Shown here piece by piece: positions 1 to 63,738 of a stretch of DNA of 63,738 bases. The translations under genes and the position numbers were made by a program. The stretch comes from Caldilineales bacterium. Its GTDB lineage: Bacteria; Chloroflexota; Anaerolineae; JAAEKA01. The stretch is taken from assembly GCA_025055015.1 (NCBI GenBank), contig JANWYQ010000088.1, positions 1 to 63,738 of the forward strand. Direction: 5' to 3'. Position 1 is the stretch's first letter. Each line of letters starts with the position of its first letter. The notes under the pieces are model-generated. The model searched no databases. It saw nothing but the letters and a program-made list of their open reading frames with translations, and had not been told where the DNA came from.

Positions 1-7
1 TTGCGCC

Positions 8-110
8 CTTCGTGGCCGCCAGTCGCTGTGGTTGAAGAAGCCGGCTCTGCGCCGACAATTCGCGTTCTCCGTGCTTCGCGTACTTCGTGCCCCTTCGCGC
101 CTTCGTGATC
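8..110. repeat. Degenerate CTTCG(T/C)G short-period intergenic repeat (REP-like)
   Basis: Several CTTCGYG units at 9-10 nt spacing (cttcgcgtacttcgtgccccttcgcgccttcgtg); related units at 42170-42200 and 63022-63090. Confidence 0.5.
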
Positions 111-246
111 CCGGTTTTTTCCCGAACTGTAGCGCAACTCCACAGGAGTTGCGTTACATTCCAGAGTGCCTGGCAGGTGAGCGACGTTGTTTGTATTCTC
201 GTGTGATCCTATTCGTGGCCTCAGCTGGGCTGCCAGGAGTTGACCT

Positions 247-3200
247 ATGCACCGAACCCACCTCCTCTGGCTGACTGCGACGCTGTTGATCTGCTGCTTC
301 CTGGCAGCTTCGTTTCCGGAACGTCCGACCTGGGCATTGAGCCCCGCCACATCCGCGTCCTCGCCTCCCTCTCTCCCCGCAGGAGCGGGGGAGCCGGGGA
401 TGAGGTCTTATCTCCCTCTCCTCGCAGCAGAGGGAAGCACGGGGGTGACGTCCCTCCAGATCGCCAACGTGACGGAGAACGCCGACCCCGTCGGCCTCTA
501 CGAGAAGTTCGAGCTGACCTTCGACGTGCTGGGCAGCGTGGCCACCCTGCCCGACTTCCCCTACGACCCCGCGCCGCCCCCCGGCGTGCCCGCGGGCGTC
601 GGCATCACCGTGGAGGCCCTCTTTACCCCCGACAACTGGGCCACCACCCTGGTGCAGCCCGCGTTCCGCTACCAGGCCTACCAGTCGCAGTGCGTGGGCA
701 GCGACGATCCCGCCACCTGCCCGGACGGCCGCAACTGGCTCTACCCGCAGGGGAACCCGGTCTGGAAGGTGCGCTTCGCGCCGCAGCAGGTCGGGGCCTG
801 GCGCTACCGCCTGCGGGCCACTGACGCCTCCGGCACCGTGGAGAGCGCCGAGGGCAGCTTCACCGCTGTGCCATCCACCGATCCTCTCAACCACGGCTTC
901 GTGCGGATCAGCCGCACCGACCCCGGCTACTTCGAGTACTCCGACGGCACCCCCTTCATCGGCGTGGGCCACGGCACCGACTTCGGCAGCGACCGCTTCA
1001 CCTTCTTCGTGGACGAGGAGATGGCCCGCTTCGCCGCCAACCGGGTCAACTTCCTGCGCACCTGGATGAGCGGCAGCAGCATCTACATGGCGCCCTGGAA
1101 CCCCTGGTACTCCCACCACCTGCCCGGCGAGGGGGGCTACTTCAACGCGGCGAGCCTGACCTACGCCGAGGCCTACGCCGACCACGTCTTCTCCCTGCGG
1201 CTGTGGGACTACCCCGACCCCGGCGTGGAGGGCCGGCGCAACCCCTGCATGTTCCAGGGCTTCGTCAACGACATCGCGGTCAAGCCCAACACCACCTACC
1301 AGCTCCGCGTCCGCGTGCGCACCGTGGGCGTGACCGGCCCGCGCGACGGCCGCTATCCCTACGGCTTCACCGTGCGCACCGCCGGCTGGCTGGGCGATAC
1401 CTGCGCCGACCCTGCGCAGACTGCCGAATGGTCCACCCGACTGGTGGGCCATCGCGCCGGCACCACGGCCTGGGGCGAGATGACCGGGGCCTTCACCACC
1501 GGCCCCGACCAACGCTTCCTGGACAACCTCTACCTGATCCTGGAGAACACCACCGGCGGAAACGCCTACGTGGACGAGGTATCGCTGCGGGAGGCGGTCG
1601 GCGGCCAGCCCAGCGGCCCGGAGCTCCTGCGCAAGAACCGCTTCGCCTACCAGCGCTACTTCGACCCCCTGCCGGCCTGGCAGTGGGATTACATCTTCGA
1701 GCGCGCGGCGGCCAGCGGCGTGACCATCCGCCCCGTGGTGCTGGAGAAGAACGACTGGATCGCCAACCACCTGGACGCCAACGGCAACCCGGTCGGCGCG
1801 TACTACGATCTCGACAACAACCGCTTCTACGCCGCGCCGAACACGGCGGTGCGGCGCTACCACGAGTACTTCTGGCGCTACCTGATCGCGCGATGGGGCT
1901 ACTCGCGGGCGGTGCACTCGTGGGAGCTGATCAACGAGGGGGACCCGTACAACGGCAACCACTACGCCATGGCCGACGCGTTCGGCCGCTTCATGCGCGC
2001 CCACGACCCCCACGGCCACCCGGTCACCACCTCCAACTGGCACAGCTTCCCCCAGGTGGAGTTCTGGGCCAACCCGGCCTACAGCGGCGTGGACTACGCC
2101 GACATCCACGAGTACGCCTGCTGCGGCAACCGCTATGCGGGCTGGGCGAGGGACATCGGCGATCCGCTGGCGCTGGAGACGCGGCCGGCCTATGTGGTCG
2201 GCGGCCGGGGCGCGTCAGTGCGCATCCCCGGTGCGATCCAGTTCAACAACGCGGGCGGCACCCCTCGCTCCCTGGCCATCCGCGGCCGCGGGGAGTGGGT
2301 GATCCGCTACCGGATGAAGGCGGAGGGCTTCACGGGGACGTGCAGCTTCGGCCTCCCCAACTCCTTGGCCGGCCCGCGGCTGCTGTGGATCCTGGACGAC
2401 AGCCAGAGCAGCGTGGTGCCGCCGCCGGCCGAGGAGGGCAAGTCGTGGCTGTGCACCGCGCCCGCCGGCACCTACGACTGGCGCACCTTCGACAGCCGGT
2501 ACACCCACGACGGCCTCCTCGCGCCCGCGTCGGAGCGCATCATCCTGAACGACGACGGCATCCACAGCCTGTCCATCTGGTTCCAGAACGGCTTCGGCAC
2601 CGGCGGCAACGCCTGGATTGACGAGGTGGAGCTGATCGGCCCCGCCGGTCAGCGGGTCTACGTCAACGGCGAGTTCGACCCCACCGTGCTGTGGGAAGAC
2701 GCCGCGCACCTGACCGCGTCCCTCAGCCGGCAGATCGGCGGCCGCGCGGCCTCCGGGCCGGGCAAGCCGGTGACGCGCGGGGAGGTGGCCCTGGGCGACG
2801 CCGACGACTACCGGGGGGACGAGAACCACGACCAGAGCCTGGACACGGCGGGCGTGTGGCTGCACACCTTCGTGTGGGGCCAGATCAACCCCGGCGGCCT
2901 GTACGAGCTCTATTGGGATCCCATCAACATCCGGCGCTACAACCTCTACGGCCACTTCCGCGCCTTCCGCAACTTCATGGACGGCATCCCGCTGAACAAC
3001 GGCCGGTACGCCGACCTGCGGGCCGCGGCCTCCCATCCCGACCTGATCGTGCTGGGCCAGGCGGACCGCACGGCCGGCCGCGGGCACCTGTACGTGCGCC
3101 ATCGGCTGTACACGTGGCGCAACGCGGTGGACGGCATGGCCATCCCCCCGCTGGCCGGCTCGGTGAGCATACCCGACCTGGCGCCGGGGGTCTACCGGGT

Positions 3201-3666
3201 GGAGTGGTGGAACCCGTGGACAGGCGCGGCGACGGGTGTGCAGGACGTCGCGGTGACCGGCAGCGAGCTGACCCTGGCGCTGCCGACGCCCCTCTCCACC
3301 TCCGTTGCGGCCAAGTTCGCCCCCCTGGCCGTGGCCGACCTGCGGATCGCGCGCGTTCCGACGGGCGTCCAGCTGCGCTGGCGCGACTTGGGCGGCGGGG
3401 TGCAGCGCTACCAGGTGTGGCGCAGCGCGCAGCCCTACTTCCGGCCCGGCGACCCCGGCTCAAGTCGTATCGCAGACAACGTGCCCCCTGTGCCCGGCGG
3501 CGAGGTGGTCTTCACCGACGACAACAGCCGCGCGGGGAACACGGCGGTCAACGACGTCTACCTGGTGGTGGCGGTGGTGGCCGGCCAGCCCTCCGCGCCC
3601 TCGAACCGTGTGGGGGAGTTCGACTTCGGGCTGACGGCGGGGAGTTCTACCAACCGACGGTTCTAA
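247..3666 (+). CDS. Secreted multidomain glycoside hydrolase-like protein (DUF5060-like N-domain, clan-A/GH5-like barrel with CBM-like inserts, RVGEFDF C-terminal domain)
   Basis: 1139 aa; signal peptide; YEKFELTF...WKVRFAP..G.WRY (DUF5060-like); WELINE putative acid/base motif; YRVEWWNPWTG module; strong GC3 codon bias. Confidence 0.75.
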   Translation: MHRTHLLWLTATLLICCFLAASFPERPTWALSPATSASSPPSLPAGAGEPGMRSYLPLLAAEGSTGVTSLQIANVTENADPVGLYEKFELTFDVLGSVATLPDFPYDPAPPPGVPAGVGITVEALFTPDNWATTLVQPAFRYQAYQSQCVGSDDPATCPDGRNWLYPQGNPVWKVRFAPQQVGAWRYRLRATDASGTVESAEGSFTAVPSTDPLNHGFVRISRTDPGYFEYSDGTPFIGVGHGTDFGSDRFTFFVDEEMARFAANRVNFLRTWMSGSSIYMAPWNPWYSHHLPGEGGYFNAASLTYAEAYADHVFSLRLWDYPDPGVEGRRNPCMFQGFVNDIAVKPNTTYQLRVRVRTVGVTGPRDGRYPYGFTVRTAGWLGDTCADPAQTAEWSTRLVGHRAGTTAWGEMTGAFTTGPDQRFLDNLYLILENTTGGNAYVDEVSLREAVGGQPSGPELLRKNRFAYQRYFDPLPAWQWDYIFERAAASGVTIRPVVLEKNDWIANHLDANGNPVGAYYDLDNNRFYAAPNTAVRRYHEYFWRYLIARWGYSRAVHSWELINEGDPYNGNHYAMADAFGRFMRAHDPHGHPVTTSNWHSFPQVEFWANPAYSGVDYADIHEYACCGNRYAGWARDIGDPLALETRPAYVVGGRGASVRIPGAIQFNNAGGTPRSLAIRGRGEWVIRYRMKAEGFTGTCSFGLPNSLAGPRLLWILDDSQSSVVPPPAEEGKSWLCTAPAGTYDWRTFDSRYTHDGLLAPASERIILNDDGIHSLSIWFQNGFGTGGNAWIDEVELIGPAGQRVYVNGEFDPTVLWEDAAHLTASLSRQIGGRAASGPGKPVTRGEVALGDADDYRGDENHDQSLDTAGVWLHTFVWGQINPGGLYELYWDPINIRRYNLYGHFRAFRNFMDGIPLNNGRYADLRAAASHPDLIVLGQADRTAGRGHLYVRHRLYTWRNAVDGMAIPPLAGSVSIPDLAPGVYRVEWWNPWTGAATGVQDVAVTGSELTLALPTPLSTSVAAKFAPLAVADLRIARVPTGVQLRWRDLGGGVQRYQVWRSAQPYFRPGDPGSSRIADNVPPVPGGEVVFTDDNSRAGNTAVNDVYLVVAVVAGQPSAPSNRVGEFDFGLTAGSSTNRRF

Positions 3667-3746
3667 GACCCTCGATCTCGTCGAACGGCATCCTCCGCAA
3701 ACAGAGCGATGATGACGTTGGTGTCCAACAGATATCTACCACTCAT
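3663..3746 (-). pseudogene. vapC: Truncated VapC/PIN toxin fragment (27 aa)
   Basis: Manual translation MSGRYLLDTNVIIALFAEDAVRRDRGS*; YLLDTN is the PIN-domain N-terminal motif; overlaps the end of the upstream antitoxin-like ORF. Confidence 0.75.
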
Positions 3747-3963
3747 TGGCGTCAATTCGTTCACACCCTTCTTCGATAGCAAAACGCATCAACTGCAGAT
3801 CGTCGGCCGGTATCGCACCTGCGAAGGGCAGGAGCTGGCTGCCGGGTGCACCCCGGAAAGCGGAGCCAGCAAGCGCGCGGGTATACTCAAACACACGCCA
3901 TTGCGACTCGTACGGCAGGACTTTCAGTTGTTCGACGATCTTGTCTACAATCGGTGTGCTCAT
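3736..3963 (-). CDS. Putative type II antitoxin (VapB-like, 75 aa); in frame with upstream HEPN stub
   Basis: MSTPIVDKIVEQLKVLPYESQWRVFEYTRAL...FAGAIPADDLQLM..AIEEGCERID; directly upstream of and overlapping the PIN fragment. Confidence 0.6.
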   Translation of the reverse strand: MSTPIVDKIVEQLKVLPYESQWRVFEYTRALAGSAFRGAPGSQLLPFAGAIPADDLQLMRFAIEEGCERIDANEW

Positions 3964-3984
3964 GCTGTCGGTGTGCTCATGCTG
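3951..3984. repeat. Perfect 17-bp tandem duplication spanning the antitoxin start codon
   Basis: tcggtgtgctcatgctg at 3951-3967 and 3968-3984. Confidence 0.95.
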
Positions 3985-4459
3985 TTCTCCTCCATAGCTC
4001 TTGCTGAGTTCGTCCAAGCGCCTCTCGATACCGCTGAACTCGACGCTCATGCCTTGCTCCTTTCAAAATGTCCTGGCGCTGCGCCTCCAGAAACGGTAGA
4101 TAGTCCCCGTAGAGGCTCATCACCGTCGCCTCGTACTCGACTCGTTCCGCCAGGCTGCACTGGTACAAGAGCTTGCCCTGCGCGATGACCGCGTAGGCCA
4201 GCTCGATCGGCGCCCGGTTGAGAATAACTAGGTCTACCCGCTGGCCGTCGAGGGCAGTCGAGAAGAGATGCTCCAGATGCGCGCGGCATTGCGCCACCGG
4301 CGCGTCCTCTGTCAGCAGCACGGCCAGGTCCACATCGCTCAGCGGACCGGTGGTGCCGCTGACCTGCGAGCCGAAGAGGTACACCAGCCGCACCTGGGCC
4401 TGCTGGCCGGCCATGGCCGCGATCTGTTGTTGGAGGTCAGGAAAATCGAAAGCTGACAT
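3977..4459 (-). CDS. Minimal nucleotidyltransferase (MNT/MntA-like antitoxin)
   Basis: YLFGSQVSG...SDVDLAV (GS + DxD) and VDLVILN motifs; about 160 aa. Confidence 0.85.
   Translation of the reverse strand: MSAFDFPDLQQQIAAMAGQQAQVRLVYLFGSQVSGTTGPLSDVDLAVLLTEDAPVAQCRAHLEHLFSTALDGQRVDLVILNRAPIELAYAVIAQGKLLYQCSLAERVEYEATVMSLYGDYLPFLEAQRQDILKGARHERRVQRYREALGRTQQELWRRTA
4003..4050 (-). pseudogene. N-terminal stub of HEPN/DUF86 (HepT-like) toxin
   Basis: MSVEFSGIERRLDELS begins inside the 3' end of the MNT gene, as in MNT-HEPN pairs; no Rx4H motif or remaining HEPN body follows. Confidence 0.55.
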
Positions 4460-4573
4460 GGAAGCTCCAAGCGTCACGCACCGGTCTCGCTCTGGCAGCA
4501 TTCTACCACTGCCCGGCAGCGCCGTCAATCAAGTCGCTTGATGCGGCAGTCGGTCTCCAGCACCGCTCACCGC

Positions 4574-7500
4574 TCACGGCGCTCCCGGCGTCAGGGAGAA
4601 CTCGAACTCGCCGACGCGCGCCGAATACCCAGACTGGTCGAAGCCGTTGAAGGACTGGGCCACGTAGAAGGTCATGCTGCCGGGCTGACCCAGGGCGCCG
4701 GCGTCCACCGTAGTGGTGGCCGAGGTGGTCCGCCACGTCGCGCCGGGCGCGAAGTAGGGATTGGCCGTGTCTCGGTACAATCGGTAGCCCGTGGCGCCGG
4801 GCACGGCCGGCCAGCTCAGCCGCAGGTTGGCGCCGTCGGCCGCGGCGGTTACTGCGGGCGCGGGCAGGGGCCGCAGCAGCGCATACCACAGGGTCTTGTG
4901 GACGCCGGTGTTCACCGTGAACTGGAGCTGGCTGCCGCTGACGGTGGCGCTGAGCTGCGTCTTCCTGGCGCCGGTCTCGTCCAGAGCCCACACCTGCACC
5001 GAGCCGGGGTTGCTCACCGTCAGGGTCACCGTGGCCTGGAAGGGCTCCACCAGCGACGGCGGGCCGCCCCAGTTGGTGAGGGTTGTCCCTTCGGCGTTCC
5101 AGGTCTGGCCGGTGTTCTCGGTGCGGGTGAAGACGCCCAGGATCACCTGGCCGGAGGAGGACAGCGGCAGGCCGTCGCGGCTCTGCGCGGTGACGACCGC
5201 AAACTGGGCCGTGGCCGAGGGCACGGCCAGGCTCAGGTTGCTCAGGCTGACGGTGCGGCCGGCCAGGAAGCCGACGGCGCCCTGGGCCTGGGCGGCGTCG
5301 AAGGTCACCAGGCCGCGGCTGGGGTCGCTGACGTCCCAGCGCAGTTGCCCGCCCGCGCTGACGTAGACCGGGCCGCTGGGGGTGGGCAGGGAGGGGGTGA
5401 CCGGCGCCGCTGCGTTGAAGTCGCCGATGCGCAGCCGGCTGCCGAAGACCGCGGCCGGGCTCACCCCCTTGGCCTCCTGCAGGTACTGGGCCACGCTGCC
5501 GCCCCAGCCGTACAGCGCGCTGTCGTAGCGCTCCGCCTCGGTGAAGCTCAGCGTGCTCGCCGTGGGCGCCGGCGCGGTCTGGTAGTCCAGGAACAGGCGG
5601 GACGCAATGGGCATCAGGCCGGTCATGATGGGGTTGCCGGCCAGGTCGAAGAAGGTGGTGCTGTACTGGGCGTTGTAGTAGAGCTGGTCCTGGTAGTAGG
5701 CGAACTGGAAGACCGCGTCCCAGTCCTGGAGGTTGGCGATCAGGGCCACGAGGATGGGCGCCTCGGCCTGGTAGCGGTTGGGGAAGGCATCGTTGAACTC
5801 GGTGATGGTGAACGGCTTGCCCTGCACCGCGGTCACCGCCTTGTCGAACAGGCCCGTGAAGGGGGAGTTCACCCACGGCTGGTTGGTGATGTACCAGCCG
5901 GTGGGGGACCAGGGCGGGTCGTAGGGCCAGTAGGGGTGGTCCCAGTACAGGTGGTTGTCCACGAAGTCCAGCTGGGACATGGCGTAGATGTCGGCCAGGC
6001 TGTCAATGTAGCTGGCGGTGCCGGTGTTCAGCGGGCCGGGGTGGTTCGTGTGCAGGTAGGTGCGCATGCCGCTGTAGAAGGCGCGCTGCGTCTCATCGTA
6101 GAAGCGCAGGGTGTCGCGTATCCGCTGGGGTGTGTACCGGTAGACCTCGCTGCGGCGGATGCGGGCCACGTTGTTCCCCTCCAGGCTCTCGCCCGCCAGC
6201 AGGCCTTTCCTGTTGTACGGCTTCAGGCTGACGTTGTCAATCCAGATGGTGCGGACGCTTTGCCCCAGGTCGAACACCACGCGGCCGTCGGCGTCGCTGG
6301 CCGTGGCGGTGAAGACGAACTCGAAGGGCTGCCAGCTGGCCGTGGCCTCGACCCAACCCCACAGCCCCAGCCCCTCCCAGGGGTCGTGGTTCTGCATGAC
6401 CCCCACCAAGAAGCCGCCCGGCGCGCTGGTCCTGGCGTCGAAGGTCAGGCGGTAGGTCTGGCCCGCCACGATGTTCAGCCCGCCCTGGCTGACCTGCACG
6501 TGCCAGCTCACCCCCGACACTGCGGTCACGTTGGCGCGCAGGGAGCGGCTGCCGTGGGTGAAGGTGCTGGTGTCGGTGGTGAAGGTGGCCGCGGCCGGCG
6601 CAAAGACGCTGGGGGCCCACGGCGGGATGCCGGTCTCGAAGCTGCCGTTGGCCAGCATCTCCGTCTCCGGCACCGGGCTGGCCGGCGCCCAGGCGGCCTG
6701 GAGCGCGGCCGTGCTGCCGTAGCGGTTCTCCAGCCAGCCCAGCCAGCCGTCCCATGCGTCCACCTCCCGGAAGACGAAGCTGTCGAACCAGAGGGTGCGC
6801 ACGGCCTGGCCGACGCTGAACGCCAGCTGCGCGCCGCCGTAGAGGGTCTCGGTGGCGGTGAAGGTGTAGTCGTACACCTGCCACCCCGTGGTCAGGTTGA
6901 TCGTCTGCGCCCAGCCCAGGGCATCCCACGGGTCGCTGGCGCGCATGACCGTCGCGTAGACCGTGGTCGGCGTGCTGGCGCGCGCGGCGAAGCGCACGCG
7001 ATAGGCCCGGCCGGCCTGCAACGCCAGGTTGGACTGGCCGAACTGGGCATGCCAGTCGGTGCCGGAGACCGATGTCACCTGCACCTGGAGCGCCTGGCTG
7101 CCTTCGTAGGCCGGGGTCGTGGCGATGAAGGTGGCGTTGGCCCCGCCGGTGGTCCAGGTCCACCAGTCGGTCAGGCCGCTCTCGAAGCCGGGGTTGCGCA
7201 GGCGCACGATGCGCGGCCCCGCGCCGGCCAGGTCGGTCCAGCCGTCCAGCTCCAGGCTGGAGAAGGCAGGGAAGCTGCTGCTGTCCCCCGGCCGGTGGTT
7301 GAGCCAGTCGGAGACCCAGGAGAGGAAGAAGCTGTCCTCGTTGCTGGTCTCGGTGGTGAAGATGACGGGGTCGTCCTGGTAGGCCAGGCCGGTGTAGGGG
7401 TTGACGTGGTTCAGGAGCTGCGCCGCGTACTTCTCCTGCAGCCCGCGCATCACCGGGTCGAACAGCGTGGCGCCCTTGTTGAAGTAGACGCTCGAGCTCT

Positions 7501-8134
7501 GGAACTCCGGCGCGTCCACCACGCCGTCGCCCAGGGTGAAGTTGCGGCTGACGTGCAGGTTCAGGTCCACGTAGATGCCGTGGCGCTTGAGCTGGTAGAT
7601 CAGGTAGTCCAGCCGGCCGAGCTGCACCGGGTCCATCACCTGGGTGTTGTTCCAGTACTCCAGCCAGATGCCGCCGGGCCGGCTGAACCAGTCAATGTGG
7701 TGGAAGCGCACCGCGTTGAAGCCCAGCTTGGCCAGCCGGCGGGCCAGCTTCTCGGCCGCCTGCGCGTCGGGGAACTCGCCGGAGCCGCTGGGCGGGTGGT
7801 CGGGGGAGGGCGGGAACGCAGCGCTGAAGGTGAGGTTGGTGCCCCAGAAGCGGGCGCGCTCGCCGGTGTTGCTGAAGCGGAAGTGGCCGTCGGGCCCCAC
7901 CACGACGCGGCCGCGGGCGTTGATCACCGCCGAGAGGTCGTCGCCCGGGGCGTCCCGCAGCAGGTCGGAGGCGTCAATGGGCGTAGCCGTGGCGTCGTCC
8001 CACGGCAGGGTCAGGGGGAACCAGGTGGAGGTGTCGGTTGTGGGCTGCGGAGCTGCGCCCGCAGCCAGGACGGGGTGGGCGAGCAAGAGGACCAGCAGGG
8101 TGAGGAGAGGCAGGGGGGAGCGCAGCGCGTTCAT
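4574..8134 (-). CDS. Secreted clan-A (GH5-like) glycoside hydrolase with two CBM4/9-like domains and RVGEFEF C-terminal domain
   Basis: 1186 aa; signal peptide; GFNAVRFHHID, VDLNLH, ETSNEDS, ITEFN motifs; two NxxFE...WHxQxxQ...YRxxFxAR repeats. Confidence 0.75.
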   Translation of the reverse strand: MNALRSPLPLLTLLVLLLAHPVLAAGAAPQPTTDTSTWFPLTLPWDDATATPIDASDLLRDAPGDDLSAVINARGRVVVGPDGHFRFSNTGERARFWGTNLTFSAAFPPSPDHPPSGSGEFPDAQAAEKLARRLAKLGFNAVRFHHIDWFSRPGGIWLEYWNNTQVMDPVQLGRLDYLIYQLKRHGIYVDLNLHVSRNFTLGDGVVDAPEFQSSSVYFNKGATLFDPVMRGLQEKYAAQLLNHVNPYTGLAYQDDPVIFTTETSNEDSFFLSWVSDWLNHRPGDSSSFPAFSSLELDGWTDLAGAGPRIVRLRNPGFESGLTDWWTWTTGGANATFIATTPAYEGSQALQVQVTSVSGTDWHAQFGQSNLALQAGRAYRVRFAARASTPTTVYATVMRASDPWDALGWAQTINLTTGWQVYDYTFTATETLYGGAQLAFSVGQAVRTLWFDSFVFREVDAWDGWLGWLENRYGSTAALQAAWAPASPVPETEMLANGSFETGIPPWAPSVFAPAAATFTTDTSTFTHGSRSLRANVTAVSGVSWHVQVSQGGLNIVAGQTYRLTFDARTSAPGGFLVGVMQNHDPWEGLGLWGWVEATASWQPFEFVFTATASDADGRVVFDLGQSVRTIWIDNVSLKPYNRKGLLAGESLEGNNVARIRRSEVYRYTPQRIRDTLRFYDETQRAFYSGMRTYLHTNHPGPLNTGTASYIDSLADIYAMSQLDFVDNHLYWDHPYWPYDPPWSPTGWYITNQPWVNSPFTGLFDKAVTAVQGKPFTITEFNDAFPNRYQAEAPILVALIANLQDWDAVFQFAYYQDQLYYNAQYSTTFFDLAGNPIMTGLMPIASRLFLDYQTAPAPTASTLSFTEAERYDSALYGWGGSVAQYLQEAKGVSPAAVFGSRLRIGDFNAAAPVTPSLPTPSGPVYVSAGGQLRWDVSDPSRGLVTFDAAQAQGAVGFLAGRTVSLSNLSLAVPSATAQFAVVTAQSRDGLPLSSSGQVILGVFTRTENTGQTWNAEGTTLTNWGGPPSLVEPFQATVTLTVSNPGSVQVWALDETGARKTQLSATVSGSQLQFTVNTGVHKTLWYALLRPLPAPAVTAAADGANLRLSWPAVPGATGYRLYRDTANPYFAPGATWRTTSATTTVDAGALGQPGSMTFYVAQSFNGFDQSGYSARVGEFEFSLTPGAP

Positions 8135-8339
8135 CGGTGGACCTCGCTGGGACGGCTCGCGGGCGCGTGCGGGCGTAAAATCGTGCAGTCGTGACCTCGT
8201 GAGGTCGGGTGGAGGCGTGGGTGGTCAGGGTGTGCGAGTTGTCGAGCCGATGGGCGTCGAGCCTCTGGGCGGGCTCTGATTGTAGCACCACTGCTGCGGG
8301 CGAGCTAATCAGCGCGGCGCGGCCGCCGGGCGGAGGCTG

Positions 8340-8500
8340 CCGGGCGATCAAATCGCCCGGCCACCAAGCAGCGCCCCATGAACGGGGCTGGGCATCAGGC
8401 CGGCACACGAGCCCGCTTCAGCGGGTGCCGCCTCTGGGCCGGGGGACTTCATCCCCCGGCCTTCGCCCGGCCTCATCCCAGCGCCCCATCAACGGGGCTG
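8340..8500. repeat. Cluster of REP-like palindromes in a divergent intergenic region
   Basis: cagcgccccatSaacggggctg twice (8369-8390, 8479-8500); hairpins ccgggcgat-caa-atcgcccgg (8340-8360) and ggccggggga-cttca-tcccccggcc (8437-8461). Confidence 0.7.
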
Positions 8501-8650
8501 AGCGGCCGGCGCTGTCTTGGCGCCCGGTTGTTCATAACCGGGGCGGCCTGCCAAAACAAGCCCTACACCTCAGCGGAAAAAGTTGGACTGATCTGTTGAG
8601 CTTCAAAACAGCGCTCGGCGACGGGCCTCCGAGCGAGATCGAGCAGGTGC

Positions 8651-8679
8651 TTGCCTCGCGCTGTGGCCTGTGGTAGAAT
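8651..8679 (+). promoter_or_regulatory. Sigma70-type promoter for the serine protease
   Basis: TTGCCT-17-TAGAAT with extended TG. Confidence 0.6.
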
Positions 8680-8744
8680 GCCCTTGCCGTTTCCTCCTTG
8701 TCCCCGGCGCCGGGGAGCCTCACAAGCGCTGAGAAGAGGAGCCC

Positions 8745-11700
8745 ATGTCCACCCGCACCGTCTTCCTGCTGTTGGGGATCGCCTTGTTGAGCTTCGCCGC
8801 TGTTGCCTTAGCGGCCTTGGCGCTGGCCAGCACCGCTGCGGCCGCGCCGCCGCCCCAGGGTCCCGTCCAGCCGGAGGGGCCACGGCCGCTGGCCCAGGTG
8901 CAGGTGGTCGCCATGCCGGCCTTGGACAACCAAGCCCTGCTGGCCGCCGAGCTGCAGCGCCGCGGGCCGGGCATCGCCCCCCGCTTCGCCCACGCGGTTC
9001 CCGTGCGCTTGACGCCCGACACGGCCGGCACCTGGGACCGCCTGGCCGACGGCCGGTGGCTGTGGCGGCTGCGGGTGCGCTCGGCCGGCGCGGTCTCCTT
9101 GAACCTGGGCTTCACCCAGTACCGGATGCCGGCGGGCGGCCGGTTGGCCGTGTACACCCTGGACCGCAGCGCAGAGTTCGTCTTCACCGACGCGGACAAC
9201 GAGGCCCACGGCCAGCTTTGGACCCCCCTGCTGCCCGGCGACGAGGTGGTCGTGGAGGCGACGCTGCCGGCAGAGGCGCGGTCCGCGCTGCAGCTGGAGC
9301 TGGCCGCAGTGAACCACGGCTTCACCGACCTCAAGTCCGTGCTACAGTCCGGCTCGTGCAACGTAGACGTGGTGTGCGGCGCGGCCGACGGCTTCCCCCA
9401 GGTGGACCTCTGGCGGGACCAGATGCGCGCGGTGGCGCGGCTGGTCATCGGCGGCAACACGGCGTGCACCGGCTTTCTGGTTAACAACACCGCCAACGAC
9501 GGCAAGCCTTACCTGATGACCGCCGCCCACTGCGGGGTGGGCCCCGCAACGGCGCCGTCGCTGGTCGCCTATTGGAACTTCTACAACTCCTTCTGTCGCC
9601 CTCCCAACACCCCCGGCGCGGGTGGCCGGGGGAACGGCTCCCTGAGCCAGTTCAACACCGGCTCCTTCTGGCGGGCCGGCTACGGCGTCTCCGACTTCAC
9701 CCTGGTGGAGCTGGACGACCCCATCCATCCTGCGCACCAGCCCTTCTGGGCCGGCTGGGACGCGCGCAACCTGGCGCCGGCCTCGGCCGTGACCATCCAC
9801 CACCCCCGGGCCGAGGAGATGCGCATCAGTTTCGAGAACGACCCGTTGACGGTGACCTCCTACTTGGGCAGCACCTCGCCGGGCGACGGCACCCACCTGC
9901 GGGTGGCGGACTGGGACCTGGGCACCACCGAGCCCGGCTCCTCCGGTTCTCCCCTCTTTTCGCCGGAGGGGCGGGTGGTCGGCCAGCTGCACGGCGGCTT
10001 TGCGGCCTGCGGCAACGACGCAGCCGACTGGTACGGCCGCTTTGCCGCGTCGTGGACCGGCGGCGGCACGCCCACCTCGCGGCTGCGCGACTGGCTGGAC
10101 CCCCTGGGCCTGGGCGTTCAGGTGTGGAACGGCTTCGGCGGCCGGCCTGACTTTACGTTGCGCGTGACGCCTCGGGAGCAAGGGGCCTGCCTGCCGGCCA
10201 GCGCGGCCTACTCCGTCACCGTGCAGGCCATCGGCGGCTTCACCGAGACGGTGACCCTCAGCGCGGTCAACCTGCCGGCCGGGGTGTCGCCGGCCTTCTC
10301 CCTCAACCCCGTGCCGCCCGACCAGACCAGCCGGCTGACCTTGGGCACGGCCGGCGCAGCCCCCGGCCGCTACACGTTCGAGCTGGTCGGCGCGGCGGCC
10401 AGCTTGGTCCACACGGCTACCGTGGGCCTGAACCTGGCTGCCTCTACCTTTGGCCCTCCCACCCTGATAAGCCCGGCCGACGGCGCGACAGGCCTCGACC
10501 CGATGCCGACCTTCCAGTGGCAAGCCGTGCCCGGCGCCACGGGGTACGAGCTGCAGATCGCAACAGATGCCGGCTTCGCCGACATCGTGTACGCCGCCAC
10601 CGTGCCGGCGGCCCAGACCAGCGCGCAGATTGGCGAGCCCTTAGCCCGCGGGACCACCCACTTCTGGCGCATGGCCGTGCACAACCCCTGCGGCAGGGGC
10701 CCGTTCTCGCCCGCACGGCGCTTCACCACCCAGTATCCGCCCGGCCAGTGTCCCGTCGGCGCCCAGCTGGTGACCCTCTTCGCCGACGACTTCGAGAGCG
10801 GCGCAGCGGGGTGGACCTCAGAAGGATCGGGCAACACCTGGGCCCTGTGGAGCCAGCGGGTGCGCAGCGGCGCCTTCGCCTACCACGCTGACACGCCCTC
10901 CACGGTGACCGACCAGCGGCTGGCGTCCCCGGCCATCCCGCTGCCGGCCACCGAGCTCCCTATCTACCTCAGCTTCTGGAACTACCAGCACATGGAGTCG
11001 CGCGGCTCCGGCGGCTGTTTCGACGGCGGTCTGCTGGAGGTGTCCACCAACGGCGGCGCTACCTGGCAACAAGTGGAGGCGGGCCTGCTCACCGACCCCT
11101 ACGACGGCCCCATTTCGTCAGGCTTTAACAATCCTCTGGCCGGCCGACCGGCCTGGTGCGGCGATCCCCAAGACTGGCTGGAGAGCATCGTGGACCTGGC
11201 GCCCTACGCCGGTCGGACCATCCGCCTGCGCTTCCGGGTGGGCACCGACAGCTCCGTCCGCCGCGAGGGGTGGACCATTGATGACGTGGTGGTGCAAGCG
11301 TGCCAGGTCGGGGGACCGCGCATCGTGGTGGACCCATCGGCCCTAGCCAGTAGCCAGTCGCCCGGCTCGGCCGTCCAGCAGGTGCTTCACATCAGGAACG
11401 AGGGCCAAACGCCCCTCACGTGGCGGATCGCTGAGGAGCCAGCCGCAGCCCACCGCGCGGCGGTGGCGCTGGCGGTCCCGGCCGGCAGCCCAGAGCGCCT
11501 GAGCCCCGCCGCGGCGCCCCGCAGCCGGTCGGCGCCGCTGATCCCGGCCGAGGACGTGATCAACGACGGCAGCTTCGAGGCGGGCACCCCCAACCCCTTC
11601 TGGGGAGAGAGCTCGGTGGCCTTCGGCTCTCCCTTGTGCAGTCGGACCACCTGCAACCCCAACGTCGGCTCTGGCCCCCGCACCGGCGCGTGGTGGGCGT

Positions 11701-12302
11701 GGTTCGGCGGCGTGGCCCGCGTGCGCGAGACCGCGTCGCTGACCCAGACGGTGGTGCTGCACCCTGGCGCGCCGGCCGAGCTCAGCTTCTGGCTGGAGAT
11801 GCCCACTGCCCAGGCGCCTGCCACCCTCACCGTCTCGTTGGACAACACGGTGCTGTTCCAGGCTACCGCTGCCGACGCTTCCCGCTACGCCACCTACACC
11901 AGGGTGCGGGCCGACGTCGGCGCCTTCGCCGACGGCCGGCCCCATGCGCTGCGCTTCCACGCCGTGACGGCCAGCAACGGCGCCGCAGTGACCAACATCT
12001 TCGTGGACGACGTGGCGCTGAACGACAACCTGGTGCCGCCCTGCAGTCGGCTGGAGGATGTGCCGTGGCTAAGCGTGTTCCCCACCCAGGGCACGTTGGA
12101 GCCCTTCGGCGCGGGAAGCAAGGCTGCCGTCGCCGCCACAGTGACGTTCGACGCTTCCGGGCTGAACCTGGGCCTCTACCGAGCCCACCTGTGCGTGACC
12201 AGCAACGACCGGGACAACCCGCTGGTGGTGGTGCCGGTGCGCATGGAGGTGTTCCGGCATCCCGTCCGCACCTACCTCCCCTTGTTGCTCCGAGGGCCCT
12301 GA
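8745..12302 (+). CDS. Secreted trypsin-like (S1, lysyl endopeptidase-like) serine protease with Ig/FN3 and jelly-roll accessory domains
   Basis: TAAHC, SDFTLVEL and GSSGSPLF catalytic triad motifs; propeptide; C-terminal RTYLPLLLR. Confidence 0.85.
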   Translation: MSTRTVFLLLGIALLSFAAVALAALALASTAAAAPPPQGPVQPEGPRPLAQVQVVAMPALDNQALLAAELQRRGPGIAPRFAHAVPVRLTPDTAGTWDRLADGRWLWRLRVRSAGAVSLNLGFTQYRMPAGGRLAVYTLDRSAEFVFTDADNEAHGQLWTPLLPGDEVVVEATLPAEARSALQLELAAVNHGFTDLKSVLQSGSCNVDVVCGAADGFPQVDLWRDQMRAVARLVIGGNTACTGFLVNNTANDGKPYLMTAAHCGVGPATAPSLVAYWNFYNSFCRPPNTPGAGGRGNGSLSQFNTGSFWRAGYGVSDFTLVELDDPIHPAHQPFWAGWDARNLAPASAVTIHHPRAEEMRISFENDPLTVTSYLGSTSPGDGTHLRVADWDLGTTEPGSSGSPLFSPEGRVVGQLHGGFAACGNDAADWYGRFAASWTGGGTPTSRLRDWLDPLGLGVQVWNGFGGRPDFTLRVTPREQGACLPASAAYSVTVQAIGGFTETVTLSAVNLPAGVSPAFSLNPVPPDQTSRLTLGTAGAAPGRYTFELVGAAASLVHTATVGLNLAASTFGPPTLISPADGATGLDPMPTFQWQAVPGATGYELQIATDAGFADIVYAATVPAAQTSAQIGEPLARGTTHFWRMAVHNPCGRGPFSPARRFTTQYPPGQCPVGAQLVTLFADDFESGAAGWTSEGSGNTWALWSQRVRSGAFAYHADTPSTVTDQRLASPAIPLPATELPIYLSFWNYQHMESRGSGGCFDGGLLEVSTNGGATWQQVEAGLLTDPYDGPISSGFNNPLAGRPAWCGDPQDWLESIVDLAPYAGRTIRLRFRVGTDSSVRREGWTIDDVVVQACQVGGPRIVVDPSALASSQSPGSAVQQVLHIRNEGQTPLTWRIAEEPAAAHRAAVALAVPAGSPERLSPAAAPRSRSAPLIPAEDVINDGSFEAGTPNPFWGESSVAFGSPLCSRTTCNPNVGSGPRTGAWWAWFGGVARVRETASLTQTVVLHPGAPAELSFWLEMPTAQAPATLTVSLDNTVLFQATAADASRYATYTRVRADVGAFADGRPHALRFHAVTASNGAAVTNIFVDDVALNDNLVPPCSRLEDVPWLSVFPTQGTLEPFGAGSKAAVAATVTFDASGLNLGLYRAHLCVTSNDRDNPLVVVPVRMEVFRHPVRTYLPLLLRGP

Positions 12303-12338
12303 GAGGTTCGACGACGCTGTGCAACGCGGAGGCGCCCT

Positions 12339-12707
12339 GTGATCAGCCGCGAGGAGTTCGAGCAGCTGGTGGCGGATGCGCTGGCCACTCTGCCGGAGGA
12401 GATCCTGCAGCGCATGGAGAACGTAGCCATCACCGTGCAGGAGTGGCCGACGCGGCTGCAGCTGCGCTCGGCGCGCGTGCCGCCGGGCTCCACCCTGTTC
12501 GGGCTGTACGAGGGGGTTCCCCTGACCGCCCGCACCAGCCACTACGGCATGGTCACCCCGGACCGCATCACCATCTTCCGCGGGCCGCTGTTGGCCTATT
12601 GTCGCACGCCCGAGGCCATCGCCGAGCAGGTGCGCAAGACCGTGGTGCACGAGATCGCCCACCATTTCGGCATGGACGAGGCGCAGATCCGCCGGCTGGG
12701 CTACTAA
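12339..12707 (+). CDS. Minimal zincin metallopeptidase (Zincin_1/DUF1025)
   Basis: GLYEGVP, PDRITIFR, HEIAHHFG motifs. Confidence 0.9.
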   Translation: MISREEFEQLVADALATLPEEILQRMENVAITVQEWPTRLQLRSARVPPGSTLFGLYEGVPLTARTSHYGMVTPDRITIFRGPLLAYCRTPEAIAEQVRKTVVHEIAHHFGMDEAQIRRLGY

Positions 12708-12732
12708 GCCGAGTTGCAGCCGGCCGGTCGTG

Positions 12733-12875
12733 TAGCCGGCCATTCAGCCCCACTGGCTAAAGCCGCGACTCCCCTCCTCCCTCCACGGACTCGAGGCTTT
12801 AGCCGGCCATCCGTAAGGCTTCAGCCGGCCATCCATGCACACCCACCCTCCCAAACCGACCAGCTAAAGCTTCGC
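12733..12875. repeat. REP-like cluster (GGCTAAAGCC/GGCTTTAGCC) between convergent genes
   Basis: ggctaaagcc...ggctttagcc inverted pair; agccggccat repeated three times. Confidence 0.6.
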
Positions 12876-12900
12876 CTCCGATGGGATAACCGGCTTCCAG

Positions 12901-13401
12901 TCATTCCAACGGCGTCAGCAGGATCACGGGGATCTGCCTCGGATAGGCCCGGCGAGCGTAGGCGTCGTAGCCGGGGTAGCGCGCCGTGGCCAGCCGCCAC
13001 AGCCGCTCCCGCTCCTCCCCGGCGACCTCCTGTGCCAGGTAGCGCCCCTCTTGCTCGCCGACCCGCAGCGTCACCTGCGGATGCGCGCGCACGTTGTGGT
13101 ACCACGCCGGGTGCTGGCTGCGGCCGAAGCTGGAGGCAATGAGCACGAAGTTGGTCCCATCGGGGATGGCCAGCAGGGGCACCGACCGCGGCTGGCCGCT
13201 CTTGGCGCCGGTGGCCGTCAGCACCACCACCGGCAGGCCGGTCAACAGGCTGGTGAGGGAGCGGCGCCCTCGGCTGCGCTCCAGCACCGGCCGGTCCAGG
13301 CAGTGCAGGATGGGCGCCAGCAGAGCCGAGATCGGCCGCCACACCACGATGCGCTTGACCCCCCGCTGCAGCAGGTTAGGGCGGTGGTCCAGGGAGATCA
13401 T
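12901..13401 (-). CDS. Deazaflavin (F420)-dependent nitroreductase family (DDN) oxidoreductase
   Basis: LTATGAKSGQPR, ASSFG..QHPAWYHN, RQIPVILL motifs. Confidence 0.9.
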   Translation of the reverse strand: MISLDHRPNLLQRGVKRIVVWRPISALLAPILHCLDRPVLERSRGRRSLTSLLTGLPVVVLTATGAKSGQPRSVPLLAIPDGTNFVLIASSFGRSQHPAWYHNVRAHPQVTLRVGEQEGRYLAQEVAGEERERLWRLATARYPGYDAYARRAYPRQIPVILLTPLE

Positions 13402-13415
13402 GGAGTGCGCAGGCG

Positions 13416-13973
13416 CTACGCCGACACTGCGGCCTGGAGCGGCACGGCCTTCCACCGCTCCTGGCCGTCCTTGTCCTTCACCTTTACCAGCCGGCGCAGC
13501 TTCGCCGGCCCCTCCACCCGGTCAATGAACAGCACGCCGTTCAGGTGGTCAATCTCGTGCTGGAAGACCCGGGCCAGCCAATCCCGCGCCTCTAGCCGTT
13601 GCGGCTTGCCGTAGCGGTCCTGGCCGGTCACCACCACCCACTCGGCCCGCCACACGTCGCCCACGATGTCTGGAATGGAGAGGCATCCCTCCTCCCCCTC
13701 TACCTCGGTGTCGCTGGCGCGCACGATCTCCGGGTTGACGAACTCGTACAGCTTGCCGCTCTGCGGGTCCTCCTCGTCCTCCGGTAGCTCCACCACGATC
13801 ACCCGCTCCGACACGCCGATCTGGGGCGCGGCCAAGCCCACGCCGGGCGCCTGGCGCATGGTCTCCACCATGTCGTCAATGAGCTGGTGCAGGCGTTTGT
13901 CGAACTTCTTGACCTTGCGGGCCTCTTGGCGCAACACCGGGTCGCCAATGGTTCTGATCTCGCGAACCGCCAT
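13416..13973 (-). CDS. def: Peptide deformylase
   Basis: GVGLAAPQIG, EGCLS, QHEIDHL motifs. Confidence 0.97.
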   Translation of the reverse strand: MAVREIRTIGDPVLRQEARKVKKFDKRLHQLIDDMVETMRQAPGVGLAAPQIGVSERVIVVELPEDEEDPQSGKLYEFVNPEIVRASDTEVEGEEGCLSIPDIVGDVWRAEWVVVTGQDRYGKPQRLEARDWLARVFQHEIDHLNGVLFIDRVEGPAKLRRLVKVKDKDGQERWKAVPLQAAVSA

Positions 13974-14014
13974 GTCTACCCTCGCAATGCGTGGTCTTTG
14001 GTTGTCCAGCGGGC

Positions 14015-14043
14015 ATTATAGCTGGCGCAGCGCACCTCTGCAA
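14015..14043 (-). promoter_or_regulatory. Promoter for def
   Basis: TTGCAG-17-TATAAT on the minus strand. Confidence 0.65.
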
Positions 14044-14086
14044 ACGGATGGGTCGGCGTGGGCCGGTCTTTAGGGCCGGGCCAGGC

Positions 14087-14115
14087 TTGCCTCTTGCCTG
14101 TCCCCTGTTTATAAT
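14087..14115 (+). promoter_or_regulatory. Promoter for yitJ, probably leaderless transcript
   Basis: TTGCCT-17-TATAAT, 7 nt before ATG 14123; no Shine-Dalgarno. Confidence 0.7.
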
Positions 14116-14122
14116 GCCGGCC

Positions 14123-15988
14123 ATGACCAACCTTTCCTTCGTTGAGGCGCTAGAACAGGGGCCCCTGCTGTGCGATGGCGCCATGGGCACCATGCTGTAC
14201 AGCTACGGCGCGTCCTTCGAGCAATGCCTGGACGAGCTCAACCTGAGCCGGCCGGAGCTGGTGCTGCGCATCCACAGCGAGTACTTGGCCGCCGGCGCGG
14301 ACGTCATCGAGACCAACACCTTCGGCGCCAACCGGGTCAAGCTGGAGGAGCATGGCCTGGCCGACCGGGTGGCGGAGATCAACGCCGCCGGCGCACGGCT
14401 GGCGCGGCAGGCCGTGGCGTTGTCCGGCCGCCGCGCGTTCGTGGCCGGCTCCGTCGGGCCGATGGGCCGCGGGGTGGCGCCCTTCGGCCCCGTCTCCCAC
14501 GAGGCGGCGCGCGCGATCTTCGCTGAACAGATCGCCGCGCTGGCTGCCGGCGGCGTGGACCTGTTGCTGCTGGAGACCTTCACCGACCTGACGGAGATCA
14601 CCCTGGCCATCGAGGCCGCGCACCAGGCCGCGCCGGACCTCCCCATCGTGGCCCAGATGACCTTCTCCGAGGAGCGCTACACCATCGCCGGCCACACGCC
14701 GGAGGAGGTGGCCAACGCGCTCTGCTCCCTGGGGGTGACCTTGGCCGGCGCCAACTGCAGCACCGGGCCGGCCATTGTGCTGCGGGTGGTGCGGCGCATG
14801 CAGGCCGCCTGTCCCCAGGTGCGGGTCTCGGCGCAGCCCAACGCCGGCTTCCCCACCCGCCAGGGCGGCCGGGTGCTGTATCCCTCCAGCCCGGCCTACT
14901 TCGCCGACTTCGCCCGCATGGCCGCCGCGGCCGGCGTCCGGCTCATCGGCGGCTGCTGCGGCACCACGCCGGGGCACATCGCGGCCATGGCCGCGGCGCT
15001 GCGCTCCGCCCCCCTCTCCCCCGACCAGCTGCCGCCCTTGCCGCCGGTCAAGCAGCCTCAGCCGGGCGAGCCTCCTCCACCCACCGACCTGGCCCTCACC
15101 CTGGGCAAGCGCTTTATCGTCACCGTGGAGCTGCACCCCCCGCGCGGGGCCGACGCCAGCGACGTGGTGGCCAGCGCCCAGCGGCTCAAGCAGGCCGGCG
15201 CCACCTTCGTCAACGTGGCCGACAGCCCCCTGGCCCGCATGCGCATGAGCCCGTGGGCCTGTGCCTATTTGATCCAACAACAGGTGGGCATGGAGACCAT
15301 CCTCCACTTCCCCACCCGCGGGCGCAACCTGCTGCGCATCCAGGGCGACCTGCTGGCGGCCCATGCGCTGGGCGTGCGCAACCTGTTCGTGGTGATGGGC
15401 GACCCGCCGCGCATTGGCGACTACCCCCAGGCCAGCGACGCCCAGGACGTGGTGCCCTCCGGCCTGATCCGCCTGATCACCCAGAACCTGAACCGAGGCA
15501 CCGACCAGGCCGGCAACAGCATCGGCCAGCCCACCGGCTTCACCGTGGGCTGCGCGCTGAACATGGGCGCCGAGGACCTGGACAAGGAGATCGAGGTCCT
15601 CAAGAAGAAGCTGGACGCCGGCGCGCAGTTCGCCCTGACCCAGCCCGTCTTCGACCCTGCTGTGGTGGAGCGCTTCTTGGACCGCTTCGGCGGCCGGCCG
15701 CCGCTGCCCATCCTGATGGGCCTGATGCCGCTGTACGGCCTGCGCCACGCCCGCTTCCTGCACCACGAGGTGCCCGGCATCTCCATCCCGGAGCCCCTGC
15801 TGGCGCGCATGGAGGCCGCCGAGGCGCTCGGCAGGCCGCGCCACGAGGGCATCGCCATTGCCCAGGAGATCCTGCTGGCTGCCCAGCCGCTGGTGCAGGG
15901 CGTGTACGTGATGCCCCCCTTCCGCCGCTACGACATCGCCGCCGAGGTGATCAGCGTCGTCCGCAATCGGGAGCGCCCTGCGCTTTGA
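14123..15988 (+). CDS. yitJ: Bifunctional homocysteine S-methyltransferase / methylenetetrahydrofolate reductase
   Basis: DGAMGT, ETNTFGAN, GANC, GGCCGT Zn motifs; C-terminal MTHFR domain (VELHPP, GDPP, TQPVFD). Confidence 0.92.
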   Translation: MTNLSFVEALEQGPLLCDGAMGTMLYSYGASFEQCLDELNLSRPELVLRIHSEYLAAGADVIETNTFGANRVKLEEHGLADRVAEINAAGARLARQAVALSGRRAFVAGSVGPMGRGVAPFGPVSHEAARAIFAEQIAALAAGGVDLLLLETFTDLTEITLAIEAAHQAAPDLPIVAQMTFSEERYTIAGHTPEEVANALCSLGVTLAGANCSTGPAIVLRVVRRMQAACPQVRVSAQPNAGFPTRQGGRVLYPSSPAYFADFARMAAAAGVRLIGGCCGTTPGHIAAMAAALRSAPLSPDQLPPLPPVKQPQPGEPPPPTDLALTLGKRFIVTVELHPPRGADASDVVASAQRLKQAGATFVNVADSPLARMRMSPWACAYLIQQQVGMETILHFPTRGRNLLRIQGDLLAAHALGVRNLFVVMGDPPRIGDYPQASDAQDVVPSGLIRLITQNLNRGTDQAGNSIGQPTGFTVGCALNMGAEDLDKEIEVLKKKLDAGAQFALTQPVFDPAVVERFLDRFGGRPPLPILMGLMPLYGLRHARFLHHEVPGISIPEPLLARMEAAEALGRPRHEGIAIAQEILLAAQPLVQGVYVMPPFRRYDIAAEVISVVRNRERPAL

Positions 15989-16013
15989 CACTGCCCCAGA
16001 GCCGTGTTATACT
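15985..16013 (+). promoter_or_regulatory. Near-consensus sigma70 promoter (6S RNA candidate / korAB)
   Basis: TTGACA-17-TATACT. Confidence 0.8.
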
Positions 16014-16019
16014 CGCGGC

Positions 16020-16170
16020 GAGCTGAGCGATCGCACCTGAGCCCAGCCACGGCGATGTGGTTACCCAGCAACCGGCCTCTTGGCCGGTTCTGTATCTTGC
16101 GACGGCGCACCCTCACGGGGGCGATGACCACCTCACCCGCCGCCGGAGCTTCTGCGGATCGGCCCAGCCT
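16020..16170 (+). ncRNA. ssrS: Probable 6S RNA
   Basis: Starts at the predicted TSS; closing stem 16022-16035 with 16153-16168; apical hairpin aaccggcc-tctt-ggccggtt; blocks CCTGAGCC, ATGTGG and TGCGACG in the same order as in E. coli 6S. Confidence 0.6.
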
Positions 16171-16308
16171 TTGTAACAGTGCACACCGAAAAGCCCAGCC
16201 ACATGGCTTCATCATTGGTTCGGAGACATAGCCAGGGGAGCGATCTTCGCTCGCCAAATCCCATTGCTTTCCTGATAGTTCCGCCTACCGGTGCAAGGAG
16301 ATTGAACG

Positions 16309-18183
16309 ATGTCCCCTTCTGTTAGGCCGGTGCATGTCGAAGAGGTCGAGGAGGTCGTCATTAGGTTCGCCGGCGACTCCGGCGACGGCATGCAGCTCAC
16401 CGGCACTCAGTTCACCAACACCGCCGCCATCGTCGGCAACGACATCAGCACGTTGCCCGATTTCCCCGCCGAGATCCGCGCGCCCGCCGGCACCCTGGCC
16501 GGCGTCAGCGGTTTCCAGGTCCACCTTGCCAGCGAGGACATCTTCACCCCGGGCGACGAGCCCCACGTGCTGATCGCAATGAACCCAGCCGCCCTCAAGG
16601 CCAGCTTGGGGGACTTGATGCCAGGGGGCACCATCATCGTGAACTCGGACGAGTTCACCCCGGCCAACCTCAAGAAGGCCGGCTACGACCGCAACCCCTT
16701 GGACGATGGCTCGCTGAAGGGATACCACGTCCATCGCGTGCCCATCACCACCCTGAACCGCCATGCGGTGGAGGGCGTGGAGGGCTTGTCCACCAAAGAG
16801 GTAGACCGCTCTCGCAACTTCTTCGCCCTTGGGCTCACCTTCTGGATCTACGACCGGCCCCTGGACAACACCCTAAAGTGGATTGACGAGAAGTTCGGCA
16901 AGCGGCCGGAGATCGCCGAGGCCAACCGCCGCGCGCTGCTGGCCGGCTACCACTTCGGCGATACCACCGAGGCGTTCCAGACCCGCTACAAGGTCAAGCC
17001 GGCCGAGCTGCCTCCCGGCGACTACCGCAAGGTCACCGGCAACGAGGCCCTGGCCATGGGCCTGGTGACCGCCGCCCACCTGGCCGGCAAGCAGCTCATC
17101 TACTGCAGCTATCCCATCACCCCGGCCAGCGACATCCTCCACACCCTGGCGTCCCTCAAGAACTACAGCGTGGTGACCTTCCAGGCCGAGGACGAGATCG
17201 CTGCCATGGGCGCCACCATCGGCGCTGCCTTCGGCGGCGCCTTCGCCGTCACCGGCACCAGCGGCCCCGGCATGGCCCTCAAGAGCGAGGCCATCAACCT
17301 GGCCGTAGTGCTGGAGCTGCCCATGGTGATCGTGGACGTGCAGCGCGCCGGCCCCAGCACCGGCATGCCCACCAAGCCGGAGCAGGGCGACCTGTTGCAG
17401 GCCCTTTTTGGCCGCAACGGCGAGAGCCCCGTGCCCGTGGTAGCGCCCGCCTCCCCGGCCGACTGCTTCGACATGGCCATTGAGGCCTTCCGCCTGGCCG
17501 TGCAGGCCATGTCCCCGGTGATCCTGCTGTCCGACGGCTACCTGGCCAACAGCGCCGAGCCGTGGCACATCCCGACCGAGGAGGAGCTGGCCCAGCGCTT
17601 CACCTTCCACATCCACCACCCCACAGCCGCCGAGTTCGGCAACGGCCACGGCTTCCTGCCCTACGCCCGAGACCCGCAGACCCTGGCGCGGCCTTGGGCC
17701 TTGCCCGGCACCCCCGGCCTCGAGCATCGCATCGGCGGCCTGGGCAAGCAGCCGGGCACCGGCAACGTCTCCTACGCGCCGGAGGACCACGACCGCATGG
17801 TGCGCGATCGGGCAGCCAAGGTGGCCCGGCTGGCGGAGTTCATCCCGCCGCTGGAGGTCTTCGGCGCCCAGGAGGGCGACCTGCTGGTCGTCGGTTGGGG
17901 TAGCTCCTACGGCGCCATCCACCAGGCGGTGGACCGCGCGCACTTCCGCCAAGGCAAGAGCGTCGGCGCGGTGCACCTGCGCTACTTGAACCCCTTCCCG
18001 CGCAACCTGGGCGAGATCATGAGCCGCTTCGAGCACATCCTGGTGCCGGAGATGAACCTGGGACAGCTGGCCATGCTGCTCAAGGCCACCTTCCTGCGCC
18101 CGGTGATCTCCATGCCCAAGGTGCGCGGCCGCCCGTTCAAGATCAGCGAGCTCAGCGCCAAGATTGACGAGCTTCTCGGCTAG
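16309..18183 (+). CDS. korA: 2-oxoacid:ferredoxin oxidoreductase alpha subunit (gamma-alpha fusion)
   Basis: [37 protein letters not shown] motifs; substrate not determinable. Confidence 0.92.
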
Positions 18184-18203
18184 CCAAAAAAGGAATGCCA
18201 ACC

Positions 18204-19277
18204 ATGAGCGACGTCATCCAGTTGACCCGCAAGGACTTCGTCTCTGACCAGACGGTGCGCTGGTGCCCTGGCTGCGGCGACTACGCCATCCTGGCCCAGA
18301 TGCAAAAGGTGATGCCGGAGCTGGGCATCCCGCGCGAGAAGATCGTGTTCATCTCCGGCATCGGCTGTTCCAGCCGGTTCCCCTACTACATGAACACCTA
18401 CGGCATCCACAGCATCCACGGCCGCGCGCCCACCTTGGCCACCGGCCTGAAGCTGGCCAACCCCGACCTGACGGTGTTCGTCATCACCGGCGACGGCGAC
18501 GGCCTGTCCATCGGCGGCAACCACCTGCTGCACGCCATGCGCCGCAACGTGGACATCAAAATTATCCTGTTCAACAACCGCATCTACGGCCTCACCAAGG
18601 GGCAGTACTCGCCCACGTCGGAGCCGGGCACTAAGACCAAGTCCTCCCCCATGGGCACCCTGGAGCAGGCCTTCAACCCCATCAGCGTGGCCCTGGGCGC
18701 GGAGTGCACCTTCGTAGCCCGCACCGTGGACGTGGAGCAGAAGCACATGGCCGACATCCTGCTCCGCGCCGCCCAGCACAAGGGCACCTCCTTCGTGGAG
18801 ATCTTCCAGAACTGCTTGATCTTCAACGACGGCACCTGGGCCCCGGTCACCGACAAGGACGTGAAGGACGACAACCGCGTGATCCTGGAGCACGGCAAGC
18901 CGCTGATCTTCGGCAAGAACCGGGACAAGGGCATCCGCATCGGCCGCGACCTGCAGCCAGAGGTGGTGTCGCTGGACGAGGTGGACGAGAGCGAGCTGCT
19001 GGTGCACGACGAGCACGCCGAGAGCCCTAACCTGGCCTTCATGCTCAGCCGCATGAGCTATCCTCGCTACCCCGTGCCCATCGGCGTCTTCCGCGACGTG
19101 GACCACCTCACCTACGAGGAGGGGGTTCGCAAGCAGATCGCCGAAGCTACCCGCAAGCGGGGCGCCGGCACGCTGCAGGCCCTCTTCCGGGCCGACGACA
19201 TCTGGACGGTGCGCAGCCACGACGGCCACAACGGCCACCACGAGGTGGAGCACCCCTTGTTCACCATGGCGGAGTAG
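18204..19277 (+). CDS. korB: 2-oxoacid:ferredoxin oxidoreductase beta subunit
   Basis: WCPGCGD, GIGCSS, GDGD...NN TPP motif; start 18204 fits the AAGGA RBS better than 18195. Confidence 0.92.
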   Translation: MSDVIQLTRKDFVSDQTVRWCPGCGDYAILAQMQKVMPELGIPREKIVFISGIGCSSRFPYYMNTYGIHSIHGRAPTLATGLKLANPDLTVFVITGDGDGLSIGGNHLLHAMRRNVDIKIILFNNRIYGLTKGQYSPTSEPGTKTKSSPMGTLEQAFNPISVALGAECTFVARTVDVEQKHMADILLRAAQHKGTSFVEIFQNCLIFNDGTWAPVTDKDVKDDNRVILEHGKPLIFGKNRDKGIRIGRDLQPEVVSLDEVDESELLVHDEHAESPNLAFMLSRMSYPRYPVPIGVFRDVDHLTYEEGVRKQIAEATRKRGAGTLQALFRADDIWTVRSHDGHNGHHEVEHPLFTMAE

Positions 19278-19320
19278 CGCCAGGCCAACTCGCCTAAGGC
19301 CCGACGCAGCCAACTCTCCA

Positions 19321-19348
19321 GGACGCCCCATGGGGCGTCCTTTTTTTT
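19321..19348 (+). terminator. Rho-independent terminator of korAB
   Basis: ggacgcccca/tggggcgtcc stem followed by T8. Confidence 0.9.
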
Positions 19349-19371
19349 CGGCCAGCGGCAGCGCGGCTCCG

Positions 19372-21045
19372 TTACTCCACCCGCAGCACCACGAACACGG
19401 CGCGTCCGGTCGGGTCGTAGATGGCGTCCTCGATGGCGAGGCTGCGGCCCTGGGCCTGGACGATGGCCGCCAGCGCCTGGTCTCGCCCGCGAAAGACCAC
19501 GTCCTCCGGCATGTGGAAGAGGTAGAAGCGGTCGGGGTCGGCCAGCAGCTCCTGCATGCGACGGTCGAAGTCCTCGTCCGGCGCGTCCAGCCGGGTGTAG
19601 CCGAAGGCTTCGATGGGCTGCACCCGGTTCAGCGTCAGAAAGCGCACCGGCGCCTCGATGCCCCAGTCCATGGCCGCGGGCTGGCCGGCGCTGCGGGCGT
19701 CCAGCCAGTCGGCCAGGCGATAGATGGCTGCCGTGTGGCCGCCGAAGCCGCCGGTGGCGGCCAGGCTGCGATGGTAGCGCGCGGCAGCGGCTACGTCGGC
19801 GACGATCCACACGGCCAGCAGCAACGCCGCCGCAGCCCCCGTCCATCGCCGCCAGGCACGGCCGCTCTCCCCGGCCGCCGGCCCGACCAGCGCGTCCGCA
19901 GAGGCCGCCACGGCCAGGGCCAGGAAGGGGTGGAGCACCGCAAAGTGGGTCACGAACAGGTCCGACGCGGTGAAGCTGGACTGGACCACGATGAGCAGCA
20001 CCACGAGCCAGGCCACTAGCACAACTGCCGCGGCCCGCCGTCCTTCCCGCCGCCGCGCCCGGCCCAGGGCCGCCGCTGCGCCGACCAGCCCCAGGGCCAG
20101 GGCAATGGGAGGCGCCCAGCGGTTAGGCGTGGTCTCCCCCAGGTACCACAGGTGGTCGCTCCGCAGCAACGTGGGAAGCTGGCCTAGCCGAGTGCGCAGG
20201 TTGGGCAGAAAGGCCGTGTTGTCCACGCCATAGTAGCTGCGCTCCAGGTTGCCCAGCACGGCCGTCAGGGTGCCGCCGGTCTGCAGGTTGAAGATCAGCA
20301 TCGGCGTCAGCGCAGCCAGGAAGACAGCGGCCGCCACCAGGGCGGAGCGCCAGGTGAGCGTCCCGCCGCAACGCCGCCGGCCGACGACCCAGGCCACACC
20401 CCCCACGACGCCCAGCACCACCAGCACCCACACCGCCAGCAGCTTGGCCCACACCGCCCAGCCCGCGGTCCACGCCGCCAGGTACAGGGTCAGCGGTCGG
20501 CCGGTGCGCCGCCAGCGCAGCAGCAGCGCCGCCGTGGCCACCGACAAAGTCACAGCCACGTTGGTCACGAAGATCCCCTGCCGGCTCCAGAAGACGAAGG
20601 TGGGACTGGCGGCCAGCAGGAGCACGGCCATGCCGGCCAGGGAACCGGGCCGACGGCCGGCCAGCCGAGCCATCTCCCGCCCTAGCTCCCAGGTGAGCAA
20701 CAGGGTCAGCAGGCCGCACACCACCCCCAACAGCCGCAAGGCCGGAACGTTGACCCCCAGGGCAGCCAGGAAGGGGATCGCCAAGTAGACGTTGAGCGCG
20801 CCGATGTAGTCCTGGACCATCAAGGGCAGCTGCGCGTCGCCGATCCGGACCCCTGCTCCGCGGAAGGCGGTGACCGGCTGCCCCAACAGCAGCTCCATGG
20901 CGTTCACGCCCGCCTCCTTGGCCTCGTCGTAGTGCAGGCCGGGCAGGTGGAGCTGCGGCAGGGCCAACGCCAGGTAGAGGACCACGGCAGCCGCCAGGGC
21001 TGCTCGCCACCAACCATCCCCCGAGCGAGTGGACAGGGAAGCCAT
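19372..21045 (-). CDS. GT-C fold membrane glycosyltransferase (ArnT/PMT, GT39/GT83-like)
   Basis: First TM helix followed by PGLHYDEA; many hydrophobic segments. Confidence 0.75.
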   Translation of the reverse strand: MASLSTRSGDGWWRAALAAAVVLYLALALPQLHLPGLHYDEAKEAGVNAMELLLGQPVTAFRGAGVRIGDAQLPLMVQDYIGALNVYLAIPFLAALGVNVPALRLLGVVCGLLTLLLTWELGREMARLAGRRPGSLAGMAVLLLAASPTFVFWSRQGIFVTNVAVTLSVATAALLLRWRRTGRPLTLYLAAWTAGWAVWAKLLAVWVLVVLGVVGGVAWVVGRRRCGGTLTWRSALVAAAVFLAALTPMLIFNLQTGGTLTAVLGNLERSYYGVDNTAFLPNLRTRLGQLPTLLRSDHLWYLGETTPNRWAPPIALALGLVGAAAALGRARRREGRRAAAVVLVAWLVVLLIVVQSSFTASDLFVTHFAVLHPFLALAVAASADALVGPAAGESGRAWRRWTGAAAALLLAVWIVADVAAAARYHRSLAATGGFGGHTAAIYRLADWLDARSAGQPAAMDWGIEAPVRFLTLNRVQPIEAFGYTRLDAPDEDFDRRMQELLADPDRFYLFHMPEDVVFRGRDQALAAIVQAQGRSLAIEDAIYDPTGRAVFVVLRVE

Positions 21046-21084
21046 AGCTCACAGCGGCGGCGAAGGGCTGGGGACCCTCAGCCC

Positions 21085-22392
21085 CTAGCGCGCCATCAGG
21101 CGCACCTCGGTCACCAAGCTGTCGTAGTTGTGACCGGAGGCGTAGATCTTCAGCCAGTTGATCCGAGAGGGCAGCGGCCGACCCTCCATGGGCAGCCGTT
21201 CCAGCAGGTTGCCGCTCTCGAAAGCGTACCAAACCCCCTGGGCGATCTTCGTGCCGCCGGTGACCACCCACTGCGGCGGCGGGTCCCGGTAGTAGAAGCC
21301 GTGGGTCCAGAACTGGTGGTTGCCGTAGACGTCAATGTAGTCCAGCCAGAACATCACCGGGAACTCGGAGCTTTGCTCGCCCGCGCCGGGCAGGCTCTGC
21401 CAGCGCACCAGCACGTCCATCTGCAGGTTGAGGTACTCGTAGTCTTGGACGCTGCGGTTCAGCACCTGGGTGATGGCGGCCTCGGTGTGGGTGGGAGGCT
21501 GGTTGATGCGGCTGAAGCGGACGACGTTGCGGCCACCCACCTCCAAGGACGTGACCTGCGCCGCCGAGGTCTCAGCGTCGGGGTAGAAGCTGACCAGCCA
21601 GTTGGGTGGGCCAAGAGGCCCCTCGAAGCGGCCGTCTGCGATCAGGTTCTCGGCCAGGGGCACCGGCGCCGAGGGGGGCTGGCCGGCAGCCACCTCGGTG
21701 CGCAGCTCCTCCTCGACGACGATCTCGCTGCCGGCAGCCCGCACGGTGGCGAGGCCGAAGCGCGTGGCCACCAAGGTGCGCTCCCGGTCCACCTCGACCG
21801 CATAGCTGCCCGGCGTCAGGTCCACCGTGGCGTGGGGCGTCTCCACGGTGAGCGCCAAGGGCCGCTGGCCCTCGGCGGTAGGCGCCGGGATCACCCGCAC
21901 CCGGCCGCGCACCACCCGCAGCACGATGCGGTGGGGGTGGGGGCTCAGGCCGAAGCGGGGGCGGCTGGCTTGGACCAGAACGACCTGCGAGTCGGGGTAG
22001 AGCTGCGCCGTAGCCAGCTCGGCCGCGTTGGCATCCTGGCTCACGGCGAAGCGCAGCGTGGCCTGCGCCCCTTGGGCGATGGCGATCTCGGCGGCCGGCT
22101 CTAGACCGCGCGCGTCCACCACCGCCAGGGGGTCCGTCTGGTTGGGCAGGAGCACCAGGGCCGTGCCCTTGATCAGCCGCACCTCGGCCGCCAGCGGCCG
22201 GGTGGCGTTGAACAGGTAGGAGCGGATGGCCAACGGCACGGCAATGGCCAGCGCGCAGAAGATGGCAAAGGCCGTCAAGAGCACGATCCACGCCAGCCGC
22301 GCCGGGTTGCGGTGCGCCCAGGGGATCTCCTGTTGGGCGGCTGCAGGCGTGGCTTCGCCGGAGCCGCTGCGCGCTGAGGAGGAAAGGGCCAT
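21085..22392 (-). CDS. Membrane-anchored FecR-domain protein with C-terminal beta-sandwich domain
   Basis: One TM helix, then FecR-like beta pattern (QLYPDSQVVL...GRVRV...VETPHATV...GSYAVEV). Confidence 0.65.
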   Translation of the reverse strand: MALSSSARSGSGEATPAAAQQEIPWAHRNPARLAWIVLLTAFAIFCALAIAVPLAIRSYLFNATRPLAAEVRLIKGTALVLLPNQTDPLAVVDARGLEPAAEIAIAQGAQATLRFAVSQDANAAELATAQLYPDSQVVLVQASRPRFGLSPHPHRIVLRVVRGRVRVIPAPTAEGQRPLALTVETPHATVDLTPGSYAVEVDRERTLVATRFGLATVRAAGSEIVVEEELRTEVAAGQPPSAPVPLAENLIADGRFEGPLGPPNWLVSFYPDAETSAAQVTSLEVGGRNVVRFSRINQPPTHTEAAITQVLNRSVQDYEYLNLQMDVLVRWQSLPGAGEQSSEFPVMFWLDYIDVYGNHQFWTHGFYYRDPPPQWVVTGGTKIAQGVWYAFESGNLLERLPMEGRPLPSRINWLKIYASGHNYDSLVTEVRLMAR

Positions 22393-22393
22393 G

Positions 22394-23008
22394 TCAGCCG
22401 TCCTTGGCTGCTGCGGTCGAGTCGGGGGAGGGGGGAGAGGCGGGCTTCTGCTCGCTGGCCTCCACGCGGGCGAGCCAGTCCAGCCAGCGACGGGCGTCGC
22501 GGTCGCCGGGGTCTACCTCTAGGGCTTGCTGGAAGCAGGCGCGGGCGCGCTCCCAGGCGCCCTGGTCCTTGTAGATCAAGCCTAGGTTGTAGTGCACGTT
22601 CGGGGTCTTGGGGTCGAGGGCCAGGGCGCGCTCGTAGGCTGCGATGGCCCGGCGCTGGTGCTGCGGGCCGGAGGTCTCCAGCCGCCCGAGGTAGGCCGCG
22701 GCCAGGTTCACCCACACCATGGGGTTCTCCGGCGCCAGCTCGGTGGCCCGCTCCAGGATGGGCACGGCCTGCCGGTAGCGGTGCTGCAGGATGTAGGCGC
22801 CGCCCAGGTTGATGGCCACGTCCACGTCGTCGGGCAACAGCCGGGCCGCCTCCAGCAACACCGCCAGGGCCTCGCCCGGCCGCCGCTGGCTGAGCAGCCG
22901 TGCGCCGGCGGCCAACAGCTCCTGGCCGCGGCGGCGCCGCTCCTCCGGTCCGGCAGAGGAGCCCGCGGAGCCGCCGGCGCGCGCGTCAGAGGGAAAGGAA
23001 GAAGCCAT
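22394..23008 (-). CDS. Tetratricopeptide repeat protein
   Basis: Repeated NLG.AY / A..L.P TPR signatures. Confidence 0.85.
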   Translation of the reverse strand: MASSFPSDARAGGSAGSSAGPEERRRRGQELLAAGARLLSQRRPGEALAVLLEAARLLPDDVDVAINLGGAYILQHRYRQAVPILERATELAPENPMVWVNLAAAYLGRLETSGPQHQRRAIAAYERALALDPKTPNVHYNLGLIYKDQGAWERARACFQQALEVDPGDRDARRWLDWLARVEASEQKPASPPSPDSTAAAKDG

Positions 23009-23011
23009 CGG

Positions 23012-23923
23012 CTAGATCAGGAAGCTTAACAAAAGGGTCAGGGTCACCAGGCTGCCCAGGGTGGACGCCATCACCACGCCGGCGGTGAAGGCCGCCTCTG
23101 CGTGGTACTCGTCCGCCAACACGGTCGCCATCACCGCGGTGGGCATGCTGGCCTGCAGCACGCTACTTTGGCGCGTTAGACCGCTCAGCCCCATCCAGTG
23201 CGCCACCAGCAGGCCGACGGCCATGCCGCCCAGCAGCTTGACGGCCGCTGCCAGGGAGATGCGGGTCAGCGAGTTCTGCAGTCGCACGCCGGCCAGCTGT
23301 ACGCCCAGCAGCACCAGCATCACCGGAATAGCGCCCTGGCCCAGCAGGCTGGCCGTGCGCTCCACGGGCACCGGAACGGGGACGCCGGTGGCCCACACCG
23401 CAACACCCAGAACGCCGGCGTAGGTGAGAGGCACTCGCCACAAGCTGCGCAGCGCAGCCGCGGCGCCTTGTTGGCCGGCCGACACCACGTAGACGCCCAA
23501 GGTGGCAATCATCAGCGTGCTGACCGCGTAGTACACCACCGCGGGCTCCAGGGCAGCCGGACCAAAGGCGAACTGGTTAGCCGCCAGCCCATAGTTGCCG
23601 GTGTTGCCCGCCAGGGCCGCCAGCACGAAGGCCGCGGTTTGGCTGCGGCTGCTGCGCAGGGCGCGGGCCGCCATCCACGCCAGCAGCGCCGTGCCCAGCA
23701 TGGTGGCTACAGCAAACGTCGCTATCTGCCCCAGCTGGGAGCCAGACAGCGACGAGTGGCTGAGCTTGTCGAACAGCAGACACGGCGAGAGGATGTAGAA
23801 GGCCACCCGCGACAGGTGCTGCGAGGGCAGGTGGATTCGCCGGGCCAGCAGGTAGCCGAGCCCGGCGGCCAACACGATGGGCATCAGCACCTGCCAGAAA
23901 ACGCCGAAGATGACCGCCGCCAT
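23012..23923 (-). CDS. AEC (auxin efflux carrier) family transporter
   Basis: About 10 TM helices; GNTGNYG, ASMPTA motifs. Confidence 0.88.
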   Translation of the reverse strand: MAAVIFGVFWQVLMPIVLAAGLGYLLARRIHLPSQHLSRVAFYILSPCLLFDKLSHSSLSGSQLGQIATFAVATMLGTALLAWMAARALRSSRSQTAAFVLAALAGNTGNYGLAANQFAFGPAALEPAVVYYAVSTLMIATLGVYVVSAGQQGAAAALRSLWRVPLTYAGVLGVAVWATGVPVPVPVERTASLLGQGAIPVMLVLLGVQLAGVRLQNSLTRISLAAAVKLLGGMAVGLLVAHWMGLSGLTRQSSVLQASMPTAVMATVLADEYHAEAAFTAGVVMASTLGSLVTLTLLLSFLI

Positions 23924-23962
23924 GGTCAGCTCCGGCAGAGGGCGGGCAGCCCGTCGTGCGCG

Positions 23963-24952
23963 TCAGTCATCGGCGTCGTGCAGGTCGAACCAGAGCAGGC
24001 CCGGCAGCTGGTCGTCGCCGCTCATGAAGGCCAGCTCCTCTAGCGCCTCCTCGGCCGCGTCGGCCAGGTCGGGGTCGTCGCTGTCGCAGCAGGCCTCGAG
24101 GGCCCGCCGTGCGGCCGGGCCGCCGATGCGTCCCAGCGACCACACGGCGATGTTGCGTAGGTCCACGTCGTCCTGGTCCAGCATGCGGATCAGCTCGGGC
24201 ACCGCCTCGGCCAGCTCCAGCTCGCCGCTGGCGCGCGCCGCCTCGTAGCGCATGGCCGGGTCGTCGCTGCTCAGCTCCTGCAGCACGATCTCGCCCCAGC
24301 GGGTGTCGGCGCTGCGCCCCATGGCAAAGACGGCGCTCAGGCGCATGTCCGGGTCCTCGTCCTCGTAGGCCTGCTGGATCAGCGCCGGAACGTTGGGAGA
24401 CGCAGAATAGGCCAACGCCTCCAGCACCCGGCGACGCACCGATACCTCCTCGGCGGAGTTGGCATAGGCCGCCTGCAGGGCCGCCTCAACGCCGGCAGCC
24501 AGCGCCTGGTCCATCTCCTCCAGCTCGCCAAGGAGCAGGAAGCGGCCCAGGGACTGAGCCGCGGCCGCGCGCACCTCGGCCGCCGGGTCGCTCTGCAGCA
24601 GACGGATGAAGGGCCCGATCAACAGGACGTCCTCCACCTCCCACAGCCCGTCAATGGCCTTGGCGCGCACCCAGGGATCCGCGTCCTCCAGCGCCCACTG
24701 GAAGATGCGCCGAAAATAGACGTCAATGCGCTCCTCCGAGAGCTCCACCAGCCGCTCCATCAGCGCGCGGCGCCGAGAGGCGGAGAGCGCAGCCCACGTC
24801 TCCTTGAACTGGTTCAGGCCGTCCTGGGTGAGGTCGGACAGCACCGCCAGGTCAACGGTGTTTAAGCTGCGGCTGGAGTCGCTTACCTCGGCTAACACGC
24901 TGCCGACGCTGGGCCGCGACCGAGGTCGGATGGTGCGTGCTGTCGGTGTCAT
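23963..24952 (-). CDS. HEAT-repeat (PBS lyase-like) protein
   Basis: Repeated D....VR..A...LG units. Confidence 0.85.
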   Translation of the reverse strand: MTPTARTIRPRSRPSVGSVLAEVSDSSRSLNTVDLAVLSDLTQDGLNQFKETWAALSASRRRALMERLVELSEERIDVYFRRIFQWALEDADPWVRAKAIDGLWEVEDVLLIGPFIRLLQSDPAAEVRAAAAQSLGRFLLLGELEEMDQALAAGVEAALQAAYANSAEEVSVRRRVLEALAYSASPNVPALIQQAYEDEDPDMRLSAVFAMGRSADTRWGEIVLQELSSDDPAMRYEAARASGELELAEAVPELIRMLDQDDVDLRNIAVWSLGRIGGPAARRALEACCDSDDPDLADAAEEALEELAFMSGDDQLPGLLWFDLHDADD

Positions 24953-24954
24953 GG

Positions 24955-26259
24955 TCAGCGCCAGTAGAAGGTGGCCTTGCGGCTGATGGGCGACACCTCC
25001 ACCACCTGGCCCGAGGGCAGACGGCGGCGCACCTGCACGGTCCACGTGAAGATGCGGTTGGGCGTGGCCGCCACCTCATAGGTCCAGCGCGGCACCTCGA
25101 ACCAGGGGCGGGTGGTCTCGTCGTCCACGAAGCCCACGCTGCCGTCCTGCATCAGGAACTCGACGTAGACGTAGTAGTAGTCTGCGGCGGTCATGCCGGG
25201 CACCGGGTCCCAGCGCAGGACCGCCTGGCTGTCGGCCGTGAAGCCGTCGTCGTCGCGAGGCAACAGGCCTTGGGGCGCAGGCAAGGCCGGCACGGGGACG
25301 GTGGGGGTGGGCGTCGGGGTAGCGGTGGGCCGCGGCCGGGTCGGTGTGGGCGTGGGGGGGGGCGGGGGCGTTGCGTCGGCCGGCGGGATGCGCAGACGCT
25401 CGTTCACCTGCAGCACGTCGTTGGGGGTGCGCCGGTTGTAGGCCGCCAGCGCCTCCTGGGTGATGCCGAAGCGCCGGGCGATGGTGAACCAGTTGTCCCC
25501 CGGCTGCACGGTGTAGAGCAGCTCGCCGGGTCCCCCAACGCCGGCCGCCACCGCCTGAGGCGTCGGGGTGGGCGGCGTTGTAGGCGTGGGCTGGGCGCGG
25601 GTCGGGGTGGGCGGCGCCGGGCTGGCGGTGGGCGTTGGCGCTGCGGTTGGCGCCTCCGTGGAGACCGCCGCCACGACGGCCGTGGCCTCCGCGGTGGGGG
25701 TCACCGGGTTGGTGGCCTGCAGGGCCGCCATAGCCACGGCCTCAGGCACGGTGGTGGGCGCCACGATGAGCGTAGACGGCTGGGTAGACGTCAGCGAGGC
25801 CTTGGCAGCCAACAGGCTCTCATCGGGCAAGGGAGGCAGGAGGACGATCGGGGTAGGGGTCGGGGTCTCCTGCAGGGGAGCGGGCTCGGCGAGGCTGGAC
25901 GCGGTGTCCAGGACCTTGCCGCCGATGTGGCTCACCCGTTCCTGTAAGGTGGCCAGGCGATCGTGTGCCAGCGAGCGAGCGGTTTGCCATGGCGTGCGAC
26001 CCGGCGCAGCAGCGAGGATCAGCACCGTGGCTGCTGCGGACAGCACCAACATGACGGCGAGCAGCGCAGAAAGGCCCACCGGCAAGAGGCGGCTGCGCAG
26101 TCGGCACCCACACGATGGACAAAGCTCCAGCGCGGAGGATGCCCGACGGCCACAGTGCGCACAACGTATCTGAGCCGGTTGGCGGCGCTGGCGGGCGCCG
26201 CAGTGGGGACAAACCTCAAGCCCGCTGTGTATCTCGATACCACAGCGTTTACAGTGCAT
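24955..26259 (-). CDS. Double zinc ribbon / TM / PT-rich linker / LysM protein
   Basis: Four CxxC pairs at the N-terminus; TM helix; YTVQPGDNWFTIARRFG LysM motif. Confidence 0.85.
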   Translation of the reverse strand: MHCKRCGIEIHSGLEVCPHCGARQRRQPAQIRCAHCGRRASSALELCPSCGCRLRSRLLPVGLSALLAVMLVLSAAATVLILAAAPGRTPWQTARSLAHDRLATLQERVSHIGGKVLDTASSLAEPAPLQETPTPTPIVLLPPLPDESLLAAKASLTSTQPSTLIVAPTTVPEAVAMAALQATNPVTPTAEATAVVAAVSTEAPTAAPTPTASPAPPTPTRAQPTPTTPPTPTPQAVAAGVGGPGELLYTVQPGDNWFTIARRFGITQEALAAYNRRTPNDVLQVNERLRIPPADATPPPPPTPTPTRPRPTATPTPTPTVPVPALPAPQGLLPRDDDGFTADSQAVLRWDPVPGMTAADYYYVYVEFLMQDGSVGFVDDETTRPWFEVPRWTYEVAATPNRIFTWTVQVRRRLPSGQVVEVSPISRKATFYWR

Positions 26260-26411
26260 AGAAACCTCATAGAAGGTCCAGGCCGCGCATTGCTGCCCTT
26301 GCGCCGCCTGGGGTCACCTGAGCTCTGCGGACGCGGTTAGCCGACGGCCGAGACGAGAGCGGGACGTGGGGCAACGACCTCCTTGACGGGCAGAGCTGGG
26401 CCGGATGCCTC

Positions 26412-27701
26412 TCAGTTGCCCAACGGCGCAAGCCAGTCGGGCGGTGACACCGGCGAGGCGAAGTCCTGGTAGGTGATGAGAACCATGAGGCCGAGCAGAA
26501 AAACCATGCCGGCCAGGTGAATGGCGCCTTCCCACTGGGGGTCAATGCGCCGGCCGCGAATCTGCTCGATCAGCACGAAGAGCAGGCGGCCGCCGTCCAA
26601 GGCCGGCAGGGGCAGCAGGTTGGTGATGGCCAGCGCAGCGCTCAGGATGCCCATGAGCTGTAGGATCGGGAACCACCAGCCGGAGCTCAGGCTCTGCTGG
26701 AAGGTGCTGCTGGTGAGGTCGTAGATGCCCTTGGGGCCGATGGGCCGGGCCTCCTCCGGGGTGATGACCCCGCGCATCAGCAGCGCCGGCACCGACAAGG
26801 TGATGCGGATGAAGCGCGCCGTGTCCTCGGTCCCACGCACCAGGGACTGCAACGGATCGTAGCGCTGGATCTCGGTGACGGGGTACATCTTGAGGCCGAT
26901 GTAGCCCTGGCCGGGGGGCGGGTTCAGGCGCGGGGTGACCTGCACGGTGAAGGTTTGGTCGCCTCGCTTCACCAGCAGGGTCACGGCCCGGCCGGGGTGC
27001 GCCTCGATGTATCGGGCCAGGTCCCCCGCCTCCACCACGGTTTGGTCGTCAATCTGAAAGATGCGGTCGCCCACTTGCAGGCCCACGGCCTCGGCCGGCG
27101 AGCCGGGGGCGATCTCCACGATGCGGCCGCCGGGCACCGGCTCCGGCCGGCCCAGCATGAAGGAGAACGCAAACAGGAGAATGGCCAGGACGAAGTTCAT
27201 GGCCGGGCCGGCCAACAGGGTCACCGCGCGCGCCGTGCGCGAGGCGCTGGCGAAGCTGCCGGGGCCGGCCGGTCCATCCTCGCCCCGCATGCGCACAAAG
27301 CCGCCCAGGGGGATCAGGTTGATGCTGTAGATGGTGCCGGGGTCCACTAGCTGCACGCGGCGTACGTCTGCGCCGAACGGCGGAGCCTGCTCCGGGTCGA
27401 GCACCTCGATGCACTGCAGCACAGCCCGGCCGCGGCGGTCGGTGGTCGCCTCGTACGTCACCAGGGAGTCGGCGGCCAGGTCGGCGGGCAGCCGAAAGCC
27501 GCGGGGCACTTTGACCTCGCGGCCGCCGATCACCAGCTTGCCCGCCCCGCGGAAGAGAGTGATCACACGCGGGGGGAAGCCGAAGCCGAACTCCTCGGCC
27601 ACGATGCCGTAGCGCCGCGCGGCCAGGAAGTGGCCCAGCTCGTGGATGAACACGAGGACGCCGAAAATGATCACAAATACGGCGATGTTCAGCAAAAACA
27701 T
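26412..27701 (-). CDS. rseP: RIP metalloprotease RseP (M50B, PDZ)
   Basis: HELGH, PLGGFV, AGPAMN, PDZ GSPAEAVGLQVGD, NLLPLPALDGG. Confidence 0.92.
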   Translation of the reverse strand: MFLLNIAVFVIIFGVLVFIHELGHFLAARRYGIVAEEFGFGFPPRVITLFRGAGKLVIGGREVKVPRGFRLPADLAADSLVTYEATTDRRGRAVLQCIEVLDPEQAPPFGADVRRVQLVDPGTIYSINLIPLGGFVRMRGEDGPAGPGSFASASRTARAVTLLAGPAMNFVLAILLFAFSFMLGRPEPVPGGRIVEIAPGSPAEAVGLQVGDRIFQIDDQTVVEAGDLARYIEAHPGRAVTLLVKRGDQTFTVQVTPRLNPPPGQGYIGLKMYPVTEIQRYDPLQSLVRGTEDTARFIRITLSVPALLMRGVITPEEARPIGPKGIYDLTSSTFQQSLSSGWWFPILQLMGILSAALAITNLLPLPALDGGRLLFVLIEQIRGRRIDPQWEGAIHLAGMVFLLGLMVLITYQDFASPVSPPDWLAPLGN

Positions 27702-27858
27702 GGGTCGTCTTCTCTCTAGCTACGCCTTCTGCAAATCGCCTTTGCGCAATGAGACAGCCTGTAGCAAAACCTCTGACTCGCTTCTCCTACGGTCCAGCGC
27801 GCATTATAGCCGCGACCGGCTGAAACGCCAAAGCGATTAACAGATTGTCATTTTTTTG

Positions 27859-28701
27859 TCAGCTAGCCCGGATCACGGTGCCCCCGGCCTCCGGCCGGCC
27901 GAGCACCGCTGCCGCCACGGCGCCGGGCCGCAGCCCGGAAACCAGCCGCACCTCTAGCCCTGGCTGCTGCGCCGCCAGCCGACACATCTCCGTCACCTTG
28001 CTCAACATGCCGCCGGTGACGTCCACGCCGTGGGAGCCGCCCAGGCTGGCCCGCAGCGCGGGCAGGTCCTGGGGGGTGATCAGGGGCCAGTGCATGGCGT
28101 CGGGGTGCTGCAGCGGGTCGGCGCTGTACACGCCGTCTACGGTGCCGGCCAGCACGATGCGCTGCGGCCGCAGCCGCTCCGCCAGCCAGACGAACAGCTC
28201 CTCGGTGCTGGCAATGGTTCCCCCGCGGCGGACATCCAGCATGGCGTCGCCGTAGGTCAGCGGCACCACCTCCCGCGCCAACGCCATCTGGAAGAGCTCG
28301 ACCTGCCAGCGGGCGACGTGGCCGTCCTCGCACCAGCCGCCGGCCGAGGGCTGCACCGACCACACCGGCACGCCCGCCGCCAGGAAGGCGGCCACCACCA
28401 GGCGGTTGAGCCGCGCCGCTGCGTCCGCCACCTCGGCGAAGCCTTGCCAGCCCGCTGCGCCCTGCACGCCGTGGCGGGTGCCGTGGCGGCTGGCAGCCAT
28501 GTGGCCGAAGGAGCCGCTGCCGTGGCCGACCAGCAGGTGCAGGTCGGGCGCCTCCGCGCGCGCTTGCACAACCTCTTGCGCCAGCCGCTGCAACACGTCC
28601 GCCGCAACAGTCTCGGGCCGCGTCTTGTCGGTGATTAGCGACCCGCCGAGCTTAAGGAACACCAGGTCGCCCTGGCGTGCGTCAAACCCGTTGCTGCTCA
28701 T
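27859..28701 (-). CDS. ipk: Isopentenyl phosphate kinase (amino acid kinase fold)
   Basis: KLGGSLITDK, GHGSGSFGH (IPK His), DVTGGM..K; ATGA overlap with the upstream gene. Confidence 0.85.
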   Translation of the reverse strand: MSSNGFDARQGDLVFLKLGGSLITDKTRPETVAADVLQRLAQEVVQARAEAPDLHLLVGHGSGSFGHMAASRHGTRHGVQGAAGWQGFAEVADAAARLNRLVVAAFLAAGVPVWSVQPSAGGWCEDGHVARWQVELFQMALAREVVPLTYGDAMLDVRRGGTIASTEELFVWLAERLRPQRIVLAGTVDGVYSADPLQHPDAMHWPLITPQDLPALRASLGGSHGVDVTGGMLSKVTEMCRLAAQQPGLEVRLVSGLRPGAVAAAVLGRPEAGGTVIRAS

Positions 28702-29105
28702 GTCGGCTCCTCGCGCACCTCCACCACTCCGTTCTCCACCACCACCCACGCGCCGTCGGGGATTAGCTGGATGGGCACCTGGTCCACCATCGGGATGTCG
28801 GCGATGATGGCGCCCACGGCGACGATGGGCTCGCTCTCAGCGTTGACCATGGCCGCCGGGGCAACGCCGTTGCGGGCCAGGCGCAGGATGGTGTAGGAGC
28901 CCACGGTGCTGCCCTTGCCGGTGGGGAACACCAGCACGCGGCCGGCCACCGACTGCCCCTGGAGCGGGTGGTTGGGCTCCACCACCACGCCGGTGTCGGG
29001 GTCCACGCCGCCCAAGAAGCCGATGGGCTCGGGCGACACCAGCGCGCGGCCCTCCCCGCGGCCGGCCTTGATCACGCGGCCTTGCAGTCGGATCACGTCG
29101 TTCAT
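28698..29105 (-). CDS. AcnX/DUF126 small subunit (putative phosphomevalonate dehydratase small subunit)
   Basis: GFLGGVDPDTG, KGSTVGSY, EPIVAVGAII swiveling-domain motifs. Confidence 0.85.
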   Translation of the reverse strand: MNDVIRLQGRVIKAGRGEGRALVSPEPIGFLGGVDPDTGVVVEPNHPLQGQSVAGRVLVFPTGKGSTVGSYTILRLARNGVAPAAMVNAESEPIVAVGAIIADIPMVDQVPIQLIPDGAWVVVENGVVEVREEPT

Positions 29106-29117
29106 GGCACTTTCCGG

Positions 29118-30509
29118 TCACTGCTCATCGGTGTTCATGCCGTTCACCGCCGCAGCTACCGCAGCCACCAGCGCGTCGTCCTGGTCGGGCAGCACGGTGC
29201 GCGGGTCGAGACAGAGGGCATCCTCGACGATGCGGCCTACCACGGCGGGCCGTCCCCGGCGCAGGCGGCGGGCCAGCGCCTCGGCCGGCAGGCCGGGCAG
29301 CGCGAGCAGGCGGGTGGGCAGGGTCTCGCCCGGCAGGGAGCCGCCGCCCACGGTGGACTCGCCCGCCCAGGTGGTCGCAGCCACGCCCAGGGCCTGCAGG
29401 CGAGCCGCCCAGGCCTCGGCGCGGCGGGCCAGGTCCTCCGGCCGGGCGGCGATCATGCGCCACACCGGGATCTTCTCCAACGCCTGGCCGCGCAGGTAGT
29501 GGCCCAGGGTGGCGGCCAAGCCGGCCAGGGTGACCTTGTCCACCCGCAGGGCGCGGGTGAGGGGGTGCTTGCGCAGGCGGGCGATGGCGTCGGCCGCGCC
29601 CACGATCAGCCCGGCCTGCGGCCCGCCCAGCAGCTTGTCGCCGCTGAAGGTGACCAGGGTGGCGCCGGCCTGCACGCTGTCCTGGACCCGCGGCTCGTAG
29701 GCTAGGCCGAAGGGCCGCGTGTCCAGCAGGGTGCCGCTGCCCAGGTCGTCTATCACGGGCAGGCCGTGTTCCCGGCCCAGGGCCACCAAGTCGGCCAGGC
29801 TCACCTGGGCTGTGAAGCCGATCTGGCGGAAGTTGGAGGCGTGCACCCGCAGCAGCGCCGCGGTCTCCGGCCTAATGGCCTCCTGGTAGTCCCGCAGGTG
29901 GGTGCGGTTGGTGGTGCCTACCTCTACCAGCCGGGCGCCGCTGACGGCCATCACCTCGGGGATACGAAAGCCGCCGCCGATCTCGACCAGCTGCCCGCGG
30001 GAGATGACCACCTCCCGGCCGCGGGCCAGCGCGGTCAGGCAGAGCAGCACCGCGGCGGCGTTGTTGTTCACCACCAGCGCGTCCTCGGCGCCGGTGAGCC
30101 GCCGCAGCAGGTCCACGGCGTGGACGTAGCGGGAGCCGCGCTGGCCGGCCTCCAGGTCGTACTCCAGGTTACTGTAGCCGCCGCCGGCGGCCTGCATGGC
30201 GGCTCGCGCCTCGTCGCTCAGGGGCGCGCGGCCCAGGTTGGTGTGGACGATGACGCCGGTGGCGTTGATCACCGGCTGCAGGGTCGGCTCGGTGGCGGCC
30301 CGCAGCCGTTGCGCCATCTCCTCCAGCAGGGCGCCCGGCGACGGAGCGGGTCGGCCCTCGGCCAGGATGGCCTGGCGCGCTGCGTCCAGGGCCTCGCGCA
30401 GGGCCTGGGCGGTCAGCTCGTGGCCGTAGGCGCCGCGCGCGGCCTGGGCAGCCGGCTCCTGCAGCAGCCGGTCTACGCTGGGCAGCTTGCGCAGCTCAAG
30501 GTGCGACAC
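29118..30509 (-). CDS. selA: L-seryl-tRNA(Sec) selenium transferase
   Basis: VINATGVIVHTNLGRA, VNNNAAA, EIGGGFR, FSGDKLLGGPQAG (PLP Lys). Confidence 0.97.
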   Translation of the reverse strand: MSHLELRKLPSVDRLLQEPAAQAARGAYGHELTAQALREALDAARQAILAEGRPAPSPGALLEEMAQRLRAATEPTLQPVINATGVIVHTNLGRAPLSDEARAAMQAAGGGYSNLEYDLEAGQRGSRYVHAVDLLRRLTGAEDALVVNNNAAAVLLCLTALARGREVVISRGQLVEIGGGFRIPEVMAVSGARLVEVGTTNRTHLRDYQEAIRPETAALLRVHASNFRQIGFTAQVSLADLVALGREHGLPVIDDLGSGTLLDTRPFGLAYEPRVQDSVQAGATLVTFSGDKLLGGPQAGLIVGAADAIARLRKHPLTRALRVDKVTLAGLAATLGHYLRGQALEKIPVWRMIAARPEDLARRAEAWAARLQALGVAATTWAGESTVGGGSLPGETLPTRLLALPGLPAEALARRLRRGRPAVVGRIVEDALCLDPRTVLPDQDDALVAAVAAAVNGMNTDEQ

Positions 30510-30546
30510 GGGTGAACCTCACAGCGGCGGACGATCCGCGCCAACG

Positions 30547-30579
30547 AAAAAGGCCCTCGGCCGCAGCCGGCCGACGGCC
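30547..30579 (-). terminator. Terminator downstream of tRNA-Val
   Basis: GC-rich stem 30552-30563/30568-30579 followed by T5 on the minus strand. Confidence 0.65.
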
Positions 30580-30590
30580 TGATGGCGCAG

Positions 30591-30664
30591 TGGGCGAAAC
30601 AGGACTCGAACCTGTGACCTCCTCCTTGTAAGGGAGGCGCTCTAACCAGCTGAGCTATTCGCCC
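30591..30664 (-). tRNA. tRNA-Val(TAC), CCA not encoded
   Basis: GGGCGAA acceptor stem; cctcc-CTTACAA-ggagg anticodon arm; GGTTCGAGTCC T-loop. Confidence 0.97.
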
Positions 30665-30687
30665 GTGATCCCTGGCGTCTGCGGGGC

Positions 30688-30716
30688 ATTATACGGCGGA
30701 AGGGCAGAGTTGCCAA
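30688..30716 (-). promoter_or_regulatory. tRNA-Val promoter
   Basis: TTGGCA-17-TATAAT. Confidence 0.75.
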
Positions 30717-30775
30717 CTTCGGCCGGCCCGGCTGCGAGACCGACGTCCTGACCCTTTCTGACCCCTGCTGAGCTT

Positions 30776-30804
30776 TTGACAATTTTTGTGAGCTGTGCTA
30801 TCAT
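30776..30804 (+). promoter_or_regulatory. Promoter for the HTH gene
   Basis: TTGACA-17-TATCAT with extended TG. Confidence 0.75.
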
Positions 30805-30843
30805 CGCCCCCGCTATCTTTGGACACGTCAAGGATCGTGACGG

Positions 30844-31068
30844 ATGAGCCAGAAAACCAAGCTGCCCATCTACGAGAACGCCGTGTACTCCCGCGAGGAG
30901 GCCGCGCAGCTCCTGGGCGTGAGCCTGAGCACGCTCAAGCGGCTCATCGAGTCGGGACAGCTGGTGGTCAGCCAGCCGGCCGGCATGCGTCGAGTGTTCA
31001 TCAAGGGCTCCAGCATTCTGCGTATGCTGGATGCGACCACTGTGGAGACGGGTCAACATGCTCGGTAA
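30844..31068 (+). CDS. Excisionase-like helix-turn-helix protein (HTH_17/MerR-like)
   Basis: YSREEAAQLLGVSLSTLKRLIESGQL; 74 aa. Confidence 0.85.
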   Translation: MSQKTKLPIYENAVYSREEAAQLLGVSLSTLKRLIESGQLVVSQPAGMRRVFIKGSSILRMLDATTVETGQHAR

Positions 31069-31208
31069 TCATCATTTCTTGTGGCGGACGGTGTACGACA
31101 GCGCCGTTTCGTGCGGCGGTTGGACGATCGCGAGCACCCGGCGCGCTGCGCAGCCTGGCGCGGCGGCGCGCACCGGTCGCGTCGTCCTGCCCGCCTTCTC
31201 CAGTTCCC

Positions 31209-31329
31209 CGTCTCACGCCCAAGGAGGGGCTCCCCCAATGAGGTGGTAGCCGCTCAAGGGTCAGGCCAGGCCTGACCGGCACGGGTAGCGGTCCAGGCGT
31301 GAGACGAGGCGACGGTCTCACGCCTTTTT
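31209..31329 (+). promoter_or_regulatory. Candidate attenuator: antiterminator/terminator with 3-codon uORF (MRW)
   Basis: cgtctcacgcc (31209-31219) and gtctcacgcc+T5 (31315-31329) both complement ggcgtgagac(g) (31296-31306); AAGGAGG at 31221-31227 precedes ATG AGG TGG TAG at 31238-31249. Confidence 0.6.
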
Positions 31330-31400
31330 GTTTGCCCTTGAGCCGGGCCGGCCCGCTGGGTCGGCGCGCCCACCGGCTCAAAGAAAGCGAGGAAAACGCC

Positions 31401-31649
31401 ATGACCACTCGTGCCATGTTAGAGCTGATGCTGCGCCAGCGGCTGATCTTCGACTTCAGCGACGACGGCTTCGCCGACGTCTGCTGGAAGCTGGACCTGC
31501 TCCACGACGCAATCCGCTTCGGCCGCCTCGAGGCCGTTACCGACCTGCCCATGGAGGTCCTGCGCGGCTGGCTGCGCGAGATCATGTTCCTGGCCCGCGA
31601 GACCCTCTACGAGCTGGACGCCGAGCGCGGGCAGGCGCTCTGGAACTGA
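31401..31649 (+). CDS. Hypothetical small alpha-helical protein (82 aa)
   Basis: GAGG RBS and genome-typical codon usage; no recognised motif. Confidence 0.7.
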   Translation: MTTRAMLELMLRQRLIFDFSDDGFADVCWKLDLLHDAIRFGRLEAVTDLPMEVLRGWLREIMFLARETLYELDAERGQALWN

Positions 31650-31861
31650 CACAACGATGACCTGACCTGATCGGGTGGGTGTTGGCTCACGCCCCCCACC
31701 CGCAGCGCAGGGTTGGCTCACCGGGCGGGGGAGCCGACGGCGCTGTCGGGTGGGGGGGAAGGAGCGAGGCCGGCGGTCCGGCGCCGGGCAGCCTCCGTTC
31801 GATCGGGCGGCGGGCTGCCGGCGGGCCGCCGGCCTCTTCTTTGGTGCCATGCGAGGAGCTT

Positions 31862-32362
31862 ATGGCTGTGCTGATGCTGAACGCCACCTACGAGCCGATG
31901 CACGTGATCTCCCTGCGGCGGGCGGTCGCCCTGCTGGCCCTGGAGCGCGCTCAGCTGGTGGAAACGTCAGGACGGGTGCTGCGCTCCCCCAGCCTGGCCA
32001 TCCCGGAGCCGCTGGTGATCCGGCTGCGCCACCCTGCGCCGGCCCCACGGCGCTGGCACGTGCCCATCACCCGCACGGCCATCCTGCTGCGCGACGAGGA
32101 CACGTGCCAGTATTGCGGCGCGCAGCCGGGCCGCCACGAGCTGACGGTAGACCACGTGATCCCGGCCTCGCGCGGGGGACAGTGGACGTGGACGAACCTG
32201 GTGACGGCCTGCAAGGCGTGCAACGCGGCCAAGGGGAACCGCACGCCCGAGGAGGCAGGCATGGCCCTGCGCCGGCCGCCGGGCAAGCCCCGCTTCGGCC
32301 AGGCGGTTCCCCTGCGCGGCGGACGCCTGCACCCGGCCTGGCGGCCGTACCTGTGGACCTAG
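31862..32362 (+). CDS. HNH endonuclease (McrA-like)
   Basis: VLMLNATYEP N-terminus; CQYCG, TVDHVIPASRGG, NLVTACKACNAAKG; GAGGAG RBS. Confidence 0.92.
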   Translation: MAVLMLNATYEPMHVISLRRAVALLALERAQLVETSGRVLRSPSLAIPEPLVIRLRHPAPAPRRWHVPITRTAILLRDEDTCQYCGAQPGRHELTVDHVIPASRGGQWTWTNLVTACKACNAAKGNRTPEEAGMALRRPPGKPRFGQAVPLRGGRLHPAWRPYLWT

Positions 32363-32904
32363 CCGTCGAGGTTGCCAACTCCTGGGGAGTTGGCAACCTT
32401 TTTTGTGGCTGCGATGGCCGTCGCCAGCGCCTCCGGCTGTTGCGAGCCGATGAGCACCCGGCTGCCGTCCCGCAGGGTTAAGCGCACCCCGCGGTTGCCG
32501 CTGACGTTGTAGGCCACGTTGCGGCGGCTCACCCCGCGCACGCCCCAGCCGCCGTACTCGCGCACGGGGCGGTAGGTGGTGGCCTCCACGTCCTGGATCT
32601 CCTCGGCCGGGATGCGCCGGTTGACCAAGGGGGCAAAGCGCACATGGACCGCGTCGTCGTGGACCTCTACTACCAGAGCCAAGCGGTAGAAGAAGATCGG
32701 CAGGCCAACGCCGAAGAGCAACCAGATGACCCACACCAACCAGTCGGGCCCGGGGCGATTGCCGGCGGGCTTGCCCAGCACGATCTGCTGCAAGAAGATC
32801 CACCAATTGAGGGCAACGACCAACAGGACGAGCAACCACAGCCACAGGCTGCGGAAGCGCTGCTCCTCGCGATAGAGCGGGGGAGGGGAGGTGTGTGAGG
32901 TCAT
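32359..32904 (-). CDS. Small two-TM membrane protein (DUF6141/bacterial PH-like), probably leaderless
   Basis: YREEQRFR, two TM helices, YGGWGVR, AYNVSGNRGV; TATAAT 6 nt before the ATG. Confidence 0.7.
   Translation of the reverse strand: MTSHTSPPPLYREEQRFRSLWLWLLVLLVVALNWWIFLQQIVLGKPAGNRPGPDWLVWVIWLLFGVGLPIFFYRLALVVEVHDDAVHVRFAPLVNRRIPAEEIQDVEATTYRPVREYGGWGVRGVSRRNVAYNVSGNRGVRLTLRDGSRVLIGSQQPEALATAIAATKKVANSPGVGNLDG
32369..32404 (+). terminator. GGTTGCCAAC hairpin repeat; likely terminator of the HNH gene
   Basis: aggttgccaactcc-tgg-ggagttggcaacct followed by a T-run. Confidence 0.75.
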
Positions 32905-33083
32905 GGGCCGATTATACCCCAGATCGGTCCAGCCTGCGAACGCAGCGGCTGCCGTGCTCCGGCCCAAGAGGCTGGATCGGTCTGCCGCCGGGCTGGACCA
33001 GTTAGCCTCCAAGGGGTACAATCCGTGCTTGGGATGCTCGGCTCGGGATGCTCGCAGCACCCCGGCACTTCAGGAGGTGCGCC

Positions 33084-33746
33084 ATGTGCGGACGCTTCTC
33101 GATCTTCATTGACCCGGCGCGGCTGGCCGAGCGCTTCCAGGCCAGCCTGCCGCCCCAGGGCCTGGTCCCGCGCTACAACGCGGCGCCTCGCCAGGACCTG
33201 CCGGTGATCCTCAACGCAGAGCCCCACGCCATCCAGCTGCTGCGCTGGGGGCTGGTTCCCTCCTGGGCCAAGGACCCGGCCGTGGGCGACCGCATGATCA
33301 ACGCGCGCGCCGAGACGCTGGCGGAGAAGCCCAGCTTCCGCGCTGCCCTCCATCGCCGCCGCTGCCTGGTGCTGGCCGACGGCTTCTACGAGTGGCAGAA
33401 GCTGGACGGCAGCAAGATCCCGCTGCGCATCGCCCTCAAGTCGGGCGAGCCCTTCGCCTTCGCCGGCCTGTGGGAGATGTGGCAGGCGGCCGACGGCTCG
33501 CTGCTGCGCACCTTCACCATCGTCACCGTCCCGCCCAACGAGCTGATCGCCCCTATCCACGACCGCATGCCGGCCATGTTGCTGCCGGAGCACGAGGCGG
33601 TGTGGCTGGACGACCGCGCCGGCGTGGCGGCCTGGCTGGACGTGCTGCGCCCCTATCCCGCCGATCGGCTGGTCGCCTACCCGGTCTCGCGGCGGGTGAA
33701 CTCGCCCGCCAACGACGACCCCTCGGTGGTGGCGCCGGTGGCGTAG
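33084..33746 (+). CDS. SOS response-associated peptidase (SRAP/YedK/HMCES)
   Basis: MCGRF N-terminus; RWGLVP, INARAET, GFYEW, IHDRMP. Confidence 0.95.
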   Translation: MCGRFSIFIDPARLAERFQASLPPQGLVPRYNAAPRQDLPVILNAEPHAIQLLRWGLVPSWAKDPAVGDRMINARAETLAEKPSFRAALHRRRCLVLADGFYEWQKLDGSKIPLRIALKSGEPFAFAGLWEMWQAADGSLLRTFTIVTVPPNELIAPIHDRMPAMLLPEHEAVWLDDRAGVAAWLDVLRPYPADRLVAYPVSRRVNSPANDDPSVVAPVA

Positions 33747-33748
33747 GC

Positions 33749-34888
33749 CTACGGCACCACGACGCGCATAGGCACCGGCGTGAAGACCAGGAGGAAGACC
33801 ACCAGCATCAGCGCAGCCAGCAGCCGCTCCGGCCTGTTCAACCCGGTCACGTCGTCCAGGGGCTGGATGCGGAAGCGGCCGAAGACCAGTAGCAGGCCCA
33901 GCCACAGCAGCCACCCCTGGTAGAGCGCGCTGAGCCCTGCCAGCGCCACGACGATGCCCCAGAAGACGTAGCCGGCCGCCCGCTCCCCCGCCAGGGCCGC
34001 CAGGATGTGGCCGCCGTCCAGCTGTCCCGCCGGGATGAGGTTCAGGCCGGTCACCAGCAGGCCGGCCCACCCGGCAAAGGCCACCGGGTGGATGAACACG
34101 TCCACGCCGTTGCTGGGCAGGAGCTGGCCGAACTTGAGGTACTTGATGGCTGCGTAGAGCAGCGAGTTGCCCTCCAGCATGTAGGGCTGGTCGGTGGGCA
34201 GGGGCTGCACTCGGCTCAGGCTCAGGCCGATCCACAGCACGGGGATGGCCACGGCCAGCCCGGCCAGCGGCCCGGCGGCCGCAATGGCCAGCCAGTGGCG
34301 GCGGTTGCGCGGGGGCGCGGCCATGTTGATGAACGCGCCGAAGGTGCCGAAGCTGCCGGGAATGGGCACCGGGATGAAGTAGGGCAAGCTCACGGGCGTG
34401 CCCACCCGTCGGGCCACCACGTAGTGCCCCAGCTCGTGGGCCAGCAGGATGCTCAGCAGCGCCGCCGCATAGGGCAGGCCGTCCAACAGGTTGAGGTTGA
34501 TGCTGGTGAGCCCCTCCACCATCTGCGCGCCGGCGAAGAGGCAGGAGAGCACCGTCAGCGCGAAGAGCGCCGCTGCCCGCGCGATGCGCGGCTGGGTCTG
34601 GCGCAGCCGGCCGGGCAGGGCCAGCACCACGTGGCCGCCGGGGTGGTCTGGGTCGCGGCGCAGCAAAGGCGTGTAGCCCAGGGCAGCGAACCGCTCGGCC
34701 AGGCGCTCGTAGGCCTCCTCCGAGGGCAAGAGCAAGCGGCCTCGCAGCCGCACCCCGGCGGGTGGTTGCCTCTGGGGACGGGCGGCCGAGAGCGCGCCGG
34801 CGTAGGGCGAGACCACGCCCTCGGTTACGTCCTCCACGGCCATCACGTCGGTTGCAGCGGCGCGCAGGGCGGCTACAGTGTCGGTCAT
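33749..34888 (-). CDS. Site-2 protease family (M50) membrane metalloprotease
   Basis: HELGH, AGPLAG, NLIPAGQLDGGH. Confidence 0.9.
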   Translation of the reverse strand: MTDTVAALRAAATDVMAVEDVTEGVVSPYAGALSAARPQRQPPAGVRLRGRLLLPSEEAYERLAERFAALGYTPLLRRDPDHPGGHVVLALPGRLRQTQPRIARAAALFALTVLSCLFAGAQMVEGLTSINLNLLDGLPYAAALLSILLAHELGHYVVARRVGTPVSLPYFIPVPIPGSFGTFGAFINMAAPPRNRRHWLAIAAAGPLAGLAVAIPVLWIGLSLSRVQPLPTDQPYMLEGNSLLYAAIKYLKFGQLLPSNGVDVFIHPVAFAGWAGLLVTGLNLIPAGQLDGGHILAALAGERAAGYVFWGIVVALAGLSALYQGWLLWLGLLLVFGRFRIQPLDDVTGLNRPERLLAALMLVVFLLVFTPVPMRVVVP

Positions 34889-35113
34889 CGGAACAGGCGT
34901 CCTCCTTGGGATCGGTCTTTAGTGTGTACCGTCTCTGAGCCCCATTCTGCCACGCGAGGAGGCGATTCGGCGAATTGGCGCTGTGGAGCCTTGGTCAGCC
35001 TCCTCACCATTGTTCGCCGTGGCTGCGGGAGCCGCGCTACAGACGTCGAAGGCCGCTAGCCTTAAGGTCGAGCCGGCCACCACAGCCACACCGCACGTCT
35101 CTAGGAGGTTACC

Positions 35114-35395
35114 ATGAACGAGCGACTGACCCAGGCCCAGATTGACCAGGCGTTGGCCAGCCTCTCCGGATGGAGCCAGCAAGGCAACGCCATCGTGCGC
35201 ACCTTTACCCTGCGCAGCTTCCCGGCCGCCCTGGCCTTTGCCGCCGCAGTCGGCCACCTGGCCGAGCGCGCCGACCACCACCCCGACATCCTGATCCAGT
35301 ACAAGCGGGTCACCCTCACCCTCTCCACCCACTCCGCCGGCGGGCTGACGGTCAAGGACTTCGCCCTGGCCCGCGAGATAGACGCCATTGCGTGA
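35114..35395 (+). CDS. phhB: Pterin-4-alpha-carbinolamine dehydratase
   Basis: DHHPDI, THSAGGLT.KD motifs; AGGAGG RBS. Confidence 0.92.
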   Translation: MNERLTQAQIDQALASLSGWSQQGNAIVRTFTLRSFPAALAFAAAVGHLAERADHHPDILIQYKRVTLTLSTHSAGGLTVKDFALAREIDAIA

Positions 35396-35520
35396 CGGAT
35401 GGCCTCGTTCGCGGGCTCGAGGGAGGTGGTCAGGTTGGTACAATCACCGACACCTGCAGTCTGCCGAGTGTGTTTCTCCGCTCTTCAGCCGCAGCGCGCG
35501 ATCGCCTTCCGGGCTGCCCC

Positions 35521-36918
35521 ATGACCCCACTCCCTCGCTTTCATCCCAACGTCTTGGCCGCCGACCCGGCGCGGCGGGCCGTGGTGTTGGACATCCTTCA
35601 GGCCGCGCTGGCTGCCGTGGAGCCGGCCGCGGCGGTGCGCCGGGCGATGGCGCGCAGCGACCGCCGCCTACTGGTGGGAGAGGTCGCCTACGACCTGGCC
35701 GCCTATCGCCGTGTCTTGCTCGTCGCCTTCGGCAAGGCGGCGCTGCCCATGGCCCAGGCCGCAGCGGAGGTCCTGGGTGACCACCTGACCGCCGGCCTGG
35801 CATTGACCCGCCGGGGGCACGCCGCGGCGGACCCCGCAGCGCAGTGGTCCCTGCCTCCCACCGTGGCCGTCCTCGAGGGAGGCCACCCCGTGCCGGACGA
35901 GGGCGGGGTCGCCGCGGCCCGGCGCATCGCGGACCTAGCGGCCGGGGCCGGCCCCGACGACCTGGTGGTGTGCCTGATCTCCGGCGGCGGCTCGGCCCTG
36001 CTCACCCTGCCGGCCGACGGCCTAACCCTGGCCGACCTGCAGGCCACCACCCAGACCCTGTTGCGCAGCGGCGCGCCCATCCAGGACCTCAACGCAGTGC
36101 GCAAACACCTGGAGCAGCTCAAAGGGGGGCAGCTCGCCCGCCTGGCCGCGCCGGCCACCGTGGTCAGCCTGGTGCTGTCGGACGTGGTGGGCAACCCGCT
36201 GGACGTGATTGCGTCCGGCCCGACGGTGCCCGACCCGACCACCTGGGCCGACGCCTGGACTGTGGTGGAGCGCTACGGCCTGCAGGATGCGCTGCCGGCC
36301 GCCGTGGTCCGGCGCCTGCAGGCCGGGCTGGCCGGTGCACTGCCCGACACCCCCAAGGCCGGCGACCTCGCCTTCCAGCGCTGTCGCACCCTGATCGTGG
36401 CCGACAACGCGGCCGCGGCCGAGGCGGCCTGTCGAACGGCTCAGCGGCAAGGGATGAACGCTGCGGTGCTCTCTACCTTCGTCGAGGGGGAGGCGCGAGA
36501 GGTGGCGCGGGTAGCCGTGGCCCTGGGCCGCGAGGTGGCGGCGCGCGGGCGTCCTCTGGCGCCGCCTGCCTGCCTGGTCCTGGGCGGCGAGACCACCGTC
36601 ACCGTGCGAGGCCACGGCCGCGGGGGCCGCAACCAGGAGCTGGCCCTGGCCGCTGCGATGGGCCTGGCCGCCATTCCGGAGGGGGACCGGCTGGTGGTGG
36701 CGAGCCTGGCCACCGACGGCAGCGACGGCCCCACCGACGCGGCCGGCGCGCTGGTGGACGGCACCACGCTGTCCCGCGGCCGTGCTCTGGGGCTGGACGC
36801 GGCCGCGCACCTGGCGGCCAACAACGCCTATCCCTTCCTGGCGGCCGTGGGCGACCTGTTGGTCACCGGCCCCACCCAAACCAACGTCAACGATCTCATC
36901 GCGGTGTGCGTGTTCTGA
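35521..36918 (+). CDS. Glycerate 2-kinase / hydroxypyruvate reductase (MOFRL, TtuD family)
   Basis: GKAA, GHPVPD, ISGGGSAL, GGETTV, GRGGRNQE, GPTQTNVND. Confidence 0.92.
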   Translation: MTPLPRFHPNVLAADPARRAVVLDILQAALAAVEPAAAVRRAMARSDRRLLVGEVAYDLAAYRRVLLVAFGKAALPMAQAAAEVLGDHLTAGLALTRRGHAAADPAAQWSLPPTVAVLEGGHPVPDEGGVAAARRIADLAAGAGPDDLVVCLISGGGSALLTLPADGLTLADLQATTQTLLRSGAPIQDLNAVRKHLEQLKGGQLARLAAPATVVSLVLSDVVGNPLDVIASGPTVPDPTTWADAWTVVERYGLQDALPAAVVRRLQAGLAGALPDTPKAGDLAFQRCRTLIVADNAAAAEAACRTAQRQGMNAAVLSTFVEGEAREVARVAVALGREVAARGRPLAPPACLVLGGETTVTVRGHGRGGRNQELALAAAMGLAAIPEGDRLVVASLATDGSDGPTDAAGALVDGTTLSRGRALGLDAAAHLAANNAYPFLAAVGDLLVTGPTQTNVNDLIAVCVF

Positions 36919-37043
36919 CGGACAGCCCGGCCGCTGATCGGCGCAAGAGGCGGGGCAGCGCCCGTGGCACAACAGCGGGAGACGGGCGTTGATGGGCGCC
37001 GGTCGCAGGGCTGTCTGCGGCGAGCCAGGGGGCGAACAGTTTC

Positions 37044-37084
37044 TTGACAAATTCTTAACTTTGGTTATACTGGAACCGCTTCCA
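37044..37084 (+). promoter_or_regulatory. Promoter plus LacI-type operator
   Basis: TTGACA-16-TATACT directly followed by palindrome TGGAACCGCTTCCA (37071-37084) over the predicted TSS. Confidence 0.8.
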
Positions 37085-37122
37085 AACGCAGCGCAGCGTG
37101 CCCGAGTCGAAGGAGACAAGCG

Positions 37123-38133
37123 GTGGCTGTCACGATCTACGACGTCGCCAAGCAGGCCGGGGTAGGTGTCGGCACGGTCTCACGTGTGCTGAACGGCAAC
37201 CCCAACGTGCGGCCGGAGACGCGCCAGCGGGTGTTGGCCGTCATCGAGGAGCTGAACTACCACCCCAGCCCGATCGCCCGTCGGCTCTCCCTGCGCAAGA
37301 CGCTTACCATCGGCGTCATCGCCCCCTTCTTCACCCGTCCTTCCATCGTTGAACGCCTGCGCGGCATCGAAGCCCTGGTCGCCGAGAGCGACTACGACCT
37401 GGTGGTTTACAACGTCGAGACTCCCGAGCGCCGCGACGCCTGTTTTCGCAGCGTGGTGGCTGGCCATCGCGTGGACGGCCTGATTGTGATCCACCTAGCC
37501 CCCACGGACGACGACGTGCGGCGCTGGGCCCAGGCCCAGACGCCGGTGATCTTGGTGGACACCCGCCACCCGGCCCTGCACCGGGTGGTGATTGACGACG
37601 TGGCCGGCGGCCACCTGGCCACCCGGCATCTGATCGAGCTGGGGCATCGTCGCATCGGCTACATCAGCGACTGGCTGGACGAGCCCTTCCACTTCACCTC
37701 CAGCCGCGATCGCCTGCTGGGCTACCAGCGGGCGCTGGCCGAGGCGGGCCTGCCCTTTCGACCGGAGTACCATCGCCAAGGCGACCACGGCCGGGAGCAG
37801 GCCCGGCAGATGGCGCATGACTTGCTGCGGCTGGCGCCGCGGCCCACGGCCATCTTCGCCCACAGCGACACCCAGGCGCTGGGCGTCATGCAGGCGGCGG
37901 CCGACCTGGGCCTACGGGTGCCGGAGGACCTGTCGGTGGTGGGCTTCGACGACATCGAGATGGCGGAGTACGCAGGCCTGACCACCGTGCGGCAGCCGCT
38001 GGCGGAGACCGGCCGCAAGGGCATTGAGCTGCTCCTGCGGCTGATGGACGACCCCAGCCTGCCCACGGCCTGCGTTGAGCTGCCCATCGAGCTGGTGGTG
38101 CGGCGCACCACGGCGCCGCCGCCTAACCCTTGA
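37123..38133 (+). CDS. LacI family transcriptional regulator
   Basis: TIYDVAKQAGVGVGTVSRVLN; VPEDLSVVGFDD. Confidence 0.96.
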   Translation: MAVTIYDVAKQAGVGVGTVSRVLNGNPNVRPETRQRVLAVIEELNYHPSPIARRLSLRKTLTIGVIAPFFTRPSIVERLRGIEALVAESDYDLVVYNVETPERRDACFRSVVAGHRVDGLIVIHLAPTDDDVRRWAQAQTPVILVDTRHPALHRVVIDDVAGGHLATRHLIELGHRRIGYISDWLDEPFHFTSSRDRLLGYQRALAEAGLPFRPEYHRQGDHGREQARQMAHDLLRLAPRPTAIFAHSDTQALGVMQAAADLGLRVPEDLSVVGFDDIEMAEYAGLTTVRQPLAETGRKGIELLLRLMDDPSLPTACVELPIELVVRRTTAPPPNP

Positions 38134-38245
38134 ACGAAAGGAGGGAGGATCCCCGCGAAACCAAGAGTTTAACGCCCCTGCTGTCGTGTCTCGGTCGTTC
38201 GATCGGTTTCCAACCCATCTTTCCATCTCCGGAGGAGAGTTCCCC

Positions 38246-39661
38246 ATGAAGAGACAGCTTTTCGTCCTGTTCAGCCTGCTGCTGGCGGCGGCCCTGGTGC
38301 TGACGGCCTGCCCCGGCGCCCAGCCTGCAGCGCCCGCCCAGCCGGCGGCGCCCCAGCAGCCAGCTCAGCCAGCCGCTCCTGCGGCGGCCAACCCCAAGGC
38401 CGACGCGGCTGCGGCCAAGGGCCTGACCGAGCTGGCCAACGCCTACAAGGGCATGTACAAGGGCACCGTGGTCACCATGACCGGCCCCTTCACCGACGAG
38501 GACGCAGTGCGCTTCGACAACTCCGTCAAGGAGTTCGAGCAGGAGACCGGGATTGACATCCAGTACACCGGCTCCAAGGAGTTCGAGGCCAGCATCACCG
38601 TGCGCGTCCAGGCCGGCGACGTGCCCGACATCGTGGACTTCCCGCAGCCCGGCCTGCTGGGCACCTTCGCCCGCCAGGGCAAGGTCATCCCCGCGGCCAC
38701 CCTGGTGCCCGAGAGCTGGCTGAAGCAGAACTACCTGCAGTCGTGGCTGGACATGGCCACCATGCCCGGCGCCGACGGCAAGCCCGCCATGTACGGCGTG
38801 TGGCACCGCTTCAACGCCAAGTCCCTGGTGTGGTACCCCAAGGACAACTTCGACGCCGCCGGCTACAAGATCCCCACCACCTGGGATGAGCTGCTGGCGC
38901 TGCAGGATGAGATCGTGGCCGACGGCGACACCCCCTGGTGCATCGGCATCGAGTCCGGCGCAGCCACCGGCTGGCCCGCCACCGACTGGACGGAGGACCT
39001 GATGCTGCGCACCACCTCGGTGGAGAACTACGACAAGTGGGTGGCCGGCGAGCTGCCCTTCTCCTCGCCCGAGGTCAAGCGCGCCATCGAGACCTTCGCC
39101 AAGATCTGGAACGACGACCGCATGGTGTACGGCGGCCGGGCCAAGATCGTGACCACCTTCTTCGGCGACGCGCCGACCCCCATGTTTGAGGACCCGCCCA
39201 AGTGCTGGCTGCACCGCCAGGGCAACTTCATCACCGCCTTCTTCCCCCAGGGGGTGCAGTACGGCAAGGACTACGGCGTGTTCTACCTGCCGCCTGTGGA
39301 CCCGGCCTACGGCAAGCCGTTCCTGGTGGCCGGCGACATCATGGCTGCCTTCCGCGATCGGCCGGAGATCCGGGCGGTCATGCAGTTCTTCAGCACCGGC
39401 GAGGGCATCAAGGGCTGGCTGGCGGCCGGCGGCGCCCTGGGCATGCAGAAGGACGTGGACCTGGCCTGGTACGGCAGCGACCTAGAGCGGGACATCGCCG
39501 CCCTGGTGAACCAGGCCACGGCTGTGCGCTTCGACGCCTCGGACCTGATGCCGGGCGAGGTGGGCGCCGGCTCCTTCTGGCGGGAGATGACCAGCTACTT
39601 CTCCGGCGCGGTGGACCTGGACACGGCGCTGGCGGAGATCGACAAGTCCTGGCCGCGGTAA
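38246..39661 (+). CDS. Alpha-glucoside ABC transporter substrate-binding lipoprotein (AglE-like)
   Basis: Lipobox LTAC; QPAAP linker; PWCIGIESGAATGWPATDW and RFDASDLMP motifs. Confidence 0.85.
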   Translation: MKRQLFVLFSLLLAAALVLTACPGAQPAAPAQPAAPQQPAQPAAPAAANPKADAAAAKGLTELANAYKGMYKGTVVTMTGPFTDEDAVRFDNSVKEFEQETGIDIQYTGSKEFEASITVRVQAGDVPDIVDFPQPGLLGTFARQGKVIPAATLVPESWLKQNYLQSWLDMATMPGADGKPAMYGVWHRFNAKSLVWYPKDNFDAAGYKIPTTWDELLALQDEIVADGDTPWCIGIESGAATGWPATDWTEDLMLRTTSVENYDKWVAGELPFSSPEVKRAIETFAKIWNDDRMVYGGRAKIVTTFFGDAPTPMFEDPPKCWLHRQGNFITAFFPQGVQYGKDYGVFYLPPVDPAYGKPFLVAGDIMAAFRDRPEIRAVMQFFSTGEGIKGWLAAGGALGMQKDVDLAWYGSDLERDIAALVNQATAVRFDASDLMPGEVGAGSFWREMTSYFSGAVDLDTALAEIDKSWPR

Positions 39662-39768
39662 ACCGCACACAGCCGATCGCGAGGTGGAAACGCCTCCGGC
39701 TGTGGCTCCCGGCGCCATCCGACGCCCTGCTCGGCGGCGTTCTCCCTCGGCGATCGGCCTAGCCGCGC

Positions 39769-39810
39769 GGCGGGGCTGCCGCTTCGGCCAGGCCGGCAGC
39801 CCCGCCTTTT
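39769..39810 (+). terminator. Intra-operon stem-loop after the SBP gene
   Basis: ggcggggctgccg/cggcagccccgcc followed by TTTT. Confidence 0.65.
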
Positions 39811-39901
39811 CCCCTCCCCCTCCGCTCTGCTCAGCTCAGGCGAGCCTCCCGGTTGATCGCTGGGCCAGGCGATCAGATCCTACTCTACAAGCGAGGCGAC
39901 G

Positions 39902-41053
39902 ATGGACGAGTTCACCGAAACCACCGTTCAAAGACACGCTCCGATCGAGGCCAGGGAGGTGAAGCCTCGAGGACCGCTGGACTGGATGGCCACCAACCTG
40001 GGCCGCATCCTCATCGCCCTGTTCGTGCCTATCGTCACCTTCCTGGTGTTGTACTGGGGGTTTCAGTTCCTGCGCGCCAGCCAAGCCCCCAAGGGGGTGA
40101 TCGCCATCGTGGCCATCGTCTGGGGCGTGGGCGGCGTGGCGCTGCTGTATGTAGTGGCTAATTGGCTGGTAGAGCAGCTGGGCGATGCCTGGCGGTCGCG
40201 GCTTCAGCCCTTCGTGTTCGTGGGGCCGGCCATCGCGATCCTCTTCTGGTATCTGGCCTTTCCCACGGTGCGTACCTTCTACCTGAGCCTGCTGGACCGC
40301 AACGCGCAGAACTTCGTGGGGCTGGCCAACTACCAGGCGGTGTTCACCGACCGCAACATGTTCATCGCCTTCCGCAACAACGTGCTGCTGTGGATCCCCT
40401 TCGGCGCGCTGTTCACCGTGGTCTTCGGCTTGTTGGTGGCGGTCTTGGCCGACCGCAGCCGCTACGAGCGCCTGGCCAAGTCGCTGATCTTCATGCCCAT
40501 GGCCATCTCCATGGTGGGCGCCGGCGTGATCTGGAACATGATCTACGCCGTGAATCCCAACATCGGCATGTTGAACGCCATCTACACCAGCCTCACCGGC
40601 AACCAGCCTGTGGCGTGGAAGGCGGCGTCGGAGATCGCGCCCTGGAACAACCTGTTCCTGATCGTGGTGATGATCTGGCTGCAGACCGGCTTCGCCATGA
40701 CCATCTTCTCGGCCGCCATCAAGGGCATCCCCACGGAGCTGATGGAGGCCGGCCGGGTGGACGGCGCCAACGAGGTACAGATCTTCTTCCGCATCATGCT
40801 GCCCTACATCCGGGGCACGGTCATCACCGTCACCACCACCGTGATCATCTTCACCCTGAAGATCTTCGACGTGGTGCAGGTGATGACGGGCGGCCAGTTC
40901 GGCACCCAGGTAATCGCCACGCAGTTCTACCGAGAGCTCTTCACCAACCAGAACTCCGGCTATGGCTCGGCCATCGCCATCGTGTTGCTGATCGCCGTGC
41001 TGCCGGTGATGGTCTACAACCTCAAGCAGTTCAGCGAACGGGAGGCCTTCTGA
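39902..41053 (+). CDS. Carbohydrate ABC permease (AglF-like)
   Basis: EAA loop EAGRVDGA; multiple TM helices. Confidence 0.92.
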   Translation: MDEFTETTVQRHAPIEAREVKPRGPLDWMATNLGRILIALFVPIVTFLVLYWGFQFLRASQAPKGVIAIVAIVWGVGGVALLYVVANWLVEQLGDAWRSRLQPFVFVGPAIAILFWYLAFPTVRTFYLSLLDRNAQNFVGLANYQAVFTDRNMFIAFRNNVLLWIPFGALFTVVFGLLVAVLADRSRYERLAKSLIFMPMAISMVGAGVIWNMIYAVNPNIGMLNAIYTSLTGNQPVAWKAASEIAPWNNLFLIVVMIWLQTGFAMTIFSAAIKGIPTELMEAGRVDGANEVQIFFRIMLPYIRGTVITVTTTVIIFTLKIFDVVQVMTGGQFGTQVIATQFYRELFTNQNSGYGSAIAIVLLIAVLPVMVYNLKQFSEREAF

Positions 41054-42168
41054 TGACCGCACAAGCTGTATCCCGCAAGAAGCACGGCGTCTCCTGGGGC
41101 CAGGTGTTCGTCAACGTCACCCTCATCCTCCTGGTGCTGATCTGGACCATCCCCACCATCGGCCTCTTGATCTCCTCCTTCCGCACGCGCTTCGACATCC
41201 AGACCTCTGGCTGGTGGACGGTGTTCCCCCATCGCGACTGGGTGACGGTGGAGGAGTTCCAGCCGGGGCCCGAGGTGGACCGGGACGGCGTGATGAACCT
41301 GGCCGGCGCCCAGGGCACCTTCGAGGAGTTTCGCGCCGGCATCACCCTGCCCGACGGCCGTCGCGTCCTCTGGATCGGCAACAAGCGCATCGGCCGGGTG
41401 GCGGTGCAGGAGCGCCAGTGGGTGATGAACACCAACTTCACCCTGGAGAACTACCAGGAGGTGCTGGGCGGCAAGACCTTCGAGGTGAAACAGCCGGACG
41501 GCAGCACCATCACCGTGCAGGGCTCCGACTTCAGCAGCGCGTTCATCAACAGCCTGATCGTCACCCTGCCCGCCACGGTGATCCCCATCCTGATCGCGGC
41601 CTTTGCCGCCTACGGCTTCGCCTGGATGAAGTTCCCCGGCCGCAGGCTGCTCTTCACCATGGTGGTGGCCCTGCTGGTGGTGCCGCTGCAGATCGCCCTG
41701 GTGCCGATCCTGAAGGACTACGTGCGGCTGAACCTCAACGGCACCTTCCTAGGCATCTGGCTGGCCCACACCGGCTTCGGCCTACCCCTGGCCACCTACC
41801 TGCTCTTCAACTACATCAGCAGCCTCCCGCGCGACATCCTGGAGTCCGCGTTCATTGACGGCGCGTCGCACTTCACCATCTTCACGCGGTTGATCCTGCC
41901 CCTGTCGGTGCCGGCGCTGGCCTCCTTCGCCATCTTCCAGTTCCTGTGGGTGTGGAACGACTACCTGGTGGCGCTGATCTTCATCGGCGCGTCGCCCGAC
42001 TCTCAGGTGCTCACCCAGCGCATCGCCGAGATGGTGGGCTCCCGCGGCAACGACTGGCACCTGCTGACCGCCGGCGCGTTTGTCTCCATGCTGCTGCCGC
42101 TGATCGTCTTCTTCAGCCTGCAGCGCTTCTTCGTGCGCGGCCTGCTGGCCGGCTCGGTGAAGGGCTAG
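41053..42168 (+). CDS. Carbohydrate ABC permease (AglG-like)
   Basis: ESAFIDGA; C-terminal FVRGLLAGSVKG; TGATG overlap with the upstream permease. Confidence 0.92.
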   Translation: MTAQAVSRKKHGVSWGQVFVNVTLILLVLIWTIPTIGLLISSFRTRFDIQTSGWWTVFPHRDWVTVEEFQPGPEVDRDGVMNLAGAQGTFEEFRAGITLPDGRRVLWIGNKRIGRVAVQERQWVMNTNFTLENYQEVLGGKTFEVKQPDGSTITVQGSDFSSAFINSLIVTLPATVIPILIAAFAAYGFAWMKFPGRRLLFTMVVALLVVPLQIALVPILKDYVRLNLNGTFLGIWLAHTGFGLPLATYLLFNYISSLPRDILESAFIDGASHFTIFTRLILPLSVPALASFAIFQFLWVWNDYLVALIFIGASPDSQVLTQRIAEMVGSRGNDWHLLTAGAFVSMLLPLIVFFSLQRFFVRGLLAGSVKG

Positions 42169-42358
42169 CCAGCACGCAGGGGCACGAAGGGGCCACGCGG
42201 CGCTCGAGCTCTGAGTCCAAGGGAGCCTGCCGTCGAGCGCAGAGCGGCCCACGTTGTTTCGCTCGACAGGGCCAGCGCGCTGGAGGGGACGCCTGCGGCG
42301 GCTGGCTCTTGTTGTGCCTCGGCGCTGATGCCCCGTGGTGTGGACAGGGGTTTCTCTC

Positions 42359-44308
<1,950 letters not shown>

Positions 44309-44333
44309 GGGGCCGGCGAAGGTGATGTGCGGT

Positions 44334-44362
44334 TTGCAGCGCCCGGCCGGCCGTGGTATAAT
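44334..44362 (+). promoter_or_regulatory. secG promoter
   Basis: TTGCAG-17-TATAAT with extended TG. Confidence 0.7.
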
Positions 44363-44392
44363 CGCCGCTAGTCCATCGGAGGCAACACCAGC

Positions 44393-44611
44393 GTGCAACT
44401 GATACTCTACATCGTCCAGATCATCCTGGCCCTAACCCTGGTTGGGTTGGTGCTGTTGCAGTCCAAGAACATGGGCAGCCCTGCGGTCTTCGGCGGCAGC
44501 GACAGCTTTCGCGCCAGCCGCCGCGGCTTGGAGCGCACCATCTTCAACCTGACCGCCATCGTCAGCGGCCTCTTCTTCGTCGTCTCGCTGATCGTGGTGA
44601 TCATCTCCTGA
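44393..44611 (+). CDS. secG: Preprotein translocase subunit SecG
   Basis: Two TM helices; LVLLQ...FGG...RRGLE; GGAGG RBS. Confidence 0.9.
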   Translation: MQLILYIVQIILALTLVGLVLLQSKNMGSPAVFGGSDSFRASRRGLERTIFNLTAIVSGLFFVVSLIVVIIS

Positions 44612-44692
44612 CGTCCTCTGCAGGTCAGACCTCTTCCGTGGCCGCGTCTGCACCCTGTGCGACGCGGCTCTGTTTGTTTGAAAGGAAGCTGC

Positions 44693-46351
44693 GTGGGCCG
44701 CGCCATTCGCTGGCAAGCGATCATTGCGTTCTTAGGCATCCTGCTGCTGGCGGCCGTCCTGGCGTCGCGGGCCCCCCAGTTCACCAGCGTCACCGTAGCT
44801 GCCCCCGGCGGCGTCTACCAGGAGGCGGTGGTGGGGATCCCGCAGGCCATCAACCCCCTGCTGGGCTTCACCAACCAGCTCGACCGAGACTTGAGCGAGC
44901 TGATCTTCCAGGGCCTGGTGCGCTTGGACCAGCGCGGGGAGCTGCAGCCGGCTCTGGCGGAGCGCTGGGAGATTGATCCCACGCAGACGGTTTACGTCTT
45001 CCACCTGCGGCGGGACGTGCGCTGGCACGACGGCGCGCCGTTCACCGCCGCCGACGTGCTCTACACGGTGGGGGTGCTGCAGAGCGATGAGTTCGCCGAT
45101 CCGAGCTTCCCGGCGCCCTCCTTCCTGGCCGAGCTCTGGCGCAACGTCGAGGCCACCCAGTTGGACGACTACACCGTCCAGTTTCGCCTGAAGGAGCCCT
45201 ACGCGCCCTTCCTCTACGAGAACACCCTCGGCATCCTGCCGGCGCACCTGTGGGAGAAGGTCCCGGTAGCAGAGATGCCTCGCTCGCTGCTCAACCTACA
45301 GCCGGTGGGCACCGGGCCCTGGCGGGTGGCGAGGCTGGACGCCGAGAAGCTGCGCCTAGAGCCCAACCCGACCTTCGACGGCCCCAAGCCGTACCTGGAG
45401 GCCGTGGAGTTCGTGTTCCATCCCGACTACGCCAGCGCCCTGGCGGCCTTTCTCACCGACCGCACCGACGGCGTGAGCCAGGTCCTCGGCCAGGACCTGA
45501 GGACGGTTGCCGCTAGGCCGGACGTTCGGCTGCTGTCCGCGCCGCTGGCCGGCGAGACCTTCCTATACTTCAACCTGACCAACCCCAACGCGCCGTTCTT
45601 TGCCGACAAGCGAGTGCGCCAGGCGCTCTGGCTGGCCCTGGACCAGCAGGCGCTGATAGATCGTGCGCTGGCGGGCCAGGGGGTGCCGGCCTATGGTCCG
45701 ATCATGCAGGGCACCTGGGCCTACGCCGCGCCGCCGCGGCCGGCGCCGAACCGGCAACAGGCCGCCCAGATGCTGGCCGAGGCCGGCTGGGTGGACACCG
45801 ACGGCGACGGCGTGCGGGACCAGGGCGGCAAGCCGCTGGCCTTCGTGGCCGTGGGCGACCACGAGGGGCTGCTCAGCGCGCTGGCCGAGCAGTGGGCGCC
45901 GCTGGGCGTGGCCGTGAAGCCCCAGGTCGTCAACATCATCAGCCTGGCAGCCGACTACTTGAGCCCGCGGACCTTCGAGGCGGCGCTGGTGCACTGGCAG
46001 CTCAGCGGCGATCCCGACCCGTATCCCCTGTGGCACTCGACCCAGATCGAGAACGGCCAGAACTACACCGGCTGGGACCATGTGCGGGCGGACGAGGTGC
46101 TGGAGCAGGGCCGCTCGACGGTGGATCCCGGCCAGCGCTTCCGGCTGTACGAGGAGTTTCAGCAGATCTTCGCCGAGGAGCTGCCGGCGCTGCCCCTCTA
46201 CTTCGACGTGTACACCTTCGCCGTGAACGAGAAGGTGAAAGCGGCGCAGGTGGGCCGCCTCAACACCCCTGCCGATCGTCTGTTGACCCTGCCGCAGTGG
46301 TACATGGTGACGCAAGAGGTGGTGCGGCCGGCCGACGGCGAGCAGCCGTAG
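44693..46351 (+). CDS. ABC peptide/nickel substrate-binding protein (family 5), TM-anchored
   Basis: LAERWE, RWHDGAPFTAADV, PVGTGPW, DKRVRQAL, DPDPY..WHS. Confidence 0.88.
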   Translation: MGRAIRWQAIIAFLGILLLAAVLASRAPQFTSVTVAAPGGVYQEAVVGIPQAINPLLGFTNQLDRDLSELIFQGLVRLDQRGELQPALAERWEIDPTQTVYVFHLRRDVRWHDGAPFTAADVLYTVGVLQSDEFADPSFPAPSFLAELWRNVEATQLDDYTVQFRLKEPYAPFLYENTLGILPAHLWEKVPVAEMPRSLLNLQPVGTGPWRVARLDAEKLRLEPNPTFDGPKPYLEAVEFVFHPDYASALAAFLTDRTDGVSQVLGQDLRTVAARPDVRLLSAPLAGETFLYFNLTNPNAPFFADKRVRQALWLALDQQALIDRALAGQGVPAYGPIMQGTWAYAAPPRPAPNRQQAAQMLAEAGWVDTDGDGVRDQGGKPLAFVAVGDHEGLLSALAEQWAPLGVAVKPQVVNIISLAADYLSPRTFEAALVHWQLSGDPDPYPLWHSTQIENGQNYTGWDHVRADEVLEQGRSTVDPGQRFRLYEEFQQIFAEELPALPLYFDVYTFAVNEKVKAAQVGRLNTPADRLLTLPQWYMVTQEVVRPADGEQP

Positions 46352-46395
46352 GGCAGACGACTCGCCGGGCAGCTCTTGAGGGGCCTCCGGCGAGT

Positions 46396-46424
46396 TTGAC
46401 ATTTTGGGCCAATAGTGGTAAACT
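46396..46424 (+). promoter_or_regulatory. tRNA-Leu promoter
   Basis: TTGACA-17-TAAACT. Confidence 0.75.
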
Positions 46425-46439
46425 CGCACTCGAAAGTGA

Positions 46440-46523
<84 letters not shown>

Positions 46524-46599
46524 CCTCAGACGGAGCCCTGGTCCCAGATGCGCGCATCTGGGACTATTTGTTCCGGCCTCGGTTGGCCCAGGAGCCTCC

Positions 46600-46983
46600 A
46601 TGTCCTCGAAGACGCCGCCGATTAGCTTCACCCCCAAGCAGTTGGTGCTCTTGGTGGGTTTGGCGTGGGTGGTGGCCTTGGGCTTTAGCTACACCAGCCG
46701 CGTGATTGCCCATCGCGACCTGAAGGCCCAGGAAGCGCAGTGGCAGGCGGAGGTGGAGCTGGAGCGACAGCGGCTGCAGGAGAACCAGCGGCTCCTGGAG
46801 GAGGTTAAGACGGACCGCTACGTGATCAAGCGGGCCCGGGTGGACCTGGGCTGGACCTTCCCCGACGAGGTAGCGATCCGCGTGGTGGGCGACCAGGCCG
46901 GCCAGGTGGGTGCACCTACTGCGACGCCCACGCCGCAGCCCGGCTGGCAGGGATGGTGGCGGCGACTCATCGGACGGCAGTAG
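46600..46983 (+). CDS. Septum formation initiator (FtsB/DivIC family)
   Basis: TM helix, coiled coil, YVIKRARVDLGWTFPDE. Confidence 0.75.
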   Translation: MSSKTPPISFTPKQLVLLVGLAWVVALGFSYTSRVIAHRDLKAQEAQWQAEVELERQRLQENQRLLEEVKTDRYVIKRARVDLGWTFPDEVAIRVVGDQAGQVGAPTATPTPQPGWQGWWRRLIGRQ

Positions 46984-46985
46984 GC

Positions 46986-47013
46986 TTGACTCGGCTGCTG
47001 AATTGTGTATAAT
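46986..47013 (+). promoter_or_regulatory. Promoter for the tRNA-Met pair
   Basis: TTGACT-16-TATAAT. Confidence 0.7.
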
Positions 47014-47024
47014 GCAACATGCGA

Positions 47025-47096
47025 TGCGGGGTGGAGCAGTGGCAGCTCGTCGGGCTCATAACCCGAAGGCCGCAGGTTCGAGTCCTGCCCCCGCTA
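47025..47096 (+). tRNA. Initiator tRNA-fMet(CAT)
   Basis: CAT anticodon; three consecutive G-C pairs in the anticodon stem; unpaired 1:72 (U.U). Confidence 0.93.
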
Positions 47097-47135
47097 CTGA
47101 CGATGGCTGACAGCGCTGCTGTCAGCCATTTCCGT

Positions 47136-47212
47136 GGCGACGTAGCTCAGGTGGCCAGAGCGAGGGCTTCATAATCCCTAGGTCGGTGGTTCGAGCCCAC
47201 CCGTCGCCACCA
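47136..47212 (+). tRNA. tRNA with CAT anticodon, probably elongator tRNA-Met (Ile2 not excluded)
   Basis: GGCGACG acceptor; TTCATAA loop; encoded CCA. Confidence 0.88.
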
Positions 47213-47251
47213 TCACCTCCCCAACCAACCTGGCCCCTCCCTCCTAGTCGA

Positions 47252-47288
47252 GCCAGCCCCCATCCACGATGGGGGCTGGCCTTTTTTT
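47252..47288 (+). terminator. Rho-independent terminator after the tRNAs
   Basis: gccagcccccat/atgggggctggc stem followed by T7. Confidence 0.88.
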
Positions 47289-47322
47289 CGGCCGGAGCCG
47301 ATGTCCGGTCCACTCAGCGCGT

Positions 47323-49077
47323 TCAGCCTTGCGGCGAGGCCACCCCTTCCGCCGGATAGGGCGGCAACGTCCGCAGGCGGGGGTCCTCCACCGGCCCGCC
47401 CACGGTGAAGTGGTAGAGGGTCTGGTAGCGCAGGTCGGGGTCGCCCGGGGTGCGATAGCCGGCCATGCCCAGCAGCGCGTGCATGGAGTCGTCGAAGAAG
47501 CAGCCGATGCCGGTGCCCCGCAGCCCGGCCGCCTCTGCCTCCAGGTAGAGCACCTGGCCGATCGCGCCCGTCTCCCAGTGTAGCCGTCGGTAGAACCAGG
47601 CGCCGTGGCGCTGCAGCCGCTCGGCGAACTGCGCCACCATGCCGACGGCAAACGCGCCGTGGCCGGCGATCTCCTGGCCACAGGCGATCCCCTGAGCAGC
47701 CAGCCGCACGTCGCCGGGGGCCAGCAGGCTCAGGTCCAGCCACTCTGGACACCCCTCCGGCCGCTGCCAGGCGAAGGCCGGGTGTAGGGCAGATCGCAGC
47801 TCCTCCCGCTGCGCCGGGTCGCGGACGAGGAGGTAGAGCCCCGGCGCCAGCCCCCGCACCCGGTGCACGAAGAGGGCCAGGTGCACCGCCGGCGCCCAGG
47901 GCAGCGCGGTGAAGGGCATCTGGCCGGGCAGCACGTGGGCCAACATGGCGTAGAAGGCGTCCCGCTCCAGCCCGGTGACGCCGTCCATGGCCACTGCGCT
48001 GCGCCGCCGGCGGATGATCTGCCGCGCGGAGACGGGGCCGGGACGGGGCGGGGCGAGCGGGGGCGGAGGCGCAGGCGGCTGCGAGACGTAGTCGGCCGGC
48101 GGCGGCTCACTGCGCTCGGTGGCCTCCCCCACCGCTTGGACGATGGGCCAAGGGTGGTGCTCAGGGCTGAGGACGTTGGGCCGGCCGGCCAAGGGCAGGG
48201 CGGCCCAGGCCTCCACCAGCGCCCGCTCCAGCCGCAGCCCGGCAATCACTGTTTGCGCGGGCAGGCTGCCGTGGGGCGGGTAGAGCACCAGCAGGCAGTC
48301 GGGATGCTCCGCTTCCTCGCCGCTCTGGCCGTGGACGCCCAACAGCACGGCCAGGTCGCGGTCGGCCAGGCCCTCCGCCAGCGCCAACTGCCAGCCGAGG
48401 GCCGCCGCAGCGATGGTCACCGCAGCCACCGCGTGGCCCACGTCGTGCATGCAGTAGCGGAAGGCCCGCTCGCCGTACTTCCACGACTCCCGCCAGTAGA
48501 TGGAGGTGAGGCCCACCAGCAGGGCGCCGGGGGGCAGCCGGGCTGCCAGGCTGTTCCACAGCGGTTCCGGCAGCTCGGCGCGCACCTCCAGCGCGTGGCA
48601 GGAGGGCGCGTAGTGGCACAGCGCGGGCCGCTCCAACAGGCCGGGCACGGGGCCGCTGAGCAGATAGCCCTCGGTGGGGTGCAGGTTGCCGCTGGAGGGG
48701 TTGACCCGCAGCGACCAGCGGCTGCCCCGGTACTCCTTCCAGGCCGACAGGGCCAGGGAGTCGTAGAAGAGCTGGGAGACGAAGCGGCGGTCCAAGGGCT
48801 GCGGGGGCACGGCGCCAGGCCGGAACAGGTCGTCGTAGGCGGGCGCCGGTGTGGGCGGGACCTCGTCCAAGGGCAGCAGCGGCGCGCCGAGGTAACGCCG
48901 AAAGGGGTCGGGCTGGGTGTCCCAGTCCAGGTAGCCCAGGGCGCGGGCGTAGCGGTGCGGGTAGTGCTTGGTGGCCGCGTGGTAGGCCAGGACCATCTCC
49001 AGGGGCGAGGGGGAGGCGGCCGGCCCGCCGGCGGGCTTGGGTTGCGCTGGCGATGGGGGCTTCGAGCGGAACCACAT
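47323..49077 (-). CDS. SagB/ThcOx-type tandem nitroreductase-domain protein, probably leaderless
   Basis: [29 protein letters not shown], second domain RRRRSA...TGIGCFFDD; TATAAT 7 nt before the ATG. Confidence 0.85.
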
Positions 49078-49119
49078 GGCTCCCATTATACCCACGACGG
49101 CCAGGTCGGCGACTTCTGT

Positions 49120-49147
49120 TTGACAGTTGCGCGCAGACAGATACAAT
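49120..49147 (+). promoter_or_regulatory. Promoter for the esterase / ATP-grasp pair
   Basis: TTGACA-16-TACAAT. Confidence 0.65.
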
Positions 49148-49199
49148 CAAGGTCGCCCCTTCGGCGCCTCTTCAGCCCCTCCGCTCGGAAAGGAAGGCC

Positions 49200-49916
49200 A
49201 TGAACCGAGAGTATCACCGCTGGTACAGCCCGTCGCTGGGCCGCGACATGGAGCTGCTGGTGTTCGGCCACGCCGGCGCGCGGCTCCTCATCTTTCCTAC
49301 CTCCAAGGGCCGCTTCTACGAGTGGGAGGACCGCGGCATGATCGAGGTCATGCGGGACTCCATCGAGAAGGGATGGCTGCAGGTGTTCTGTGTGGACAGC
49401 GTGGACGAGGAGAGCTGGTACGCGCGCTGGAAGTGGCCGGGCGACCGCGCCTGGCGCCATGTGCAGTACGACAGCTATATCCGCAACGAGGTGATCCCCT
49501 TCACCCAGCGCAACCCCAACCCCTTCATGATCGTCATGGGCGCCAGCTTCGGCGCGTACCACGCGGTGAACTTCGCCTTCCGCTATCCCTACCTGGTGGG
49601 CCGGGTGCTGGGGCTGAACGGCCTCTACGACATCCGCGACTGGACCGACGGCCACCACGACAACAACATCTACTTCAACAACCCCATCGAGTACGTGGCC
49701 AACGAGCACGACCCGGTGCGGCTGGCCCAGCTCCGGGCCATGGACATCATCCTCACTACCAGCGAGGACGAGGCCCTGCGCTGGGAAACCGAGCGCTTCT
49801 CGCAGCTTCTGTGGAGCAAGGGCATCTGGCATGCGCTGCGGGTGTGGAAGGGCTGGGCCCACGACTGGCCCTACTGGAAGGAGATGATCCGCCTCTACCT
49901 CAGCGGCCACGACTGA
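49200..49916 (+). CDS. Alpha/beta hydrolase (esterase family)
   Basis: GASFG nucleophile elbow; HDWPYW catalytic His; AAGGAAGG RBS. Confidence 0.88.
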   Translation: MNREYHRWYSPSLGRDMELLVFGHAGARLLIFPTSKGRFYEWEDRGMIEVMRDSIEKGWLQVFCVDSVDEESWYARWKWPGDRAWRHVQYDSYIRNEVIPFTQRNPNPFMIVMGASFGAYHAVNFAFRYPYLVGRVLGLNGLYDIRDWTDGHHDNNIYFNNPIEYVANEHDPVRLAQLRAMDIILTTSEDEALRWETERFSQLLWSKGIWHALRVWKGWAHDWPYWKEMIRLYLSGHD

Positions 49917-50043
49917 ATGCCGGCCTCTGTTACACGTGACGGGTTTCGCCTTGCTCGGCGCGCATCGCGCATCGCTCGTTGCGCAGTGCCTGTTTTCCGC
50001 TGCCTCTCCCTCCCCCCACGTTCCTTCTCCTGAGGTTCCCCCT

Positions 50044-51393
50044 ATGCTGGCCGACGCCATTCAGCACTACCACGACCTCCTGACCGACGCCATGGCCCAG
50101 GACTCCCAGGCCCAGCTGGAGGCGCAGCTGCGCAAGCGGGGCCTGTTCTTCGGCGAGCGACCCCTGACCACGGTGCTGCGCCCCCGCTTCCTGACGCCGG
50201 AGCAGTTCGACTTCATCCAGCGGCGGGTGAAGGTGCTGCTGCGGGCCTTCCACCGCATCCACGAGGTGGGCATGGCCGACGCCGAGTTCCGCCGCCAGTT
50301 CCGGCTGACGGAGCAGGAGGAGGCGCTGGCGCTGCACCACCCCGGCTATCGTTGGCCCAGCCCGGTGTCGCGGCTGGACGCCTTCTTCCTGCCCGATAGC
50401 CTGGTGCTGAAGTTCAACGAGTACAACGCGGAGACGCCCGCGGCCTCGGCCTACAACGACGTGCTGTCAGAGGTGTTCTACGGCCTGCCGGTGATGGGCG
50501 CGTTCATGCACCGCTACCGGGTGCGGCCGCTGCCGGCGCGCGAGGGGGTGCTGCACGCGCTGCTGCAGTGCTACGAGCAGTGGCTGGGTCGCCGCGAGCG
50601 GCCGCGCATCGCCATCGTGGACTGGGGCGAGGTGCCCACCTACAGCGAGTTCGTGCTGTTCGACGAGTACTTCCGGGCGCAGGGGCTGGAGTGTCGCATC
50701 GTGGACCCGCGGCGCCTGGAGTACCGCAACGGTCGGCTGACCGCGGACGGCTTCGCGATTGACCTGATCTACAAGCGGGTGCTGATCTCGGAGCTGCTGG
50801 ACTGGGGCGGCACGGAGAGCGCGATGGTGCGGGCGGTGCTGGACAACGCGGTGTGCATGGTGAACCCCTTTGCCTGCAAGCTGCTGTACAAGAAGGGGAG
50901 CTTGGCGGTGCTGAGCGACGAGCGCAACGCGCACCTGTTCGACCGCGAGGAGGCGCAGGCCATAGCCGAGCACATCCCCTGGACGCGCCTGGTGGAGGAG
51001 CGGCGCACGGAGTACAACGGCCGGCCCGTGGACCTCATCCAGTTCACCCTGGACAACCGGGAGCGCTTGGTGCTCAAGCCCAACGACGACTACGGCGGCA
51101 AGGGGGTGGTGCTGGGGTGGACGGTGGACCAGAGCCAGTGGGAGGCGGCGCTGAAGGTGGCGTTGGAGACCCCCTACGTGGTGCAGGAGCGGGTGGTAGT
51201 GCCGCGCGAGCCCTACCCCAGCCTGGCCGACGGCCGCGTCTACCTGCTGGACCGCCAGTTCGACACGGCGCCCTTCTGCTACTTCGGCGAGTTCACCGAC
51301 TCCTGCCTGACCCGGCTGTCCACCGAGCCGCTGCTCAACGTCACCGCAGGCGGCGGCTCCACGGTGCCGACGTTCGTGGTGGAGGCGCGGTAG
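50044..51393 (+). CDS. Circularly permuted ATP-grasp / glutathionylspermidine synthase-like ligase
   Basis: SRLDAF, EYNAETP, DLIYKR, LVLKPNDDYGGKGV, YVVQE, NVTAGGG. Confidence 0.8.
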   Translation: MLADAIQHYHDLLTDAMAQDSQAQLEAQLRKRGLFFGERPLTTVLRPRFLTPEQFDFIQRRVKVLLRAFHRIHEVGMADAEFRRQFRLTEQEEALALHHPGYRWPSPVSRLDAFFLPDSLVLKFNEYNAETPAASAYNDVLSEVFYGLPVMGAFMHRYRVRPLPAREGVLHALLQCYEQWLGRRERPRIAIVDWGEVPTYSEFVLFDEYFRAQGLECRIVDPRRLEYRNGRLTADGFAIDLIYKRVLISELLDWGGTESAMVRAVLDNAVCMVNPFACKLLYKKGSLAVLSDERNAHLFDREEAQAIAEHIPWTRLVEERRTEYNGRPVDLIQFTLDNRERLVLKPNDDYGGKGVVLGWTVDQSQWEAALKVALETPYVVQERVVVPREPYPSLADGRVYLLDRQFDTAPFCYFGEFTDSCLTRLSTEPLLNVTAGGGSTVPTFVVEAR

Positions 51394-51542
51394 ACGAGCG
51401 CGGAGGCGCGCGGAGCCAGGACTCATGGCTATTGGCACGGATGCAGTGATGGCTTCAGTAGGGGTGAGGCACCATGGGGTTATTTCCGTCCAGCCTCCAT
51501 AGGCGCCGATGTTCGCAGACTACTGAAAGTGTTAGGGTAGCT

Positions 51543-52305
51543 ATGGACACTCTCTCCCTAATTCGATTGATCGAGGGTGGAGAGACCCCCCACCTTAGAG
51601 TTTAAGAGCGATCGTGGTCCCTTGAGTGACGCAGATCTTGTGGAAACAGTGGTTTGTCTGGCCAAAGCAGAGGGCGGTAAGCTGTTTATCGGCGTGGAAC
51701 AGGACGGTAAGATCACAGGATTGCATCCACGGCACCAAACCGATCCACACCACTTGGAAGCGTTGATTTCGGCACGCACTGTACCGCCGTTGAACGTCCA
51801 GGTCTTTTTTTTAAACCTTCCCAGCGGCACGGTCGCTGTGGTGGAGGTCCCACGCTCGAACCAGCCGGTGGCTACCAGCGACGGCAGGATGCTTATTCGC
51901 TATCGCGACAGTCATAATCTTCCTGGCTGCCGGCCGTTGTACCCTTATGAGCTAAACTCCTTGTATGCAGACCGTGGACAGCGTGATTACACCGCTCAAC
52001 CTGTCTGGAACACAAGTTTAGAAGATCTAGACCCTTTGGAGTTTGAGCGGTTGCGACGTCTTGTGCGCCGGTATCGCGGCGACGCTAGTCTGCTTGATTT
52101 GGACGACCGACAACTGGCCCTGGCGTTAGGGCTAGCGGTTGGTGTGAACGGTCAGGTGACACCAACTGTGGCCGGCTTGCTGCTGGTAGGCCGTGAACAA
52201 GTCCTGACGGCTCATTTGCCAGCGCACGAAGTAGCCTTTCAGGTGCTCGACAGGCAGCTCGTGGCCAACCTAGACCCCACTGCGCAAGCCTTGGCGGCTG
52301 TCTAA
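51543..52305 (+). pseudogene. AlbA_2 (Schlafen-like) domain protein, frameshifted and C-terminally truncated
   Basis: MDTLSLIRLIEGGETP continues to TLEFKSD only if one C is removed from the C6 run at 51586-51591; GGKLFIGVEQDG motif; visibly lower GC; ends soon after TVAGLLLVG. Confidence 0.75.
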
Positions 52306-52317
52306 CTACGGAGCCCC

Positions 52318-54264
52318 ATGAACCCCTCCCTCCCCCTCCTGCTCCTCTCCCTCCTTCTCCTCCTCTCCCCGGCCGCTGCGGCGGAGCAGCCGTCGGTGGC
52401 GCTGGTGGCGGTGGAGGTGCGCTCGCCGGCTGCCGTGGAGCGGCTGGCAGCCACCGGCGTGCCGGTCTACGCCCGATTGACTGCGCCGGCCGGCGAGGTG
52501 ATGCTGGCCGGCGCCGATGTGCGCGCACAAGCGCAGCTGCGGGCGGCCGGGCTCCCTTTCCGCGCGCTGGACGCGGACATGGCCGGCGCGGAGTACTTCG
52601 TGGCCTACCCGGCGCCCGGCCGCAGCGTGCCCTGGGCCGCCTATGGCCGACTGCTCTACGCAGACGGCCGCCAGGCGGTGCTGCGCTCCACAGCCTCCGC
52701 AGTGCAGCGCCTACAGGCCGAAGGAGTGAAGGTGGTGCCCATCGGCCGGGAGCCCCTTCCCCTGCTGCGGCGCACAGCGGCCGGCGCGGCTGGGGCCTTT
52801 GCCGACCTCTCCCAGCCCGACCCCTTGGTGCAGGCCATGGTCGCCCAGGTCAGCCAGGCCACGGTCTACCAGTACACCGGCGACCTCAGCGGCGAGTGGC
52901 CGGTGGTCGTGGAGGGCGCGCCGTACACCATCACCACCCGCAACACCCTCAGCGGCGAGCCCGTGCGCAAGGCCACCCGCTACGTGGGTGAACACCTGGC
53001 GGCGCTAGGGCTGTCGGTGGAGTACCACACCTACCGCACCGCCTGGCCGCCCAACGTCATCGGGGAGCTGCGGGGCGTCGCCTCGCCGGGCACCATCTAC
53101 ATCGTCGGCGGCCACCTGGACAACATGCCGCCCAGCGGCCGCGCGCCCGGCGCGGACGACAACGCTAGCGGCGCCGTGGGCACGCTGATCGCGGCCGACA
53201 TCCTCAGCCAGTACCAGTGGGACTGCACCCTGCGCTTCGTTTTTTGGACAGGCGAGGAGCAAGGGCTGATCGGCAGCGACGCCTACGCGCGCCGCGCGTC
53301 CCAGCGCAACGAGAACATCTTGGGCGTGATCAACCTGGACATGATCGGCTGGAACACGCCGGGCAGCCCGCCCGACATTGACCTACACGCCAACGCCAAC
53401 CTGCCCGCCACCCTGGACCTGGCCGACCTCTTCGCCGACGTGATCGCCGCCTATGGCCTCGACCTGATCCCTCAGATCGTGCCCGACGGCACCGGAGCCA
53501 GCGACCACGCCTCCTTCTGGAGCCGCGGCTACACCGCCATCCTGGGCATCGAGGACTACCGCGGCAGCCCCAACGACTTCAACCCCTACTACCACACCAG
53601 CAACGACCAGCTCTCCCGGCTGGACATGGCCTACTTCACCGACTTCGTGCGGGCAGCCGTGGCCGCCACAGCCCACATGAGCAACTGCCTGCGCACCGGC
53701 CGGCTCCAGGGCCAGGTCACGGCCAGCCACGACGGCAGCCCCATCGCCGCTGCAACCGTAGCCGTCACCCGCACCGTGGGCTACCAGGGGCAGGTTGCCG
53801 CCGACGGAGCCGGCCACTATGCCACGACCGTGCCGGCCGGCAGCTTCGCGGCTCGGGCCTCGGCCTACGGCTACCTGCCGGCGGACGTGGCCGGGCTCAC
53901 GGTGGGCGGCGGCGCCGTGGTCACGCAGAACTTCGTGCTGACGGCGGCGCCGCCTCAGGCGCCGGCGGTGGCCATCGGCGGCAGCGGCGGCGCGATCAAC
54001 CTGGCCTGGGCCCACGTGTCCCCCAACATGGCCTATCAGGTGCACCGCGGCGAGAGCCCCTACTTCACGGCGGAAGGCAGCACACAGCGGGCCGGCTTCA
54101 ACCTGCCCTTCCCTAACCCGGTGACCTACTCCGACCCCGCAAGCGGCCTGGGCAATCCCCTGGTCAACCACTTCTACGTGGTGCTAGGGGTCAACGCGGC
54201 CGGGGCGACGGTGGCCAGTCAGCGGGTGGGGGAGTTCGACTTCGCGTTGGCGCCCGGCGGCTAG
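52318..54264 (+). CDS. Secreted M28 aminopeptidase with carboxypeptidase-regulatory-like domain and RVGEFDF C-terminal domain
   Basis: GGHLD, GADDNASG, GEEQGL, NLDMIG, SDHASF, YHT zinc-ligand motifs. Confidence 0.9.
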   Translation: MNPSLPLLLLSLLLLLSPAAAAEQPSVALVAVEVRSPAAVERLAATGVPVYARLTAPAGEVMLAGADVRAQAQLRAAGLPFRALDADMAGAEYFVAYPAPGRSVPWAAYGRLLYADGRQAVLRSTASAVQRLQAEGVKVVPIGREPLPLLRRTAAGAAGAFADLSQPDPLVQAMVAQVSQATVYQYTGDLSGEWPVVVEGAPYTITTRNTLSGEPVRKATRYVGEHLAALGLSVEYHTYRTAWPPNVIGELRGVASPGTIYIVGGHLDNMPPSGRAPGADDNASGAVGTLIAADILSQYQWDCTLRFVFWTGEEQGLIGSDAYARRASQRNENILGVINLDMIGWNTPGSPPDIDLHANANLPATLDLADLFADVIAAYGLDLIPQIVPDGTGASDHASFWSRGYTAILGIEDYRGSPNDFNPYYHTSNDQLSRLDMAYFTDFVRAAVAATAHMSNCLRTGRLQGQVTASHDGSPIAAATVAVTRTVGYQGQVAADGAGHYATTVPAGSFAARASAYGYLPADVAGLTVGGGAVVTQNFVLTAAPPQAPAVAIGGSGGAINLAWAHVSPNMAYQVHRGESPYFTAEGSTQRAGFNLPFPNPVTYSDPASGLGNPLVNHFYVVLGVNAAGATVASQRVGEFDFALAPGG

Positions 54265-54288
54265 GCTGTAGGCCGGCTGCGCCGTGCT

Positions 54289-54317
54289 TTGACTCTCTCT
54301 GTGCCCAATGGTACAAT
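54289..54317 (+). promoter_or_regulatory. Promoter for the mutase B12-binding subunit
   Basis: TTGACT-17-TACAAT with extended TG. Confidence 0.7.
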
Positions 54318-54418
54318 TGCCAGCAAACGCTGGACGTTGATGTCAACGACCATCGCACAGCAACCAGTCCCGGTTCCCGGCGCGCTGCTCGGGAACGGAC
54401 AGCCAGGAGGAGGAGACC

Positions 54419-54841
54419 ATGTCCGAGCGAAAGATCCGTGTGCTTGTCGCCAAGCCCGGCCTCGACGGCCATGACCGAGGCGCCAAGGTGGTGGCCCGCG
54501 CGCTGCGGGACGCCGGCTTCGAGGTGATCTACACCGGCATCCGCCAGACGCCGGAGATGATCGCCGAGGCCGCCCTACAGGAGGACGTAGACGTGGTGGG
54601 GCTGAGCATTCTCTCTGGCGCGCACATGGCCCTGTGCCCCCGGGTGGTGGAGCTGCTGCGCAAGAACGGACTGGAGGACGTGGTCGTGTTGGTGGGCGGG
54701 ATCATCCCCGACGAGGACGTCGAGCCCCTCAAGCAGATGGGCATCAAGGCGGTGTTCGGCCCCGGCACCAGTACCCAGGAGATCGTGGACTTCATCAACC
54801 GGGCGATGGCGGAGCGCGACCGGGCTGCTGTGCCCGCGTGA
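54419..54841 (+). CDS. Methylmalonyl-CoA (acyl-CoA) mutase cobalamin-binding small subunit
   Basis: [12 protein letters not shown] (DxHxxG), [19 protein letters not shown]. Confidence 0.93.
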
Positions 54842-54950
54842 TCTCCCTGGCTGCCCGCCGGTCATCAACACGCGCTGCCGGCCGAGGCCTCTGAGCACCT
54901 CGGCCGGCAGCGCGTGTTCGCTTGTGGGACAGTTGCGCGGCAGATGGAAC

Positions 54951-57401
54951 TTACGGCCGCCGACGCCGGGCCACGCCCAGCAGCGCAACCGCGGCCAGGG
55001 CCAACGCCGACCAGCCTGCTGCCGCCAAGGCCTGTCGGCCCTGCTCGGCCCCAAACGAACCCACGCGCAGCGCTGTCGGCTCGCCCAGGATGATGGCAAC
55101 CGGGGAGACCTGCCACGGGCCGGTGGCCTGGCCCAGCCGCGCGCGCACCCGCAGCCGTATCACTGCGCCTCCCGTCTCCGGTGTCGGCCACACCACGGCG
55201 GTCGTCTGGCCGCCGGCCGGCAGGCCGATGGGCCGCCACTGGGCCAAGCGGACGCCGCTCAGCCGCACCTCGTCCAGCCAGGCGCTGTCTTGGCCTGCGC
55301 TCACGGTGCTGTCCTTGCGGTAGCGCCAGGTGATCACGTGGGGGCCCGGCGTCAGGTTCACCTCGAAAGTGGTCCACGGCGTCTCGCCGCTGGCCCGCAA
55401 CACCGTTTGGCCATCCACCAGCGCCTCGAAGAAGTCCCGCCCCGGCTCGGAGCTGACGCGGTAGCGGAAGCTGAGCCGGCCTCCCGCCGGCGCGTCCACC
55501 TCCAGCGCCAGGCTGCTGCTCTGGCCATGGCCAACTGCGCCGGCCTGGGCCGCGCCGCCGGCCGTGCGCCAGAGCTGGTTGCCGTAGGAGAGGAAGTCGG
55601 GCGGCAAGCGGCCGGCGGCGAAGCTCTCAGCCCGCTCGCCCACGGCGTCGGCGTCTAGGCTGTACTGCAGCTCGTAGGCGGCAGCCAAGCCGTCGGCCGA
55701 GGTCCAGCGGATGGCTAGGGGCGAGCCCGGCGCCAAGTACAGCGGCTGAGCCGGCTCGAGAAAGGCCGGCGCGGGCAGGGGCCACAGCCCGCGCGCGGCC
55801 AGCGCCTTGACGATGGCCTCCCGGTGGGCGCCGTCGAACAGGTTCTGGTCCGCGTCCAACAGCGCACGGCCGGCCGCCTCCAGGGTAGCGCCGCACGGCA
55901 TGTAGAAGTTCGCCTCTAGGGCCAGGGTGTCGCCCACCGTCGGGCCGGCCGCTTGACGCACGTCCCACAGCACGCGGCTCCAAAGCTGGCCGTCGGCGTG
56001 GGGGTCCCCGCTGAAGTGCACGGGGTACTGCAGGTCCCGGTCCACCCGGCGCAGGCAATAGGGAGGGGTTTGGGAGTAGCCGTAGCTGTCCCACTCGCCG
56101 ATGCAGGCGGGGTCGCTGCCCACGTCGGCGAAGCGGCTGGCGGCCAGGTAGTCCGCAAATCCCTCGCCGATGGCCGCCATCTCGCCGCCGCCCCAGCAGA
56201 CTACCTGGTCGTGGTGCAGCGCGTGGGCGTACTCGTGGACGATGATGTCGGCGTCCTGAGCGTCCGGCACCCCGCCGTCGCCGAAGTGCAGGGCATCGTC
56301 GCTGATGCTGTAGAAGGACTGGTCGTGCGCGAACCAGTGGGGGCTGGCGTGGGTCACTCGGTCGCGGATGCCGTTGGGCGGGGTGTTGCGGTTGCTGTAG
56401 CCCAGGGACTGCAGGTAGCGCTGGGTGGCGTCCAGGTGGTAGTAGACCATCACCTCCTCGAAGCGCGGGTCCCCGGGCTGGTACAGGAACTTGCCGTCGG
56501 GCGCGAAGGCAGTGGCCGGCAAGTAGCCGCGCGGGGCAGTGACGTCTACGTACTCACCCCGCAGCCAGCCGCTGCCGTCCAGGCCCTGGAGGACGACCGC
56601 CTGCAGCGCGGGCGGCTGGGCAACGTCGCTGGGCATGGGCAGGAGCTGTTGCACGGGGTTCGGCATGAACACCTGGGCCCGGTTGAAGATGAGCCGGTTG
56701 TAGCGCTTGATGGCGGCGCCGGTGACCGCATCCACCAGCACCTCCCAGTCCCCCTGGGGCTCGGCGGCCAGGAGCATCACCCGCCAGGCCAGCCGGCCGA
56801 CGTCCTCTCCCTCCGCCAGGACCACCAGCTCCGGCGGCGGCCCCTCTCGGCGCAGCCGAACCAGGCCGACGGCCTCTTTGGCTGCTGCAGCGGCCTGCTC
56901 TGCGCTTACGGCGATGGACGCCGGGTCCACGGCCAGCCGGCTCCGGGCGCTGCTGTGCACCACCTGGACGCGGCCATTTCGGTCAAGGTGGACGGAGACG
57001 TAGGCGTCCAGCACGGGCAGGCCGGCTACCGTCTGCTGAAAGCGCACATGGGCGCTGCTAAGGCCGTGGCGCACGGAGAGCAGGGCCAGCTCTCCAGCGT
57101 CAGCCAGGCCCAGGGCAGGCGCGTACCGCTCCAAAAAGGCGCGGGCGGCGGCCGCCGGGTCGGCCTCGCCGGCCGCCGGAGGATTGCACCCCCGCAAAAC
57201 GGTCGGAACACCGGTGAGGGGGCTGACCACCACCTCGGCGCAGGGCAGGGGCTGCGAGCCCGCGACAGCAGCTTGCGCAGCCACAGGCGCCGGCGCAAAG
57301 GCCGACGTCAGCAGCAGCGCCACCAGCAGGCTGCGCAGCACTGCCACATATCTTGAGAGGCTGACGCCAGGGCGCCGAGGCCCTGCAAACCGTCCTGACA
57401 A
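54951..57401 (-). CDS. Secreted M36/M4-type zinc metalloprotease (FTP + PepSY propeptide) with C-terminal TM anchor
   Basis: HVRFQQ...GLPV (FTP), VLVDAVTG (PepSY), HEYAH...GEGFADY; C-terminal PTALRVGSF, TM helix, RRRR; start uncertain (TTG 57401 or GTG 57347). Confidence 0.82.
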   Translation of the reverse strand: MSGRFAGPRRPGVSLSRYVAVLRSLLVALLLTSAFAPAPVAAQAAVAGSQPLPCAEVVVSPLTGVPTVLRGCNPPAAGEADPAAAARAFLERYAPALGLADAGELALLSVRHGLSSAHVRFQQTVAGLPVLDAYVSVHLDRNGRVQVVHSSARSRLAVDPASIAVSAEQAAAAAKEAVGLVRLRREGPPPELVVLAEGEDVGRLAWRVMLLAAEPQGDWEVLVDAVTGAAIKRYNRLIFNRAQVFMPNPVQQLLPMPSDVAQPPALQAVVLQGLDGSGWLRGEYVDVTAPRGYLPATAFAPDGKFLYQPGDPRFEEVMVYYHLDATQRYLQSLGYSNRNTPPNGIRDRVTHASPHWFAHDQSFYSISDDALHFGDGGVPDAQDADIIVHEYAHALHHDQVVCWGGGEMAAIGEGFADYLAASRFADVGSDPACIGEWDSYGYSQTPPYCLRRVDRDLQYPVHFSGDPHADGQLWSRVLWDVRQAAGPTVGDTLALEANFYMPCGATLEAAGRALLDADQNLFDGAHREAIVKALAARGLWPLPAPAFLEPAQPLYLAPGSPLAIRWTSADGLAAAYELQYSLDADAVGERAESFAAGRLPPDFLSYGNQLWRTAGGAAQAGAVGHGQSSSLALEVDAPAGGRLSFRYRVSSEPGRDFFEALVDGQTVLRASGETPWTTFEVNLTPGPHVITWRYRKDSTVSAGQDSAWLDEVRLSGVRLAQWRPIGLPAGGQTTAVVWPTPETGGAVIRLRVRARLGQATGPWQVSPVAIILGEPTALRVGSFGAEQGRQALAAAGWSALALAAVALLGVARRRRP

Positions 57402-57415
57402 CCCGGTCGCTCCGC

Positions 57416-58885
57416 TCAGTAGGCTCGGGCGAAGATGGCCACGCGGGAGGTGCGCTGGCCGGTGTAGAAGCACACCCCCTCGCCCTCGGGGGTGTCCAGC
57501 GGATAGCAGCGGATGGTGGCCTTGGTCTCGGCCTTGATCAGGTCCTCGTCCTCGCTGCTGCCGGCCCAGTGCACCCGCAGGAAGCCGCCCTTGCTCTCCA
57601 GCACCTCTTTGAACTCGTCGTAGGAGCGGATGCCGGTGTGGGTGTTGGCGTCGCGGAAGGCGGTGGCCTGGGCTAGCAGGTTGGCCTGGATCTCCCGCAG
57701 CAGGTCCTGCACGGCAGCGGCCGCGCCGTCGGCCGGCACGCCGAACAGCTTGGCCTTGGGGCCACCGGCGGCCTCGATCTCGCGGGAGCTGTCGCGGCGG
57801 GCCAGCACGACTGCGTGGTTGGCGACGTCCTTGGGCCCGATCTCGACCCGCACCGGCACCCCGCGCATCTCCCAGTCGTTGAACTTGAAGCCGGGGGTCA
57901 GCTCCTCTCGGTCGTCAAGGCGCACCCGGATGCCGGCAGCCTTGAGCTGGGCCTCGACGTTGCGGGCGAAGGCCATCACCGCAGCCCGCTCCTCGTCCTT
58001 CTTGTAGATGGGCACGATCACGGCCTGGATGGGGGCCATCACCGGCGGCAGGCGCAGGCCCTGGTCGTCGCCGTGGGTCATGATGATGGCGCCGATGATG
58101 CGGGTGCTGAGGCCCCAGCTGGTGGTCCAGGCGTACTGCATCTCGTTGTTTTGGTCCAGGAACTTGATGTCGAAGGCCTTGGCGAAGTTTTGGCCTAAGA
58201 AGTGGCTGGTGCCGCTCTGCAGGGCCCAGCCGTTGCCCATCATGGCCTCGATGGTGTAGCTCTCCACTGCGCCGGCGAACTTCTCCCGCTCGCTCTTCTT
58301 GCCCTTGATCACGGGGATGGCGGCGTCGTTGATGGCGAAGTCGGCGTAGACCTCCAGCATCTGGATGGTCTCGGCCAGGGCCTCCTCGGCGGTGGCGTGG
58401 GCGGTGTGGCCCTCCTGCCAGAGGAACTCCAGGGTGCGCAGGAAGGGGCGGGTGCGCATCTCCCAGCGCACCACGTTGGCCCACTGGTTGATCAGGATGG
58501 GCAGGTCGCGGTAGCTCTGCACCCACTGGGAGTACATGTAGCCGATGATGGTCTCGGAGGTGGGGCGAACCACCAGGGGCTCGGCCAGCTCCTCGCCGCC
58601 GCCGATGGTGACTACGGCCAGCTCGGGCGAGAAGCCCTCGACGTGCTCCTTCTCGCGCTCCAGGAAGCTCTTGGGGATGAAGAGGGGGAAGTAGGCGTTG
58701 ACGTGGCCGGTGGCCTTGAAGCGGCGGTCCAGGCCGGCCTGCACCGCCTCCCACAGGCTGTAGCCGTAGGGCTTGATGACCATGCAGCCGCGCACCGGTG
58801 CGTTCTCCGCCAGCTCTGCCTCGCGGATCACGTCCAAATACCACCGGGAATAGTCCTCGCGGCGCGGGGTGATCTTCGATGCCAT
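57416..58885 (-). CDS. proS: Proline--tRNA ligase, archaeal/eukaryote-like type
   Basis: RPTSET, QWANVVRWE, FLRTLEFLWQEGH, C-terminal FARAY; no INS editing domain. Confidence 0.97.
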   Translation of the reverse strand: MASKITPRREDYSRWYLDVIREAELAENAPVRGCMVIKPYGYSLWEAVQAGLDRRFKATGHVNAYFPLFIPKSFLEREKEHVEGFSPELAVVTIGGGEELAEPLVVRPTSETIIGYMYSQWVQSYRDLPILINQWANVVRWEMRTRPFLRTLEFLWQEGHTAHATAEEALAETIQMLEVYADFAINDAAIPVIKGKKSEREKFAGAVESYTIEAMMGNGWALQSGTSHFLGQNFAKAFDIKFLDQNNEMQYAWTTSWGLSTRIIGAIIMTHGDDQGLRLPPVMAPIQAVIVPIYKKDEERAAVMAFARNVEAQLKAAGIRVRLDDREELTPGFKFNDWEMRGVPVRVEIGPKDVANHAVVLARRDSSREIEAAGGPKAKLFGVPADGAAAAVQDLLREIQANLLAQATAFRDANTHTGIRSYDEFKEVLESKGGFLRVHWAGSSEDEDLIKAETKATIRCYPLDTPEGEGVCFYTGQRTSRVAIFARAY

Positions 58886-58914
58886 GCAGTGCTCCTCTGA
58901 AGATATGTAACGAC

Positions 58915-59090
58915 GAAGCTAATGCCAAAGTTACGGGTTACAGACGGTGCTTGTCTTTGGTTCGATGGTATGAAACGGACGCTTGACCTCCGGTGGCCGG
59001 GTTGCGCCATATCTCGTGGCTACCTGCACCAAAACGCGTGACCTCGCGACCAAGACGTCGCAGCTTTCAGACAGGCTCGGCGTACTTCAT
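58915..59090 (-). pseudogene. hicA: HicA toxin pseudogene
   Basis: Manual translation MKYAEPV*KLRRLGREVTRFGAGSHEIWRNPATGGQASVSYHRTKD; GSH motif at 59016-59024; stop at codon 8 and a frame break before RNFGIS. Confidence 0.75.
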
Positions 59091-59260
59091 GCTACAACTG
59101 CAACCTGGGCTGTGAATGGGTACGACTCAAGTGGCTGCAGGTTTGCCGGAAGCTTGTCCCCATGAGCCTTTATGGAAGCAATCAGCGCCGACGCTACCTG
59201 GGGCGCCAGGGTTCGGTGATCGTCCACGCCGTTCTGGTCAACGACCGGTTTGCGTCCGTC
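59087..59260 (-). pseudogene. HicB-like antitoxin C-terminal remnant
   Basis: LAPQVASALIASIKAHGDKLP...VAVVA*; its TGA overlaps the hicA ATG; no recognisable N-terminus. Confidence 0.5.
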
Positions 59261-59357
59261 AGCCCATTCTACGCGCTTGTGACGCGCGCGGCAAATTGCC
59301 CGGGGCAGGAGGCACCCGGCACGGGTAGCGTGAGCAGGTTTCCAGACGAAAGTGTGG

Positions 59358-59978
59358 CTATGTCGCTGCATGAGATGTGAAGACAAGAGGCGCCAACGCT
59401 TGCACGGCGCCCTCCGGCGTCTCCACCAGCGTGAGCAGCCGCAGCGCCGAGGAGCCCATCTGGGTCTCGGCGTAGACCGTGTTGATCACCTTGGGCCACT
59501 CCGGCCCGACCACCACTAGGGGCTTGGCCGGCAGCTCCTCGGCCAGGATCATGTTCCACACGAGGGCCAGCTCGGCCAGGGTGCCCAGGCCGCCGTGCAC
59601 CACCACAAAGGCGTCGCTCTCCTCGGCCAGGCGCTGGATGCGGGCCGTGAGCACGGGGGTCTTGCGCTCCTCGCGCACGTAGGGGTTGGGCGCGAAGCCG
59701 CGGTCGAAGGTAGTGCAGGTGTAGCCCACCGTGTGCGCGCCGGCCTCCGCAGCCCCGCGCAGCACCGCCTCCATGGTGCCGGTGTAGCCGCCCGTGGCCA
59801 CCACGAAGCCGGCCTGTCCCAGGAGCCGGCCGAGCTCGACGCACTGCCGGTACAGGGGGCTATCGCCGTCCACGCGCGCGCCGCCGAAGACGGTGACCTG
59901 GGGAGCAGAAGGGGACGAGGGAGAGGACGCAGAGGCAGGTGAGACCGGTTGTGGGACGGTGGGCATCGGCTGGGTCAT
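59358..59978 (-). CDS. LOG/SLOG family nucleotide-binding protein
   Basis: VTVFGG, TGGYTGTMEA, GGLGTLAEL. Confidence 0.88.
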   Translation of the reverse strand: MTQPMPTVPQPVSPASASSPSSPSAPQVTVFGGARVDGDSPLYRQCVELGRLLGQAGFVVATGGYTGTMEAVLRGAAEAGAHTVGYTCTTFDRGFAPNPYVREERKTPVLTARIQRLAEESDAFVVVHGGLGTLAELALVWNMILAEELPAKPLVVVGPEWPKVINTVYAETQMGSSALRLLTLVETPEGAVQALAPLVFTSHAAT

Positions 59979-60049
59979 CGGCGTACTCCGGTGAAGGGGA
60001 CGCTAGGCTTGTCGAAGCGTCCGCTCGGACTGGTTCGGCGTCCGCGAGG

Positions 60050-60676
60050 TCACAAATCCACAATCCGCCACGGGTAGACGTTCACCACCGTGGTGGCGCC
60101 GTACTGGGTGACGGTGACCTCGTCGGGGCGGTAGACGTGCTTGTGGCCGTGCAGCAGGTAGCGCGGCTTGAAGGTGCGCATCAGCCACAGAAAGCTCTCA
60201 AAGCCCTGGTGGGCCGGGTCGGGGCCGTCGTGAATGCCGGCCGGCGGGCTGTGGGTGATCAGGATGTCCAGGCTGCGGCCGTAGCGCAGCCGGTTCCAGG
60301 CCAGCTTGGCAGCCAGCCGGCCGGCCTTGCGCCACATCTCCGCCTGAGTGTACTGAAACCGCGGGTTGCGGTTGTAGCGAATGGAGCCCTCCAGGCCGGC
60401 GAGGATCACCCCCCTCGCCACTATGGTGCGCTCGTCCAAGTCCATGAACAGCCGGGGGGGACGCTGGTAGGGGTTGACGTGCTCGAACTCGGCGCCGGCG
60501 GCATGGTTGCCGTGCACCAGGAAGCAGGGCACGTCCAACACGCTGGCCAGGTAGTCAATGTAGTAGAGGGGCAGGTCGCCGCAGCTCAGCACCAGGTCAA
60601 CCTGCCCCACGGTCTGTCGCAGTGAAGGGCCATAGAGCAGGGGCACAACCTTGTCGCTAACGGCCAGGATGCGCAT
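60050..60676 (-). CDS. Metallophosphoesterase (calcineurin-like)
   Basis: AVSD, CGDL, GNH, THSPP, HGHKH. Confidence 0.9.
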   Translation of the reverse strand: MRILAVSDKVVPLLYGPSLRQTVGQVDLVLSCGDLPLYYIDYLASVLDVPCFLVHGNHAAGAEFEHVNPYQRPPRLFMDLDERTIVARGVILAGLEGSIRYNRNPRFQYTQAEMWRKAGRLAAKLAWNRLRYGRSLDILITHSPPAGIHDGPDPAHQGFESFLWLMRTFKPRYLLHGHKHVYRPDEVTVTQYGATTVVNVYPWRIVDL

Positions 60677-60679
60677 GGC

Positions 60680-62608
60680 TCACGGGTTGCCGCCGGCCGC
60701 CAGCCAGTCGCGCCAGAACGCGGCCGCCAGGTAGTCGGTCAGAGGGTTGGACTGGAGCTGGATGGCCAGCTCGCGGTTGCGCTTAGCCGAGGCCTCGCTG
60801 CCGTTGAGGCTGCCCACGTGGAGCCAGCCGCGGCCGCCTGCCTGCACCAGCACCATCTTGTTGTGGATGCCGCTTCCGGTAGGGTTGCCCAAGCGCACCT
60901 CTAGGTCTAGCCCCTCGGCGCGCGCCACTTGGCTCAAGTAGGCCACGGTGGTTGCGTTCCCGCCGGTGTCGAAGAACGCGTCCAACAGGATGCGCACCCG
61001 AGCCCCGCGGCGGGCTGCGTCGAGGTAGGCATTCAGCCGCGGGTTGGGCGCGGTCTGCGGCGTGTCGGTCGAGCGGCCCCAGTGCTCCCGCTCGTAGAGC
61101 TGCTCCACCAGCACCGTGTCGCCGGGCCCGGCCATGGCCACCATGCCCAGCAGCCCGCCGTAAGCCGGCGGCGCTAGGGCGGCCTCCGGCGCCTGCACGA
61201 ACTGGGCCGTGAGATCGCCGAAAACCGTCGCCGGTTGAGCGATCACGGGGTTGTAGAAGGTGCCGCCCGACTGGGTGCTGGGCACAAAGCCGGCCGGCGG
61301 CGCGCCGTATTTGGGGTCGGACGCGGTCCAGCGGACCAGGTCGCGGTGGTTGGCCGGGTCCAGGTCGTCCCGGAACAGGGCCAGCGCGTGGGCGACCAGG
61401 GGCGCGGCGTCGGTGACGATGGCCGCGCCGCGGCGGCCGGCGGTGCCGTCGGACTTGTCGTCGTCGGGCATAGCGTCGGGCGTGAAGTTCTCAGAGCTGA
61501 TCAGCAGCAAGCGCCTGTCCACCACTGCGTACTTGGCGTGGAGGTGCTCATAGCGCTCGTGGGTGGCGTCGTTGCGGTCGGAGACCATGAACCACACGTG
61601 CCCGCCTGCTGCCTCGATGAGCTGCGCGCAGTAGCGCTCTTGGTGGGTGATGCCGCCCACCGGGCTCCCCTCCAGCAGCACCACCACCTGGACACCCCGA
61701 GCCGCGCGGTTGGCCAGGGTTTGGGCCAGGGCCACGTGCTCGAAGGTGTAGCTGCTCAGGCGGATGCTGCGCTGGGCCGAGGCCAGGACAGCGTTCACCA
61801 GGTCGAAGATGTTGTCCGGCGCCAGGGCCACTGTGAAGGTGCCGCTGGCAACGATGAGAGGCGGCCGGCCGAACTCCTCCAGGTTCCAGCCGGGGTATTG
61901 GACGCGACGTCCGGTGATGTGGTCGGCCGGGTCCTGGGCCCAGTCGGCGGCCGTGTCGGTGTCGGCGATCGGCCGGCCGGTGGCCCAGTCGGGCTTGCGG
62001 TAGAGCACCTGGCCCTCGGCAGGGAAGGCGGTGGTGGGCGCGTAGGGCTGCACGCTGGGGCCGCTCCAGCCGGGCTGGTTAACGTTGCCCTGTTCGTACA
62101 CCAGCGCGTCCACCAAGGTGAGCGGCGCCGCGCGCTGCAGCAGCGCTTGGCTGCCGGCGTTGGCGAAGCGCAGCACGCCGCCCGTCAGGTTTGGCACGGT
62201 GGGGTCGGAGTCCAGACCCCACTCGCAGGCCGGCTTGAAGCCGAACACGGTCCAAAAGGCCTCGGCGCTGTAGGCGCACCACAGGCCCGCGCCGGCCGGC
62301 GCCGTCAAGGCCGGGAACGCGGCGGTGCGGCGGCCGTCGCTCAGGGTGTAGCCCGCCAAACTGGCCGCATGGTTGCTGACGTTCCAGAGCTGGACGGCCT
62401 CGTCCGGCTCGTCAGTCATTAGCCCGTCGTAGTAGAGGGCGGAAATCCGCCACACCGGATGATGGCTGGCGGCCAGGGGGAGGAAGACGGTGCGCGGTGA
62501 AGAGGGCGACGCAGCTTGGGTTGTGCTGCCGGCCAGCACAACGCCGATCACCAGGGCGAGGGCTGCGACTGCGGGCCGCAGCCGTTGCCAGCGCCAGGTC
62601 GTGCACAT
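60680..62608 (-). CDS. Secreted lamin-tail-domain / phospholipase D family protein
   Basis: Signal peptide; DEAVQLWN LTD-like motif; HAKYAVVD and HNKMVLVQ...GSLN motifs. Confidence 0.8.
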   Translation of the reverse strand: MCTTWRWQRLRPAVAALALVIGVVLAGSTTQAASPSSPRTVFLPLAASHHPVWRISALYYDGLMTDEPDEAVQLWNVSNHAASLAGYTLSDGRRTAAFPALTAPAGAGLWCAYSAEAFWTVFGFKPACEWGLDSDPTVPNLTGGVLRFANAGSQALLQRAAPLTLVDALVYEQGNVNQPGWSGPSVQPYAPTTAFPAEGQVLYRKPDWATGRPIADTDTAADWAQDPADHITGRRVQYPGWNLEEFGRPPLIVASGTFTVALAPDNIFDLVNAVLASAQRSIRLSSYTFEHVALAQTLANRAARGVQVVVLLEGSPVGGITHQERYCAQLIEAAGGHVWFMVSDRNDATHERYEHLHAKYAVVDRRLLLISSENFTPDAMPDDDKSDGTAGRRGAAIVTDAAPLVAHALALFRDDLDPANHRDLVRWTASDPKYGAPPAGFVPSTQSGGTFYNPVIAQPATVFGDLTAQFVQAPEAALAPPAYGGLLGMVAMAGPGDTVLVEQLYEREHWGRSTDTPQTAPNPRLNAYLDAARRGARVRILLDAFFDTGGNATTVAYLSQVARAEGLDLEVRLGNPTGSGIHNKMVLVQAGGRGWLHVGSLNGSEASAKRNRELAIQLQSNPLTDYLAAAFWRDWLAAGGNP

Positions 62609-62808
62609 GGAAGTCGCCTCGCAACAAAAGGTGGTGTCAAGGGGCGTGCATGCCACCGCGCGCAGGGTGGGCTGCTTGCCACGAATGACACGAGCTGAAC
62701 AAAGGGAAAAAGGCCTGTGGTCCCGTGGGCAGTGTTCGTGGCCAAGCCTAAACTGAGTGCATGGACCTGGTGGCATGAGGGCTCGCTGACGTCGGCCGTC
62801 TTGTTTTC

Positions 62809-62876
62809 ATTATAGCGCAGAGCCAAAGGTTGCCAACTCTCCGAGAGTTGGCAACCCTGGCGGAATGTGCTATCAT
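62809..62876. promoter_or_regulatory. Divergent promoters built on a GGTTGCCAAC hairpin repeat
   Basis: Hairpin 62828-62856; TTGGCA-17-TATCAT on + (tRNA-Arg) and TTGGCA-16-TATAAT on - (PLD gene). Confidence 0.65.
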
Positions 62877-62885
62877 GGCAGCGCT

Positions 62886-62958
62886 GCCCCCGTAGCTCAG
62901 AGGAAAGAGCGAGGGTTTCCTAAACCCTGCGTCGCAGGTTCGAGTCCTGCCGGGGGCG
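62886..62958 (+). tRNA. tRNA-Arg(CCT)
   Basis: GCCCCCG acceptor; agggt-TTCCTAA-accct anticodon arm; GGTTCGAGTCC. Confidence 0.96.
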
Positions 62959-63021
62959 CCTGTTGCGTCCACGGGCAGAGCGATGCCTGGTCGTGTCGCA
63001 AGGGTTCAGGCGCAGCACCGT

Positions 63022-63090
63022 AAACCACCGAGGCACGAAGGCCACGCAACCATGGCTTTGTGTTCCTTCGTGTCCTTGTGACTTTGTGGT
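63022..63090. repeat. CACGAAG/CTTCGTG imperfect inverted repeat (REP-like)
   Basis: aaccaccgaggcacgaaggccacg ... cttcgtgtccttgtgactttgtggt. Confidence 0.55.
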
Positions 63091-63137
63091 GGAACAAGGG
63101 CTGAGCAAAACCGTTACTGGTGCTGCTAGGACGTTGC

Positions 63138-63695
63138 ATGCGCTTTCTTCCCACTGATATCCCCGACGTCGTGCTGATCGAGCCCCAGGTGTTCGGCGAC
63201 GAGCGGGGCTTCTTTATGGAAACCTACCAGCAGGAGAAGTTCGCCGCCGCCGGCATCACGGCCTCCTTCGTGCAGGACAACCACTCTGGCTCTCGGCAGG
63301 GGATCCTCCGGGGTCTGCACTACCAGATTCGCCAGCCCCAGGGCAAGCTGGTGCGGGTGGTGGTGGGCGCGGTGTGGGACGTGGCCGTGGACCTGCGGCG
63401 CGGCTCGCCCACCTTTGGCCGGTGGGTGGCGACGGAGCTGTCGGCGGAGAACCGGCGGCAGCTGTGGATCCCGCCCGGCTTTGCCCACGGCTTTTACGTG
63501 CTCAGCCCGTGGGCGGAGGTGATCTACAAGGTGACCGACTACTACGCCCCCCAATGGGACCGCACCTTGCGCTGGGACGACCCGACGGTGGGTATCGCCT
63601 GGCCCCTGCTGAACGGCCAGCCGCCCATCCTCTCCGCCAAGGACGCGCAGGGGCGGTGGTGGGACGAGGCGGAGAAGTTTGACGGGTTTCGTTGA
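63138..63695 (+). CDS. rfbC: dTDP-4-dehydrorhamnose 3,5-epimerase
   Basis: FGDERGFFME, FVQDNHS, RGLHYQ, GKLVRV, PPGFAHGF. Confidence 0.97.
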   Translation: MRFLPTDIPDVVLIEPQVFGDERGFFMETYQQEKFAAAGITASFVQDNHSGSRQGILRGLHYQIRQPQGKLVRVVVGAVWDVAVDLRRGSPTFGRWVATELSAENRRQLWIPPGFAHGFYVLSPWAEVIYKVTDYYAPQWDRTLRWDDPTVGIAWPLLNGQPPILSAKDAQGRWWDEAEKFDGFR

Positions 63696-63738
63696 TGTGA
63701 AGGCTGGCAGTTCGTGTCGAAGATTAGTAGGTCACTAG

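Follow-up and report, generated by a model that had tools for sequence, protein, structure and literature searches.

Why do three different secreted proteins encoded in one stretch of DNA end in the same module? The stretch, called the window here, is a contig of 63,738 nucleotides from a Caldilineales bacterium (phylum Chloroflexota). A preliminary description had compared the shared module with sorting signals such as those of T9SS and PEP-CTERM. It had also suggested a role in recognition, export or surface attachment, possibly through β-strand docking. Activated sludge, digesters, sediments and soils are rich in filamentous Chloroflexota, which are believed to live by surface-bound polymer hydrolysis. 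How this mostly single-membrane phylum retains its exoenzymes at the cell is poorly understood. Our analysis suggests that the module is a docking tag for surface display, and identifies a candidate receptor for it.

Three secreted proteins end in one module

All three open reading frames described earlier are present in the window. The relevant features are:

247..3666, plus strand: gene of P0001, a 1139-aa secreted protein with an N-terminal signal-like segment, a sub-threshold DUF5060 match and a C-terminal tag
3313..3666, plus strand: tag of P0001, the copy under study; FN3-type, profile match 3313-3645, E 1.1e-33
4574..8134, minus strand: gene of P0002, a 1186-aa secreted protein with two CBM_4_9 modules, a weak GH5 match and a C-terminal tag
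4574..4876, minus strand: tag of P0002; FN3-type, profile match 4577-4876, E 7.3e-29; BLASTP against the M28 tag, E 5e-11
52318..54264, plus strand: gene of P0003, a 648-aa secreted M28 aminopeptidase with a CarboxypepD_reg domain and a C-terminal tag
53941..54264, plus strand: tag of P0003; FN3-type, profile match 53941-54261, E 7.5e-35

The last ~110 residues of the three proteins align with one another, and BLASTP recovers tag pairs at E 6e-14 (38% identity over 93 aa) and E 5e-11 (35% over 92 aa), as the preliminary description had proposed. The tags of P0002 and P0003 end in SARVGEFEFSLTPGAP and SQRVGEFDFALAPGG, respectively, each followed by the stop codon. P0001 ends in SNRVGEFDFGLTAG and an atypical 7-residue extension, SSTNRRF. 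The N-termini of all three are basic and then hydrophobic by a hydropathy heuristic, in agreement with the signal peptides assigned earlier. Pfam matches to M28 and CarboxypepD_reg confirm the peptidase identity of P0003. In P0002, Pfam finds the two CBM_4_9 modules and the weak GH5 match (E 0.04). The label ‘glycoside hydrolase-like’ is not supported for P0001, in which Pfam finds only the sub-threshold DUF5060 match.

The tag is C-terminal on diverse cargo

An HMM of the tag was iterated over the six-frame open reading frames of the whole host genome (G000). It found 19 copies with domain E-values between 2e-11 and 6e-37; the next-best frame scored E 9e-4. The end of the tag coincides exactly with the stop codon in 15 of the 19 copies, and lies within 5 residues of the protein end in 17. 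Every tagged frame with a complete N-terminus (16 of 16) has a signal-like hydrophobic start by the same heuristic. The cargo belongs to more than 10 unrelated Pfam families and includes M28, M14, S8 and C25 peptidases, an amylase, an alkaline phosphatase, an esterase and CBM-bearing proteins.

Similar positions are observed in other Chloroflexota metagenome-assembled genomes. A locus search seeded with six closer tag rows yielded 76 loci in 37 assemblies. Among 97 distinct complete copies, 86 are C-terminal with at most 3 residues following, 3 are followed by 4-40 residues and 8 are internal. The tag subfamily is single-copy per protein. The almost invariably terminal position, signal-like starts and diverse cargo expected of such a domain are all found, and a mostly internal or tandem occurrence is not. 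At six loci, proteins of 150-250 aa that contain little more than the tag directly follow large tagged genes. No gene is conserved beside the tag genes: all-versus-all BLASTP of the frames within 10 kb, at the 76 loci and in the host genome, gave a best neighbor cluster present in 8 of 38 assemblies. Several of the top neighbor clusters are antisense frames of tag genes.

The tag is probably a divergent FN3 domain

The AlphaFold2 model of the P0001 tag has an FN3 fold (pLDDT 93, pTM 0.84). Its best Foldseek matches in the PDB are FN3 domains (E 4e-4 to 4e-3, TM 0.5-0.65), with the myomesin chain of the myomesin:obscurin-like-1 complex (5fm5_M) at the top. This supports the FN3 likeness first noticed in the spacing of aromatic residues. 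Pfam fn3 (PF00041) matches the tag neither in 18 scanned proteins nor in isolated domains at E≤10, and PF04151 (PPC) has no match in the 18 tagged proteins. In scans of whole proteins and isolated domains, no Pfam or NCBIfam model matches the tag. Based on sequence and model, we read it as a divergent FN3 subfamily.

Conservation was computed on an alignment of 53 copies. Outside the FN3 core, the columns conserved in at least 80% of copies include P44-Y45, G75 and N98-G110, the last of which is the last strand; the peak of conservation reported there is thus reproduced.

A domain of this ancestry may be an ordinary FN3 spacer, stabilizer or substrate-surface binder that has no dedicated partner and reached its various secreted enzymes through domain shuffling. 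Generic tandem-FN3 proteins are indeed hit by the tag profile (34,136 proteins at E≤1e-3), the best of them with up to 44 repeats, and its matches include annotated FN3 proteins by the thousand. The closest solved sequences are the chitinase A1 FnIII domain (1k85, E 1e-4) and a C. thermocellum Fn3-like protein (3mpc). The eight internal copies and the lack of a conserved neighbor gene also fit this explanation. However, the generic matches extend no further than about profile position 100-103 of 113 and lack the GEFDFxLxPG end. The matches in a representative library (the top 150 are giant tandem-FN3 proteins) point to FN3 ancestry but are uninformative for the range of the subfamily, and a word-indexed search is likewise dominated by generic FN3. 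FN3 modules of glycohydrolases (1k85, 3mpc and 5g56 of CtXyl5A) share fold and ancestry with the tag and are its best sequence or structure matches, but they lack its PYF...GxP...NRVGEFDFxLxPG signature, and Pfam fn3 is blind to the tag. Such modules mostly lie inside the protein, where they link a catalytic module to a binding module. Further arguments against an ordinary FN3 domain are the single, mostly terminal copy, the location of the strongest conservation in surface loops and the last strand rather than the core, and the presence among the cargo of peptidases and a phosphatase, which have no polysaccharide substrate. The tag also alternates with dockerin on orthologues and co-occurs with a candidate partner, both described below. 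We consider the ordinary FN3 explanation quite unlikely.

The tag probably differs from known sorting signals

The tag could also be a true sorting or export signal like the C-terminal domain (CTD) of T9SS, recognized and then cleaved or covalently attached, for example by a C25 (PorU-like) peptidase. The type A CTD of Bacteroidota (PF18962/TIGR04183) is likewise a β-sandwich of ~80-110 aa with which various secreted hydrolases end. It occurs in many copies per genome, with conservation focused in the last strands. The tag follows this logic on S8, C25, M14 and M28 peptidases and glycanases. PorU bears its own C-terminal domain, and two C25 peptidases of the host genome are themselves tagged.

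Other observations argue against this explanation. Pfam and NCBIfam scans of proteins and isolated domains matched neither Por_Secre_tail (PF18962) nor TIGR04183 to the tag, and PF18962 found nothing genome-wide at E≤0.01. SprA_N (PF14349) has no match in the host genome, which carries no weight because it is equally silent in all 14 control genomes. A C25 peptidase was rejected as a PorU-like partner because PF01364 occurs in all 17 other family genomes, tag-bearing and tag-free alike. No conserved machinery was found in the neighborhoods. The Chloroflexota envelope is usually described as having a single membrane, which would make a second translocation step needless. The signals of the LPXTG/sortase, PEP-CTERM/exosortase and PGF-CTERM systems are absent from the tag, as the protein stops 0-5 residues after the xLxPG of the last strand and has neither the hydrophobic membrane helix nor the basic end of a tripartite signal. 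The host genome holds one sortase-domain gene; the tag carries no LPXTG-type signal. In addition, the predicted partner of the tag is a small binding protein, not a secretion machine. A T9SS- or PEP-CTERM-type sorting signal, as first envisaged, is very unlikely.

TWP is a candidate partner of the tag

Phylogenetic profiling found no peptidase or translocase co-distributed with the tag; it pointed instead to a small binding protein with a predicted membrane anchor. We named this protein TWP. It is ~230 aa long, usually single-copy, and not in the Pfam and NCBIfam copies searched. It consists of a predicted N-terminal membrane helix of ~22 residues, an Ala/Pro-rich stalk and two tandem α/β domains of ~85 aa, and it ends in ..TWP followed by the stop codon. 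Among 98 family members that start with Met, the uncharged N-terminal run has a median of 22 residues (10th-90th percentile 18-22) and precedes an Ala/Pro linker. An HMM of the TWP repeat matched exactly one frame in the host genome, P0273, which lies outside the window on contig C149 (825-1526, minus strand). P0273 divergently adjoins the gene of a tagged S8 peptidase, and the contig bears three tag genes.

The tag and TWP co-occur. Both are also encoded in the Promineifilaceae genome of locus L084. Among 401 genomes of the class, 19 have both tag and TWP, 3 have TWP only, 9 have the tag only and 370 have neither. We call the 16 genomes with at least 7 tag matches tag-rich. Twelve of them have a TWP match, in each case single-copy and in a short open frame; 11 of these frames are complete (226-314 aa), and one genome (G236) has contig-end fragments only. 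No convincing TWP is found at E 0.1 in the other four, G002, G123, G322 and G395, which are 97, 94, 100 and 73% complete. At E≤0.1, the only matches in these four and G171 are two weak ones of a single domain each, to a double ‘GWN..PL’ domain of distant similarity. Either TWP is not obligatory, or it has diverged or was not assembled in these genomes.

In some genomes TWP is fused behind the tag. Such fusions occur in the single-tag genomes G029, G199, G305 (twice) and G325, and at loci L062, L077 and L086. Cohesin-tag-TWP fusions are found in G305 and G325, which are rich in dockerin (8 and 10 matches). As a separate gene, TWP adjoins a tag gene only in the host genome and in G247, where the tag gene stops 31 nt ahead of the TWP frame. 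In G341 the two are on one contig, ~2.3 kb apart. At the 76 loci, every TWP found within 10 kb of a tag gene is part of a fusion.

The two-domain part of TWP was modeled with high scores (pLDDT 96, pTM 0.90). Foldseek found nothing in the PDB at E≤0.001 (best TM 0.24). The best match in a wide VIA-align search is RCK_C/TrkA_C-like (Z 4.3, rmsd 3.2 over 70 aligned residues), a Z that falls inside what the tool states as noise. A TWP sequence profile matched nothing in the PDB below E 0.9. This absence of solved relatives, as judged from sequence and model, does not prove a new fold. Look-alike proteins of ~220 aa are found in the ESM Atlas in other phyla and in T9SS-tailed proteins of Bacteroidota, suggesting that the fold may have a more general role. 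In the accessible parts of the literature on Chloroflexota C-terminal FN3 domains, surface anchoring and cohesin-dockerin, we found no description of the tag or TWP.

Predicted structure of the tag-TWP complex

The complex between the P0003 (M28) tag and TWP was predicted with a score of 0.93; the best of three controls scored 0.02. Of the solved complexes, 58 of 80 reach this mark, as do 2 of 110 mismatched pairs; both counts are approximate because our own alignments were used. Three runs have at least 98% of contacts in common, and the pLDDT of the partner is at least 90. Among the structures searched, TWP has no solved relative from which the model could have been ‘remembered’. The alignments of tag and TWP were not paired by genome. 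As natural fusions of the two exist, the model may merely mirror intramolecular packing.

In the model, residues 100-108 of the tag are paired with two TWP segments, residues 4-9 and residues 83-90, one on each side. TWP residues 77-107 are mostly coil when TWP is modeled alone. The predicted interface on the tag comprises residues 15-18, 23, 43-45, 74-75, 77, 82 and 98-111, and the conserved residues of PYF, GxP and NRVGEFDFxLxPG face TWP. It takes in 13 of the tag's 21 columns with at least 80% conservation. The other eight, outside the interface, are L25, W27 and Y36 of the FN3 core, and R40, F46, P48, N80 and S97. The mean conservation is 0.68 in the predicted interface versus 0.39 elsewhere. 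This predicted arrangement resembles donor-strand complementation and β-strand augmentation, as in chaperone-usher pili and 5fm5, where a strand of one partner joins the sheet of the other. Here, however, a complete FN3 domain would donate its last strand region, and a non-Ig α/β tandem domain would accept it, as predicted by the model.

The tag may instead dock to a wall or sheath polymer, to an S-layer or to other tags by strand exchange, with the TWP link reflecting one unit in fused surface proteins. The absence of TWP from 4 of the 16 tag-rich genomes is in line with such a target. The module could be structural in the cohesin-tag-TWP fusions, and the small proteins that directly follow large tagged genes at six loci also fit. 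On the other hand, the 11 complete TWP frames are single-copy and too short to contain cargo, the complex model places family-specific residues of the tag in the TWP interface, and the TWP gene adjoins tag genes in two genomes. We regard a target other than TWP as unlikely.

The tag alternates with dockerin

Among the 17 other genomes of the host's family (f1), the tag is present in G001 (11 matches) and G002 (13 matches) and absent from 14. The remaining one, G005, has a single weak match (E 7e-11) that stops short of the tail. Dockerin shows the reverse distribution, with no match in the host genome, 1 in G001, none in G002 and 4-15 in each of the other 15. Cohesin was not found in the host genome or G002. 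Across the class, all 16 tag-rich genomes (families f1, f22, f42 and f49) have 0-3 dockerin matches each, and about 88 of the 401 genomes, counted by hand, have at least 4. In the accessible part of a study of six Anaerolineae genomes, no cohesin or dockerin was identified in them (PMC4877987). These sequence matches suggest that the tag and cohesin-dockerin are almost mutually exclusive within the family. The dockerin swap within f1 may represent one evolutionary event, as related genomes are not independent.

The alternation extends to individual orthologues. Where the M28 peptidases of the host and G001 have the tag, those of G003, G004 and G006, from sister genera that lack the tag, have a common repeat module. 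It scores as Dockerin_1 in G004 and G006, just below the gathering score (18.6 and 21.9 versus 22.9 bits). In G003 it has no Dockerin_1 match and was assigned as dockerin-like by eye. The C25 peptidases of dockerin genomes have an in-frame dockerin directly after the catalytic domain.

Type I dockerin and cohesin (PF00404, PF00963), whether cellulosomal or non-cellulosomal, offer the closest functional comparison. Like the tag, dockerins are small, C-terminal and found on a wide range of secreted enzymes. Their non-covalent partner is a receptor module that is tethered to the cell; for the tag, such a receptor is predicted from co-occurrence, fusion, adjacency and the complex model. The tag has the same site on M28 orthologues, likewise on C25 peptidases, and one replaces the other genome by genome. 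The two systems are not homologous. Dockerin is a duplicated calcium-binding helical motif that binds a face of the cohesin β-sandwich; Dockerin_1 (PF00404) matches neither the tag nor anything else in the host genome. The tag is a full FN3 domain, its candidate receptor is a two-domain α/β protein without a solved relative, and the predicted contact is a β-strand insertion.

A proposed display system

We propose that the ~110-aa module is a specialized FN3 domain that acts as a non-covalent docking tag for surface display, with TWP as its receptor. From the sequences and models, we give this a probability of about 0.58. The proposal builds on direct observations of the domain, its terminal position, cargo and distribution, the fusions and the gene adjacency. 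Binding in trans, membrane anchoring of TWP and surface display are suggested by sequence, distribution and models.

Tagged enzymes would be exported through ordinary N-terminal signal peptides. Outside the membrane, the tag would be bound by the small receptor TWP (P0273 in the host), anchored by its N-terminal helix, with the stalk carrying the two tandem α/β domains. The last strand of the tag (VGEFDFxL) would slot between the first strand of TWP and the inter-domain segment (SFVGDVP), and the PYF and GxP loops of the tag would pack on top. About 18 hydrolases would be kept at the cell surface in this way, the same job that cohesin-dockerin would perform in sister genera. In the original suggestion of recognition, export or surface attachment, attachment by β-strand docking is thus favored by the complex model and co-occurrence, but an export or sorting pathway is not, as no translocase or peptidase was found to co-vary with the tag.

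A broader version of this proposal, to which we give even odds, is that several Chloroflexota lineages (Anaerolineae in the wide sense, including Caldilineales) run an undescribed two-part display system. An FN3-derived tag would insert its last strand into a single-copy, membrane-anchored two-domain receptor without a solved relative. The system would have originated by fission of a cohesin-FN3-TWP surface protein, extended to 10-20 hydrolases in each genome and taken the place of cohesin-dockerin there. New here are the tag-dockerin alternation within the family, the co-occurrence of TWP and the predicted tag-TWP complex.

If the proposal is true, dozens of ‘hypothetical’ hydrolases in each genome would have their C-terminal ends explained by a tag-receptor pair that is not related to cohesin-dockerin. 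Two new families, neither in the Pfam and NCBIfam copies searched, would become available for annotation. The question would be approachable with two small soluble proteins, and the pair would provide a new orthogonal docking system for enzyme display and synthetic scaffolds. The alternation of tag and dockerin from genome to genome would also be a natural experiment on how docking systems replace each other.

An FN3-type tag at the C-termini of secreted proteins

The three window proteins proposed to share a terminal module are encoded where the preliminary description placed them, and their final ~110 residues, the tag, can be aligned (tail-versus-tail BLASTP, E 6e-14 and 5e-11):

247-3666, + strand: P0001, 1139 aa; only a sub-threshold DUF5060 match (Pfam)
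4574-8134, - strand: P0002, 1186 aa; two CBM_4_9 modules and a weak GH5 match (Pfam)
52318-54264, + strand: P0003, 648 aa; M28 and CarboxypepD_reg (Pfam)

Scanned in whole proteins or as an isolated domain (E up to 10), the tag has no Pfam or NCBIfam match; the only rows were at chance level (DUF4992, E 0.007; AosR, E 0.069). No description of it or of its candidate receptor (below) was found in the literature searched, which comprised listings, the beginnings of abstracts and one passage. An AlphaFold2 model from an 18-row alignment reached a pLDDT of 93 and a pTM of 0.84. Its best Foldseek matches (E ~4e-4 upward) are FN3 domains, including myomesin My4, titin FN3 and the N-terminal FN3 domains of the pectate lyases Pel3 and PelI, with a C. 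thermocellum Fn3-like protein also among the top matches. This confirms the FN3-like nature suspected earlier. Among solved structures, the nearest in sequence are the FnIII domain of chitinase A1 (1k85, E 1e-4) and 3mpc.

A rival explanation is that the tag is a plain FN3 accessory domain. Its profile matches 34,136 proteins of a representative library at E up to 1e-3, and the best matches are giant tandem-FN3 proteins. These alignments stop near position 100-103 of 113, indicating that generic FN3 domains lack the GEFDFxLxPG end. The tag is a divergent bacterial FN3 domain with a family-specific signature, missed by the Pfam fn3 model.

The source genome assembly measures 4.14 Mb in 238 contigs (68.6% G+C, 92% completeness; the window is contig C144). 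An HMM iterated on its six-frame ORFs found 19 copies of the tag, and the best ORF outside them reached E 9e-4 only. A stop codon directly follows the tag in 15 of the 19. The P0001 copy extends five residues beyond the tag match (tail SSTNRRF), the incomplete copy of a short ORF (contig C3) one residue, and a copy on an alkaline phosphatase, which has lost the GEFDF strand, 13 residues. The copy on contig C15 is internal, in the order LamG, tag, Pro/Thr linker and beta-propeller. According to Pfam, the cargo includes peptidases (two S8, M14, M28, two C25), other enzymes (alpha-amylase, alkaline phosphatase, glucose/sorbosone dehydrogenase, a PETase-like esterase) and non-catalytic or uncertain modules (GHL15 with CBM4_9 and LamG, GEVED, PKD, a Vgb-lyase-like propeller, TSP3). 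By a heuristic test, all 16 tagged ORFs with a complete N-terminus have a hydrophobic stretch behind the start codon; contig ends truncate two further tagged ORFs.

The short ORF on C3 (6088-6495, + strand, 136 aa) holds only the C-terminal half of the tag (HMM positions 63-117) and lies just upstream of another tagged gene starting near 6672. A frameshift or misassembly has probably severed it from an upstream gene, of which it would be the end.

Range and position in other genomes

The pattern S[NQ][RH][VT]GEFDF, which carries no constraint on the distance to the stop codon, was looked for in 185,579 species, each represented by a single genome. The scan gave 101 stretches, 96 of them confirmed, and the best 80 of the 96 were retained as 76 loci in 37 assemblies. 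Nearly all of these 76 loci are from Chloroflexota MAGs, labeled Anaerolineae, Anaerolineales, Caldilineales, 'Chloroflexia', Ardenticatenaceae or Promineifilaceae; the others are one Halieaceae-labeled contig, one Fermentibacteria and one Eisenbacteria. Caldilineales and Anaerolineae MAGs supply the nearest public loci.

The loci contain 97 distinct complete copies, a count that excludes three overlapping-locus duplicates, one copy running off its locus and one truncated HMM match. At most three residues follow the tag in 86 copies and 4-40 in three; eight are internal. The candidate family thus stands, being uncatalogued in Pfam and NCBIfam, terminal in 86 of 97 copies and accompanied by hydrophobic, signal-like N-termini.

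At six loci in other MAGs, a large tagged gene is followed directly by a small ORF (146-245 aa) that encodes hardly more than a tag bearing an insertion. The products may serve as caps, competitors or adaptors:

L020, 10156-10890
L023, 10426-11106
L030, 7753-8352
L033, 7864-8466
L038, 2004-2537
L059, 10546-10983

A candidate receptor

Some internal copies of the tag belong to a recurrent fused architecture, which revealed the putative receptor. Proteins at loci L062 and L077 (two at the latter) consist of a signal segment, a cohesin, the tag and two ~85-aa repeats ending in TWP before the stop codon. The cohesin calls have Pfam E values of 6e-8 and 2e-5 in the two proteins scanned; in the second L077 protein the cohesin was recognized by visual inspection. 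A fused protein at L086 has a propeller in the place of the cohesin. An HMM of the repeat matched exactly one ORF in the source genome:

Contig C149, 825-1526, - strand: P0273, the two-domain protein TWP, 234 aa; no Pfam match

The gene adjoins a tagged S8 peptidase gene divergently, and the contig holds three tag genes. In a large protein collection the TWP family forms 107 clusters, almost all of 210-250 aa, all unnamed or 'hypothetical' and none with a precomputed Pfam domain. The 98 members starting with Met begin with M-[KR]-x, an uncharged run (median 22 residues) and an Ala/Pro-rich linker. The corresponding run in the cargo proteins P0002 and P0003 is 10-11 residues. A run as long as that of TWP suits a membrane helix more than the core of a signal peptide.

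We searched 401 class genomes with both profiles: TWP (cut-off E 1e-6) matched 22, nearly always once, and the tag (cut-off E 1e-15) 28. Both are present in 19 genomes spread over eight families, TWP without the tag in three (G220, G389 and, weakly, G368), the tag without TWP in nine, and neither in 370. Tag-rich genomes (at least seven matches) number 16 of the 401, in family f1 of the source genome and in f22, f42 and f49. TWP is matched in 12 of these 16, with an open frame of 226-314 aa in 11; the twelfth, G236, has contig-end fragments only. Genomes with one or two copies mostly have the tag fused ahead of TWP (G029, G199, G305 twice and G325, as their adjoining coordinates suggest), and in G247 31 nt separate the end of a tag gene from the TWP open frame.

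Counting against the link, no convincing TWP was found even at E 0.1 in four tag-rich genomes (G002, G123, G322 and G395). A rival reading is that the tag docks to another envelope component. Two of the four have only a distantly similar double GWN-x-I-x-x-P(L) domain, at the C-terminus of larger secreted proteins:

L116 (G002), 1240-2592, - strand: E 0.05 to the TWP repeat
L115 (G322), 100-1302, - strand: E 0.015 to the TWP repeat

The domain may point to a broader superfamily or act as a substitute receptor.

A predicted TWP-tag interface

The model of the two-domain part of TWP has a pLDDT of 96 and a pTM of 0.90. No clear solved relative was found by Foldseek (best TM 0.24; nothing at E up to 0.001), VIA-align wide (best Z only 4.3) or a profile search of PDB sequences (nothing below E 0.9). 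The ESM Atlas contains TWP-like proteins of ~220 aa, whose few labeled cluster members are from Chloroflexota, Acidobacteriota, Cloacimonadota and Woesearchaeota, and structural look-alikes within Bacteroidota proteins with T9SS tails. These leads hint that the receptor fold is perhaps wider than the tag-TWP system.

The complex was modeled from a 15-row TWP alignment and a 53-row tag alignment with the M28 copy first. It scored 0.93, and the best of three controls 0.02. In an approximate benchmark, 0.93 was reached by 58 of 80 solved complexes versus 2 of 110 mismatched pairs, counts that are rough because our own alignments were used. Runs agreed in at least 98% of contacts, with a partner pLDDT of at least 90. 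The modeled tag segment 100-108 (VGEFDFALA) is flanked by two stretches of TWP with which it pairs, residues 83-90 and, on the opposite side, 4-9. Tag residues 43-45 (SPY, including the first two of the PYF motif), 74-75 and 77 (GxP motif) make further contacts.

The predicted interface contains 13 of the 21 tag columns conserved at 80% or more; the other eight are L25, W27 and Y36 of the FN3 core and R40, F46, P48, N80 and S97. Mean conservation is 0.68 within the interface versus 0.39 elsewhere. The conservation peak noted in the last strand can be explained by this concentration of conserved columns. The tag C-terminus lies beside the TWP N-terminus, in agreement with the natural fusions, and because such fusions exist the model may mirror intramolecular packing. 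The model supports TWP-tag binding, short of demonstrating it, and we infer that binding would occur in trans.

Sorting machinery and a second tail

A further rival is a T9SS-like processed sorting signal. C25 (gingipain-family) peptidases, with 4-11 matches per genome in G003-G017, G024 and other relatives, were considered as PorU-like partners of the tag. They were rejected because C25 is found in 17 of 17 other family genomes regardless of the tag. We clustered every ORF of 120 aa or more lying up to 10 kb from a tag gene in 38 assemblies; no conserved neighbor emerged, and no ORF family occurs in more than 8 of the 38.

Many large proteins of the source genome end in a second short tail, [RK]x[YF]LPL[ILV]x[RQK] with 0-3 residues before the stop, perhaps a further tag for anchoring or sorting. 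Of the ORFs with 150 aa or more, 28 have the motif in their final 16 residues; among 11,315 internal 16-residue stretches drawn at random, 7 have it. About 20 other examples lie on contigs such as C206, C78, C99, C173, C183 and C211, and the alkaline phosphatase lacking the last tag strand ends in this motif instead. The window contains one such protein and a secreted protein with a different end:

8745-12302, + strand: 1185 aa, second tail, ending VRTYLPLLLRGP
54951-57473, - strand: 840 aa, ending in a hydrophobic helix and an Arg-rich tail (..GWSALALAAVALLGVARRRRP)

Alternation with dockerin and cohesin

We surveyed 30 relatives at E up to 1e-10. The source genome has 18 tag matches, G001 of the same genus 11, and G002 of another genus in the family 13. 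G029 has one and G005 one weak match (E 7e-11) short of the tail; the other 14 genomes of the family have none. Dockerin_1 and cohesin were not found in the source genome and G002, and G001 has one and two matches, respectively. The other 15 family genomes have 4-15 Dockerin_1 matches each, with cohesin in 12 of the 15. This cohesin-dockerin set, with up to 12 cohesin matches per genome, is non-cellulosomal and found on peptidases. For six Anaerolineae genomes, part of a published account states that neither cohesin nor dockerin was identified (PMC4877987).

The M28 orthologue of G001 ends in the tag. Those of the tag-free genera G003, G004 and G006 end in a common repeat module, which scores 18.6 (G004) and 21.9 (G006) bits for Dockerin_1, just below the 22.9 cut-off; that of G003 has no Pfam match and was judged by eye only. 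In dockerin genomes, match coordinates place the dockerin in frame directly behind the C25 catalytic domain, the position held by the tag in the source genome. All 16 tag-rich genomes have 0-3 dockerin matches; about 88 of the 401 class genomes, by a hand count, have at least four. This alternation is a pattern rather than a statistic, since kinship makes the genomes non-independent.

Best supported, with a probability of roughly 0.6, is the view that the tag docks non-covalently to a receptor tethered in the membrane, a system that probably arose by fission of a fused surface protein. The tag-TWP pair would be analogous, not homologous, to dockerin-cohesin, and the tag occupies the dockerin's niche.
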